DNA of 64,000 bases from Blasia pusilla (lineage: Eukaryota). The stretch is taken from contig CM114271.1 of assembly GCA_050084515.1 (NCBI GenBank), forward strand, positions 1,240,001 through 1,304,000, written 5' to 3'. A program made the translations under genes and the position numbers. Below are positions 1 through 64,000 of the stretch, in pieces (the first letter of the stretch is position 1; each line of letters opens with the position of its first letter). Under the pieces are notes generated by a model. It saw only the letters and a list, made by a program, of their open reading frames with translations. It made no database searches and was not told the origin of the DNA.

Positions 1-611
1 GGTAGAGGTGGTAGGGGTGGTAGAGGTGGACCAGTGGTTGGAGAGCCTACGGTGGCTACCCCTACCACTACGACAAAGTCAGCTATGGCTTCCAGGATTG
101 AGCAGCTGGAGGAGAAGTTGGCTACTATGGCTGGTATCCACCATAGATCAGGTTCGGAAGCAGGGGCTTCCACCTCTTATGGAGGGGATGATCTCTCTTA
201 TATGGCGAGTGCAGCACAGGTTGAGGCATCAGCTGCAGTTACGAGAGGAGCCACTTGAGCGTCAGAGCCACGTGGTGCTACTATGGAGTTGGACCCACAA
301 AGGGGTGAGGTGGGAGGCAAAGCTAGATTCCCAAGTCATTCTTGTTGTCTGAGGTGCTTAGGACTCCATCCATGGTTCCTACGCAGCCTATTGAGCCGAC
401 AGTGGGGATTGAGGCATCTACATTGCGTGTAGTAGACACGGATGCAGCATCCAGTGGAGTATTGCGGATGGCAACTTCAGTGTTGGGATCCCCATTTTTT
501 TCGGCCACGGAGCTGATGGCTTTAGGAGTTGACTTAGCTCCTGTATTTCAGCTAGTTGCCACATTGTGTGAAGATGGGGGTATTACTGCTACACGTGCTA
601 AGGTGGATGAG

Positions 612-1613
612 TGTCGCGCCCCTACTCTCCTTGAACGTCAATCTTTAGTGTTGCGGAAGCGTGCGTTCAGTAGGTCACGAACTCATCGCCGATCTGCACC
701 CAAACACGCACTCTCGTTAGTCGGGTTTGGCCAACCAGCGTTCCAACCCACCCAGTCCTCAACTCGGCGTCTCATCAAGCTCAACCTTCCTTAGTTCCTA
801 GCTCCCAACACATGGCAAGTCCTTCAAGACTTGGAATAGACTTCCTGGTTAGTCCAGGGATCTGAAACGGCACTTACACGCCTAGCGATCCCAACTGTTC
901 AACAGTCCTCGTGTGAGTTCCGAACCGAGACCCAAGTAATTGAGTCGCGGCGTGAAATCCAAGAGGGATGTCTAAAATCGCCTCAATGGACTTGGTGCAG
1001 GTTTTCCAACCCAACGCCCAAACTCGCGTTCCGTTCCATGCCCTTGAGCCGCCCCGTGGCGCCCAAAGTGGGGTTTGGGTTCCAAGCACTCCCAGAGACC
1101 TTCCCCCTTACTAGTACTTCTGGGGTTCTCCAATAACCCCTCCCCTTTGGGAAAAGAGGTCCGGGCCCTTCATTGTGGCCCTCAACCCGACTCCACTTAC
1201 AGTCGTTTTTGGGTCGTATCTCGGCTGCTGCTTATGGGTTTGCAGCGATCTTTAGTGCGTTTGAACCGGCTCTCCATAAGCTTTCCAACGCACTCTTATT
1301 TGCTTCAAACGCATCTCGGCGCTAAAAGTTATGGCCATAAATACAGTCGGAAACTCTCAAACGCAAGTGGCGTTCCAAGTCCGGATCTTTCCTTTGGCAA
1401 CCCACTTCCTAGACTCGACTTCTTTCAAGTCTCATTCCACGTTTGGTCCAGGTTTCCGAGTCGCGACCATCATATCTGAAACGCGACTTCTCGCTCGCGT
1501 CTCATCTCTTGTCTCCTCTTTGAGACAACTCCAACGCGCAAACCATCTTAGCGTGAGCCCGCTAATGTTCCGATGTTCCGCTTGGCACTTGTTTGGTCAT
1601 GAGGGTCGCGACA
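612..1613 (-). repeat. 3' LTR of nested chromovirus
   Basis: Direct repeat of 6929-7924, TG...CA ends, adjacent purine tract on the minus strand. Confidence 0.95.
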
Positions 1614-2275
1614 CTCACCCCTCTTTTAGAGGTTGATGCCCTCATCAACGCAAACCTTTATTATGCCAAGTCTCCTGGGCAGCCTACCCCTTGACATTGA
1701 ATTGCGTTCTGGTGGCTAACCCGCAATTCCTCTTAGTCTTTAGTTGTCGCTTTGCCCCACTTAGAATTATTAGCCTCTCATCTTCGATAAGCCTGGACTA
1801 GTTCCAAGGAACTAACCTATCAAATAAGCTAACTAAGTGTGCAACGTTAGACTCTTTCGACTCATTCGTAAACATCACACCTGCTTACCTGGTCCACAAA
1901 TCGCACTACTATTGGGTCGCTCTCGATTCGACTTAGGCACGTCACTAAATTTACTTATGTGGCCACAAGTAAGATCACCCCAAGCCCCAAGACAGACTTC
2001 ATCCGCCTTCACGACGCTAGGGCGAGCCCGAGTGTAATCCAACACAAGGGTCTGTTCTAGGTGCTTATCCACATACGAGCTCTCACCTCAAATACTCCTT
2101 GTCGCCCTCTTGTCGTACATTCTAAGTCTATGATGAACGACTCATAGCCATGCACTACCACATACAAATTGCAATCAACACGGTATCGAATCTCCAAATC
2201 CATACACTCCTTTATTGCAACACTAGCATATTCTAGTTACAACGCCTTCGCCCAAGATTCCAGTGATTACAAGTC

Positions 2276-5200
2276 ATGTCTCTAGCTTCTCCTCATACTA
2301 ACGTATGTGCTTCGCTTGTGTTCGCTGAAGTCACACAACAACTCTTGCGTGTTCCAAATCCGCCTCCGCAATCCAAGTCGCCTCCTTCACATGGTAGCCC
2401 TTCCATTTTACCAAGTATTCATACTTGTTGGCCCGACGCCTCGAACGTAAGATGGTCTCGACCTCGAACTCCGGCTCCTCATTTACGATGACAAAAAGTG
2501 CGGTCTCACCTGTCTCGCTTCGAAACGTCCATTATCTTGAAGGTATTTCTTCAATAATGACGCATGAAAGGTCGAGTGAATCTTGAACTCGTCCCGGCTG
2601 ACCTCAACGTATACACATCCTCAAACGGGTTTGCCACAATCACATACGGTCCAAAGATACTTGGCAGACAACCCAGAGACAACTCTTTCGGAAGAGTGAG
2701 ATTCTTCACACTCAACCACACTTGTTCTCCAACTTGGAATCGTACTTGGCGCCGACTCTTGTTAGCATACTTCACGTACCTCATTTGAGCCTTTGCAAGA
2801 CTTCGCCTCGCGCTCACTTCTCGTTCTCGCATCTCTACCAGCAAACTTTCTACCGTCGCTTGTCGTGTTCGTGCTAATGTAGTACCCTTCGAAAGGGCTA
2901 GATCAAGAGGCCCTTCGGCTCTCGTCCATTTGCCAGGAGAAACGGAGATTCTCTGTTGCGAGAATAACGCTTGGTCGAGTTGTAGCGAGATTCCGCCATG
3001 CTCACCACTTGACCCAATCGCGTTGATCAAAGACGACATAATTCCTCAAGTATTGATTCACGATAGAGTTTACCTTTTCATCTGTCCATCCGTTTGTGGG
3101 TGGAAAGCCGTCATGAAACTCAGCTTGGTCTTAAACCTTTCGAACAAGTGCTTCCGAAAGCACGGTAAACTTGATCCCGATCTGAAACAATGCTCCTCGG
3201 CAAACCATGAGCACGCCACCGGCTATCGAGGAATAGTTGCGCCGTCGTATACGCCGTTATGGAATCCACCGTCGCACGAATCTCGCCAACTTGCTAAACC
3301 GATCAACAATCACAAGTATAGCGTTGTATCCCCAGATTCGGAAGACTCGTGATGAAATCCATACTCACACTTTGCAAGGGTCCTTCGGGATCGGCAAGGG
3401 ATGCAAAGCAAGCCCTGTTTCTTATCATAAGAGACTCTATTCGCTAAGGTGTCACACAGTCTTCACATATTGAGCAACATCCTCCTTCATGTTGGGCCAA
3501 AAGAACCGCTTCGATGAATGACTAGCGAGATTTCTCTCCTTTATGTCCGCCAAGGGCCCGTCGTGACATTCCGCTAACACCTTGGTTCGATTCCGCCTTG
3601 CCCTACATAGATCCTACTGTTTGAACCTTAGTAAACCGTGCCTCAAACTTATGTTGGCCACCTTCTCACCCCGCTTCAACTTCCTCGTATTCCCCGCTTG
3701 AGCATCCTTCATATATCCTTCACTTAATCCTTCTCTCCAGATCTGTTTCCTTAGGGAACATTGCTCTCAAGACTGTGTCGTCGATGGCATGTGTTCCTCC
3801 TTGCGACTTAACGATCTGGAATCACATTATCTTTACCTGGCTTGTGGATCAACTCTACATCCATCGGCCTAAGGTATCATGCCACCGCAGATTGTTTGGT
3901 GTCACTCGATCCTGGGTCTCAAAATACTTGAGTGATATATTATCGGTGAATACTCGAGTCATGTGGAGCCCTAGATAATGCCGCCACTTCCTCAAGCAAT
4001 GTACCACCGCGAACAACTCTTTCTCGTGAGTAGGCCATCTCCTTTCAGATCGCTAAGCTTCTTGCTCTCATATGCCACCGGTCTCCTTCTTGCACCAACA
4101 TTCCGCAACCGCGAAATCACTAGCATCGGTATGCACTTGAACGGTTTGTCAAACTCCGCAGACTTTAACATTGGTTCTGCGATAGAATCGCTTCACTCGG
4201 TTGAATGCCTCATTAACTTCCTAGGTCCAAGTCGTGTTGGCAAACTTTTCCGTCAATCCGTGAGAGGTCTCACAATTCCCGAAAAGTTTTTACATAAGTA
4301 CGGTAAAATTGCACCGCACCTATGAACCTCCTCATCCCTTTACAAAGTGGATGGGGTTCCCACTCGGAAATCGCTTTTACCTTTTCCATGTCCGGATCGA
4401 CGCCATCTGATCGACCACGTGACCCAAGAATTTGATCTTACTCAAACCAAATTCGCTCTTCTCTACATTCGCATACAACTGATTTGCCCTTAGCTTAGAC
4501 AAGACCGCTCTCACATGTCGAACGTGCTCCTCTAGTGACTTCGAATAGATAAGTATATCATCGATATAGATGATAACATACTCATCCATTTCCTTGTGAA
4601 AAATGGAGTTCATCAATGTGGTGAACGTCGGAGCGCGCGTTACATAGACCGAAAAGGCATCACTACAAACTCAAAGGAACAGATCTCGTCCGCACGCATC
4701 TTCTCCACATACGCCTCGGCAATCCGAATCTGGTAATATCGACTTCAAGTCAATCCTACTGAAATATCTCGCCGCCCTATCAAAGAGATCATCTATCCTT
4801 GGAAGAGGATAATTGTTCGAATCGTCACTTTGTTCAAAGTGCACGGTAATCAACACACACCTCATCTTTCCATCCTTCTTCTTTACAAAGAGAACAGGTG
4901 CTCCATAAGGTGACTTGCTAGTCCTAATGTAACCCTTTTCCAAGAGCTCACTTAATCGCTTTTTCAACTCAAGAAGTTCCTCCTGATTCAACCTATATGG
5001 TGCTTTTGAAGGCGGTTGGGAACCGGGTATGATCTCTATCTTATGATCTACGGCTCTATCGGCGGCAATTCAGTCGGAAGCTCATTTGTCAAGACATCCC
5101 CAAACTCCCTGGACCACTTCGGAGTGGTTCTGGGATTCCCCTTGAGGCGGCGTCCGATCTCTCACAGATATCGCTTGTAGCCTCCTCCACTTGTCTCATC

Positions 5201-6927
5201 AAGCGAGAGAAATCCATCCTCCAACTCAGTCATGCTCCTCCTCGTGATCGAGTTCACCAACTCCATCTTCGCTGGAACCTCACGGACCAACCGCACCTGT
5301 AATCGTTTGCCTTTTAGCAAGACGCTCAATCTCAATGGTCGGGCGTCTTAACTCCACCTCATACGCATCTAGGAATGTATTCCCAAAACTCCGTCAATGC
5401 CGCCCATTTAGATACAAAGTGAAATTCTCCTTCAACTCGAATACCCCGCATCCCTCTTGTCAAACCAAGACCAAATCAGAAGTCCGATGAGACTTGCCTC
5501 CTGCAAATCCCACTCGAATGGGCTCGTCCGCCTTAGAGGTAGACAGCCCCAGTTCCTTCATGATTCTCGGCCTTAGGAAGGAGTGCAAAGCACCTGTATC
5601 TATGAGCAACAACACATCGCGATCAGAAATCTTGGATCTTAGGTACACCAAATTGTGCGTCCTCTTGGTGACTTGAAGGGACGTCTCCATATCGCCCGCC
5701 AACAGATGCTTAGCAGCAAACGCAATCATACTCCCATTACTAACCTTCGGTTTCGAACACCCTTTCGACAGGTGACCCGGTTCGCCACAGTTGTAGCATA
5801 CGACCTTGCCGTTCTCGTCTTTGAGTGTTGTCCTCCTTTCGCCGCATGAAGTTCCACGCTTTTTCTTTGCCGGGCACGACTCTCCTGGTTCGTGTTGGCC
5901 TGATCCGGCCTCTTTTGAACGCCTCCTTATTTTTCGACTTCTTTGAAAAAACTTTTGACTCGAAGGGTTTCTGGGTTTGGACCTCATCGTCCCCAATCCG
6001 CTCCGCTAGCTTCAGAAGGTCCGCGCAGGTCTCTGGCAACGTCGGCATTCGGTAAAGGGCCTTCTCAGCGCTCGGCTTGAGTCCACTAATGAAGATAGCC
6101 TTCCTCGCGTGCTCATCCATCTTGAACTAGAAGTCGGGCCGCACTAAACTCCCTCACATACGCGCTTAAGGAACCACTCTGCCGCATCCGCACGCATTCC
6201 ACCGTGTCACGCAACCCTTGGTACTCCGGAGTGAACCGATCCCCAATCAACTCCTTGAACTCCTCCCAACTCAGAGGTGACTCACCGCCCATATATTCCT
6301 CTCGTTGAGCGGTCCACCATTGCAGAGCATGATCCTTAAGGAAAGTAACGGCTACCGTCACCTTGTCTCGCTTTCAGCTGACCTTCGCGCCTCGAAATCT
6401 GATTCGAGCCCGTAAGGAAATCCTTCACTTTCCGCGAGCGCCCCACTCCAGTAAATGGCGTGGGTAGGTTCGTCTTGCAGAGCTTTTTGCCCGCACTCGG
6501 GTTTCGAGTGGCCTCTAACTCCGCAATCTGCTTGCTTTGCTGGGACATCTGCTCCACCAACACCTTCAACAAGTCCAATGTCCGCTCGACTCCGCCCTTT
6601 CCCTCGAAGTTTGGGCCCACTGCCCCACGGAAGGAGTCGCCACTGGGACGTCCTCACAACTGGCGTTCAGCTCTTCGGGAGTCTCCGACTCCTCTATAGC
6701 TTCACGGTCCGGCATTGGTTCCTCTCTCGGTTCACGTCGCTTGATTCGGCACTTCTTGGGTTGTTCTCCCTCAATCGCCATCTCCAAGCCAACTCACTCA
6801 GATCTCCTCCTCGTTTCTTGCGTCCCTCCTCGGCGCCCGAGTCAGCCGCTACCTTGAAATTTCCCAAGCGTCCGGCTGATCCCACGACCCCAAGTTCTCG
6901 CTCACCAAGGATAAGCTCTGATACCAC
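2276..6927 (-). pseudogene. Frameshifted gag-pol: gag, CCHC knuckle, protease, RT, RNase H, integrase, chromodomain
   Basis: CYNCGEPGHLSKGC and LLIDTGA (ORF 5460-5996), YIDD (4377-4616), GPY-type integrase tail (2551-3039), chromodomain remnant at ~2290-2480 homologous to ORF 30920-31135. Confidence 0.9.
6915..6926 (-). promoter_or_regulatory. Primer binding site, tRNA-iMet
   Basis: Reverse complement reads TGGTATCAGAGC, 2 nt from the LTR edge. Confidence 0.95.
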
Positions 6928-6928
6928 T

Positions 6929-7924
6929 TGTCGCGCCCCTACTCTCCTTGAACGTCAATCTTTAGTGTTGCGGAAGCATGCGTTCAGTAGGTCACGAACT
7001 CATCGCCGATCCGCACCCAAACACGCACTCGTTAGTCGGGTTTGGCCAACCGGGCGCGTTCAACCCACCGAGTCCTCAACTCGGCGTCTCATCAAGCTCA
7101 ACCTTCCTTAGTTCCTAGCTCCCAACACATGGCAAGTCCTTCAAGACTTGGAACAGACTTCTGGTTAGTCCAGGGATCAAACGGCACTTACCACGCCTAG
7201 CGATCCCAACTGCATTCAACGGTCCTCGTGTGAGTTCAACCGAGACCCAAGTAATTGAGTTGCGGCGTGAAATCCAAGAGGGATGTCTAAAATCGCCTCA
7301 ATGGACTTGGTGCAGTTTTTCCAACCCAACGCCCAAACTCGCGTTCCGTTCCATGCCCTTGAGCGCTGGCGCGCCCAAAGTGGGGTTTGGGTTCCAAGCA
7401 CTCTCGGAGACCTTCCCCCTTACTAGTACTTCTGGAGTTCTCCAATAACCCCTCCCCTTTGGGAAAAGAGGTTCGGGCCCTTCATTGTGGCCCTCAACCC
7501 GACTCCACTTACAGTCGTTTTCGGGTTGTATCTCAGCTGCTGCTTATGGGTTTGCAGCGATCTTTGTGCGTTTGAACCGGCTCTCCATAAGCTTTCCAAC
7601 ACACTCTTATTTGCTCCAAACGCATCTTGGCGCTAGAAGTTATGGCCATAAATACAGTCGGAAACTCTCAAACGCAAGTGGCGTTCCAAGTCCGGATCTT
7701 TCCTTTGGCAACCCACTTCCTAGACTCGACTTCTTTCAAGTCTCATTCCGCGTTTGGTCCAGGTTTCCGAGTCGCGACCATCACATCTGAAACGCGACTT
7801 CTCGCTCGCGTCTCATCTCTTGTCTCCTCTTTGAGACAACTCCAACGCGCAAACCATCTTAGCGTGAGCCCGCTAATGTTCCGATGTTCCGCTTGGCACT
7901 TGTTTGGTCATGAGGGTCGCGACA
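6929..7924 (-). repeat. 5' LTR of nested chromovirus
   Basis: Direct repeat of 612-1613, flanked by PBS and TSD. Confidence 0.95.
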
Positions 7925-7929
7925 ATGAG

Positions 7930-9790
7930 GGTGTTGCAGTGGAGCGACCCTCTATGTCACGTATAGCATTGAGTACTAGTGCTACTTGGCAGGCAGCAGC
8001 GGCAAAGGTGGATGCATTACCAGCCCGGCCAGCCATTGATCGTGAGAGGCTTACACCTCGTGTATGTATGTTGGACAACCTGAGTGGGATATTCCGATTG
8101 GTGAGTCCTACAGGACATGTGTATAGACCAGATAGTGTCTTGTCAGACTCTGGTGCCCAACCTTTGATGTTGGGAAAGGTAGCATGTATAGATTTGGATA
8201 TTCGGAGGTCAGAGCTTGAGCCTTGCCCATTCCAGATTCAAACATCACTTGGAGGAGCCAATGATAGGTCTCAATTCATGACACGGTGTCGTATAGTAAA
8301 ATCAACCAGTGTGTAAACTCCTTCGTCATTAAGTGTTAGATAGAGTTTCATTAGTATTAAGTAAATTGGCTTAGAAAAAGGAGATTCTTATGTTTAAACC
8401 TCTTTATGGTGCCTCTTTTATGCGGGCCCAACTTTAGGAAAAGGAGGTAATAAATAAAAGATGACTTTATAAAAGTAAAGTAGTTGCTTTAATGAAAAGC
8501 AAAAGTAGTCTTGGTTGGTGGCTAGATTAGTTGGGGTAATTTGGAAAATATCATGTGGGTAAAAGAGGATATTTTGGAAGAGATAAGAGGAAATCTACTT
8601 GTGTCAAAATGTGATTGGCTAAGCCTTGAGAGGAAGCCATGTGGCACAAGATAAGATAAGCTCTATTTCGTACTCTTGTGGATCCCTTGTGAGTATATAA
8701 AGAGGAGGGACCTTCAAGGGTTCATCACCTTCTATTCCACATCTTGAGTCTCTCGTGTCTCTCTTGAGTGTATGGCTTTGGGATTGCTTGCTCTTCCAAT
8801 GAGAGTGGATCACCCCTCTTGGGAGAGTAACTTGACTATGGTCTATTCTTTGAGAGATTTCTAGAGTGTGGTGTGTGTGTGTGGGGATGAGAGGTTTGTC
8901 ACCGTAGAGGAGTTTAGTCATACTAAAATAGCGGAAGTTTTGGCTTGTCACTTCCCCAATGAGAGTGGATTACCCCTCTTGGGAGAATAACTCCGCCAAA
9001 ACCCATTCTTGAGGAGAGTAGAGAATGTGTGTCAAGCATGGATAGGGGTGGAGCACGAGCTGTGCCCGACTTTCCTTTCCTCAATCCTTACCATGTCAAG
9101 GTACTCTTTGTAGATAGGCACTGGTTCACTCGGTATTTAGTTTATCACTTTGGGGAGGCGTTCATGAACCGGGTCATGCAATCTCCAATTCCGGTAATCC
9201 TTCCTATCGTCACATATGGAAGGACATGGGATTGTACTTTGTATGTCCTTATATAGTGATCCATGGATGTCAATAGGCCTGCTCAAGTAGGGTTTAACAC
9301 TAGTTGTGCTATCTTCCTCGTGTACAAGCGTAAAATAGTCTATAGGGATTTTATAGTTAGGAATTTCGGGGTCCGATGTTACGAAGAAGTGATCGTCTCG
9401 GCACTTCCATTTGTGATACCTGTCGTGAGAGAATGGAGAGTGTACATCATAATTTTGTATTGAAAAAGGAGAACTTATTAGAGAGTTCACCTTGCATCAA
9501 CCGCATCTACCGTAGCTAGAAGGCCCGCCCTTGCTCGAAGAAAGATTCTCGACACGACAACGGGAGAAGTTTTTTGTACAGTTGAGACCAGATCATGCAA
9601 CTGATAGCTCCCTGTTGGGAGTACCTACAGTGGTCACATCAGCCGAGTTGTATGATGTACTAGTTGGAGGAGCAGTATTGTACCCGATGGGTTTTCAGAT
9701 GGATTATTGGACTAAGACAACGTCTTATAGACCTGGTTTGCAGTCCGGGGATGGACGTATGAGCCAAGTTCCTGTGAGATTTATTTATGG
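7930..9790 (+). pseudogene. Aspartic protease domain of copy A, split by a solo LTR
   Basis: VLSDSGAQPLMLG before the insertion and YDVLVGGAVL after it. Removing 8287-9563 restores ...FMTR|EKFF in frame. Confidence 0.75.
8287..9559. mobile_element. Solo LTR of an unrelated family
   Basis: Inverted termini TGTCGT...ACGACA, ACGG duplicated at 8283-8286 and 9560-9563, no recognisable coding domain. Confidence 0.8.
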
Positions 9791-10109
9791 GGCTCGACCA
9801 GGAGGGTCTTTCCCAATGGTGTTAGCATCTGTGGCTGGTTTTAGTGGAGTAGTCACTTGGCCAGGAGACTTTTTGGAGGGTAATGTTTCTGTTATGGATT
9901 CTCCTGTGCATGAGGAGGTAGAGGAGGTCCCTAGTTTTGCAGCAGTCGCATCCTCATCGTTGGATGTGCCACTTTGGAGTTCAAGCGGTGCACTACGGCA
10001 GGAGGCTGATCGCCTAGTGCAGGAGGCTTAGTGTGAGGCTGTTATACCTCACAAGGAAGAGAAGGCCCCACGGCGGACCCCTACTTCTGGTCTAGTTGGG
10101 TTATCCCCT

Positions 10110-10960
10110 TTGGATACTACACCCATTGTATGGCAGTTTCCGCCGGAGGGCATTTGTATGTTACATCTCATTTCCGCCATCAGCTATTCGTGGGTACCAG
10201 CGTGCTTTATCGTCACACATTGTATTGTTGGGGATGCAGGACCTTGGGAGGGTTGGTCCTGTGGATTTGGTGATTGCTGGATGGCCATGTCAAGGTCATA
10301 CACATGCTGGTTGTGGTGAGGGATTACACGAACCTAGGTCTCAATTGTTTTGGGAGATGTTACAGGTGTTACGACATCTTCAGGTTCATCAGGCACGTGC
10401 TCCAGCTTACATTCTGGAGAATGTTCCATTTTTGGGTGACACTCGGACCCGGATGATGGCGAGTGTTCATGAGGTGCGATCTTGGATTGGACCAGGGGTG
10501 TTGTTGGATGCAGCGCGAGTTGGCTCGCGTGCACATCGTCCACGCTCGTGGTGGACAAACTTCTTGCCTAGGGAGGTTCTACGTTGAGCATATGATGCAG
10601 TGCAACGGGATCCTTGCCTTACAGTGGATAGTATCTTGGATACTGGGCGACTTTCTCAAGTGGTGAGGGTTATTGATCGGTCACCCATGGTAGTCTTTGA
10701 ACCGTGTGTGGGCGACCTAGGATGGCACTACCCACATTTGTGAGTTTTCCCTCGTCACATGCCTACAGGGAAGGTGGTCCGGGCTTGTATGGGATTCTCA
10801 TGTGCGACAGTTGGTGGAGCCTAAGGCTGATGAGAGAGAGCGTGCAATGGGATTTGCTACTGGTGTGACAGCGTTTGCTTCCATTTCTGAGGCTTCACGA
10901 CGTCATGTGTTGGGTCAGGCCATGGACCTGAATTGTTTGACTTGGATTTTGAGTCTTGGT
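10110..10960 (+). pseudogene. DNMT3-like C5 cytosine DNA methyltransferase domain within pol of copy A
   Basis: DLVIAGWPCQG (motif IV, PCQ at 10285-10293), YILENV (VI, ENV at 10417-10425), LDAARVGSRAHRPRSWWTN (VIII), ERERAMGF (IX), RRHVLGQAM (X). Motif I/II segment deleted relative to copy B. Stop and frameshift present. Confidence 0.9.
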
Positions 10961-11326
10961 ATGCCCGAGCACCGTCGACTTCGGACTATGTCTGTGGGTC
11001 TTCCACCCCTTGTGATGAGCTCTCACCCCACATCTCTACCTAGACACTACGGCCCTACATAAGTTATGGCCTCTACTAGCACACTATACTCTACGACATA
11101 ATCCGTATGGTCATGACATCCATCCCTTGTGATGAGCTCGATGGCTACCGGGACGGTAGAGACATCGGCTGGGGGCGAGGAGAATAGTATTTTGCATCCT
11201 TGGAATAAATGGGATGTAATGGTTGGGCATGTGGAGTTGGTTGCTCATGCTGGTGGAGGAGTTATTTGCTCAGATGATGGTGTAGCTAAGGGTGTACCAT
11301 TTTGTGAGGGGGTTGCCTAGCAGCCA

Positions 11327-12910
11327 ATGGCGTCGTCCTCTCCCTCTAGTGTGCCAGTGGAGGAGACTTGGGAGCCATTACTTGGGCCCAAGCTTATGGG
11401 AAGTGAGAAACGACGCTTGACACAATTCCTACGTGCTTTTAGGAGTTGTTTTGCCTTTAGCATGAAGGAGTTGGGTGCTTTGGTTGGACCCGGTATACAG
11501 ATTGATCTGGCTAGTGATTCGCCAATCTTCCGTCGTCCCTATCGATATAGTGATATGGAGAGGGACCTGATTCAGAGTAGGACGTTGGACCTTTTGGAGG
11601 TTGGATTAGTGGAGTTGTCATATGGAGAGTATGCATCAGCCACTATCATGCCTGCTAAAAAGGATGTGCATGGCAACTATACGGATAGGCGGATGTGTGG
11701 AGATTACCGTCCTATCAATCGGCAGACCAAGACCGATAGGTATGCCATGTCTACACCTGAGGAGATCTTTCATGTGGTGGGACAGGCAAAGATTTTCAGT
11801 ACTTTGGATCTTCCGGAAGGATTCCATCAGTTTCCGATTCGAGAGAGTGATAAGGCCAAGAGAGCATTTTGGGGTGTCAACTCTCATGGCAAGGATTGTT
11901 TGTACCAGAGGAAATTCTTACCCTTTGGGTTGAAGAATGCACCTGCCGAGTTTCAGAGAGTGATGGACAGGATCCTAGCAGGGTTGGATTTTGTTCAGTG
12001 TTACATTGATGATATCTTGGTGTTCAGTAACATAGTGGAGGAGCATCAAATACATTTGCAGATTGTGTTTGAGCGATTGAAAGCTCATGGTCTACGCTTG
12101 CATCCAAGAAAGTGTAAGTTCTTCCATGAGGATGTTGAGTACTTGGGTCATGTGATCTATCCATGTGGTTTGGGAGTTCAGCAAGCAAAGGTGGAGGCTA
12201 TTGCACTTATTCCTCGTCCGGTAGATGTGAGTAGAGTTTGGGCATTCATGGGATTGGCGAACTACTACCGGAGGTATGTGAAGGGATTTAGTGCTATGGA
12301 AAAGCCTTTGAACCAATTGTTGAAATCAGATCACGAGTGGCATTGGGGAGATGATCAGGAGAGAGCTTTTGTGGAGCTCAAGGCCTAGTTGGTGGCGGCG
12401 CCTATCTTGAGGAGACCTCTCAGAGGGCGCCCATTTCAGTTACATACATATGCAAGTCGTTCGAATAATGTAGCGGAGTCGCGCTACAGTTCATATGAGG
12501 GAGAGTGTTTGGCAATAGTGTGGGTTGTAGCACACTTTAGGTGTTACTTGTTTGGCACAGAGTTTACCCTTGTTACTGATCACCTGCCGCTCAAGTGGTT
12601 GATGGAGTCTAACAAGCTTAGAGGGAAGCTTGCACGGTGGCCTCTTATCTTACAAGAGTATGACTTCCAGGTGGTACATAGACTTGGAGTTGCCAACCTT
12701 GATGCTGATGGGTTGAGTAGGAACCCATGTACTAGCCAAGAGGATGCAATTGGGGCTAGATGGCATGGCGAGGTTGATGAGGAGATGGTGCGAGGTTGGC
12801 ATGCATCCGCTTTTTTATGTTCGTTAGGGGTGGACTCTAGTATGGAGGACCACATGACATCTTACTCTAGTCAGAGGGTAGATGGCCAGCCTTCAGATCC
12901 TAAGGTTTGA
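11327..12910 (+). pseudogene. Reverse transcriptase and RNase H of copy A
   Basis: RMCGDYRPIN, LPFGLKNAP, YIDD, YLGH, then YSSYEGECLA and TDHLPLKWL. One stop between domains and an internal RNase H deletion relative to copy B. Confidence 0.93.
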
Positions 12911-13041
12911 GATGGTGGTACAAATCAGCGTGATATTCATGATGATGCTAAAAAGAATTTCCATTGGAGTTCCTACGGACCAGTAGGATGCTAGGCATAG
13001 TGAGTGCCAAGGAGTGAGACCGTGTTCTTCAACGTGCTAAG

Positions 13042-15120
13042 TGCTCGGCCATCACCAACACATAACGACTATGACCCTCCGTCAAAGGCAAAGGTCTTGC
13101 AAACCTAAACCCATGATCGAAAGTGGATGCAACTGTGGAGTTGGAGCATTGAACGATGCTTGGACTTGATCACACACCATGCATCTGGCAACAAACTGTT
13201 GAACGTCAGTCTGCATGCCTCGCCACCAATACTGAATCTGGAGCAAGTTGTGTGTCCGCTTCACTCCAAAATGACCCAACTCCTCGTGGGCATGACGCAC
13301 CAAACTTGCTCTCTATGAAGGATGAGGCACTGCACGCACTCTACCATCCTCCCACACTCGCAACACATGTGTGCCCTCCCACCAGAACTGTCTGGCTTGC
13401 TGTAGGATCCGATCCCGCTCTCTAGCATCCACTGTGCTTGCGACGCTGCTAGTACGCATGAACTCCAAGACCACTCCATTGTCGTGAAAACTCCTGGATC
13501 TACGGACTCTCCATCAGACCTCGCCATCAAAGTCTCAGCAATCTGGCTCTCCATAGCCATTTAGCCCAAATAGGATGACGCATGCCATTCTGGCACCAAC
13601 TCCTCATCACTCTCACCCTACCAACGAGCTCTAGTCGCATCTCGCTGACTCGGACATGGGTTACGGCTCAAACCATTTGCATCTTGGTTGAGCGCCCCAC
13701 GTCTATGCACCACTTGGAAGTCATACTCTTGCAACAAAAGAGCCCACCTCGCAAGCTTCCCTATAAGCTTCTCAAACTCCATCAACCACTTAAGTGGCTG
13801 ATGATCAGTAATGATGGTAAAGGGATTGCCGAATATATAACATCTAAAATGTGCGACAGCCCACACTGCAGCCAAGCACTCACCCTCATACGAGCTATAC
13901 TTCACCTCTTCAGCGTTGTTCGAGTGACTAGCATAAGCCACCAAGAACTCTCTACAATCATCGTCATGTTGGGTGAGCACGGCTCCAAGCCCCAACCATG
14001 CTCCAATCGGTATGCAACTGGAAAGGACGCCCCCTGATCGGTCTCCTCAATATGGGCGCGGACGTCAATATGTCCTTGAGAATCTGCAATGCTCTCTCTT
14101 GCTCATTCCCCCCAGTGCCACTCTTGATCCACCTTGGTTATCAAGGTTAGCGGCTTCGCAATCAAACTGAAGCACTTGACGTACCATCGATAGAAGTTCA
14201 CGAATCTCATGAATGCACGAACTCAACTCACATCTGTAGGGCGTGGAATGCGTGAAATAGTCTCTACCTTTGTCAGTTGGAGACCAAGGCCCCCAAGCTA
14301 TATCATATGACCCAAGTACTCAATCTGGTCGTAGAAGAACTTGCAGTTTCTTGGATGTAGCTTCAGCCCATGTAACTGCAATCGTCGAAATACCTCCTCT
14401 AGATGTCGCTCATAATCTTCAACCGTAGCGCTAAACACTACGATGTCATCAATATAACACCTAGCAAAATCCAGACCTGCCAAGATCCTATCCATGACCC
14501 TCTGAAACTCAGTCGGGGCATTCTTTAACCCGAATGGTAAGAACCGCCACTGGCACAAACAATCCTTCCCGTAAGGATCGATGCCCCAAAAATCCATCTT
14601 TTTCCTGTCCTCCAATCAGATAGGAAGCTGATGGTATCCGGCTCGATAATCCAATGAACTGAAGACCTTTGCATGCCCAATCGCATCAAAGATCTCCTCA
14701 CGGATGGGCACGCATACCTATTGGACTTTGTCTGCCGATTGATAGGTCGGTAATCTCCACACATCCGCCTATCCATCCAGTTTCCTTGCACATCCTTCTT
14801 GTCGCATGGAGAGTATGCATCTGCCACTATCATGCCCGCAAGGCATGACAGTGGCAGATGCATGCGACATTTCCACTAGTCCTGCTTCAACCAAGTCCTG
14901 GCTCCTACTCTGAATCAGAGCCCTCTCCATGTCACTGTACCTGTAGGGTGGTTGGAAGATCGGCGTGACACTCGAAAACTCAATGCGGATCCCTGGATCC
15001 TTCAGCATACCCAAATCATGCATACTAAATGCAAAACAGTTCCTATAACTCCTAAGGAACTAGTGTATCCGGCGCCGCTCTCCAGGTGTCAACTTAGGGC
15101 CCATATATGGCTCCCAAGTC
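13042..15120 (-). pseudogene. RT, RNase H and integrase zinc finger of copy B
   Basis: LPFGLKNAP, YIDD, LGAVLTQ...AYAS, HEELGHFG...CMVC. Ends at YVLVMAEH, so most of the integrase core is missing. Confidence 0.9.
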
Positions 15121-15439
15121 TCCATCGAGACTACGGTAGGACTCTCCGGCGCGCGTGTGGATGGTTGCTACGGTGCAACCCCGTCTCGGACAATAGAACT
15201 CTCATCTCCACGTGCAGTACCCGGAACCACACTCGATGCTGTGCCTATCTTTTCCTGGCGTACCTGCAAAACATCCCAAGAAGTCCAAGGGTGTCTCTTC
15301 CGATCACCCCTGGTGTGGTGATCTCCTCGGGTCTCGCCTCTGGCCAATGCCTTAATCGTCTCGGTATGCATGGGGCTTTCCAACGCAAGGGGTGCCTTAA
15401 TCTGTCGCGTCCTCAAACAACGTTGCTCAGCTACTCCTA

Positions 15440-16400
15440 AGCTAAAAATCCATGTCTAGCAGTTCAAGTCCATTGCCTCACCCAAGACATGACCTCGTGA
15501 TGCCTCTGATAGTGACGGTACTGCCGTCACTCCTGTTAGGAATCCCGTCGCTCGCTCTCGCTCATCGGCGTTGGGCTCCACCAGCCTCTATACTTGGTCA
15601 TCCCAAACCAAGCCAGGTCCGGCCTCCTTGAATGCATAGGAAGCAGGAAAACTCACCAATGTGGGAACGGCTGCCCGTGGCCTGCCAATCCTCTCCACCA
15701 AAGTCAACGGCGGTCCATCATCTAGCCTCACTGCCTGTGATCGACAGTGCGGATCCAATATAGAATCCACCAACAAATCAGAGGGGCGCTCCACGCTCGC
15801 ATATGCCCTTTGTAAAACCTCGTGTGGTACCAAGTTGGTCCATCAAAGATGTGGGCAATGTGTTCATGAACCCACACTCGCCGCATCTAACAACACTGCC
15901 GGGCCGATCCAAGCGTGCATCCGATGTGCACTCGTCACCACGCGGGACCTCAAATCGCCTAAAATTAGCATATTCTCCAAAATGTATGTTGGAGAACGAG
16001 GTTGATGCTCATGTAAATGTCGCAAGATCTGCATCATCTCCCAAAACAACATGGACCGAGTGTCAACTAACCCGCTACCTCGTCCAGCACTCGATTGGCC
16101 GTAACACCGCCAGCGAGCAATGACCAAGTCTATGGTCCCTACCCGCTCCAAATCCTGCGCCCCTAACAATGAAATGTCCCTTGGTAGGGAACTCTGGAAT
16201 CCTGAATGGCGGACGCAGACAACAAGTCTGGAAAATGGAGGCGTAACAGCGCCACATGGTGAAGTGAAGCGCGCCTCGCAACATCATCAATCCCCACATA
16301 TAGATACTGCTGCACGCACACTCCAACGTGCAAAACAGCAGCTAACCGAGTGCTGATCTCTCCAAAGAGATCCAACACCCGAATACCCTTCTCTGGGATG
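15440..16400 (-). pseudogene. DNMT3-like C5 cytosine DNA methyltransferase domain within pol of copy B
   Basis: IRVLDLFGEISTRL (motif I, ~16343-16385), YLYVGID (II), DLVIARWRCYG (decayed IV), YILENM (VI), LLDAASVGS (towards VIII), ERERATGF and RGHVLGEAM (IX, X). Frameshifted. Confidence 0.88.
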
Positions 16401-16816
16401 CACCACTCAATCGGGGTGGTGTCCAAAGGGGTCATAGCAGCACTCCTACCTACTTGGGGTTCCTCTCACCCGTCACACTCTGGTGCAAACGTCTCGCTCC
16501 ATGCGGTTTGCACATGCTCAATGGCTAAGCGTCGAAGCTCCTCAATCGAGCCCCAAAGCGGCACCTCTCCTCCACGGACTGATGCGGCTACCATGACACT
16601 CCTCTGTATAGAAATGTCAGGAACGGGAGTCTCCTCTGCATGGACATGTCCCTCAATCAAATCACTAGGCCAAGTGATGGCACTGCTAAATACTGCTAAG
16701 GTTGCCATCTCCCTTGGCCGTCGCTTGATCACTACACCTGTGAATCAAACGAGTAATGAGCTAAGGCGCCCATCACCTGACTGCCATCCTATTTTGTAGG
16801 ATGTTGAGTCCTCCCA

Positions 16817-18850
16817 TTAATCCAGGGAAAACCCCATCGGGTATAACACTGCTCCACCAACCAAGACCTCGTAGGACTCTGCATCAATCACTATCGCATT
16901 GGCTCGCACCACAAACTCATCTGTAGGGTGTCTTGGGCGAATCCTCACCACGACCTCCTGTCGGATGATAGAGTGTGTGGTACTTGCTCCACCCAATGAT
17001 GTTTGTATCCGAAATGGACAACCCTCCACATCGGCTCTCGTCAAGCAAGCCCAATCCTATGAATGACGCTTTCCCCAACATCAAGGGTTGCGCTCTTGAA
17101 TCCAACAAGACGCGCTGCGGACTAAAAGCTCTACCTCTGAGACTCACCAAAAAGAAGACCTCTCCCCAGTTATCGAGCAACACAAGACCAGGAGAAACCA
17201 TGGCACGCTCTATCTCGGATCTAGCGGGCATCTCCACCATCCTAATAGCCATAGCCATAGCCACGCCATGAATCTGATGTGGACGGCCCCAACATCCGCT
17301 CCAAGGGCAAGTCCATCACCTCCTCTGCAATCACCTCTGAATGTGATACAAGGACTCCAACTCCACGCTCACATAGCGTAGCGGCCAGCCAAAAAACCTT
17401 GGCGGGCGTACCTCCCAATGTCATAACATCGGAAGAAAAAAAGAAAGGAGCGCGGTACACAACGGTGGCCGCCCCCAACAACGTGCTCGATACATGCCCC
17501 TCCTGAGCATCAGCAATAGGAGTCATTGCATTCGCTTCTCCCATCACCCTCCGTGCCTCCGTGCCTCCATACCAACAACATCACCAACTCTCCAGGAACT
17601 CTAATCATGACCCATTGATAGGGTCCTCATCGCATCGGACAACGTGAAAGACTGAGGAAGCCTAGTCTATTTCGTAGATTCCCCTCACTGTGGATCCAAC
17701 TATGCGGTTGCTCCACGCGTCACAACTTTGGCGGCCTCCATCTGGGCAATCCTGCATATCCAACCAAGATCCTCCATATCTCTATTGCTCCATATGATGT
17801 CGATGCCACGGATCCGGCATCGGTAATCTCAATGCCATAGCGGCAATCTGCTCCTATAGTTGGTGTATCTGAGCAGCCATCCTAGCTTTATGCCCGAGGT
17901 CTCCCTCGACGCGTCTAGGTGGAGGGACTCCACGAGAAACTCCACCACCCTATCGAGCAACTCCAGCTCCTCGTCCCCCAACGGAACCACCTGGTGCACG
18001 ATCTCTAGGCCCACTCAGACCGGCTACTTGCTCTAGTGGCCTCTCTGGCCCTCAGTCCGGACGTAACTCGGGATGTAAACTGAAACATCTGGCGCATATA
18101 TGACCATACCTCTGACAATAGTCGCACTGATAACCTCCTACAGCACCATCTCCTCCTCCATGCTGAGGCACACGTCCATGACCCTGACGAGTGCAATCAC
18201 GCTGATGATGGGCTCCACCACATGACCAACAAGTAATCATAGGCGGTTGTTTCTGAGCCTCATATGAAGGTGCAAGTCTTTGTAGCATGGCCTCCTGATA
18301 TCCTCCTTGAGCTTCTGGTGCCACAGTCGACCTATCTCGGAGTCCACGTTGCTCCACAGGTGGTGCAGACAATCGTGACTACTCTCGCCCAGAACCCATG
18401 GTGGCTACGCTCTCCTCCGCCATGTTGCGCTCAATGTTCTCGGCGGTCCTAAAAACATCTCTCAACGTAGGGGAGGTGTTCATAAGAAGCATCCCCTCCC
18501 GCACCCGTGTCTGCAGGGCCTGGTCCAACATCGCGTACCATAACTAGATAGCCTGAGCCTCTGTCACCCCTCAGTGACGTTGATCAACCGGTGCAAGCGA
18601 GTGTAAGCCTCACGCAAACTTTCACCCGGGTGCCTCTAGAAGTCATGGATGCTCAACACCTTCTCCGTCCGTACCCCCTGGTAGCTCGCCCTCAACTTAG
18701 CGAAGAACTCAACCACGGGGTTGAACCTGGGACGAACCCGACTAGATGGTGCAACTGCTCCAGTGCGAGTGACCCTTCCTAAAATATCATGGGTGGAAGA
18801 GAAAGTAGCCTCTCTTGACTCCTCCTCCTCATCTGGGAATGGCTCCATTC
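16817..18850 (-). pseudogene. gag (two CCHC knuckles) and protease of copy B
   Basis: CWSCGGAHHQRDC and CDYCQRYGHICARC, VLLDSRAQPLM, YEVLVGGAVL. Confidence 0.8.
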
Positions 18851-20239
18851 ATGACATATAGTGTGGGTCATAGTAGAGTCACCATGCCTCAATCTCATGG
18901 GCATATCTGTGGGAGAACTCATGGTAATCGTCCATAGGCCCCCCCTCTAAATGCTAGAACATACCATTCTATGTTGTAAACGGGTTGAACTTTCTAGAGT
19001 TCCTAGCCCGCTGTGTGTCACATCAACTCCTACACTCTGCAATGAAGTCGTATAGCTCTATAGTGCCTATAGCACCCGAAAACCTGCGCGGTCCTCTACC
19101 TCGATTGTCCATCTCGTACCCCCAATTGGTAGGACCACTCAATGTGTACAGTGAATCACTAACACACTCCTCTATACACTCCCCCTCGTCTGAAGACACC
19201 ACAGAAGGAGATCGAGGTGGTCTCTCACCTGGAGACCCTCAAAACCTCGCACCACTCTGGGTAAACCCTCCACAGCTACTCTCAGGTCCACTACCTCGCC
19301 TCTCAAAATCCCAAAAGGACGCCATGATGGCCCTCGTGCTTCTCTCACACGATCACTCTCAATCTTGCGAGTAATCCCTCAATTATTCAAACTAAACATG
19401 CGGCACTCAATCTACACTCTCTCACTGAGACGTGTGCTCTAAGGCAACAAGCAGCGTGGTACGGCAAATCAACCGATCTATTGTCTCATCGATAAACCAT
19501 CCTCAACTCTCGACATCCCACACAGGTCTATGTCCCCTAAATCCATACATCATTGATGCTCCTAGCATCAACACGAAACCCAATATCCCAAATAACTTCC
19601 CAATATCCAGAAATCCCTCACACGAGCAGGGTAAGAGACCAGAAGGGATAACCTGACAATCATGTCGATGTTGCTCCTCGACAATTGCAAATCTCGACCC
19701 CAACTCAGTCATGAAGACAACTCCTCCAATCAGCAGGTCATACTCCTCTCATACTGACGCTGCTCAAACCTCCTCGATGTGCGATGCAGGTCGGGTGGGG
19801 CACTGGTGGCACGGAACGGCTTCAAATGGCACGGCACTCGGTGGCATACCCTCCTCAATCAGAAATTCACATGCTTTGCACCTTAGTGAAGGAGTGGCTC
19901 CGCAATCGAGACGGTGCGCTGCGGCCACAAGCGGCACGGCGCGGCAATCAGCGGCGCGTTGCGGCTATGGGCGTCACGGCACCGTACTCGATCATCATTG
20001 AGTGGCTACCAATCCCAACATAACAACATGAAATGAAAACTCAAAGACCATAACCCGAGGCTACATGCCATCACTGGTTGATGACGAAACTGCGATGACG
20101 GTGGCGGCCAAACCAAAGTACGTGATGGCGGTGCAAGTTAGAGAATCAACGGTGGTCGTGGAAGACCCTCCACTCCATAATCGTGGAAATGGCAACCAAA
20201 GGGTGGACAACGGCCGAACGCGGCTCTGAGCAACGCTAG

Positions 20240-20400
20240 GCGACGACAGCGGCCGACGATGGATGGTGGACCGTTGATGGTGACGATTGACCCTTAATGG
20301 TGACGACGGACCATTGATGGTGACGATTTACCGTTGATAATGACGGTTGACCATTGATGGTGATGGCTGACTGTTGACCGTTGATTGTGACTATGACGGC
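20240..20400. repeat. Degenerate ~20-bp tandem repeat (GACCRTTGATGGTGACGRTT) in the leader of copy B
   Basis: About six imperfect units visible by eye. Confidence 0.7.
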
Positions 20401-20999
20401 GACAGCTTCCGCCGGCGTGGCTGCTGGTTTAGGGTTTGAAAAATTTAACCCTAAAATTGCCTAGCAATGGAAATTTTGCAAGATTGACCCTAACTGTTTG
20501 CTCGCAACTCCAAATTGCGCACCATTTGTTGCACAACATGCACAGCTTCACGATCTACAAGAGCGTTAGAAAATATTTGGAATAAAAAATTATTGTAAAA
20601 ACTAACAAGGACTATCGTAAAGCCCAATGTTTCTTTCTCCGACACAAAATTTGGTAGCGCTTCCGCGCTGAATTCTCCCAACGAAAATGTAAAACATGTG
20701 AGAACACAAATCAATAAGCTACATGGTGCTCCCAAGACCACCGGCATGGGGCAACCCGACCCCATAATCAATCCTTATCAAAAATTGGGCAGCGCTTCCG
20801 CGCGCCACTCTTCTACACGAAAAATCGGCAAAGAAAATATCACAAGTAAGCTGCTCTTGCTCCGGTGAGCACTCCCATCAAACGCTCAATGGGGAATACG
20901 ATCCCCAATGTGCAAAACTAGCGAGTGACCAGCGAGCTCCCCCATGAAGATCTCTCACTCACTCATACTCTCTTTGTAAAATAACATCCAATCTCTCTC

Positions 21000-21489
21000 A
21001 CAACACCATACTTCTCGCATGTGTGCACTCTCATATGTCTCTCTCAATGTCAAACCAAACCCACTCTCCTAGTGAGAGGTTTGGGTTGCACACACAAGGC
21101 AAGCAAGACCATAGCTCCGCTGCCTCATGCCAAGAGGTTCAACAAAGAGAGAATGAGCTCTCTCTCCTTGAGGTATACCCCTTCCCTCTCCCAAGCTCTC
21201 TCCATGGTAACCTATGCTCCCAAGTTACCTCCTTGGCTCTTGACCTGATGTAGGAGGTCAAGGGCCACTTACCAAAATTAGAAATTCGATCAGATATTCA
21301 AAATGGTACTTATCTAAAATAGTAAGTTTTCTCAATATGGCTCCAAATGAGTTGAAACAAAGGCCCTAAACCTGCTCTCTCAGGTTTCCCAGGGCCTCAG
21401 TAGGTCATCATCAACCTAATGCACCTGTCCTCCACTACTCACGAAGGCGCTCTACTAGATCTCACCGATCTATCCTAAAAGACATGACA
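21000..21489 (-). repeat. Outer part of the 5' LTR of copy B (inner boundary not determined)
   Basis: Reverse-complement similarity to 44291-44500 and 45682-45925, beginning at a shared TGTCATGTCTTTTAGG terminus. Confidence 0.65.
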
Positions 21490-23343
21490 AAGAGTCATTA
21501 TGCTTGGATGAGGCTCTTGCTCATTCTCAATGGAGAGAGGCCATGGAGATGGATGATGGACGCTATTCAAAGATAAGAAACTTGGACTTTGGTTAAGAAT
21601 CCAAAGGACAAGAACATAATATGCACCAAGTGGGTGTACAAACCAAATATAAGTCGAACGGTATATTGGATAAACTCAAAGTGAGGTTGGTTGCATAAGG
21701 ATGTTCATAGATCAAAGGTTTTGATTACTGTGAGACTTTTGCTCCTACTGTAAGGATGACAATCATTCAAATTGTTCTAGTGGTGGCAGAAACAAGACGT
21801 TGGTCTATATACCAATACGATGTGAAGTCTACTTTTCTGAACAAGAGTCTCAAGGAGGAGGTGTATGTATCTCAACCACCTAGTTTTGAGACACCCGGAT
21901 CAGAAGAGAAAGTGTATTTGCTTCATCGAGCATTGTATGGGTTGAAGCAAGCCCCAAGGGTATGGTATGGAGACCACAGCTGAAAATAGAGGAAATGAAG
22001 GAAGTGTTGAAATATGAGTTTGAAATGTCAGATTTAGGTCTTTTGCGCTACTTTATAGGGCTGGAGATTTGGCAACAGTCAGATTCTATTTTTCTCTCTT
22101 AACAAAATTATGCTAGAGAAATCTTAGAGATACTCGGGAAGACCGAGTGTAAGGCAGTGGTCTCGCCAATGGAGGTCGAGTTGAAACTTTCAATGGAGGA
22201 TGTTTCACCATTGGTAGATGAAAAGTTGTACATAAAGCTTGTGGGAAGTTCCATATTTTTGTGCAACACAAGACCAGACATTAGCTTCGCTGTGGGAGAG
22301 TTGAGTAGGTTCTTAACTAAGACTTGTGAGAATCATTGGAAGGCAGGGATGCGTGTGTTGAAGTACATCAAAAGCACTATTGAGTACGGCATCACCTATG
22401 GAGCAGGGACGGAAATGACACCCTTTTGTTACTCGGATTGGGCAGGAGACTCAGATCCTCGGAGATCAGTTTCGGGTTATTGTTTCTTAGTAGGATCAGG
22501 TGTGGTGTCATGGGTCAGCAAGAAGCAAACTACATTGGCTCTTTCTTCTACCGAGGGAGAGTACAAGGCGGGTTGCTATGCTTCTTGTGAAGTAGTATGG
22601 TTGAGATGGATATTGGAGGACATAGGAGAAGCACCAGAAAGTGCTACTCTAATATGGTGTGACAATCAGAGTTGCATTGCCATAATACATAATCTTGTGT
22701 TTCAGGCTCATACGAAGCACATAGAGATCTAGTACCATTTTTTGAATGAGTTGATCGAGAGAGAGGTTTTGAAGTTAGTCTATTGTCCAACAGAGGATAA
22801 TCGTGCAGACATCTTCACCAAAGCTTTGAGCGGAGATCAGCTTCAACGACATGTGAAGGGTCTTGGCATTGGTCCGAGACAATAGTCCATATGAGAGTAG
22901 ATATTGAAGGGGGGGATGTTGGATTCTCAACATCCACTTCTCTGAGCACTATTAATCTAATCGGCCCCCTTGTATGAGGAGAAGTTGGCCTAGATTGATG
23001 GTTCCGACTTAGACGTCGAAGGAGTTATAGTAATATGACGTAGGTGGTTTTTGGAGAAGTGTTGCTAGGATTATCTAACCCTATATTTTATCAGGGTGCA
23101 GCGCACTCTAATGCAAATTTTTTTCAATTAATAGAAACAAAGAAAAATAGGTAAACAACCCTAGTTTCCCGAGAAGTGAAATAGTTGGGAGCAGCAGCGG
23201 TAGCGCATTCTTGTATGTCGAGTTATCTCTATGTTCACGTTCCATCGAAGTTCTTGTGTGAGCGCACGGACGGACTATGCCACTTTATATCTCCAAGATT
23301 TGTAATAGATTTCAGTGATTTCATCACATTCTGTTTTCTCACA
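21490..23343 (+). mobile_element. 3' half of a Copia element (RT, RNase H, PPT, 3' LTR), abutting copy B
   Basis: YDVKSTFLN, LYGLKQAPR, YSDWAGD, SKKQ...SSTEGEY. PPT GAAGGGGGGGA at 22906-22916, LTR starts TGTTGG at 22917. LTR end is approximate. Confidence 0.85.
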
Positions 23344-23944
23344 TAAAGTTTCTATATTATTATATTGTGCATTTGGAGGTGAAAATCTTGATTTAATTGG
23401 AGATGCATGAGTATGGTGCTTGTAAGTAATTGGGTCAAGAGGAATAGAAAAGTTCTTGGATGAGTGAACGCACTTTGTTAGACAAAGAGCATCTAGCGAA
23501 GATGGATTAAGTTTTGCCTACAGAAGATCCTTTTCTTGAAGTCTTGAGATCATGAGAAGATCTTATTTGCCTTATTGACAACTTGATGTATTCGCTTGAT
23601 ACATGCATTATCTTCACTAGAGGGAGCGTTTGCGAGGATAATGCCTAACTCCAGAGGCAAGCCTTGATGAGAGAGCATAACTTCTTCTAAGTGAAGACCT
23701 TTGTACTTGCAGAATCAACGAGAGAATTTTTTAGGTTGTTTCAATTGGAATAGTTAAGTGATAATTCATTCCTCTCAAGGAACGAACTATATTCTTAATG
23801 ATCAAAACACTAAAGTTGGCAGTTACTAAGATATTAGACTCGGGCTGGAACAGGTCGTACCTAGTCTAAGAACCCATCACCCGTTATGTAGCATGCACTA
23901 GCCTACCCTAAGCCTGCGGCATGCCCCCGACCAGGCCTGCATGG

Positions 23945-24535
23945 CAAGGTTGCTTATAGACAAAGTCCATGTCTGTCTGGGCAGGGGTACCCACAGCTCG
24001 CACGCGAGACTACCTTGCCTATAATGTAAACCTGGGCTCAGAAACCTGTGGCTAGGCCCACACAAGGCCCGCCTAGGACCGCACAAGGCGGGCTCAAGGC
24101 CCACGCAATACCCGCGGTTGGGCCTGCACTGGGTGGGATCAAGGCCTACGTAGGGCCCACATCCCAGTCTACACCTTGCAGGCCAAAGCCAACCCTAGGG
24201 GCTACAGGTGCGGGCCCAGTTTGCCCTGCGCATGCTAGGAAAGGGCTCATAACCTACTCACCCATTCGATCCGCACCCGCATACGGCCCTACGGGCCACT
24301 ACGGGCTATGCATAGCCTGCAACGGGCCGTGCGTGGGCTAGGAAAGGGTCCATAGCCTACACATGGGCCCTTTCCTAGCCCACGTGTAGGCCATTTGATC
24401 CCTGCCCTACCAAGCCCGCACCTGTTCCCGAACGAGCCATCGGGGCGTCAGAAAATACCGAGTGACGGACCCGTCAAGCATGTCCGTAGATATGTATGTC
24501 CCATGGACGGACTTGTTTATTTCTATGCAACCTTG
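23945..24535. mobile_element. GC-rich non-autonomous TIR element (hAT/MITE-like)
   Basis: Termini CAAGGTTGC...GCAACCTTG, flanks CTGCATGG/TCACATGG (partial match only), related ends at 43346, 49786 and ~58978. Confidence 0.5.
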
Positions 24536-26125
24536 TCACATGGCGGGATCTAGCTTGCTTAAAGCCCGGAGCCTGTGCAGACTAGAGTCCACCTTACAGG
24601 CATGGCGGGGACCAATACGGGCTAGAAGCGAGCCAATTTTTGTCTGCCTCCGACAATCTGAACCCTCACCCGTTCCCACGTCTTGAGCCTGTGTGGGCCA
24701 TTGGGGTATTGAAAAAACTCGGACGGGGGACTCATTGGGTCTATTCCTTTCTCTGCAACCAAGGGCTATTATTTGACTTTTCATCTAAATTTAGTTATGA
24801 AGTTGTGATTGTATAATTATAATTTAAATAAATATGCATAATAAAATTTCATAAATTTAATAAATATTATTCCTTAGATATTTTATGATTATATATTGGG
24901 AATTTTAAGTTATTTTATTTTAAAGTAGGCTATAGATCTATTTTAAAATATTTATGTGGGAAAATAATTTTCTAATATTAGAAAACTATAGTGCCCACAA
25001 AATTCCTAATAAGAATAATAATAATATTATTATAACTTTGTAATTTAATGTAATATGATAATTATTTAATTTATCTCATACCTCTATTTATATTAATAAA
25101 TTAGTTTATATTTCTCTTCAATTTACTGTCCAAAATTCTTTTATTTTCTATCTCATAATGTAGAGGGATGGATAGGTATGTGGGTGTTATTTATCAAACA
25201 TTATCTTTCATCAATGAGGTAGAGTTGAAGGAAAAAAATTCTTTTGTATAAAATTTGATCACATTGAAGTCATTTAATATCACGTATGGCTTACATAAGT
25301 GTTCAATATATGTGCCTCGGTTTTATGTACTTACAAATCTATATACTAAATGGAGTATGTAGTTTTCCCTAGTTACTCCACATTGTAACATTGTCACTAC
25401 ATTTCCTAAAAAATACTTTGGTCATCTTTATAGGATCATGCATGGACATTGAAATATTAATTACCTGGATATGTGCATAGCACGATCCCTTATGGGTCCT
25501 AACAAGTAGTTCATATAATGAGATCACAACTATAGATATTTCTTTGTATGGTATGCTTATATCTTATAATATGTAAAGAAGTTGTATATATTTGACCTGA
25601 CCAACTTCTTCACGTATCAACAAACGTCATAATATTTTTTCCCCAAAAAATTTGATAAAATTTATCAATCTAAATATTTAATTCTTAAATTTCTCTCTCT
25701 CATATTTATTATTTGAAAATTCAAACTTATCCTTTTCAATTATATGCATCTAGACGGAAATGAGATATACATAAAGATATTCTACAATTATGAAGTTATT
25801 TTTGGGGATAGATATAGTCTAAATAGAAAGGAAATCCATTGAAACACGTTCCATTTTTCCTTTCTTTAAAAAATACTATTTTGGGTTTTATCCCATGATG
25901 ATGAGATAACATTTAGTCTACTTTCACACTAAAATATTTCTCATGATCTTTGATAGGTATTATTTGGCATTATGATGATGACATCATCTAATATTGAATG
26001 GTAATCCAATTTCAAACCTAACATCTTTCTTAGAATCTTCAATATTATTATTTGGTATATTTTGATGACAATAACATCTAACACTAGCGTAATGCTTGTG
26101 TTATGCACGGGTGAAAATCAGCATG

Positions 26126-26243
26126 AGGGAAAGTCATCAAGTAAGTCTATGATGTGTTAATTTAACTCTTCTGGTAAATATTACAGGGAAAGTCATCAAG
26201 TAAGTCTATGATGTGTTAATTTAACTCTTCTGGTAAATATTAC
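26126..26243. repeat. Perfect 59-bp tandem duplication
   Basis: AGGGAAAGTCATCAAG...GGTAAATATTAC occurs at 26126 and 26185. Confidence 0.9.
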
Positions 26244-29200
26244 ACGTGTTACCACCAGAGGAGGGAAGAAAGTACACGTGTTAATACGGGAGGAGGGTTT
26301 TCTCAAACGAGTCAAACCCCATCCTCTTTTAATTATATAGATTGAGTGGTAGTCCACTTTCAAACCTAATACCTTTCTCAAAATCTTAAATATTTACCAT
26401 TTAAAGTTATACTGCCCAATAATTATGATATAATCTCCTAAATTTCGTATTGAATAAGAGTGCACTATATTTGTAACAATGGCATATGGTCTTAAATATT
26501 TACTATTCTATATGATTGTACCAATAATGATGACTTAGAATTACAATCCTTCAATGAAAAAAAGACCTACTCACATGTGTAAGACCTTTTTGATGATAAT
26601 CTTTGGTGTCTACTATTATGGGTCATCATGTCCAATGATGATGATGTAAAGTTAAATTGAGTCAAATTCTATTTTAATACCAAAACCTTTTTCACGGTCT
26701 TTGAGATTTACTATATAGAGTATGTTACATGCTTGAATGATAAATGCAAATATTACAAATCAATGGAGATGTATGGTTGATTTCTATGGTTAGAATTTTA
26801 CAAGAGTCTTACCAAATAACTATTCTTCTCGATACATGTGATATGCATGAGAAAATTAGAATCAAAGAGATGATTCTATTTTGACTCTTGACCAATTAGT
26901 CCTTCTTGTCAAACTTTTCACCATGTAAAATATCACCTTTTTTTTATAAAGGTTGACTGACCGTGATACGAATAAAAATGATAGTTGATAAAATATGTAA
27001 GAAATGGATTAAAAAATAAAAAAGGCACAATAAACTAGGAAGGAACACAAAAGTATTTACACCATTAAGAAACCGAATCTAAATGAAGTGAGATGCACAA
27101 GAAGCTAAAAATAGAATAATATCCATAGGGGCCAGTAAAATTACATAAAAATTTAGACCATATTTTATTTATTTATGAAAAAAATATGTACATATTTTCC
27201 CAAAGTAAAAGGAAATGAATAACATAAGAAATAAGCATTGAGTTAATTCTATATTAATAAATCAAATATGTACATATATCTGATAATAAAAATAAATCTA
27301 GATAGCCATTTGGAGAGTTATAAAGAAGGACGGATATGATTAAAGCAACATAGGAAACTAAACTTACTTAATTGAGAACAAAAAATAAATTTTGATTGTT
27401 TGATATTGTATAATTGAGGACAAAAGCTGGAAAACATTGACACACTTTTTTATTTTCTACAAATTTGGGAGGTGGCGTGGAAATGACATGATAAGTTGAT
27501 AACCAAAAGGAACCTTATGGATCCAATTCTAATGATGTTAAAATTACCATAATTGAACTCTCTAATTCTCTAGTTGAAAATGTATCACGGAATTTTTTTT
27601 GATAATAGTTACTTTCCATTAAATATGTGCATATAAAATTGTTCTTACTATATGTTAGATCATGAGTAGATGACGATATGTGCACACATTGTGCTTTGTT
27701 CTTGCACAAAACACTAGATTGTTTGCCAAATGAATATTATTAGTGTTATTTTCAGATATTATTGCTAAATTGGAACATTCTTAGCCTAAACTATAGGGGA
27801 TAGGAATACTCCTACCCAGTATCGAACCCAACTATCCCAAGCTGAAGGCAAGCTCCTAATTGATGAGCTACGATATTATCTTAACTCACGCTAGACTTTT
27901 TCTTTTACTGTATCTTGCAAAATTTTTTCTAAGGGTTCTAATGTGCAGAAGTGACAGGGATCGTAAGGGCAGGAGAGACATAGTCCACATGAACACGGAG
28001 AAAGGTCTTGCTCTCGCTCTCTCGCTCTCTCATTTATTCTTGCTATTTTTTATGTTTTGCAAACTATTATTATTCTACATAAAGAATCTTGCATTTTGTG
28101 GTAGTATGAACTAGATAATGAAAAAAATGTATTGATTATTGGTTCTAGCCTTAGGAATATGTAGCAAAATTTTATTTGCCCCACAGGGATATTTTGAAAT
28201 AGGTTTTATGTCTCAAATCTTATCTACCTTTGTGTTATTCAATGATAGATGCATATTCAATCAAATTAGACAATAAGAAACAATCCCTAACTTGGGATTT
28301 ACGTAAGTTATCTAGTTGGGCAATGACTATGTAAGAAACCACACTGGTTAACATTTTGTGTTGCAATAATAAACTATGTCTAGTGCAATGATAAATAATG
28401 ACTAAAAGAATCATGTAGGTTGCTAGATGACTAAAACATTGAATGTAAGAACTCAAATTGGTAGACCATAATCGGACGTAATTATTAATATGATTGACAC
28501 AGTCGTGTAAACAACAATTGTAGTCATTTTAAATGACTTACACCTAATTCCTTCAAATAAATAAAAATGAATTACTATTCGAGTCATTCTATAAGATTGT
28601 ATGAGTCATTTCATACATCTATGGCTCTTACACTTGTAGAAAATGACCCATATACTAATATCTAATGATTCTTTTAGTCATAACTATGAGTAACTTAAAT
28701 AACTCAATTAATTTATGTGACTAAGTCATTTAGACCACATGTTAAAATCTAGTTTTATGATATCATTATACGTGGTATTTCATGAATATTTAATAAAAAA
28801 TATTCATAAATATTTTGTGACACGTGGTCATATGTGATAGGATACTCAAGATTCTATTCTCTATGCCACATCATTTGAGGATTTATAACTTAGTCATTTC
28901 ATACACGTGTTAGTCTAAGAGAAACCATGATAATATGCTTGCCATGTCATGTGACAACGTGGCACTATGACAAGGCACGCACATGTGATATCCGAGTCAT
29001 ATATCAATGATTGAGTAAGAAATGAGTGCAATCATTTACCTCATGGATATTCTAAGTCATTTCTTACAAATGACTTGGTTTATATGACTCTAATAGTTAT
29101 GAGTTACTAGTTAATATCCGTGACAACCGTGCGATGATGGTCTTTCTTCCCCCCAACCTGAAATATATATATATGTGCCCCTCATGTACGCGCCTATCGT

Positions 29201-30919
29201 GCAGTTACTCTCCTTGAACGTTAATCTTTGTTATTGCGGAAGCATGCGTTCAGTAGGTCACGCTCTCAACTTCAATCTGCATCGAAACACGCATTCTGGT
29301 TAGTCAAGTCTAGATCAATCATCGGGCTAACTTTACGAGTTCTCATCTCGGTCTCTCATCAATCTCAACCTTCCTAGTTTCGCAGTTTACAACACATGCA
29401 AGTCTTGAAAGACTTTGGACAAACTTTCTAGTCGGTTCAGGAACCTCAAACGGCGTTTCATGTGTGGCGGTTCCAATTTTTCGATGGACATCCAATGAGT
29501 CCCTAACCATGACTCACACAAAATAAATCACGGGTCAAAATCCAAGTGTGTCGCACAAAGTCCACTCCTTTGGATCAAGTTTGGGTTTCGAGTTCCAATG
29601 CCAAACTCTCGTTCCATCCCGTGCCCTTAAGACACCATTTGGTGCTCAAAGTGGGGATTCGTGTTCCAAGACAACTTGGAGAGATTCCTCCATTACTAGT
29701 ACTTGTGGAGATCTCCGAGGTCCCCCTAACTTTATGGAAAGACAGTCGGGCCCCACAAATTGGCCCTCAACCCCATTGCTCTCATAATCATTTTTGGCCA
29801 ATATCTTAGCATGTACTTATGCGTTTGCTTAGATCTTTGGTGCGTTGGAAGCGTCTTAAGATAATATTTCCAACGCGCCTTTATTTTTCTCAAACGCTTC
29901 TTGATGCTAAACTTTGTGGTCCTAAACATAGTCAATTTCCCCCAACGCTAGTCGTGTTCCAAACTGGTTCTCACCTCTTTGGCAACCAACATTCCAAGAC
30001 TCAACTCATCTCAAGTTGGTTCGGCTTTGGTCTAGGTTTCCTGGTCGAGAGCACTAACGCATGAAATGCATAACTTTGTTCCGCGGTTCGTCTCTTGGAC
30101 TTTTCCAATAGACCTTCCAAAAGCCTCTCCAAAGCGCGATTATCGCAACGTGAGTCCACTTAAGTTCTGATGTTCCACTTGGCGCCTATTTGGTGTTCGT
30201 TTGGTTATGAGGATCGCGACACTCATCCCTCCTTAGAAGGTTAATGTCCTCATCAATGCTAACCTTTTTATTATTAAGTTTTGGGAAGCCTTCCCCTTAA
30301 CACTGAATCGCGTTGTGGTAGCTAACCCGCAATTCCACTTTTGGCTTAAGTCTTAGGCTGTCGCTTGCAGCACTTAGATTTATTAGCTTCTCCACTTCAA
30401 TTAGCCTAGACCAATTCTACAAAACTAATCTAAACTATCAAAATAAGATAACTAAGTCTACAACCTAACACTTCACTTACTCACTATTTGTAAACAACCG
30501 CATGTTTACCTAGCCAACTCGTACTACTTTTGGGTCACTCGTATTTTACTTAGGCATGTCACTAAGTTCACTCATGCAACATGAATGAGATTACCACAAA
30601 CCCCAAGACATACTAATCTACCCTGCCGACGTTAGGGCGGGTCCAAATGTTAGTACTTCAACACTTGGTTCTGATCTAGATGCCTTATCCGAATACAAGA
30701 TCTTACCTCAAATACTCATTGTTTGGCCTCCTTGACTTACATCCTAAGTATATGAAGAACTACTCATTGCCATGCACTACCAAACTCAAAATCACAATCT
30801 CTAGCATCGAATCTCCAAATTTATGCATTCTTTATTGCAACAACTAAAATTTTCTAGTTACAACCGGTTATCGGTCCAAGCTTCCCAATCACAAGTTATG
30901 TCCTTTGCTTCACCATGTT

Positions 30920-32547
30920 CTAACCTATGTGCCTATCTTGCATCCATTTGAAGTCTTGCAACGCCTCTTGTGCCTGTTCAAGATCTCCCTCTGTAATCCA
31001 AGTCGTCTCTTTCACATGGTAGCCTTTCCACTTGACCAAGTACTCGTACTTGGCGGCTTTGCGTCTGGAATGCAGAATGGTCTCCACCTCGAACTCTGGC
31101 TCCTCATTTATGATGAGCGGTTGTGGTCTTAACACAATCCTTTATTTCGGACGCACATTGTCTTGAAAGACACTTCTTCAATAGTGACACATGGAAAGTC
31201 GGGTGAATCTTGAACTCATTTGGCAACTCCAATGTATACACATCCTCAAACAGTTTTGCCTTGATCACATACAGTTCAACATACTTGGCTGAAAATTTAA
31301 TGGACAATTCCTTCAGAATAGTGAGATTCTTTACACTCAACCAAACTTGTTCCCCAAATTGGAAACTCACTTGGGGCCGAATTTTGTTAGCATGCTTCAC
31401 GTACCTTAGTTGAGCCTTGGCAAGACTCATCCTTGCTCGCTTCTTGTTGTTCCTGCATTTCCACTAACAAACATTCCGCCGTTGCTTGACGAGTGTGTGC
31501 TGATGTAGCGCCCCTCGAAAGGGCGAGGTCAAGAGGCCCTTCTGGTTCTCTTTGATACACCAGAAGAAACCGAGATTCTCCAGTTGTAGAATGATTGGTT
31601 GAGTTGTAACAATAATCAGCCATACTTAGCCACTTTTCCCAATCTCTTTGGTCTGCACTCACGTAATTCCTTAAGTATTGGTTCACGACAGAGTTTACTT
31701 TTTCTGTTTGTCCATCCGTTTGAGGATAGAAGGCCGTACTAAAGCTGAGTTTGGTCTTGAACCTAATGAATAGATATTTCCAAAAGGCACTCGTAAACTT
31801 CAGATCTCGATTGGACACAATGCTCCTACACAATCTGTGAGCTCGCCACCAACCATCTAGGAACAGTCGAGAATTCTTGTAGGCCGTCGCATAATCTCTC
31901 GTTGGCACAAACCTCCCAACTTGCTAAACCGATCACAAGTATAGCATTGTATCCCTTAGATTTTGGAAGACTTGTAATGAAATCCATGCTAATGCTTTGC
32001 AAGGTTCCCCGGGGATCGGCAAAGGACAAAGTAAGCCTTGCTTCTTTGCTTAAGAAACTCTGTTTGCATGACAGATCATGCCGGTCTTCACATATTGAGC
32101 AACATCTTCCTTCATGTTGGGCCAGAAGAATCTCTTGGCCAAAACAACAAGAGTGGATTTCTCCCTTTGTGTCTTGCCAAAGATCCATCATGACATTCCA
32201 CAAACACTTTGGTCCGTAGATTGCCTTGGCCTACATAGATCTTATTCTGCTTAAACCTTGGCAAGGCATGCCTCAAACTTAGATTGGCTACCTTCTCGCC
32301 CCACTTCAACTTCCCAAGGTACTCACTCGCTTGCACATCCTTCATGTATCCTTCACGAATCCTTCTTTCCACATCTGTTTCATTAGGGAACATTGCTCTC
32401 AAGACTTGTGTTGTTGATGGCATATGTTCATCCCTGTGACTTAACGCATCTGGAATGACATTGTCTTTCGTCGGCTTGTGGATTAGCTCCACATTCGTCA
32501 ACGCCAAAGTATCATGCCATCGAAGTTGCTTCGGTGTTACGCGATCC
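30920..32547 (-). pseudogene. Integrase and chromodomain of the older Gypsy
   Basis: STAFYPQTDGQTE (31387-31908), FEVETIL...YLVKWKGY...TW (30920-31135). Confidence 0.9.
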
Positions 32548-35500
32548 TATTGAAGATTGAGTTACAATCTAGCTCATGAGATCCCTGAACTGCTACATTT
32601 GGTACTTACACGAAGTAGGGAAGCTTAATCTTGATTAGTATGTTAAGCGTGATTATCTTTACTATAGTTAGTTAATCACAGTTAGTCTAAGTCGAGACTA
32701 TGGTCAAGGTTAGGGTTAGGGTTGCTTGTACATACCTTATATAATTGAGAAAGGGACCAACCTCCACTCATTCTGTCATTGTAGATTTTGTTCTCCATAG
32801 CGGTTTGTGAGTGTGAGAGCCGTTTCCCACCATTTATGCTTCTCTAGTAGTTTTCTACATGTTATCAGAGCGATAGGAGAACATCACTTGAAATTCTTGG
32901 TGTTTGAGGAGAGAAGAGAGGCAAGAGAAGGCAAAATTTCAGTTTGGGAGAAGGAAATTTTTTTCAGAGCTTAGTGCGTGCAAATTTCGTGTGGAGCTTT
33001 GACGGTAATAAAACTTTGGAGGCATTTTTTAAGGCTTTCCCGATCAATTGAGCCATCTGGGTCCGCAATGGCTAAAATGACACCAAAGGCTTATTGTAGC
33101 GTCATTGAGGAGCTCGTCGAGAGCTTTCGAATGCATCCAAAATCGCTCAATTCTGACATTCTGAGCTCCTAACATAGCAATTTCAGTGTAGGAAAGTGCA
33201 ATTAGTGAAGAAAAGTTGTGTAGTTTGCTCTCTACAGGTCAATTTTGACTAGTTCTTTCATACAGTTGATCAATTTTGGAAAATTTAAAGTCAATTTTTG
33301 TGGAGGAGTACTCTATTCTTCAATTGGAGCAGTAGAGAGCATAAAATTACGTCTTTGTGAGTAAAATCGTTCGTCATGGAGTATTCCTCAACAGCAATCA
33401 CAAGCGAGAAGCTAGATAAGAAAAATTATAATGTCTGAAAGTTTCGCATGAAACAATTCCTTATGGGTCAAGATCTTTGGAAGCTTGTCATAGGTGATGA
33501 GGCCAAGCTTGAAGATGACTCAACAAACTTGAATGTTCGCGCCTGAAACAAACGCGCAAGGCAAGTAATCCACTACATTTCAATAACGATCAATTCGCCA
33601 ATGATAGGTCACATTCAAGATGTTGATACTCCAAAATATTGAAGATTGAGTTACAATTAAGCTCATAAGACACCTGAATTGCTATATTTGATACTCACAA
33701 GAAGTAGGGAAGCTTAATCTTGGTTAGTCAGTAAAACACGATTATCTTAATTAGGTTAGTTAATCACAGTTAGTCTAACTCGAGTTTATGATCAAGGTTA
33801 GGATTAGGGTTCCATGTACATACCCTATATAATTGAGAAGAGGACCAGCCTCCACATAATTTCCCTCATTGGAAATTTCGTTCTCCATGGTGGTATGTGT
33901 GTGTGAGAGCCGTTTTCCACCAATTATGCTTGTTTAGTAGTTTTCCACATGGTATCAGAGTGGGAGGAGAACATCACTTGAAATTCTTGGTTTTTGAAGA
34001 GAGAAGAGAGGCAAGAGAAGGCATAATTTCAGTTTGGGAGAAAGAAATTTTATTCAGCGCTCAGTGGATGCATATTTCATATAGAGCTTTGACGGTAATA
34101 AAACTTTGGAGGGATTTTTTAGGGCTTTCCAAGTCGATTCAGCCGTATGGGTCCGCTTCGGCTAGAACAATGCCAAAGGCTATTTATAGCCATCTTATGG
34201 AGCTCGTTGAGAGCTTTCCAACACACCCAAAATCGCTTGATTCTGACACTCTAAGCTCATGCAGTAGCAATTTCAATATAGGAAAGTGCAATTGGTGAAG
34301 AAAAGTTGTGCAATTTGCTCTCTACAGGCCAATTCCGACTAGTTCTTTCATACATTTGATCAATTTTGGCAAATTTCGAGTCAATTTCTGTGTAGGAGTG
34401 GTCTATGCTTCAATTGGAGCAGTAGAAAGCTAAAATTACGTTTTTGTGAGTAAAATCGTTTATCATGGAGTATTCCTCAACAACAATCACAAACGAAAAG
34501 CTAGACAAGCAGAATTACAATGTCAACAAGTTTCGCATGAAACAATTTCTTATGGGTCAAAAACTATGGGAGCTTGTCATAGGTGATGAGGCCAAGCCAG
34601 AAGGTGACTCAACAGACTTGAATATTCGCGTGTGGAACAAACGCGCAAGGCAAGTAATCTACTACATTTCAATAACGATCAGTTCGCCAATGATAGGTCA
34701 CATCCAAGATGTTGATATTCCGAAGGAGGCCTAGGATGCATTGGAAAAGCTATTCCAAACATCTAGAAAGGCCAGAAAGCTTCAATTGAAACAACAATTA
34801 AACGAAGTGAGGAAAGGATTGCAGAGCATCAATGATTATATTTTGAGTATCAGACATATTGTTGATCAATTGAATAGCATTGGAGTGACAGTAGAAGATG
34901 ATGATCTGACTTTATTCACTCTCAAGGCCTTCCAAAAGATTACAAGTCCTTTGAGATCTCTATCTTTGTGAGAGAGAAATATCCAACCTTTCAAGAGTTA
35001 GTTCCTCTGTTGATCAATGAAGAGATGCGCCTAGTAGGCAGCGGTAGCTCATCTAGTCTGCAAGAGAGTGTGCTATTTGCAGATTATGGATCAAAAAGAG
35101 GCAGGGATCGTGGCAGAAACTTCTGTGGTCGTGGTGGATATCAAACATATGGAGGAAGAGGCATTCAATATAACGTCACTCAATCAACTATGAACGAGTA
35201 CCAGACACAATCACAATGTGGTAATGGTGGAAACCATTGGGATCGAGGTCAGTAGTAGAGGGTCCCTGAATCTTGCAATTACTGTGGGATAAAGGATCAC
35301 TATGCAAAGTTTTGTTTCAAGAAGAAGGCAGATATGAGAACAAGAGCCTTACAACAACAAAACTATGTGGAGCAACAACACCAAGAGCAATACCAAGAAC
35401 AAAAACATTCACAAACGGAGCATCTCTTGGTCATGACTCATCATATGGGAGCAATGGTGAAGAAAGACTCGACACTAGATTAGTACATTGACTCTAGTGC

Positions 35501-38500
35501 ATCAAATGACATGACCTCACAAGATAAATAGTTCAATAATTTGGAGCCGGTGAAAGATCTTGCAATTGTGCTCACAGGAGATGACACTCAACATCATATG
35601 ACGCATACCGGTAAAGTTCCAATAGCATCAGATGGTATTTGTGCTCTTGGAAATATTCTCTATGTTCCTACCATTGCAAGAAATCTAATCTGTGTAGGAC
35701 AGATAGTAGAACAGGGTTATCAAGTGAAGTTTATATGTGTGGCATAAGAGAATTGGGCATATGAATCTTCAAAGATTACAGAGTCTTTCATCATCTAATA
35801 TAGTAATAGGACTCCCTAAATAAGCGAGTCCTACTATATTAGAGATATGTCATGTTTGCCAATTTGGAAACAAACTAGATTTCCTTTTCCAAAGCAAGGT
35901 AGAAGAGCATCTCAGATATTGGAGTTGATCCACACTAATGTGTAGACAACATCACAACATAGCCTAAGTGGTTGCCAGTACTTTGTTTCATTTATTGATG
36001 ACTTCTCTAGGTATATATGGGTATAGTTTTTGAAAGCCAAGTCAGAGGTATTCTAAGGGTTCCAAACATTCAGAGTTCTAGTAGAGAAGCAGACTGGAGA
36101 ACACATTCTGAAATTGCGTTGTGATGGAGGAGGAGATTATCTTTCAACAAAATTTGATAACTATTTATGTCAGAATGACATCCAACGTCAAATGACTTGC
36201 CGTTATACTCCACAACAAAATGGAATGGTTGAGAGGGAGAATCGACATATTACTGAAGTGGCACGAGTTATGCTGAATGAAAAGAACATGCCTAAGGTGT
36301 ATTGAGGACAGACTATAGCATGTGCAGTCTTCTTAATCAACCAAACTCTAACAGCAAGAGTTCATGATAAAAATCCATTCGAAGTCTTCACAGGAAGTAA
36401 ACCTGATTTTTCCTTCTTGAAAGTATTTGGCAGTATTTGCTTTGCTCATGTTCCTTCTTAGAGAGGTCATAAGGAACTAAGGGATATAAGTGCTACATTC
36501 CATCCTCTAAGCAGCTTATTATTAGTCAGGATGTTGTCTTTGATGAGCTAAAGTCATGGTACGCTCCATCTGAGCCTATTCCACCTTTAAACTCGTCTGT
36601 TAAGGGGGAGAATATGACTGTAAACCAACGAATATTGTCTTCAACTTCCCTAAGTACTAGTGTAGGATTAAGAGAGGTCATAGATTTATCAATTAAATCG
36701 GTGAGTCCATGGATGGGAAAAATACGTATTCAGTCTGTTGACACTAGTCAGAGCTCGAGTCAGGTGTCAGAGGCATCTACCTCTGACCAACAACTTTGTA
36801 GATCAAGTAGAGTGACACATCCAGTTCATAAATTCATAAATGAAAGTTTTTTTGCGACACATCATGCATATATGATGACTACCCTTCAAGAATAGGATCC
36901 AAGTTATTTTGAAGAAGCTGCAAGTAAAGTGGAATGGATTGAAGATATGGAGGAAGAGCTTGTTTCATTAAGATATCAACAGACATGGGAACTGGTTGAT
37001 ATATCTTCCGGTTAGGAAGCTATTGGTTGCAAATGGGTTTACAAAATCAAGCGCAATCAAGATGGTACAATTAATAGATGCAAAGGGAGATTGGTGGCTA
37101 AGGGCTATGCACAACAATATGGCATCGATTATGAGGAATCATTTAGCCTTGTCGCAAAGATGGCGACTATGGGAAGAGTGGTTGCAATTACAGTAAGTAA
37201 GAAGTGGAGATTACATCACATGGACGTCAAGAATGCCTTCTTAAATGGAGATCTATCCGAGGAGGTTTATATGACTCAACCAAGTGGATACGAGCATCCC
37301 AAGTTTCCATTTCGCGTATGCAGGTTGAAGAAAGCTCGATACGGGCTTAAACAAGCTCCAAGAGCCTCGTATGGCAAGATTACATACGTCCTACAAGATA
37401 TGGGTTTTAGGATATGTGATTCTGAATCCTTATTTTATGTCTTGAGAGGAAAAATTCATACAGTTCTCATTGTGTTGTATGTTGAAGATCTCTTGATTAT
37501 AGGAAATACTGAAGAAATGGTACAATAAGTCAACCTTAAGTTACAAGCATAATTTGATATGAAGGACTTGGGAGAACTTAAGTACTTCATTGGTATTGAG
37601 TTTATCAAGGTTGGAGAGAGCATGTGGTTACTACAACGACAATTTGCTCTTCATATGCTTTCAAAATATGATATGACGGCTTGTAAGCCAATATCTACAC
37701 CATTGGACTAGAGCGTGAAGCTAAGAGTGGATGAAGGAGAGATGCTCGCAGATTCTAATATGTATAGGCGCATGGTTGGAAGTTTGATCTATCTAACTAT
37801 AACCATACTAGATTTGAGCTATGTTGTTGGCCTAGTGAGCTAGTTTATGCAAGCACCTCAAAAACCTCACTTTGATGTTGTGAGGAGGATTATGCGGTTT
37901 GTGAAATTCTCTATTCAATTTGGGCTTCAATTTGAACCTTCTTCGAGTTTTGAATTACAAGGATTCATAAATTACATGATTAGGCAAGAAGCGTGTCTGA
38001 TCGACATTCCACATTTGGTTATTGGTTTACTTTGGAAGCGCAGCTATAAGTTGGACTTCAAAGAAGCAACCTATAGTTGCTTTATCTTCAACAGAGGTTG
38101 AGTACAGAGGAGCAACCCATGCAGCGTGTGAGGTGGTGTGGCTTCATCGATTATTTGTTGAGATTGGTGTTTGTAACTTAAGACCTAATGTAATATATGC
38201 AGACAATATTAGTAGCATCAAGCTTGCTAATAACCATGTGTTTCATGCTCGTACAAAGCATGTTGAGGTGCACTATCATTTTATCAGAGAGAAAGTGCTT
38301 GCACGAGAAATTGATATTGTGTATATAGGTACAGATCAGCAAATTGCTGACATCTTTACAAAGGCATTGTTTAGAGATAAGTTTGAGATGTTTAAAAATG
38401 ATTTAGGCATTAGAGATATCGATATGATCTTGAGGGGGAGTATTGAAGATTAAGTTACAGTCAAGCTCATGAGACACCTGAACTTCTACATTTGGTACTC

Positions 38501-38750
38501 ACACGAAGTAGGGAAGCTTAATCTTGGTTAGTCATTTAAGCGCGATTATCTTAACTAGGGTTAATTAATCACAGTTAGTCTAACTCGAGACTATGGTTAA
38601 GCTGGATAAGGATTGCTTGTGCATACCCTATATAATTGAGAAGGGGACCAGCCTCTACTAATTCTCTCATTGAAAATTATGTTCTCCATGGTGGTGTGTT
38701 TGTGTGAGAGCCATTTTCTACGAATTATGCTTCTTTAGCACTTTTCCACA
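32548..38750 (+). mobile_element. Three-LTR Copia complex nested in the Gypsy RNase H region
   Basis: LTRs 32548-32859, 33637-33949 and 38441-38750. PBS at 32860 (decayed) and 33950 (TGGTATCAGAG). PPT GAGGGGGAG at 38432-38440. Gypsy sequence resumes at 38756. Confidence 0.9.
34465..38453 (+). pseudogene. Copia gag-pol (gag, protease, integrase, RT, RNase H) with stops and frameshifts
   Basis: RCDGGGDY...TPQQNGMVER, MDVKNAFLNG, LYVEDL, SKKQ...SSTEVEY, ADIFTK. Confidence 0.92.
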
Positions 38751-38755
38751 CATCT

Positions 38756-41700
38756 TGGGTCTCAAAATACTTGAGCGATATATTATCGGTGAATACACGT
38801 ATCTTGTGAAGTTTCAAATAGTGACGCCACTTCCTCAAGCAATGAATCATCGCGAACAACTCTTTCTCATGAGTGGGCCATCTCTTTTCGGTGTCGCTAA
38901 GCTTCTTACTTTTGTATGCCACATGTCTCCCTTTTTGCACCAACATTCCTGCAATCTCGAAATCACTAGCATCAATGTGCACCTCCAACGGTTGGTTGAA
39001 CTCTAGCAGCTTCAAAACTGGTTCCTGCGAGAGGATCTCCTTGACTCGATTGAGTGCTTTATCTAATTTCTTGGTCCATGTTGTGTTGGCAAACTTTGCG
39101 GTCCAATCAATGAGAGGTTTCACTATTCCAGAAAAGTTTTTCACGTATTTCCAGTAAAACTAAAACGCTCCGATGAACCTCCTCATCCCATTCACAGTGG
39201 AAGGCGGTTCCCATTTGGAAATTGCGCTTACCTTCTCCATGTTTGGACTCACTCCATCTGCACTAACGACATGCCCCAAGAACTTGATCTTCGTTAAACC
39301 GAACTCACTCTTATCCGCATTCGCATACAGCTTGTTCGCCTTGAGTTTCTCAATCACCGTCTTCAAATATCGAGCGTGCTTCTCTAGTGTTTTCGAATAG
39401 ATGAGTATGTCATCTTTATAGATGATCACAAACTCATCCGTCTTCTTATGAAAGATGGAGTTCATCAAAGTGGTGAACATTGGAGGCTCATTATAAAGAC
39501 CGAAAGGCATTACCACAACCTCGAACGAACCGTATCTCGTTCTACACGCAGTCTTCTCTACATCCGCTTCGGCAATCGGAATCTAATAATATCCTGATGT
39601 CAGGTCAATCCGGCTGAAATACTTGGCACCTGAAAATCAATCAAAGAGGTCATCCATCCTTGGGAGAGGATAGTTATTGTTCCTTATCGTCACTTTATTC
39701 AGCGTCTGGTAATCAACACAGAGTCTCAACTTCCCATCCTTCTTCTTCACAAAGAGAACGGGCTCTCCATAAGATGACTTGCTAGTTCGAATCTAACCCG
39801 TCTCTAGGAGTTCACCCAACTATTTCTTCAACTCAACAAGTTCTTCTTGATTCAACCTACATGGCACCTTTGAAGGTGGTTGAGATTCGGGTATCACCTC
39901 TATCTTATGATCAACCGCCCTATGTGGTGGCAACTTAGTCAAAAGCTCCTTAGTCAACACATCTCCAAATTCTTTCACAATTCTCTTGAGTGTTTCAGGG
40001 ATTCCCCTTGAAGTTGAGTTCTGATCTTTGTATCTCACGCTTGCATCATCCTCTACTTGTCTCATCAAGCAAAGGAATCCTTCCTCTAACTTGGTCAAAC
40101 TCATCCTCGTGATGGCGTTCACCAACTCCGTCTTTCTAGGAACCTCACGAACCAATCTGACGTCGGTCTGTTTGCCGTTAACCAAGATGCTGAACCTCAA
40201 AGGTCTTTGCCTCAGTTCCACCTCACACGTATCCAAGAACGTGTTCCCCAAGACTCCATCGATTCCGTCCATTTTGCAAACTGTGAAATTCTCCTTCAAC
40301 TCGAATACTCCGCATCCCACAACTAGCCCTAAAACCAGCTCTGAGGTCTAGTAGGACTTGCCTCTCGCAAATCCTACTCTAATGGGTTCATCCGCCTTAG
40401 TAGTTGGCAATCCCAATGCATTCATGATTCTCAGGCTCAAGAATGAGTGCGAAGCACCTGTATCAACGAGCAACATCACATCACGATTAGCGATCTTGGA
40501 TCCTAGGTAAACTAAATTGGGCGTTCTCTTGGTGACTTTGAGAGATGTATCTATATTTCCCGCCAACAAGTGCTTCGCAGCAAATGCACTTATACTCGGT
40601 TTACTAACCTTGGGCCTCACACATTCCTTAGCCATATGCTTGGGTTTGCCATAATTGTTGCAAATCACTTTGGCATTGCTAACTTCGGGAACGAAAACCC
40701 TCTTGGCTTTGCGTTGACTTATACTCGTTTTGCTCTTGGGGCAAGAGACTCTCCGTGGTCGCGCTCACCCTCATTCCAAAACCTCTTGGGTGCCCCTTTG
40801 TGTTTTGGTAACTTAAAAAAAAATAGCTCAAAGGGTTTGGGTTTTGGACTTCATCGTCCCCTATCCGCTTCGCTAGCCTCACAAGGTCCGCGCACGTCTC
40901 TAGAAGGCATACGAAAGAGGGCCTTTTCGGCGCTTGGCTTGAGTCCACTTAAGAAGATCACCTTCTTTGTAAACTCATTTGTGGAAAGTGAGCTCATTTG
41001 GGCACTGAACTCTCGCACATAGGCGCTAAGGGATCCGCTTTGGCGCAACCTCACAAACTCCATGCTATCGCGATACTCTTGATATTCCGGAGTGAATCGG
41101 TTACCAATCAACTCCTTGAACTCTTCGCAACTCAAAGTTCTTCCATGGACTAGATGTTCTTTATGGTAAACCATCCACCACTACAGAGCGTGATCCTCCA
41201 AAAATGTGACCGCTACAGTCACATTGTCTTGCTCCTCTACCCTTTGCGCTCCGAAGTAAAGTTTGAGTTCCTTTAGAAACTTGCTCACTTTCCAAGAACG
41301 CTCCATATATTCCTGTGAATGCCGTTGGAAAAAATTTCTTACAAAGCTTCTTGCCGGAACTAGAGGCCCCATTTGACTTGAGTTCTACGATCACTTTTCT
41401 GTGTTGGACCATCGGATCTTCCATCACCTTCATCAAATCCATCATTTGGATATAAAAGGCCGTGTCGTTTAAGTTTGGAGCCGAAGGCCCCACGGAAAGA
41501 TTTGCGTTTGGGACATCCTCATGTGTGGGACTCGGCACTTTGGGAGTCGCTATCTCCACATTTGGCTCACAGTCCGTCGTTGATTCGTCTCTCGGTTTCT
41601 TTTATTTGACTTGCGGCTTCCTTGGTTCTTCGCCCTTGGTCGCCATTTGCGAGTCCTCGCTTTCTCAGATCTCCTCCCCGTCTCTTGCGTTCCTCCTCAA
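38756..41700 (-). pseudogene. gag, protease, RT and RNase H of the older Gypsy
   Basis: LLVDTGASH (40348-40668), MPFGL...YKDD (39160-39516), HIDASDF (38725-39144). Confidence 0.9.
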
Positions 41701-44290
41701 GCGTCATGGTCTTCTAGCTACCTGGAGTTCTTCTCAAACATCCACATCTTCTACATCCCCAAGTTCACACTCACCAAGGATTTGCTCTGATTTCACGTAT
41801 CGCGCGCCTACTCTCCTTGAACGTTAATCTTTGTTGTTGCGGAAGTGTGCGTTCAGTAGGTCACGCTCTCAAAACTGATCTACATCCAAACACGCACTCT
41901 AGTTAGTCGAGTCTGGATCAATTAGCGGGCTAACTTTTCGAGTTCTCGACCTTCCTAGTTTTGCAGTTTACAACACATGCAAGTCTCGAAAAACTTGGGA
42001 CACGCTTTCTGGTTCAAGAACCTCTAACGGTATTTCGCACCTGGCGGTTCCAACTCTCCAATGGACATCCAATGAGTCCCTAACCGAGACTTGCAAAAAA
42101 TGAATCATGGGTCGAAATACAAGTGTGGCTTACAAAGTCCACTCCCTTGGATCAGGTTTGGGTTTTGAGTTCCAACGCCAAACTCCCGTTCCATCCCGTA
42201 CCCTTGAGACGCTGTTTGGTGCTCAAAGTGGGGATTCGTGTTCCAAGACATCTTGGAGAGACTCCTCCCTTACTAGCACGTGTGGAGATCTCCGGGGTCC
42301 CCCTAACTTTAGGGAAAGACAGCCGGGCCCCTCAAATTGGCCCTCAACCTGATTGCTCTCACCATTGTTTTCGGCCAATATCTCAGCTTGTTCTCATGCA
42401 TTTTCTGAGATCTTTGGTGCGTTGGAAGCGTCTCAAGATAAAATTTCCAATGCGGATTTATTTGTCTCAGATTTATCTTGAGGCTAAACGTTATGGTCCT
42501 AAACACAATCAATTTCCCCGAACACTAGTCGTGTTCCAAACTGGTTCTCACATCTTTGGCAACCAACCTTCCAAGACCTCATCTCAAGTCTTGGTTCGCG
42601 TTTGGTCTAGGTTTCCTGGTTGCGACCACTAATGCATAAAATTCATAACTCTGTTCTGCGTTTGTCTCTTGGACTTTTCCAAGAGACCTTCCAAAAGCCT
42701 CTCCAAAGCGCGATCATCGCAACGTGAGTCTTCTTAAGTTCTGATGTTCCGCTTGGCGCCTATTTGGTTGTCGTTTGGTTATGAGGGTCGCGATAGCGCC
42801 CTTCTTTTCCCAAACCCGTTGTATACGCATTCCTTTGGACACTCATCATGTTCTGCATGTGTTGCCATGGCAGAACACTCCTCCCATTATAGTATAGATT
42901 ATGAGTCATTTATCGTGAAGAATGACTCAACCTAGTCATATAAACCAAGATTTCTTCTAGTGCTTTGAATACAAATATTTAAGCCTTTTCAAACCGAAAA
43001 AAATCCAAAAAATAATATGGAGCAATGCATGTAGAAATAGAAATAGAAATAGAAACTTATAGAAACTAGGAGGGCAAAGAACATATTCATTAGTGTAACT
43101 TGGTCCAACAAATATAAAAGTTAAGCCCTTTCAAAATTTCTTCTCCCACAAAAAGACTTGTACTATTGTCAAAAATAGAATTTCAATTAGAATTAGGCAA
43201 GATGTCTATTGTGCAACTTTCTCCAAATTTATTTCAAGCCAAAGTATATTAGTCCCAAGAGCATCACCTAAGGTGTAGTGGGGTGGAAGATCCGCTTCAT
43301 TTCTTGCCACAACTTATGATTCATGAAAGCTAGATGAATATCTTCCAAGGTTGCACATGGACAAAGTCCATATCCATGTCCACGGACTTATGTCCTTCAC
43401 TAGGAAAAACATGGCCGTGTGGAGTCGGGATACCCATGGCGTGCATTGGAGCTTGCCAATCTTGTAATATAGACCCGAGTTGGCCAAACCTACACCCATT
43501 CTAATTTATAACCCGTATCAAGCCCATGCATGCCTCAGTAAAAACTAGACTTTGCTAAAGAAGTATGTTCAAGCAATGTAGGTCTTTAAATTATGTGATT
43601 TTATGTGCATCTCTTATCTGATACATGTTCAAGAGAAATTGAAGGCATTTTTCAATAATATTTCTACCACCAACTTGGAACCTAAAGGATAAATGGTGCT
43701 TATTCTCTAGTAGCTCAGCGGTTAATGGATACTATTAAAAGAAATTTGAGATCACTAGTAGGTGGTAGATCAATAAATTTGACAATGGAGGATCAAACAT
43801 CCTTTCTCGGAAACCATAAGGGAGATGAAAGTGGAAGTAAAATCGATGGATTTCAGTACGTGGTGGAATTTGAAGTGATCTATATGTTTTCTTAATGCAA
43901 CCTAGTAGGAACTCAAGTTCCAAATCAATCCTATTAGCCTACTTCCTTGGATTTAGACTATGTCTTGGAAGTTTTATAATGCAAGGATTCTAATTGAAAA
44001 TATCGATGATGCAGACTATAACTAGGTTAGATAAGCTCCTATTGATATTTAAGCTATACGAGGTTCTCCTTAACTACCCTGCTTCTCTAAACATGGAGAA
44101 GAATGGTACCATTAGACAATGGTATATCGATTTTCTCCATTGTGTCAGGGACCACTTCACTTTAGGCTTGTAGACATGTAAGAATGCAAATTCTTTGGGT
44201 CAAATAGAGATAAAAATCTTGAAGGATCATATGGAGGAATATTTCTCCGAATTCTGTTTCACTTTTTCCAAACCGACTCTTTGTGGAGAT

Positions 44291-45925
44291 TGTCATGTCT
44301 TTTAGGAAAGATCGGAGAGATCTAATAGAGCGCCTTTGGAGATACTAGAGGACAACCTCAAGAAGTCAAGGATGACATACAAAGGCCATGGACAACATGC
44401 GATAGCAGATTTCCCCTTCGCTTCAGCTTGTTTGGAGCCATATTGAGAAACTTACTATTTCAAGTAAGTCACAATTTGGTGTGTAGCTTACTTTCTATTT
44501 TAGGAAGTGTCCTTTGACACGCTACAGTAGGTGAAGAGCCAAGGAGCCACTCAGATTCTCCTCCTCGTTTCTTGCGTCCCTCCTCGAGCGTCCGAGTCTA
44601 GCCGCTATCTTGAAATTTCCCAAGCGTCCGGCTGATCCCACAACCCCAAGTTCTCGCTCACCAAGGATAAGCTCTGATACCACTTGTCGCGCCCCTACTC
44701 TCCTTGAACGTCAATCTTTAGTGTTGGAAGGCGTGCGTTGAGGGTCACGAACTCATCGCCCGATCTGCACCCAAACACGCACTCTCGTTAGTCGGGTTTG
44801 GCCAACCGGCGTTCCAACCCACCGAGTCCTCAACTCGGCGTCTCATCAAACTCAACCTTCCTTAGTTCCTACCTCCCAACACATGGCAAGTCCTTCAAGA
44901 CTTGGAACAGACTTCTGGTTAGTCCAGGATCTGAAACGGCACTTACACGCCTAGCGATCCCAACATTCAACGGTCCTCGTGTGAGTTCCGAACCGAGACC
45001 CAAGTAATTGAGTCGCGGCGTGAAATCCAAGAGGGATGTCTAAAATCGCCTCAATGGACTTGGTGCAGGTTTTCCAACCCAACGCCCAAACTCGCGTTCC
45101 GTTCCATGCCCTTGAGCCGCCCCGCGGCGCCCAAAGTGGGGTTTGGGTTCCAAGCACTCTCGGAGACCTTCCCTCTTACTAGTACTTCTGGGGTTCTCCA
45201 ATAACCCCTCCCCTTTGGGAAAAGAGGTCCGGGCCCTTCATTGTGGCCCTCAACCCGACTCCACTTACAGTCGTTTTCGGGTCGTATCTCGGTCGCTGCT
45301 TATGCATTTGCAGCGATCTTTGGTGCGTTTGAACCGGCTCTCCATAAGCTTTCCAACACATTCTTATTTGCTCCAAACGCATCTCGGCGCTAAAAGTTAT
45401 GGCCATAAATACAGTCGGAAACTCTCAAACGCAAGTGGCGTTCCAAGTCCGGATCTTTCCTTTGGCAACCCACTTCCTAGACTCGACTTCTTTCAAGTCT
45501 CATTCCGCGTTTGGTCCAGGTTTCCGAGTCGCGACCATCACATCTGAAACGCGACTTCTCGCTCGCGTCTCATCTCTTGTCTCCTCTTTGAGACAACTCC
45601 AACGCGCAAACCATCTTAGCGTGAGCCCGCTAATGTTCCGATGTTTCACTTGGCACTTGTTTGGTCATGAGGGTCGCGACAGTGACATGCGAGCATAGGC
45701 TACCATGGAGAGGGCTTGGGAGAGGGAAGGGGATATACCTCCAAGAGAGAGAGCTTGAGAGCTCATTATCTCTTTGTTGAACCTCTTGGAATGAGGCGGC
45801 GGAGCTATGGTCCTCCTTACCTTGTGTGTGTAATCCAAGCCCCTCATTAGGAGAGTGGGTTTGGTTTGACATGAGAGAGAGTGCACACCATGGAGAGCTT
45901 GGTATGAGACCTCGTGAGAGATTTG
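44291..45925 (+). mobile_element. LTR relic related to the DNMT-Gypsy copy B LTR, interrupted by a chromovirus fragment
   Basis: Similar to the reverse complement of 21000-21489 on both sides of 44548-45681. Right boundary uncertain. Confidence 0.65.
44548..45681 (-). mobile_element. Truncated chromovirus: 5' LTR (44685-45681), PBS (44671-44682) and short leader
   Basis: Near-identical to ~6795-7924. No internal genes, second LTR or TSD. Confidence 0.9.
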
Positions 45926-46515
45926 ATCGATTAAAAAATATTGGAGATATTTTGGTACTTATCGTCTCGTTGTTTGGATGTCATGAGTTAGTATGGGATC
46001 TTGCGTGTTTGTGTGTATGTTCCCACGCTTCCCTTATGCAGAAAAGATAAATGTCTTACTTTACTTTCCAACATGAAATGTTATTTGTTTTATAGTTTGA
46101 TATTGTTCCTACCAATGGATAGTTTTGCATGACTTGGTAACTATCGAGAGTACTATAATTCAAAGACCGAAGAGACAGAAGCAACTATGAGTTAGAATGT
46201 TGCGCCAAGAGCTCTGGCCAAGACACTACGCGTTGACACTGAATTAGGAAACACTATGATAGGTTAATTGAACAAATATTATCCAATGGAAGTGAAGTCC
46301 TGAATCCGTATTTTAAAGGCTATTTTCGAGCTTTGGTTGGTAAACAGGTGAAATCCCTTAAAACTCTTCTTATCTTAGAAATTGGTAGCATTCTTTCCTA
46401 ATTTTATGGAGGGGGTAGACTATAGTATTCCCTTAGGCTAAGGGAAAATAATGCCTTTCTTTTGGGAGATGGACATATTATCTATGTTCTCCCTCACATT
46501 AGGCTATTAATTAAC

Positions 46516-46517
<2 letters not shown>

Positions 46518-46597
<80 letters not shown>

Positions 46598-46609
46598 AAG
46601 AGAAGAGAG
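46518..46609. repeat. (GA)n microsatellite
   Basis: Directly visible. Confidence 0.98.
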
Positions 46610-47182
46610 TATATCATTTTGAGGTTTGGGCTTTAACTTAGAGAAAATTGGTATCTCGAGCCTACGATAACTTAAGAATGATTACATAAAACTTGTTTGA
46701 TAAATATGCCAAATTGATGAAGACTTTCTCGTAGTCATCATACATTGAAATTTTGTCTCAAGTGTAGTCGCGTTATCAAATGGAAAATTAGTTTTTTGTG
46801 TTATTATTATGAAAAAAATTATTACTAAGATAGAAGAAGCTGTTAGACTTTTGGAAAACCCAAAATTATGAAGTCTTCATGAGCATGGAGGTCAACAATC
46901 AAACAGATTACGATGAATGTGTTCAATGTCCTTGCGCCATTCGATAGCCAGACCATGAAATTATATGTTAGACTATGATGAGAGACACTTTCAAAAAGTG
47001 AAGAATGAGGTTGCCTTGACCTTAGTGGCATTCAAAACTGAACTTAAGTTCCGATTCTACTAGAATACATATGAAAGGCTATGGCTTTTAGGTTTTTCCA
47101 AAACTCCATGGTGCAAAAATGGAACTTAAGTTGTGATTCTATCTAAAGCCTTTGTCCTCCAATCGTGGTGTCAAGGTTCTAA

Positions 47183-47505
47183 TGTCGGATTTTCAACATC
47201 CACTTATCATTATATATCATTAATCTAATCAATCCCCTCATATAACAAAAGGAGTCATAGTAATATGGCATAGATGGTTCATGGAGTAGCACACTTTAGG
47301 ATGATCTAACATTATATTGCATCAAGGTGTTGAGCATTTTGGTGTATCCCAAGGGTCATGGAAAACCATAGCTTCTCCTATTTATAGCTCAAAAACCTTA
47401 GTTTCTTGAGTAGTCATACAATCAGAGAGCCACAATAGGGGCACATTCTCATATATCAAGTTATGTTCACGTCTAGGCTCAATCGAAGCTCTACTATGAA
47501 CCCAC
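47183..47505 (+). repeat. Decayed Copia LTR fragment
   Basis: TGTCGGATTTTCAACATCCACTT and following sequence resemble the LTR starting at 22917. Confidence 0.65.
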
Positions 47506-47509
47506 GTAC

Positions 47510-49170
47510 TAGAACCGGATCTTAAGTGCTAATTCTGAACCAGTCAGAAAAATACTTCCAAATCACCTCTGACCCATTGCCTATCCTCCATAATAGTGTG
47601 GCCCTATTAGGAATAGCCCGACACTTGCCCATAGAAGGATTTTTTTCCCGCTCTAGAATAGCTCTTATCGTTGGAATTGGATCTTGAGAGCAAATTCCAA
47701 GAAATTCTGAATTATATTTCCAAGTCACCTCTGATCCATGACCTATTCTTCATTATACTATGATTGTAATGGGGACATCCCTCCATTTGCCCATAGAACG
47801 ATTATTTTCTGCTAAAAAATAGCTCTTATTGTTGGAATCCAATCTTAAGAGCTAATTCCAAGGCATTTGGAATTATAGTTATAATTCATCTCTGATCCAT
47901 CACCTACTCTCCATAATAGTATGGCCCTATTGAGGTAGCTTCCCACTTGCCTATGGAAGGAGTTGTTTTGGTTCTAGAATAGCTCCTAACGCCGAAATCC
48001 GATCTTAAGAGCTAGTTCAAAATCATTCAGAATTATATTTCCAAATCACCTCTATTCCACCTTCAATCCTCTAGAATAGTATGGTTCCATTGGGGATAGT
48101 CTTGCACACCTCCTTAAAAGGAAGTGTTTATGCTCGAAAACACCTCCTACCACCATAATCCAATCTTGAGAACCAATTGAAAAGCATTTGGAACTACAAT
48201 TATAAGTGACCTCAAGCCCAACACCTATCCTCCATAATAATATGGTCTTGTTGGGGATTTCCCTTCACTTGCCCACAGAAGGATATGTTTTAGCTTGAGA
48301 ATAGCTTCTACCGCCGGAATCCGATCTTAAGAGCTAGTTCATAAGAATTCAAAACTATAATTCCAAATCACCTTTGACCCATGGCCTATTCTCCATATTA
48401 GTATGGTCTTATTGGGCATAGCCCTACACTTGTTCATGGAAGGAGCTATTATGGCTTTGAAACAATTCCTTCATCCAAAATCCGATCTTGAGAGCCAATT
48501 CAAAAGCGTTCTGAATCATAGTTCCAAATCACCTAAGATCCATCACTTATCCTTCATAATAGTATGGTCCTATTGGGGTTAACCCTCCACTCACCCATGG
48601 AAGGAGTTGTTTTAGCTTGGGAATATGTCCTACTTCTAGAATCCAATCTTAAGAGCCAATTCAAAAGTTCCAAATCATCTCTGACCCACCACCAATTCTC
48701 CAAAGTAGTACAGTCCTATTGGGGGTAGTACTGCACTTGCCCTCAGAAGGGACTGTTCAGGCTATGAAAAACTTCTACTATTGGAATGGGATCTTAGGAG
48801 CGAATTCAAAAGCATTCAGAAGTATAGTTCCAAATCATCTTTAACCTATAACCTATCCTTTGAAGTAGTATGGTCCACGGAAGGAGCTCTTGCAACTCCA
48901 AAACATCTCCTACCTCCAGAATCATATCTTAAGAGCCAATTAAAAAGAATTCAAAACTATAGTTCCATAGGACCTATGATCAAACATCTATCCTCAAAAG
49001 TACTATGGTCCTATTGGTTGTAGTACTTAAGATTTGTTATCTTACACTTTACTTGTCCTACTTGGTGTAGGCCTCTATTTGCCGATTGAAGGTTACTATG
49101 TTTGAGCTACATAACACCTTCTACTTTTGGGATTAGATCTTAGGATCCCATTCAAAAGCAGTCAAGACTT
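47510..49170. repeat. Degenerate ~161-bp tandem array, about 10 units
   Basis: Anchor ATCTT(A/G)AGAGC-like at 47519, 47681, 47842, 48002, 48163, 48324, 48485, 48646, 48791, 48926, 49137. Confidence 0.88.
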
Positions 49171-49785
49171 ACAATGCTTCCAAATAATGTTCATTTTGCA
49201 TGACTATTAGATATTTAATCAAAACTTAGGTTTTAAATCTATGTTTCTTTCAAAAAAAGTTAAAGTGTCACTTCCATAATAAATTCAAGTGAATCTCTAA
49301 GTCAACATATCCATCACGATTGCAATCCATTGCATATTCATTAGAGGAGGAAAATATTTTAATTGATTAGCTCACATTACAATGTCAAGTTGCAAATGAA
49401 TGTGATAACATATCCATCAAAAAACTTCCTGGACAAATATATCCAAAAAATTTCTTCACTCTCAAGCTTCTATTCTCTTCAATATCATGTTACAATTCCC
49501 ATTCTATCTACAAATCTATCCAATATTTTATCGAGGAAATTAGGCTATTGACTTGCATACCATGAATTGAATTCAATGTATGCAAGTGTCTCCATTAGAA
49601 AGGGTATAGGAGGTTACAACCAAGATCTAGGAGGCAATGGGGGGAATTCCCCCTTTCCTCCTATAGGTATAATAAGGTAAATATAATTTTATGACATCTT
49701 TATTGCGATAATATACCATCCTTTAAAGGGGCTAAATCCCATAATTTTAATCTCCAGATGTAGGTAAAATTCCATGGGAGGAGTG

Positions 49786-49940
49786 CAAGGTTGCATGGAA
49801 ACAGACAAGTCCGTCCATGAAAGTTATATGCCCACGGACATGCCGCGGCCTACATTTGAGCGCGAAGAGCCCGTTACATAAATCCAGACTCGCCGAGCCC
49901 ACACTCAGGTTGTGACCCGCGCGCCGCCCATGGAACCTTA
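49786..49940. mobile_element. 155-bp MITE-like element
   Basis: CAAGGTTGCATGG versus reverse complement TAAGGTTCCATGG (11/13). Left end matches the right end of 23945-24535. No clear TSD. Confidence 0.45.
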
Positions 49941-52900
49941 AAAATGCCTTCACTTCATTTAATCAATCATGATTCCACCTCTAAGCAAAAACCTGAGTGA
50001 AAAAAAAGTGTATAATCTACCCACTTTGCTACATACCACAATTTTTCCCCAATGGTAAACTCATTATCTACTTATTGAATCTCCACCTTGTTGTTTAAGG
50101 GTTGGGTTGAGGTGGTTAAGAACTTTTTTTTTGCATATTTATATATTGAAGTTGCTCAAAGTTGATAATTAGTATTTCCAACCTCTCTAATACAAACACC
50201 TTTGGGGCCTATTAAATTTTAGATCGCTCATGTATCGTAAGTAAATCAAATATCTATTTACACATCATGCATTATTCAATAAAAATGTAACTTCCCTTTT
50301 ATACATAAAATAACATATCAGTCGTTTCCATGGAGGGGAATTTTAAGAAGTCCAAGTTTTAGATAAAGGTGATTATGATAATATGGTAGTGGAAATATAT
50401 TAGATTATGATTGGAACAGTCTAGCATAAACAAATATTTAAGTATGGTACAATTGTACAAATATGGTATAATTATAATAAGCTTAAGCTAATTATAATTT
50501 GAATAACCATAAAATAAGTGATCAAGTCTCATGATTATCTCAATCTATACTTGACTTTGATTATTCTATGTGATTCTTTCTATTAGATTTTGGACAAGGA
50601 ATTCTATGTACAATGACATGTTTATGTAAAGATCATATAATTCCATCATGTTTCAATCCAACCTTTAGTTATTTAAAATTTACTTAACAGAAAGGGGAAT
50701 ACATGTTAATTACAAAATCTTTTAAAGAACTAACTATGAACTAGAGTGATGAAGAATTCAAATGTATTTTCTATGGGTCATTATGGGTTATTTCCACTAC
50801 ACTAATCAAATATATTTGTTGTAAAAATACTTGAAACTACAATAATAACCTTAACCAAGCATTTGGACTTCCGAAATTTTTCCTCCATTGAAGTCAATGA
50901 TTCTGTTCTTTTGTGTAACAACATGTACTACAATTGAAGGAAGGAGGTACCATATCGGAAAATCATCTTCTAAAACAAGCAAAAACACTAATATTGTTAG
51001 ATGTTGTATGTAGTATGGGAAATTAGTAGGCCAATACGTCCAACTCTAGTTGATCACTCAAGTCCAAAAGAAAGAAACTGCTTTCAAGCTCCATTTCGCT
51101 TTCTTATTCTATTGAAATATCACTCCTAATAAATAAATTTAGTATGTGCCTCTCGCACTTACATAGAGTTGTCATTGAAACTAATGGAGAATTATGATGT
51201 TAAAGGAGTTGAATTGGAGGATGGAGAGCATGCAATATACTTATTTTCAACATTCTTCTCTAATGATGCTTTACGTTATATTTTTGGATTATCATATTAT
51301 AAAATTTATTTATAGTTTTTTATTTTATGTTAATGAAATGATGTATTTTATTTCAATTTAATTAATTATCCCTAATATATATTATTCATACAAAATAAAT
51401 CAAAATTTAATACCTCTATAAGTAATGTATAAGACCTCAACTAATGTTAACATGCATTAAGAACAAATAGAATAGTTTTTCAATAAGTTAACCTCCAAGA
51501 TTTAGAGTGATAGCTACCAAATGGGGGTCAATGTATCACATGTTTGAGGCATGATCAAAGAAATGAAGAATGAATTAGGATTATCTAATCAAACTTATCA
51601 TAATAAGGAATGTCTCCTTCTCATAGGTGAATGCCTATCGATTAAAAGATCTTTCAAGTTCTCCTTGTACCCATATATTAATCATCCAAAAGAATCAATC
51701 ACTTGTATACTTGTATGTAGTCTTACTATAAATTTTTATGGCATCAAATTCCATAAAATAATAATCGATATTGCTAGTTACCCGTAAATAGAATATGAAG
51801 GAAATCATTGATATTTTTTTTCCTGGTTGAAAATGGATTGATCCATGCCTTTTGGGCGTAATTTGTAAGAAGAAGATAAATCTTCATTTTTCTCTTTTGA
51901 TGCTTCAAAAAGGCATTTCCCCCTATTTAAGTAGTGCATTTGTGTAGTTTAAATCAAAGAAAGTATTTGTTAGAAATATAAAAAAACTTTCCAAGATTAT
52001 TGTGGTCATTTGAATAGATGGAATTGGAATTAACAATACCTTATTTGAAAGTTGATTTATATATTTCAAAACAACACGAACAAGGATTTTTTTCTACAAT
52101 ATTGTATATACATATTGAGAAAAAAATCTTGGAATCAGAATCTCATGGAGTTAAAAGTCTAGAATAGAGTCTTATGGATCTAAGAAAGAGAAAAGAGTCA
52201 CGAATCATATCCCCAATTAGATGGATAAGATCTATGAAAATGGCATTATTTTGAGACATATGTGCAAGCTTTTCTCTCCACTTATTTTTTTAATACTGAC
52301 TTTCGTAAGATTTTTTCTTCCAGGAAAAAAACCATAGAATCTTTGTAAAATACCTGAAAACACTTGACCCATTGAAAGTGGCCCGTAGTTTGAATGAATC
52401 GATATCTTTTGAAAACTCTATGTATATTCCAACAAATGATGCATCGATTGGAGATAAATTTTTTTAATAATAGAAAAAAATCAATGGACCTCATGGTGGA
52501 ATTGAATGTCATTTTACATCATCAATTCTTTGATTAGCGCTCACTTAGAAGTTCTCGACATATTCAAATCTCATCACAAGTCAAAAGGTCAAAATATATC
52601 ATTGACCTTAGTGTAGTTCTATAGCATTAAAAGTCAACAAGTTTATTATTGGCACACATATTGAGATTTCCCATTATGTCCATATTACTTGAATTTGCAC
52701 TCGGGGCCCCAACCAAAGATGACTACGCTTTTGGGGATATTATGGTATATGCATAAGGCTTTTTTTTTTTTAATATCATATTCCACATGAATAAATTATT
52801 GAACAGTAATCTTATGAGTTTAGAAGAATTTTGATTAAACTCTTTGGAATCTACAATCTCTGGAACTATATGTTAATTTTTTCATTAGGATATATTCTAA

Positions 52901-55732
52901 TTTACGAACGATGCCTCTTCATGATGATGAGCTTATTGGATTACACATACTAGCTTCAAACAAGTATGCGACCTCTTTTTTTCTCTAAATTTGTCATTTG
53001 AAAAACTAAATTTTTTATAGGATATTTGGATACATACATCATATATACATATATCTATAAGTATTAAGACTAATACAAAGGTGAAGTATTAAAATGGATT
53101 ACAAAGTAATAATACTAACATGAGGGTGTTACAAACTTACAATACTAACATGAAAATTATTATAATATTAAGACTAACAAGAAGGTGAAGTATTAAGACT
53201 AACACGAGGGTGGCACAATTCTAACATAAGGGTGATCATACCAACACATGTAAAATATTAACGTGCACACAAGTTGGAACATATCTCCATATGAATCATA
53301 GGGAAATGCACGTCCCATGTGATATCAAACATTATGAGAGTTTTGCACTCAGTGTGAAGTTACCAATGTAAGGAAAAACCTAACACAAGAATAAATATTT
53401 ACAAATAAGATTATAACAAATATATGTACCTCTATATGCAAACCCATGTATAATTGAAATAAATGTGAGTCATTTGGAGAGGATTTTAGAAGAGGAGAGG
53501 GATTTTCCACTTTAATAAGCAAATTAGGGGACTTTTAGTAGAATATAGGGTAAAAAATTATTTATTTATTTATACCAAAAGAAGAAAGGGAAGCATGGAA
53601 GGGTTAGGGGAGGGGCCCAAGAGGATTGGTATATTTTAGCTTAATTAGAAAGAGATTTACACATTAGAGATTAAGAAGGGGATTAAGGGATGCAAGCTAG
53701 TTTTTCTAGGACGAAGGGATTCTTTTAGAATGATATAAGGAAGGCAAAGGCATAAGGGTTAAATTTCTTCTACATCTAGGAGTGAAGAATCAAAAGGTTT
53801 TTTTAATCTATTTGTTGAAATGAATAGACGAGGATTGGAGACTCCAATGAAAAGGTCAAACATATGATTTTAAGAACATTAAATAGATGTAAAGAACAAA
53901 TTTTGGATTTTTAAAAAAAATTTGCTCTATGGGAAAACAAACTAGTTCAAATAAAACTACAATTGAAATATTTGCTTGAAATTAAAAAAATTGAAACATT
54001 TTTTTTAATCTTATTGAAGAATGATCATTCTTTATCGAGGTTATGATTTGGTAGATTCTCATATGTCTCTAATGAGATGAAAATATACAAAAGTGTTGAA
54101 GAAATTTGTTTGAATCATAGGATTTTTAGAGGTGAATTTCATTATGTCAATAATAACATCTTCTAAATGATATAAATTTTACATTTATACTCTTATGAAG
54201 GGATTCTCTAATAATAATTATTAGAGCAGGGTTTAGAAAAATATCCAATGATACTTCCTTTACTCTAGTTTACTTCTCAACTTGTCATATTCCAATCTAA
54301 ATTCAATTGGATGCACAATATTTTGAACCAACTTGATTTAAACTAAGCACTTGACAAATCTTCATAATTCAATTCATTTTGTATGACAACCTCTTACGTT
54401 CTCTTCATCAAAATTGAGTGTGGATTATGCTAAATCTAAGTTCTTGTGCACTCCTACTTTGTAATTATAATATAACTTTGTGACAACTAAAAATTCCTCA
54501 CACATGCTATATGTGCCAATATACCTTATGACTCAATTTCTCAATTCACTCATATGATTATTTATACTTTCGATGAGGTATCTTTTGAATTCCGGTTGTA
54601 AATAATCTAACCATATTCCACACTAGATTTCCCTCTAAATCTTATTCATAACTTATGTTGGAATTCTATTTATACTTTTACATATTGGATTTTTTATTTT
54701 ATTTATGATTATACTTTATTAGTTTACACTGATGGGTTTCTTCTACAATTTTTTCTTAGTACTTAATTATACTTTTCTGTTGGAACTTTATTATGTGTTT
54801 ACCATTATAAATAACGCGTTCAGTTTCACTCTAGATTTTTTCACCCTTATTCCTTTTTCATTGCAATTACACTTTTATGCTATAGTTTTTTTCTCTTGAA
54901 ATCATACGAGTAGATTTTTCCCTTGTATATTTCTAAAATTTATATCCATCCAATTGAAAGTCCATACACTAAGCTTCATTTTCCACTTCATACTTTAGTA
55001 TTTTTTTCAAAATTAATATCTTATCTTAAAATGGCTCATAAATATTAAAAACAAAATTTAAAGTTCGATCTTATTGTAATCTTCTTGATAAGATTTCTTC
55101 CAAGGTTTGGTTTTTAATATCAATAAAACTCGTCTATGTGGAATACTCACAAGATCTCCCTCCAATTTTTTTATAATGTAAGTATTTATATTTATGATCA
55201 AAACACTTCAAATGGATATTGAAGGATAGTAATATTCTTTTGAAAATTTCTTATAGCCGATTTTATGGAAATTTATTAGAGTCCCCTTATTACTAAGAAA
55301 AAAACATGCACTTATTCCATTATGCTCAATCATGTTCCTTATGAGCTTTTCCATGATCGATATCATACCACTTTAACATGCATACTTAAATTTATAAATA
55401 AATTTTAATCATCCAATACATGTAATAAAGTGATCAATTCAGTTTTTTTAAAAATGTGGGAGATAGTCATAAACTCTACTTCTTGTATAATTATTCCTCC
55501 ATCCCTTCTTGATACAATGATAGCCCTACAAATATGATTCCTCCTTGAGCCTTTTGAGAAGAATACTTGAATTAGGTTTGGAACCGAATTAGTTGTACAT
55601 CCTACAATTTATAAGGTGTCTATCTCGAAGAGATTGACATCCTGAATTTCAATATCAAGTACCTTTCCCAAATTGTACACAAGGTCTTAAGGTAGGATAA
55701 GATTGTACAAAAATAAACTTGTATGTCGATGA

Positions 55733-57607
55733 TCTTGAAGATAAAGTTATAGTCAAAATCATTGGATACACAAACTACTACATTTGGTACACACACGAAG
55801 CTAGTAGAAAAGTTTAATTTTGCTTATTTAGTTAAGCATGATTATCTTAACTAAGGTTCGTCAATCATAACTAGTATAACTCAAGATTATGGTTAAAGAA
55901 GGATAAGGGTTACTTATACATATCTTGTATAATTGAGAAAGGGACCAACCTTCACTCCTTCTCTCATTGCAAAATTTTGTTCATTGTGGTGATGTATGTC
56001 TGTGAGAGCCATATTCCATCAATTACGATTATTTAACAATTTTTTTCGTGTTATCAGAGCGTTAGGAGAGCATCAATTGAAATTTTTGGTATTTTAGGAG
56101 AGAAGAGAAGCAAAAGAAGGCGAAATTTCAATTTGGGACAATGAAATTTCAATCATAACTCAATGGTAGAAGATTTCACATGGAGCTATGACGGTGTTAA
56201 AACCTTAGAAGCATTTTGTAGGGATTTTCTGGTTGATTCAGCAATCTGGATTCGCATTGATAAAAATGATGTCAAGTTCTTATTTGGACCATCTTTTAGA
56301 TCTCTTTGAAAGCTTTCCAAGGAGTTCAAGATAATTTGATTATGATATTGTGAGCTCATATAATAGAAATTTCAATGTAAGAAAGTACAATTAGTGAAGG
56401 AAAGTTATGTAATTTGCTTTCTATAAGCCTATTTTGACTATATTTTCTATACAAATGTTCAATTTTGGAAAATTTCAGGTCAATTTTTGCATGGGAATGG
56501 TCTATGCCTTAATTGAAGCAGCGAATAATCTCAAAATTATGATTTTTGAGTAAAATTTTTCTTCATGGATTCCTCAACAACAATCATCGGCGAGAAGCTA
56601 AATAAGAAGAATTACAATGTATGGAAGTTTGGCATGAAAAAATTTCTCTTGGATCAAGATCTATGATAGCTTGTTACAAGAGATGAAATCAAACCACAAT
56701 GTGACTCAATAGACTTGACTGTTCGGGCTTGGAATAAAAGCGTAAGATAGGTAATCCCCTACATATCAATGATGATTAGTTCGGCAATGATTGGTCACAT
56801 TTAAGATGTTGATATTCCGAAGAAGGTATGGGATGCATTGGAAAAACTAGTTCATAAATTTATAATTGCCACAAAGGCTTCAATTGAAACAACAATGAAA
56901 TGAAGGGAGGAAAGGATCGTAAAACATCAATGACTATGTCTTGAGTATCAAACATATTTTTGATCACTTGAATAGCATTGGAGTAACTATAGAAGATGAT
57001 GATCTAATTTTGTTTGTTCTTCACGGCCTTCCGAAAGATTACAAGTCTTTTGAGATCTCTATCTTTATGAGAGAGAAGTATCCAACCTTTCAAGATTTTG
57101 TCTCACTACTAATTAGTGAGGAGACGCGCCTAGTCACCAACACTAACTCATTTAGTATGCAAGAGATTTCCCTATTTGTAAGTAATGGATCAAACATGGG
57201 TAGAGGTCATGGTAGAAGCTTTCGTGGTCATGGTGGATATCAAGCATATGGATAAAGAGGCACTCAACATAACTTCGCTCACTCAACTATAAACCACTAC
57301 TAGACATAATCACAAGGTGATGATGGTGAAAATCGTTGGGGTCAAGATCACCAACAGAAGTTGGAAAGCTTAATCTTGATTAGTTAGTTAAACACGACTA
57401 TCTTAAATAGGGTTATTTAACCACAATTAGTATAACTCGAGACTATGGTTGGGATTAGGGTTAGGGTTACTTACACATACCCTATGTAATTGAAGAGAGG
57501 ACCAACCTCCACTTATTCTCTCATCGTAAAATTTCATTTTTCATGATGGTGTGTATCACTGAAAGTCGCATCCCATCAATTATGCTTCCTTAGCAGTTTT
57601 TTTTACA
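55733..57607 (+). mobile_element. Internally deleted Copia (LTR, PBS, decayed gag, partial LTR), same family as 32548-38750
   Basis: LTR ~55733-56048, PBS-like TGTTATCAGAGC at 56049-56060, gag ~56565-57355 (ORF 56941-57255), jumps into LTR sequence at ~57363. Confidence 0.85.
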
Positions 57608-57762
57608 ATGGGACGGATATGCCAAACCAGTCTCTTGACCAGGTTTTAGGGTTTAGGATTTAAGAATCTCCGCACATGCTCAAGATGCGAGAACATGTGC
57701 AGCTCAAATTAAGGGTGGAAGGTAGGGACCGAATGGATATGAGGGGTGAAGCAAGCCTATAT

Positions 57763-58793
57763 TTTCGTGCGCCTACTCTCCTTGAACGTTAATCTTGTTT
57801 GTTGCGGAAGCGTGCGTTCAGTAGGTCACGCTCTCAACTCTTATCTGCATCCAAACACGCACTTTGGTTAGTCGGATCTTGGATCAATCAGCGAGATTAC
57901 TTTCTGAGTTCTCGTCTCGGACTCTCATCAAGCTCAACCTTCCTAGTTTCGCGGTTTACAACACGGGAAAATCTTGAAAGACTTGGGACAAACTTTGTGG
58001 TTGGTTCAGGAACCTGAAACGGCGTTTTGCGCCTGGCGGTTTCAACTGTCCGATGGACATCCAATGAGTTCCTCACCAAGACTCGCACGAAGTGAATCTC
58101 GGGTTGGAATCCAAGTGTGGCGTACAAAGTCCACTCCCTTGGATCAGGTTTGGGTTTCGAGTTCCCACGCCAAACTCCCGTTCCATCCCGTGCCTCTGAA
58201 ACGCCGTTTGGCGCCCAAAGTGGGGATTCGTGTTTCGAGACATCTTGGAGAGACTCCTCCCTTACTAGTACTTCTGGGGATCTCTGGGGGCCCCCTACAT
58301 TTAGGGAAAGACACCCGGGCCTCTCCAATTGGCCCTCAACCCGATTGCTCTCTCAATCGTTTTCGGCCAATATCTTAGCATATACTTATGATTTTTCTGA
58401 GATTGATGGTGCGTTGGAAGCGTCTCAAGATAAGCTTTCCAACGCGCCCTTATTTGTTCCAAACGCATCTTGGAGCTCAATGTTATGGTCCTAAACACAG
58501 TCTGATTCTCCCAAACGCTAGTCGTGTTCCAAACTGGTTCTCACCTCTTTGGCAACCAACCTCCCAAGACTCAACTCATCTCAAGTCTTGGCTTGCGTTT
58601 GGTCTAGGTTTCCTGGTTACGACCACTAACGCATGAAACGCACAACTCTGTTCCGCGTTTCGTCTCTTAGACTTTTCCAAGAGACTTTTCCAAACGCCTC
58701 TCCAAAGCGCAAACCTTGTACCGTGAGTTCACTTGAGTTCTGATGTTTCGCTTGGTGCCTATTTGGTGTTGTTTGGTTATGAGGGTCGCGACA
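57763..58793 (-). mobile_element. Solo LTR of the chromovirus family
   Basis: Similar to 29195-30221 and 41798-42795, TSD TATAT at 57758-57762 and 58794-58798. Confidence 0.92.
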
Positions 58794-60189
58794 TATATGG
58801 GCCATGCGTGGGCTTGGTACATGACATGCATGCTCGACGTTTAGTGGCAGGAACCGAAAATAGATCATTGGATTGGGGTGCAGGTTGGTCGAGCTTGAGT
58901 CTATATTGCGGGCAGGGCGCACTTGGGTGCAAGAGACAAGAATTTGAGCCCGCACACAAATGTTCAAGTGAAACCTTGCTATTGGATCTTCTATCAACCC
59001 TTTACTTATCTCCCCAAATCACAAACGCTATGTGTCATAGAGATGTACTTTCTCCTTCTATTTGCTAGCCTCGTAAAGAGTATCCCACCTTCAGCTTGGA
59101 AGTTGAAGAATTGGATTAGATCATTGAGACCAAATTAGTTGGGCACTCCACGTGGAAGACTTAGTGAAATGGTCGCATGATCTTGATTGCCAAGTCTTAC
59201 GAGATGCATATAGTCTACCTAGGGATCCTCCTAGCACTTCCCTTGACCCATCTCTACTTGTCGCTCACTGAAATCATAGAGCATTGCAACTAATTCCTTG
59301 AGGTTTATTCTAAATTTTCTTATATCTCACAACCCAAAATATGACCAAACACAAAATGTGGTTGACTTTAACTCCAATAAGTGAGCAAATAAGAAGGGAG
59401 ATCAAGTGTCCCCCCGTCCCCCAAGATACTTCTAGAGTTTTCATGTCTTATCTCTTTCATAAGTACCTTCCTTGGGCCCACATTTGTGGCTCTGAACTCA
59501 AATATGGATATGGACACCCAACTCCAAAATTGACTGATCTTTATTCATGCCTTTGGCATTTCAGGGTTATTCTTTTCACCATTTGCATTTCATAACTAGT
59601 CTTTTATGATGCCATTGCCCATCTTGACTACTATAGACTTCCAATTTACTCATCCTTGACTCAAAACTCATCTCAAGACTTACCCATCCATATCGGTTTG
59701 TATGTATGTGTGTCGATGGTTCTCCCTTTTCTTTTAAGAGTTGTCTCAACGTACAATTGTCTTGACCAATCTTAGCTCACAACATAATATGTTATCTTTT
59801 GGTTGATCTCAAAGCTACTCATCCATATTCAAGTTGACCCTTCCTTGACAAATCACTCCACCCATACTCCTAATAAATAGCAATGATGATACTCGTCTCT
59901 TGACTCACATACATATCTCAAATAGTCTTGAGTCTTTCAACTTGGTTTGCCAAGACTTTTATCGTCTCTCTAGTTGATCTAGGTGTGATCTTGGTGATTT
60001 CATGGTTGGTCCTTCTTTTTCTCACGATCATAAATTACCTCCCAAATATATGCTAGCTTGTGCATCTAAGACTCATTATTCGCGATCTTATGTGAGAGCT
60101 CTAAAACTAATTTCTCAAGCTGTGTCGTAAATTTTTTTCCTAGCTTACAACTTGAAACATAGCCTAATGCAGAACATGATCAATGGTTG

Positions 60190-60290
<101 letters not shown>

Positions 60291-61399
60291 ATGGAGTTCT
60301 TTTTTGCTTCCGAATTATCCACACGGGCTAGTAATTATGGCCATCAATCCAAACATGAATTATGATTTCTAAATTTCAGTTTCACTAATATTATTCATGA
60401 TGATTTGCATGAGTTGCATGATTAATCCCATCATATCTTAGCTTTAAAAACTCATTATGATACCATGCTTTGCATTTCATGCGTCTCGTAGCTAACATAG
60501 TCTCATCTTGACTGATGGTTTTGTTTTCTTCCAGTCAATTACGAGCATTGTCATCGAAAATATAGTATGAAATATTATGGAAGATATTTTCCAAAGATGT
60601 TTGTTATAATTTCACATCCTCTTTATGGAAAGAGACCATTATCCTTCCTCCCTTTGATATTCAATGTTTTTTTGCACATGTTCCTCAACTGCAATTTATC
60701 GTATGAATATCGGATACTAGTATTTATCAAACCACTTCCACTTTCTAACCCTCTTTTCCTATCATGGGCCATTGGTTAAGACTACGAGTGTACATCCCGT
60801 GCCATGTAGAGAGTGAAGGACTAACCGCACTGTATACGAACTCAATGTTTTTTTCTTACCGCCCATAATATAGGAAATATTTTATTGATGCCCAATTACC
60901 ACGTGTCAAACAAACATGTGCTTACAAATCAAGGCACTCTCCAATAATAAAATGATTAGTAAGGTGCCCTTGAGATGCATGGGAAATAAAAAGATGTTTG
61001 AAAAGCTAGTGTATAGCCCCTTAAGGGAAGAGATTAATAAATTAAATTTTTTCTTGCTGCCCATAATATGTGAAACACCAATTAAACATAGAAGACGTTA
61101 ACAAATAAAAAAAGCACTCTCCCATAATAATATAGATGATTACATTTAAAAATTAACAAAATGTCTAATTGGCAGAAGATATGGTTACATAGTAGTTTTT
61201 TTTGGCCAAAGGGGCCCATTAGAAGATTTATTTTACTAAAAGCGGGTCCTATAGATAGTATCTTCTTGAAGATGCCCAGGATTCGACCTTATCCTCCACG
61301 ACGGGTCCGATCCAAAATTTCGCAACAAATTTCTAGGGTAATATTAGAAATAATATCTCAAAATCTTGGGTGTCACTCGTAAAAAACCTGGATATGGTC

Positions 61400-63373
61400 T
61401 CTCTATGCGTCCATCATTAGTTACGTTACGGACAAACCTTCCATTCCCCCATCCCTATTTAAATTTAAATGAAGAAATTCATATACCCTAAACCCGTCTC
61501 CACCGGTAAATTACATACTCCACCGCTTTTATGGGTGGGAACATAACGAGTCCCGAACCCCCCGGCCCTGTCGCCGCCCCTTTGACGCGCACTTTTAAAC
61601 CCTCAAGGGACGCCGGGACGCCCAAACAGCGTCCGTTTGTAGATTGTAGAGCGATAGATAGAGAGAGAGAGCGAGCAGCGGCTAAGGACGCGAGCCGAAG
61701 CCGCCGATAGCGCGTAGGACTCGCCATTAGCCCTAATTTTGTTTTGTTTTTGGTTTGGTTTTTTTCCTACGCGCTAAGTAAGAATGGTCAGAGCACTCAC
61801 AGAGGGTCAAATCCTGTGACGCTAACGTTTCAAATCACCGCCAGCGAACACCAACCAGTATCGCGACAGTATCGGTCGCCATCCGTCCATCCAGAAAATG
61901 CCCCGAAGTGTCTACAGTAGGGTGATGCCAGATTGCGATTTCTTGCGTGTAACGGAATCAATCCCCCTACGGGCCTACGGCCCCGGCCCGATAGAAACTG
62001 ACCGGCGGAAAAAGTATCCCGCATACGAAATTCGCGAGATACTGACACGTAGCTAACAGCTGGAGAACATGAGGTCTAGATGGGTTCGGTAGCAGACGAC
62101 TGGTCTGTACACATCTGGCCACAGCGAGGCCAATGATGCGCGGTCCAACCTGAGAACAAGTTTCGTTCGTCGGAGGGAGCATTTGGATGGATGGGTGTGA
62201 AATGTAACGATTCTCGGTTGCGCGCGCGGAAAGGCTCACGGTCGGAGCGAGTGGTGAAGGTGTGGCAGTGGACTGACTGACGGACTGAGTGACTGGCTAG
62301 CATTCCCGTGCCAGATAGTACAAACAGCCACTCTAAGTTTAACCCGTGGTAGAATAGGTGAGGTACGTTTACAGGGTCTGTACGGACTCCTTATTGACCC
62401 GCCCGCGCCCTCGCCCTGAGGATGGAGAAGAGTAACGTCCCCGTCTCCCTTCTTCCCTCGCCTACGTTCATCCCTCAACTACCCGCGGCAACTACAAGAG
62501 CGCTGGCGCCCCCTCCTCTCAGACGCAGTCTGCCATTCGTTCTCTCCACCTCAATCGATCAAGCATCCGCTCGGAGTGCGTTCGTGTGTGGAGCTCAAAG
62601 AGAGAAGAGTTATCGTGTCGCCAACCCTCAAGGAGCGCTCTGGTGTTTCTGGTGTGTCGGCTTACGGACGCGAAGCTTGGCTTGGCCAGAACGTTTTGGA
62701 GAGTTGTGAACGGCCTCTGCCGTTTGAGGGCCGCGGGTCTCTCAATTTCGATCTGTTCTCGAGTGGGAGAAGGTGATCACCACGACGACCGCTAGGGGCA
62801 GAGATTTAGTAAGTAATTACGGGGTCGGGACGATCTTTGGGCGTCGGTGTCGATGTCGGTGTCGTTTGTAGTGTTTCGCGTCTGGATCTTTTCCTCATTT
62901 AGAACAGTGCATGGACCGAGATCGGAGTTCAACTGCTGTCTAGGTTGTTCGAGTTTTTGATGTATCCCTACTCGTTCTGAATCGGATTTGGTCTGCATCT
63001 GTTATTCCCGCTTTGTTCATAGTGTTCGCCTCAGTTATTTTTCTAAATCTGTGCTCCGCCCCCTCATGATTCTCAGTAGACGCTAGGAATACTGGACAGT
63101 TACTATTCTCTGCTACTTCGACCGGTCTCTCGTCCTTTTAGGCGAATGTGCGTAGTTAGTCTAAGTAACTGTCCCTGAAATGCCGTTAGTAAATTGAATT
63201 CTCTGTGAGCGAGTAGTGTGTGGCCCCGGGGTGCCAACAGGTTGCCATTCCTAATTGACCCTCCTTGATGACGCTATTTGGTGGATTTAGTTTGGACAGT
63301 CCCACTCTCACTCTCATTCTAGATCCTTCTCTCAAATTTGGTTCTGATGTCTCTCTTCTCTCCGATCTCTCAG
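61400..63373 (+). promoter_or_regulatory. CpG-rich promoter, first leader exon(s) and leader intron of the SAMDC gene
   Basis: Shift to GC/CpG-rich unique sequence, candidate donor GTAAGT at 62809, pyrimidine tract and CAG acceptor ending 63373. TSS not determined. Confidence 0.5.
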
Positions 63374-63382
63374 AAGGCCTTA

Positions 63383-63391
63383 ATGTTATAA
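63383..63391 (+). CDS. Tiny uORF (Met-Leu-stop) overlapping the small uORF by 1 nt
   Basis: ATG TTA TAA, whose last A is the A of the next ATG. This is the known plant SAMDC leader layout. Confidence 0.85.
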   Translation: ML

Positions 63392-63743
63392 TGGAGGCTA
63401 AAGGAGGTGACAAGAAGAATTGCAGCCGTAGTCCTTGGCAATACGAGAGTCCCCTCGGATACGTTGTGGAGGACGTCCGACCTCTCGGTGGTGTTGAGAA
63501 GTTCAGAAGTGCTGCATACTCTAACGTAAGTGCAAGTGACTTTGAGCCGTAAAATTGTGACATTGTGAAGTTTTGGATGCAACGTAAATTTAATGATTTT
63601 CCGCTGTAGTCAAATGCGGATTGTGATGTTTTCGTCATTTACGCCTCGTTACTGCGAATTCACATTCATATAACCTATGACATAACGCTTAACATGTTCA
63701 CCTGTCTCGTGATAATGTGCAGTGCGTGAGGAAGCCATCCTGA
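63391..63743 (+). CDS. Conserved peptide uORF (small uORF) of S-adenosylmethionine decarboxylase, 51 aa, two exons (63391-63525, 63723-63743)
   Basis: MEAKGGDKK...YESPLGYVVEDVRPLGGVEKFRSAAYSN|CVRKPS* matches the plant AdoMetDC leader peptide. GTAAGT...TGCAG intron at 63526-63722. Confidence 0.95.
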
Positions 63744-63934
63744 TATACGCTAAAGGAGTGCGAATAGGAGTGGTGCTGCTGCCCCCTGGAGTGGTCTGAT
63801 CTGCTGCTCGCAGCTCCCCTGCAGATCATTGCTTCATAAATTCTGTTTCCCTGCCAGTTCTCTCCCACCCCCCCACCACAAATATCAAATCCATCCTCTT
63901 AGGGCGTTCGTTAGTCGTCAACTAGATCAGCGAA

Positions 63935-64000
63935 ATGGGAGTGTGTGTTACATCCGAGTCCGGAGTTGCAATGGAGGCCCAAGCAGTGAGTCCGGGATTT
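63935..64000 (+). CDS. SAMDC: S-adenosylmethionine decarboxylase proenzyme, N-terminal 22 codons (runs off the window)
   Basis: MGVCVTSESGVAMEAQAVSPGF, downstream of the uORF pair. SPGF fits the start of the plant SAMDC GFEG motif. Call relies mainly on the uORFs. Confidence 0.8.
   Translation, partial: MGVCVTSESGVAMEAQAVSPGF

Follow-up and report, generated by a model that had tools for sequence, protein, structure and literature searches.

The window analyzed here, a stretch of 64,000 nucleotides from contig CM114271.1 of Blasia pusilla, contains two decayed copies (A and B) of Ty3/Gypsy retrotransposons, each with a predicted DNMT3-like cytosine C5-methyltransferase (DNMT) domain between its protease and its reverse transcriptase (RT). 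The family to which they belong has a first reading frame that encodes Gag, protease and, as its last module, DNMT; comparison of the coding sequences indicates purifying selection on the DNMT core. For the identity of the domain, the anatomy of the element, the selection and the inactivity of A and B, the reading is assigned a probability of about 85%; the proposed mechanism is less certain. By itself, the window is ordinary and holds two dead relics.

Copy B carries a degraded DNMT core with linear motif order

Copy B extends on the minus strand from approximately position 19097 to position 13032. It consists of a gag with a zinc-knuckle region (18064 to 19097; 11 stops and 2 frame changes), an aspartic protease region (17046 to 17490; tblastn with the proteins P0011 and P0007), a linker between protease and DNMT (16376 to 17045; tblastn), the DNMT core (15462 to 16375), a poorly conserved linker or tail (15171 to 15461; 28.4% amino acid identity between A and B), RT and RNase H (13618 to 15167; tblastn, Pfam RVT_1 with 75 bits and RT_RNaseH with 103.5 bits) and the zinc-binding (H2C2) domain of an integrase (13032 to 13312; Integrase_H2C2, 63.7 bits). 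The copy ends after the H2C2 domain, tail to tail with copy A. Just ahead of RT lies a conserved in-frame stop, TAG (15168 to 15170), followed by CAA CCA.

The DNMT core covers 325 of 325 reference positions, and its motifs were positioned by frame-aware alignment to an intact relative. Six sequences, which we take to be the C5 motifs I, IV, VI, VIII, IX and X, follow each other in linear order on the minus strand: LDLFGEISTR (I, 16375 to 16346), ARWRCYG (IV, 16118 to 16098), ILENML (VI, 15983 to 15966), THCPHL*WTN (VIII, 15863 to 15834), ADERERATGF (IX, 15569 to 15540) and GEAMDLN (X, 15482 to 15462). This order had been claimed in the original prediction for positions 15440 to 16400, with which the core coincides well, and the peptide quoted there, EKGIRVLDLFGEISTRLAAVLHVGVCVQQYLYVGIDDVARRAS, was located in the stop-to-stop ORF from 16163 to 16465 (minus strand). 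The claim that copy B supplies motif I held for the presence of the motif and its place in the order, but the motif itself is degraded, with E and R replacing two glycines of the family sequence LDLFGGISTG. Further damage includes 4 in-frame stops, 1 frame change and the exchange of the catalytic PC for RC; substitutions or a stop are found in motifs I, IV, VI, VIII and X.

A tblastn comparison of the Marchantia protein P0011 with copy B revealed 57.9% identity over 311 residues (16202 to 15270; joint E value, 1e-171), a sequence match far above chance level. Against Pfam DNA_methylase (cutoff, 22 bits), the longest DNMT ORF fragment of copy B reached only 19.8 bits because the frame change splits the domain, and a phmmer search of the same fragment against the Protein Data Bank (PDB) gave 0 matches at an E value of ≤1. 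Judged by these comparisons, the domain is recognizable only if the reading crosses the frame change.

Copy A is interrupted by a nested element

Copy A is positioned on the plus strand (76 to 611 and 7939 to 13041), runs off the start of the window and is interrupted by two insertions. The gag remnant (76 to 611; tblastn) is split from the remainder by a nested, younger Ty3/Gypsy-like LTR retrotransposon without a DNMT (612 to 7924, minus strand), whose LTRs (612 to 1613 and 6929 to 7924) are 95.8% identical. The first part of the protease (7939 to 8295; tblastn) is followed by a 1.26-kb insertion (8296 to 9560) and then by the end of the protease with the linker to DNMT (9561 to 10160; tblastn). 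The DNMT core (10161 to 10933) has 1 stop and 3 frame changes. Its motif I is degraded (LHLISAIS) and the next 43 reference positions are missing; motifs IV (AGWPCQG), VI, VIII, IX and X are intact. Downstream are the conserved in-frame TAG (11318 to 11320), followed by CAG CCA, and RT with RNase H (11321 to 13041; tblastn), where the copy is truncated. As predicted, both copies thus carry the same methyltransferase at the same position, between the protease and the stop that precedes RT.

The order gag, protease, RT, RNase H, integrase, which defines Ty3/Gypsy elements, was observed in copy B and in the related locus L074. A repeat-pair search of the 64-kb window revealed no LTRs assignable to copy A or B, both of which are truncated at the 3' end. 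Terminal repeats were likewise not found in the related loci L074, L072 and L036, but their contigs may not be long enough to include them. Copies A and B are inactive relics.

Intact relatives resemble the DNMT3 catalytic domain

In a search of the PDB with the relative P0001, the best match was DNMT3A (6.1e-12), colinear over query residues 47 to 231 and 320 to 353. A family profile (A2) matched DNMT3A at 7.7e-17 and DNMT3B and DNMT3C at about 1e-15. Plant DRM, which belongs to the same wider clade, was matched more weakly by this profile (5.8e-7 and 3.8e-5), as was DNMT2 (3.7e-5), and no DNMT1 chain was retrieved from the PDB at an E value of ≤0.01. The DRM alignment involved only the N-terminal profile positions 1 to 122, which fell onto the C-terminal DRM residues 233 to 348. 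DRM is circularly permuted, whereas the DNMT domain of the element is unpermuted. The colinear match to DNMT3A and the permuted alignment of DRM bear out the earlier assignment of the I-to-X order to the DNMT3 type and not to the DRM type; the DNMT3A letters cited in its favor, IRVLSLFDGIATGL...YIASEV, are present in the PDB alignment.

An AlphaFold model of the family DNMT had a pLDDT of 63.6 and a pTM of 0.70 and was poor (pLDDT below 50) at residues 247 to 305, which correspond to the target-recognition part. All matches listed by Foldseek for this model were DNMT3A, DNMT3B or DNMT3C (top E value, 1.9e-13; TM-score by target, up to 0.71). Pfam DNA_methylase (PF00145) exceeded the 22-bit cutoff in six of six relatives (26.1 to 49.5 bits) and reached 51.1 bits in L074 and 49.0 bits in L036. 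The six C5 catalytic motifs, including I (FxGxG), IV (PC) and VI (ENV) as well as VIII, IX and X, are present in the family, and the sequences WPCQ, ILENVP, AHR.R..WTNL, ADERERAMGF and LGQAMDLN are conserved in 13 members with identities as low as 35%. By sequence and by predicted fold, the intact relatives are DNMT3-like, with a linear, not a permuted, motif order.

The likeness to the catalytic domain of animal DNMT3A, DNMT3B and DNMT3C consists in the best sequence and fold matches and in the linear motifs I to X. In contrast, the identity to these enzymes is only about 20%, the target-recognition stretch lacks a confident model, and Pfam scans of the relatives' polyproteins detected neither a PWWP nor an ADD domain. 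This absence is compatible with DNMT3 membership because, according to a recent survey, the companion domains of DNMT3 differ between lineages (MBE 2025, PMC12344493).

The DNMT ends the first frame, ahead of a conserved in-frame stop

In the family, Gag (with CCHC), protease and DNMT form the first frame, in which DNMT is the last module. A conserved in-frame UAG-CAR ends this frame, and RT, RNase H and integrase follow in the same phase, accompanied by a PHD finger in open-frame relatives. In L074, one TAG stands between a frame of 1,369 amino acids, with the aspartic protease and DNA_methylase, and a second frame of 1,047 amino acids that is in phase with the first and carries RVT_1, RNase H, integrase and PHD, and L072 likewise has a single stop between two same-phase frames. 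An in-frame stop directly before "QP.." was detected in 57 of the 59 rows that hold the junction, copies A and B included (41 TAG and 16 TAA), and the next codon is always CAA or CAG. Since the scan proceeded upstream to the first in-frame stop, finding some stop is partly a matter of construction, which does not, however, explain its identical position and context.

Gammaretroviruses read through a leaky UAG between gag and pol, and UAG-CAR-YYA is the leaky read-through signal of tobamoviruses. With these systems the elements share a single in-frame UAG between the structural and the polymerase frames, followed by CAA or CAG. They differ from them in that protease and DNMT lie upstream of the stop and that decayed copies mostly have CAA-CCC. 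By analogy, the UAG would be leaky and read through now and then, and RT-RNase H-integrase would arise by this read-through. The output of DNMT would then equal that of Gag, since RT-RNase H-integrase would need the occasional read-through of the UAG. The protease of the element may cut at the poorly conserved linkers on both sides and release a free DNMT.

Alternatively, the conserved stop could end translation, with RT-RNase H-integrase made via splicing, reinitiation or a separate RNA. The full CAR-YYA context is present in only 7 of the 57 stops; the other 50 have CAA-CCC, CAA-CTC or CAA-CCT and lack the final A, which fits a true stop, as does the Marchantia gene model P0031, which continues past the site into RT residues, presumably via a predicted intron. 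However, the two frames are always in phase, L074 and L072 have just one stop at the junction, and both the stop and its CAR codon have been retained across lineages with saturated synonymous sites. Among the RNA joints listed, only a 117-base skip (11006 to 11124) lies near the site, and it represents an indel and not an intron because it also occurs in DNA reads. A terminating stop is therefore considered rather unlikely, and read-through is the preferred reading.

The family is widespread, high-copy and transcribed

Database searches revealed 57 related proteins at an E value of ≤0.001, including 16 from Marchantia polymorpha, all annotated only as hypothetical, 3 from Calypogeia fissa and 1 from Sphagnum troendelagicum. 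Further named relatives occur in Sphagnum fallax, Sphagnum jensenii, Closterium, Mesostigma and the chlorophytes Chromochloris and Haematococcus. The names of these relatives point to a bryophyte host. Related representative clusters numbered 7,591 at an E value of ≤0.001 and 392 at ≤1e-30. A protein-cluster search added only clusters labeled "Streptophyta" and clusters of phage methylases, and a profile search restricted to proteins of 3,358 to 5,000 amino acids yielded three giant polyproteins (P0058 to P0060).

The whole-genome read depth was 100 to 650 over copy A, with almost all reads 95 to 99% alike to it, and about 5 to 30 over copy B. Two stranded RNA runs covered DNMT and RT of copy A in one direction only (5 to 79 versus mostly 0 to 5), which is the sense direction under the usual convention for stranded libraries. 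Because most of these RNA reads (864 of 888 and 786 of 826) were 95 to 99% alike to copy A, it is the family, rather than copy A itself, that is transcribed. These results demonstrate that the family of copy A is high-copy and transcribed.

DNMT and RT share constraint and deep lineages

Copies A and B are 66 to 75% identical at the DNA level (blastn). The original prediction described them as diverged in the linker with a well-aligning DNMT block, and the amino acid identities agree: 34.8% in the protease-DNMT linker, 60.4% in the DNMT core and 57.3% in RT. The ratio of nonsynonymous to synonymous substitutions (dN/dS) was determined pairwise by the Nei-Gojobori method and additionally from transversions only, which avoids the C>T/G>A decay. 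For the DNMT core of A and B (273 codons), dN was 0.296 and dS was 1.93, resulting in a ratio of 0.15, far below 1; this value is approximate because dS is near saturation (pS, 0.69), and it reflects both the period under selection and the neutral decay that came afterward. Transversions at 13 of 187 nondegenerate and 31 of 75 4-fold sites gave a ratio of 0.17. The corresponding values for RT were 0.19 and, from transversions only, 0.115, whereas dN/dS of the two linkers was 0.32 and 0.67. Pairs with open frames gave similar DNMT ratios: 0.125 for L074 versus L077 (dS, 0.26) and 0.12 for L072 versus L074. These results indicate that purifying selection acted on the DNMT core with about the same strength as on RT and that the linkers are far less constrained.

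Trees of DNMT and RT, built with a quick method, agree in three deep lineages. Of 13 strong DNMT splits, the RT tree shares 9 and contradicts 2; of 11 strong RT splits, the DNMT tree shares 9 and contradicts 1. All conflicts lie inside a shallow group. In both trees, copy A groups with 38 metagenome loci and copy B groups with or beside L036. Acquisition of the DNMT predates the divergence of the A and B lineages.

The possibility that A and B represent a recent local inverted duplication of one element, in which case their shared DNMT would be uninformative about the family, had been raised with the original prediction. The tail-to-tail arrangement and the matching inverted arms (I1 to I5) would fit this view, but the arms are only 70 to 89% complementary, the DNMT codons are 64.7% identical with a dS of about 1.9, and the read depths of A and B are roughly 20- to 100-fold apart. 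Given the DNA identity of about 65% and the separate lineages of A and B in the DNMT and RT trees, a local duplication can be dismissed almost entirely.

The DNMT could instead be a neutral passenger, i.e., a fragment of a host DNMT3 that was captured once and renders no service to the element. The enzyme is predicted from sequence, both window copies are broken and so are most metagenome copies (an open frame of at least 400 amino acids on the match strand in 10 of 80 loci), all of which a passenger would explain. It would not account for DNMT ratios of 0.12 to 0.15, like those of RT, next to linkers that reach 0.3 to 0.7, nor for catalytic motifs that are invariant or nearly so among members only 35 to 50% identical. 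The deep lineages common to both trees and the 392 related clusters also speak against it, and we regard a passenger as very improbable. The dN/dS values, the divergence and the trees thus uphold the earlier view of the DNMT as a stable, probably selected part of a diversified family.

Possible targets of the DNMT

The DNMT would methylate the newly made DNA or the insertions of its own element, mainly at CG, and in this way alter how the host epigenome handles them. Such self-methylation was proposed in 2018 for an algal counterpart (PMC5890265); by analogy it may apply here, with a chance somewhat short of even. A functional DNMT could also act on another target, such as host DNA, rival elements or the RNA of the element, or recruit silencing that caps copy number. 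The lack of the reader domains of host DNMT3 and production at the level of Gag would suit such a role. The observed-to-expected CpG ratio, which is 0.28 to 0.70 in the DNMT elements, open frames included, and 1.01 in the neighboring Gypsy element without DNMT, fits any heavy methylation, but this contrast has a single DNMT-free element as its reference. The predicted fold and the best matches, on the other hand, point to DNMT3 enzymes that act on DNA, with DNMT2 much lower. Another target appears possible but not probable.

Under self-methylation, a more far-reaching picture would be a Ty3/Gypsy lineage that ranges from green algae to bryophytes and is still high-copy and transcribed in the host of the window; its Gag-level DNMT, from the frame closed by a leaky UAG, would write CG methylation on the new DNA of the element. 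In this full form the picture is doubtful. If it is true, transposons and not the host write part of the de novo methylation of early land plants. The coding strand shows a CpA excess stronger than the TpG excess, which would then be a trace of methylcytosine deamination on the first cDNA strand.

Comparison with known methyltransferase-bearing retrotransposons

The kind of element described here has been known since 2018; its bryophyte range and the Gag-protease-DNMT anatomy were met in none of the papers searched. In the accessible text of these papers, methylase-bearing transposons are described only from Symbiodinium and one charophyte alga, and for them the 2018 report is still the sole reference in a survey of DNMT evolution from 2025 (PMC12344493). 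No report of a DNMT retrotransposon from Marchantia, liverworts or bryophytes was found in the accessible portions of the searched literature (including PMC11982613, PMC8616336, PMC8885841, PMC12344493, PMC10952607, PMC9406493 and PMC6453930); an earlier mention, above all in the supplementary DNMT trees of 2018 and 2025, is possible. A Gag-protease-DNMT frame with a conserved UAG-CAR before RT was described in none of these papers, as far as their accessible text extends.

A transposon that owns the enzyme with which hosts silence it is a rare reversal in the arms race. The present evidence places this kind of element in land plants as well, among them Marchantia polymorpha, a laboratory model. 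The benefit that a transposon draws from a methylase can therefore be tested in organisms with transformation, methylase mutants and methylomes, and the position of DNMT as the last module before a stop of the leaky type offers a testable point on dosage and processing.

The closest counterpart is KnitGypsy-Dnmt3 from Klebsormidium nitens (de Mendoza et al. 2018, Nat Commun 9:1341, PMC5890265). No Klebsormidium sequences were among the matches, and the comparison follows the published description. Two architectures have to be accommodated among the bryophyte and algal elements, Gag-protease-DNMT|RT-RNase H-integrase and RT-RNase H-DNMT-integrase-PHD. KnitGypsy-Dnmt3 likewise is a streptophyte LTR Gypsy element whose coding sequence includes an intronless, nonrearranged domain of the Dnmt3 type, with the key catalytic residues retained (PMC5890265). 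Its Ka/Ks between copies is below 0.2 (PMC5890265), compared to 0.12 to 0.15 here. It differs in its host, an alga, whereas the relatives found here belong to bryophytes (land plants) and other green algae. Its domain is located in the Pol polyprotein ORF (PMC5890265), whereas the domain described here ends the Gag-protease frame before the conserved stop. It also has DIRS-like repeats (PMC5890265), whereas no terminal repeats were found here. A yeast assay of this counterpart was inconclusive (PMC5890265).

SymbioDIRS-Dnmt3 and SymbioLINE-Dnmt from Symbiodinium resemble the present family as retrotransposon-borne cytosine methyltransferases under purifying selection whose DNMT and RT trees agree, and SymbioDIRS-Dnmt3 performed de novo CG methylation in yeast (PMC5890265). 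These elements belong to other retrotransposon classes (DIRS with a tyrosine recombinase, and LINE) and to another host kingdom, and the 2018 report treats them as independent acquisitions (PMC5890265).

Domain content and layout of copies A and B

The window is eukaryotic, with many retrotransposons, and the original prediction that copy B carries a DNMT3-like C5 cytosine methyltransferase (DNMT) domain was confirmed. The peptide quoted in the prediction was found in a stop-to-stop open reading frame (ORF) at 16163-16465 on the minus strand, and a three-frame view revealed that the remainder of the domain continues in a second frame. Frame-aware alignment with an intact relative as the reference covered 325 of 325 positions of the DNMT core, with four in-frame stops and one frame change. 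Six motifs were found in linear order on the minus strand: I (16375-16346, LDLFGEISTR; family LDLFGGISTG), IV (16118-16098, ARWRCYG; family AGWPCQG), VI (15983-15966, ILENML; family ILENVP), VIII (15863-15834, THCPHL*WTN; family AHRPRLWWTN), IX (15569-15540, ADERERATGF; family ADERERAMGF), and X (15482-15462, GEAMDLN; family GQAMDLN). The domain is full in outline but catalytically dead, with Pro-Cys changed to Arg-Cys. The longest ORF fragment by itself scored 19.8 bits, below the Pfam cut-off of 22, and had no match in the Protein Data Bank (PDB). The signal is decisive only when relatives are used as queries; tblastn with the Marchantia protein P0011 gave 57.9% identity over 311 residues (joint E value, 1e-171).

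Tblastn with two Marchantia proteins and Pfam analysis placed, on the minus strand of copy B, gag at 19097-18064, protease (PR) at 17490-17046, a linker, DNMT at 16375-15462 followed by a tail, an in-frame TAG at 15170-15168, reverse transcriptase (RT) at 15167-14130, RNase H (RH) at 14095-13621, and an integrase (IN) zinc finger at 13312-13082; the element ends abruptly near 13032. A little past its gag end, at 20268-20394, lies a short tandem array with a unit of about 20 nt (five overlapping 40-nt copies, 63 to 100% identical). In copy A, tblastn located on the plus strand a gag remnant (76-611), the first part of the protease (7939-8295), the protease end and linker (9561-10160), DNMT (10161-10933), and RT-RH (11321-13041), the last preceded by a TAG at 11318-11320. 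Motifs IV to X of copy A are intact, motif I is degraded (LHLISAIS), and 43 reference positions after motif I are missing. The two layouts bear out the claim that both copies have the DNMT at the same position.

The gag-protease region of copy A hosts a younger, nested Ty3/Gypsy-like element that lacks a DNMT (612-7924, minus strand); the long terminal repeats of this element (612-1613 and 6929-7924) are 95.8% identical over 1,008 nt. The protease region is also interrupted by a 1.26-kb insertion (8296-9560) of lower GC content, which contains two 62-nt repeats (8796-8857 and 8956-9017) that are 77% identical. At 13032-13103, copies A and B abut tail to tail, both 3' truncated, A before the integrase and B inside it; eight whole-genome reads link 13041 with 13357 on opposite strands. 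Other retroelements in the window include a Copia-type RT reading frame (21711-22102, plus strand) and another Gypsy-type RT-RNase H (38752-39813, minus strand) that is 28% identical to the Marchantia protein P0007.

The methyltransferase is of the DNMT3 type

The best PDB match of the intact relative P0001 was DNMT3A (6.1e-12), with a colinear alignment of motifs I to VIII and a further one of IX-X. A profile of 14 relatives matched DNMT3A at 7.7e-17 and DNMT3B/3C at about 1e-15, whereas DRM reached just 5.8e-7, M.HaeIII of bacteria 9e-6, and DNMT2 3.7e-5. In the DRM alignment, the N-terminal part of the profile (1-122) pairs with C-terminal DRM sequence, the arrangement expected of a permuted enzyme. 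An AlphaFold model of the domain (pLDDT, 63.6; pTM, 0.70; residues 247-305 poor) retrieved with Foldseek, among the matches listed, DNMT3A/B/C only (top E value, 1.9e-13; TM score by target up to 0.71). The linear, DNMT3-type assignment, as opposed to the permuted DRM type, is supported. No PWWP or ADD domains were found in the relatives scanned.

Divergence of the copies and selection on the DNMT

The possibility that A and B are recent local copies of one element was ruled out by their divergence and their separate lineages in both trees. Blastn identity between them was 66 to 75%. Codon comparison gave 64.7% DNA and 60.4% protein identity in the DNMT core, 57.3% protein identity in RT, and 75.4% identity in RNase H, 34.8% in the PR-DNMT linker, and 28.4% in the DNMT tail. 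DNMT and RT trees were built from the 44 of 82 rows covering both domains; rows with coverage below 80% of DNMT or 60% of RT-RH were left out. In both trees, the sister group of copy A comprises 38 metagenome loci, and a third lineage consists of the loci L070, L072, and L074. Copy B is placed with locus L036; the two branch at a fork that the DNMT tree does not resolve and join with just 48% support in the RT tree. Among strong splits, 9 of 13 in the DNMT tree recur in the RT tree (2 in conflict) and 9 of 11 in the RT tree recur in the DNMT tree (1 in conflict), with conflicts confined to a shallow group. Because a quick method was used and copy B and L070 have long branches, only the deep agreement was relied on.

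Nei-Gojobori analysis of the DNMT core (273 codons; dN, 0.296; dS, 1.93) gave a dN/dS of 0.15 between A and B, a value that blends the selected phase with later decay at near-saturated dS. The transversion-only ratio (nondegenerate versus fourfold degenerate sites), which C>T/G>A decay leaves unaffected, was 0.17 (13/187 versus 31/75). The corresponding dN/dS and transversion-only values were 0.19 and 0.115 for RT, 0.12 and 0.188 for RNase H, 0.32 and 0.198 for the linker, and 0.67 and 1.447 (few sites) for the tail. Between open-frame relatives, dN/dS was 0.125 for DNMT (dS 0.26, unsaturated) and 0.24 for RT (L074 versus L077), and 0.12 and 0.065, respectively (L072 versus L074). All DNMT values are well under 1 and support the view of the DNMT as a selected part of a diversified family; constraint during the active phase of the lineages was, if anything, stronger.

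Copy number, transcription, and decay

Reads of one whole-genome run, subsampled to roughly 1 in 100, reached a depth (two mate classes summed) of 100 to 650 on copy A and about 5 to 30 on copy B, and 10,283 of 10,581 reads on copy A were 95 to 99% alike. Copy A is therefore a member of a fairly young family with many copies, and copy B is a lone old relic. Positions with T or A in the window and C or G in the reads (T>C, 80; A>G, 68) outnumbered those with the opposite difference (C>T, 36; G>A, 35), which fits deamination decay of copy A. Two stranded RNA runs covered the DNMT and RT of copy A in nearly one direction only (5 to 79 versus mostly 0 to 5) and barely touched copy B. Since these reads were mostly 95 to 99% alike, the family is transcribed rather than copy A itself.

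Copy A has 117 bases in its DNMT tail (39 codons; 11006-11124) that are missing from most DNA reads (272) and from some of the RNA reads (46). An intron was ruled out because DNA and RNA reads alike lack these bases; the difference is an in-frame indel varying within the family. At 10835-11368, both RNA runs had an opposite-direction peak (first mate on the plus strand, 5.6 to 18 deep), which could stem from antisense transcription or from a family fragment within another transcript. The CpG observed/expected ratio was 1.01 in the nested Gypsy element and 0.28 to 0.70 in DNMT-bearing elements, open-frame ones included, only a hint given the single comparator. On the coding strand of 9561-19097 and of L036, L072, and L074, CpA (1.43 to 1.56) was more over-represented than TpG (1.14 to 1.33), versus 0.95 and 1.07 in the neighboring Gypsy element without DNMT; the excess could reflect strand-biased deamination or simply codon usage.

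A conserved stop separates DNMT from RT

Only 10 of 80 metagenome loci have an open frame of at least 400 amino acids on the match strand, and most are decayed, like the window copies. In L074, a frame of 1,369 amino acids (gag, Asp protease, DNA_methylase) is followed by one TAG and, in the same phase, a frame of 1,047 amino acids (RVT_1, RNase H, integrase, PHD finger); L072 and L036 have the same junction. The junction is contained in 59 of 82 rows, and in 57 of these a stop lies at this exact point (41 TAG, 16 TAA), followed by CAA or CAG. Several annotated Marchantia proteins terminate there. The context is TAG CAG CCA in copy A and TAG CAA CCA in copy B; the full CAR-YYA context occurs at 7 of the 57 stops, and CAA-CCC, CAA-CTC, or CAA-CCT at 50. 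The leaky-stop signal of tobamoviruses is UAG-CAR-YYA, and gammaretroviruses use a gag-UAG-pol arrangement. From this context and precedent, we infer that RT-RH-IN would be produced by stop read-through. In that case, the final module of an abundant Gag-PR-DNMT product would be the DNMT, which may be released at linkers that are weakly conserved.

A second in-frame TAG occurs in L036 (3192-3194), between the protease linker and DNMT and in another context (TAG AGT GGT); it probably represents a mutation rather than a signal. The integrase of L074 (ORF2, 5086-8226) ends in a PHD finger (residues 990-1034; 40.6 bits), as in the other open-frame relatives, at the place where chromoviruses have a chromodomain. 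The more distant members P0055 and P0057 have a second architecture, RT-RH-DNMT-IN-PHD, and three polyproteins of 3,456 to 4,737 amino acids also carry these domains.

Range of the family and comparison with known systems

A first protein search retrieved 57 proteins at an E value of ≤0.001 from 579 candidates, among them 16 from Marchantia polymorpha, 3 from Calypogeia fissa, and 1 from Sphagnum troendelagicum. A profile search (65 proteins at ≤1e-10 from 8,000 scored candidates) added Sphagnum fallax, Closterium, Mesostigma viride, Chromochloris zofingiensis, and Haematococcus lacustris, and a cluster look-up added Sphagnum jensenii. A name-free representative library yielded 7,591 clusters at ≤0.001 and 392 at ≤1e-30, many of them polyproteins of 1,000 to 3,400 amino acids.

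The interpretation in the original prediction is supported, for an element type that is already published and two window copies that are dead relics. The report of de Mendoza et al. (2018, PMC5890265) describes KnitGypsy-Dnmt3, an element of Klebsormidium, together with DIRS and LINE elements of Symbiodinium that carry a DNMT, and proposes self-methylation of retrotranscribed DNA; the available text of a 2025 survey (PMC12344493) still cites that report alone. In the main texts of a partly covered literature, no paper was found to place elements of this type in mosses or in liverworts such as Marchantia, so an earlier mention is possible. The matches of the family searches included no Klebsormidium sequence, and KnitGypsy-Dnmt3 is likened here by its published description: its reported Ka/Ks of <0.2 (PMC5890265) matches the low dN/dS of the DNMT in the window family. 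To these systems the present analysis adds a land-plant (bryophyte) range, a Gag-PR-DNMT frame closed by a conserved leaky-type stop, and evidence of a transcribed, high-copy family.
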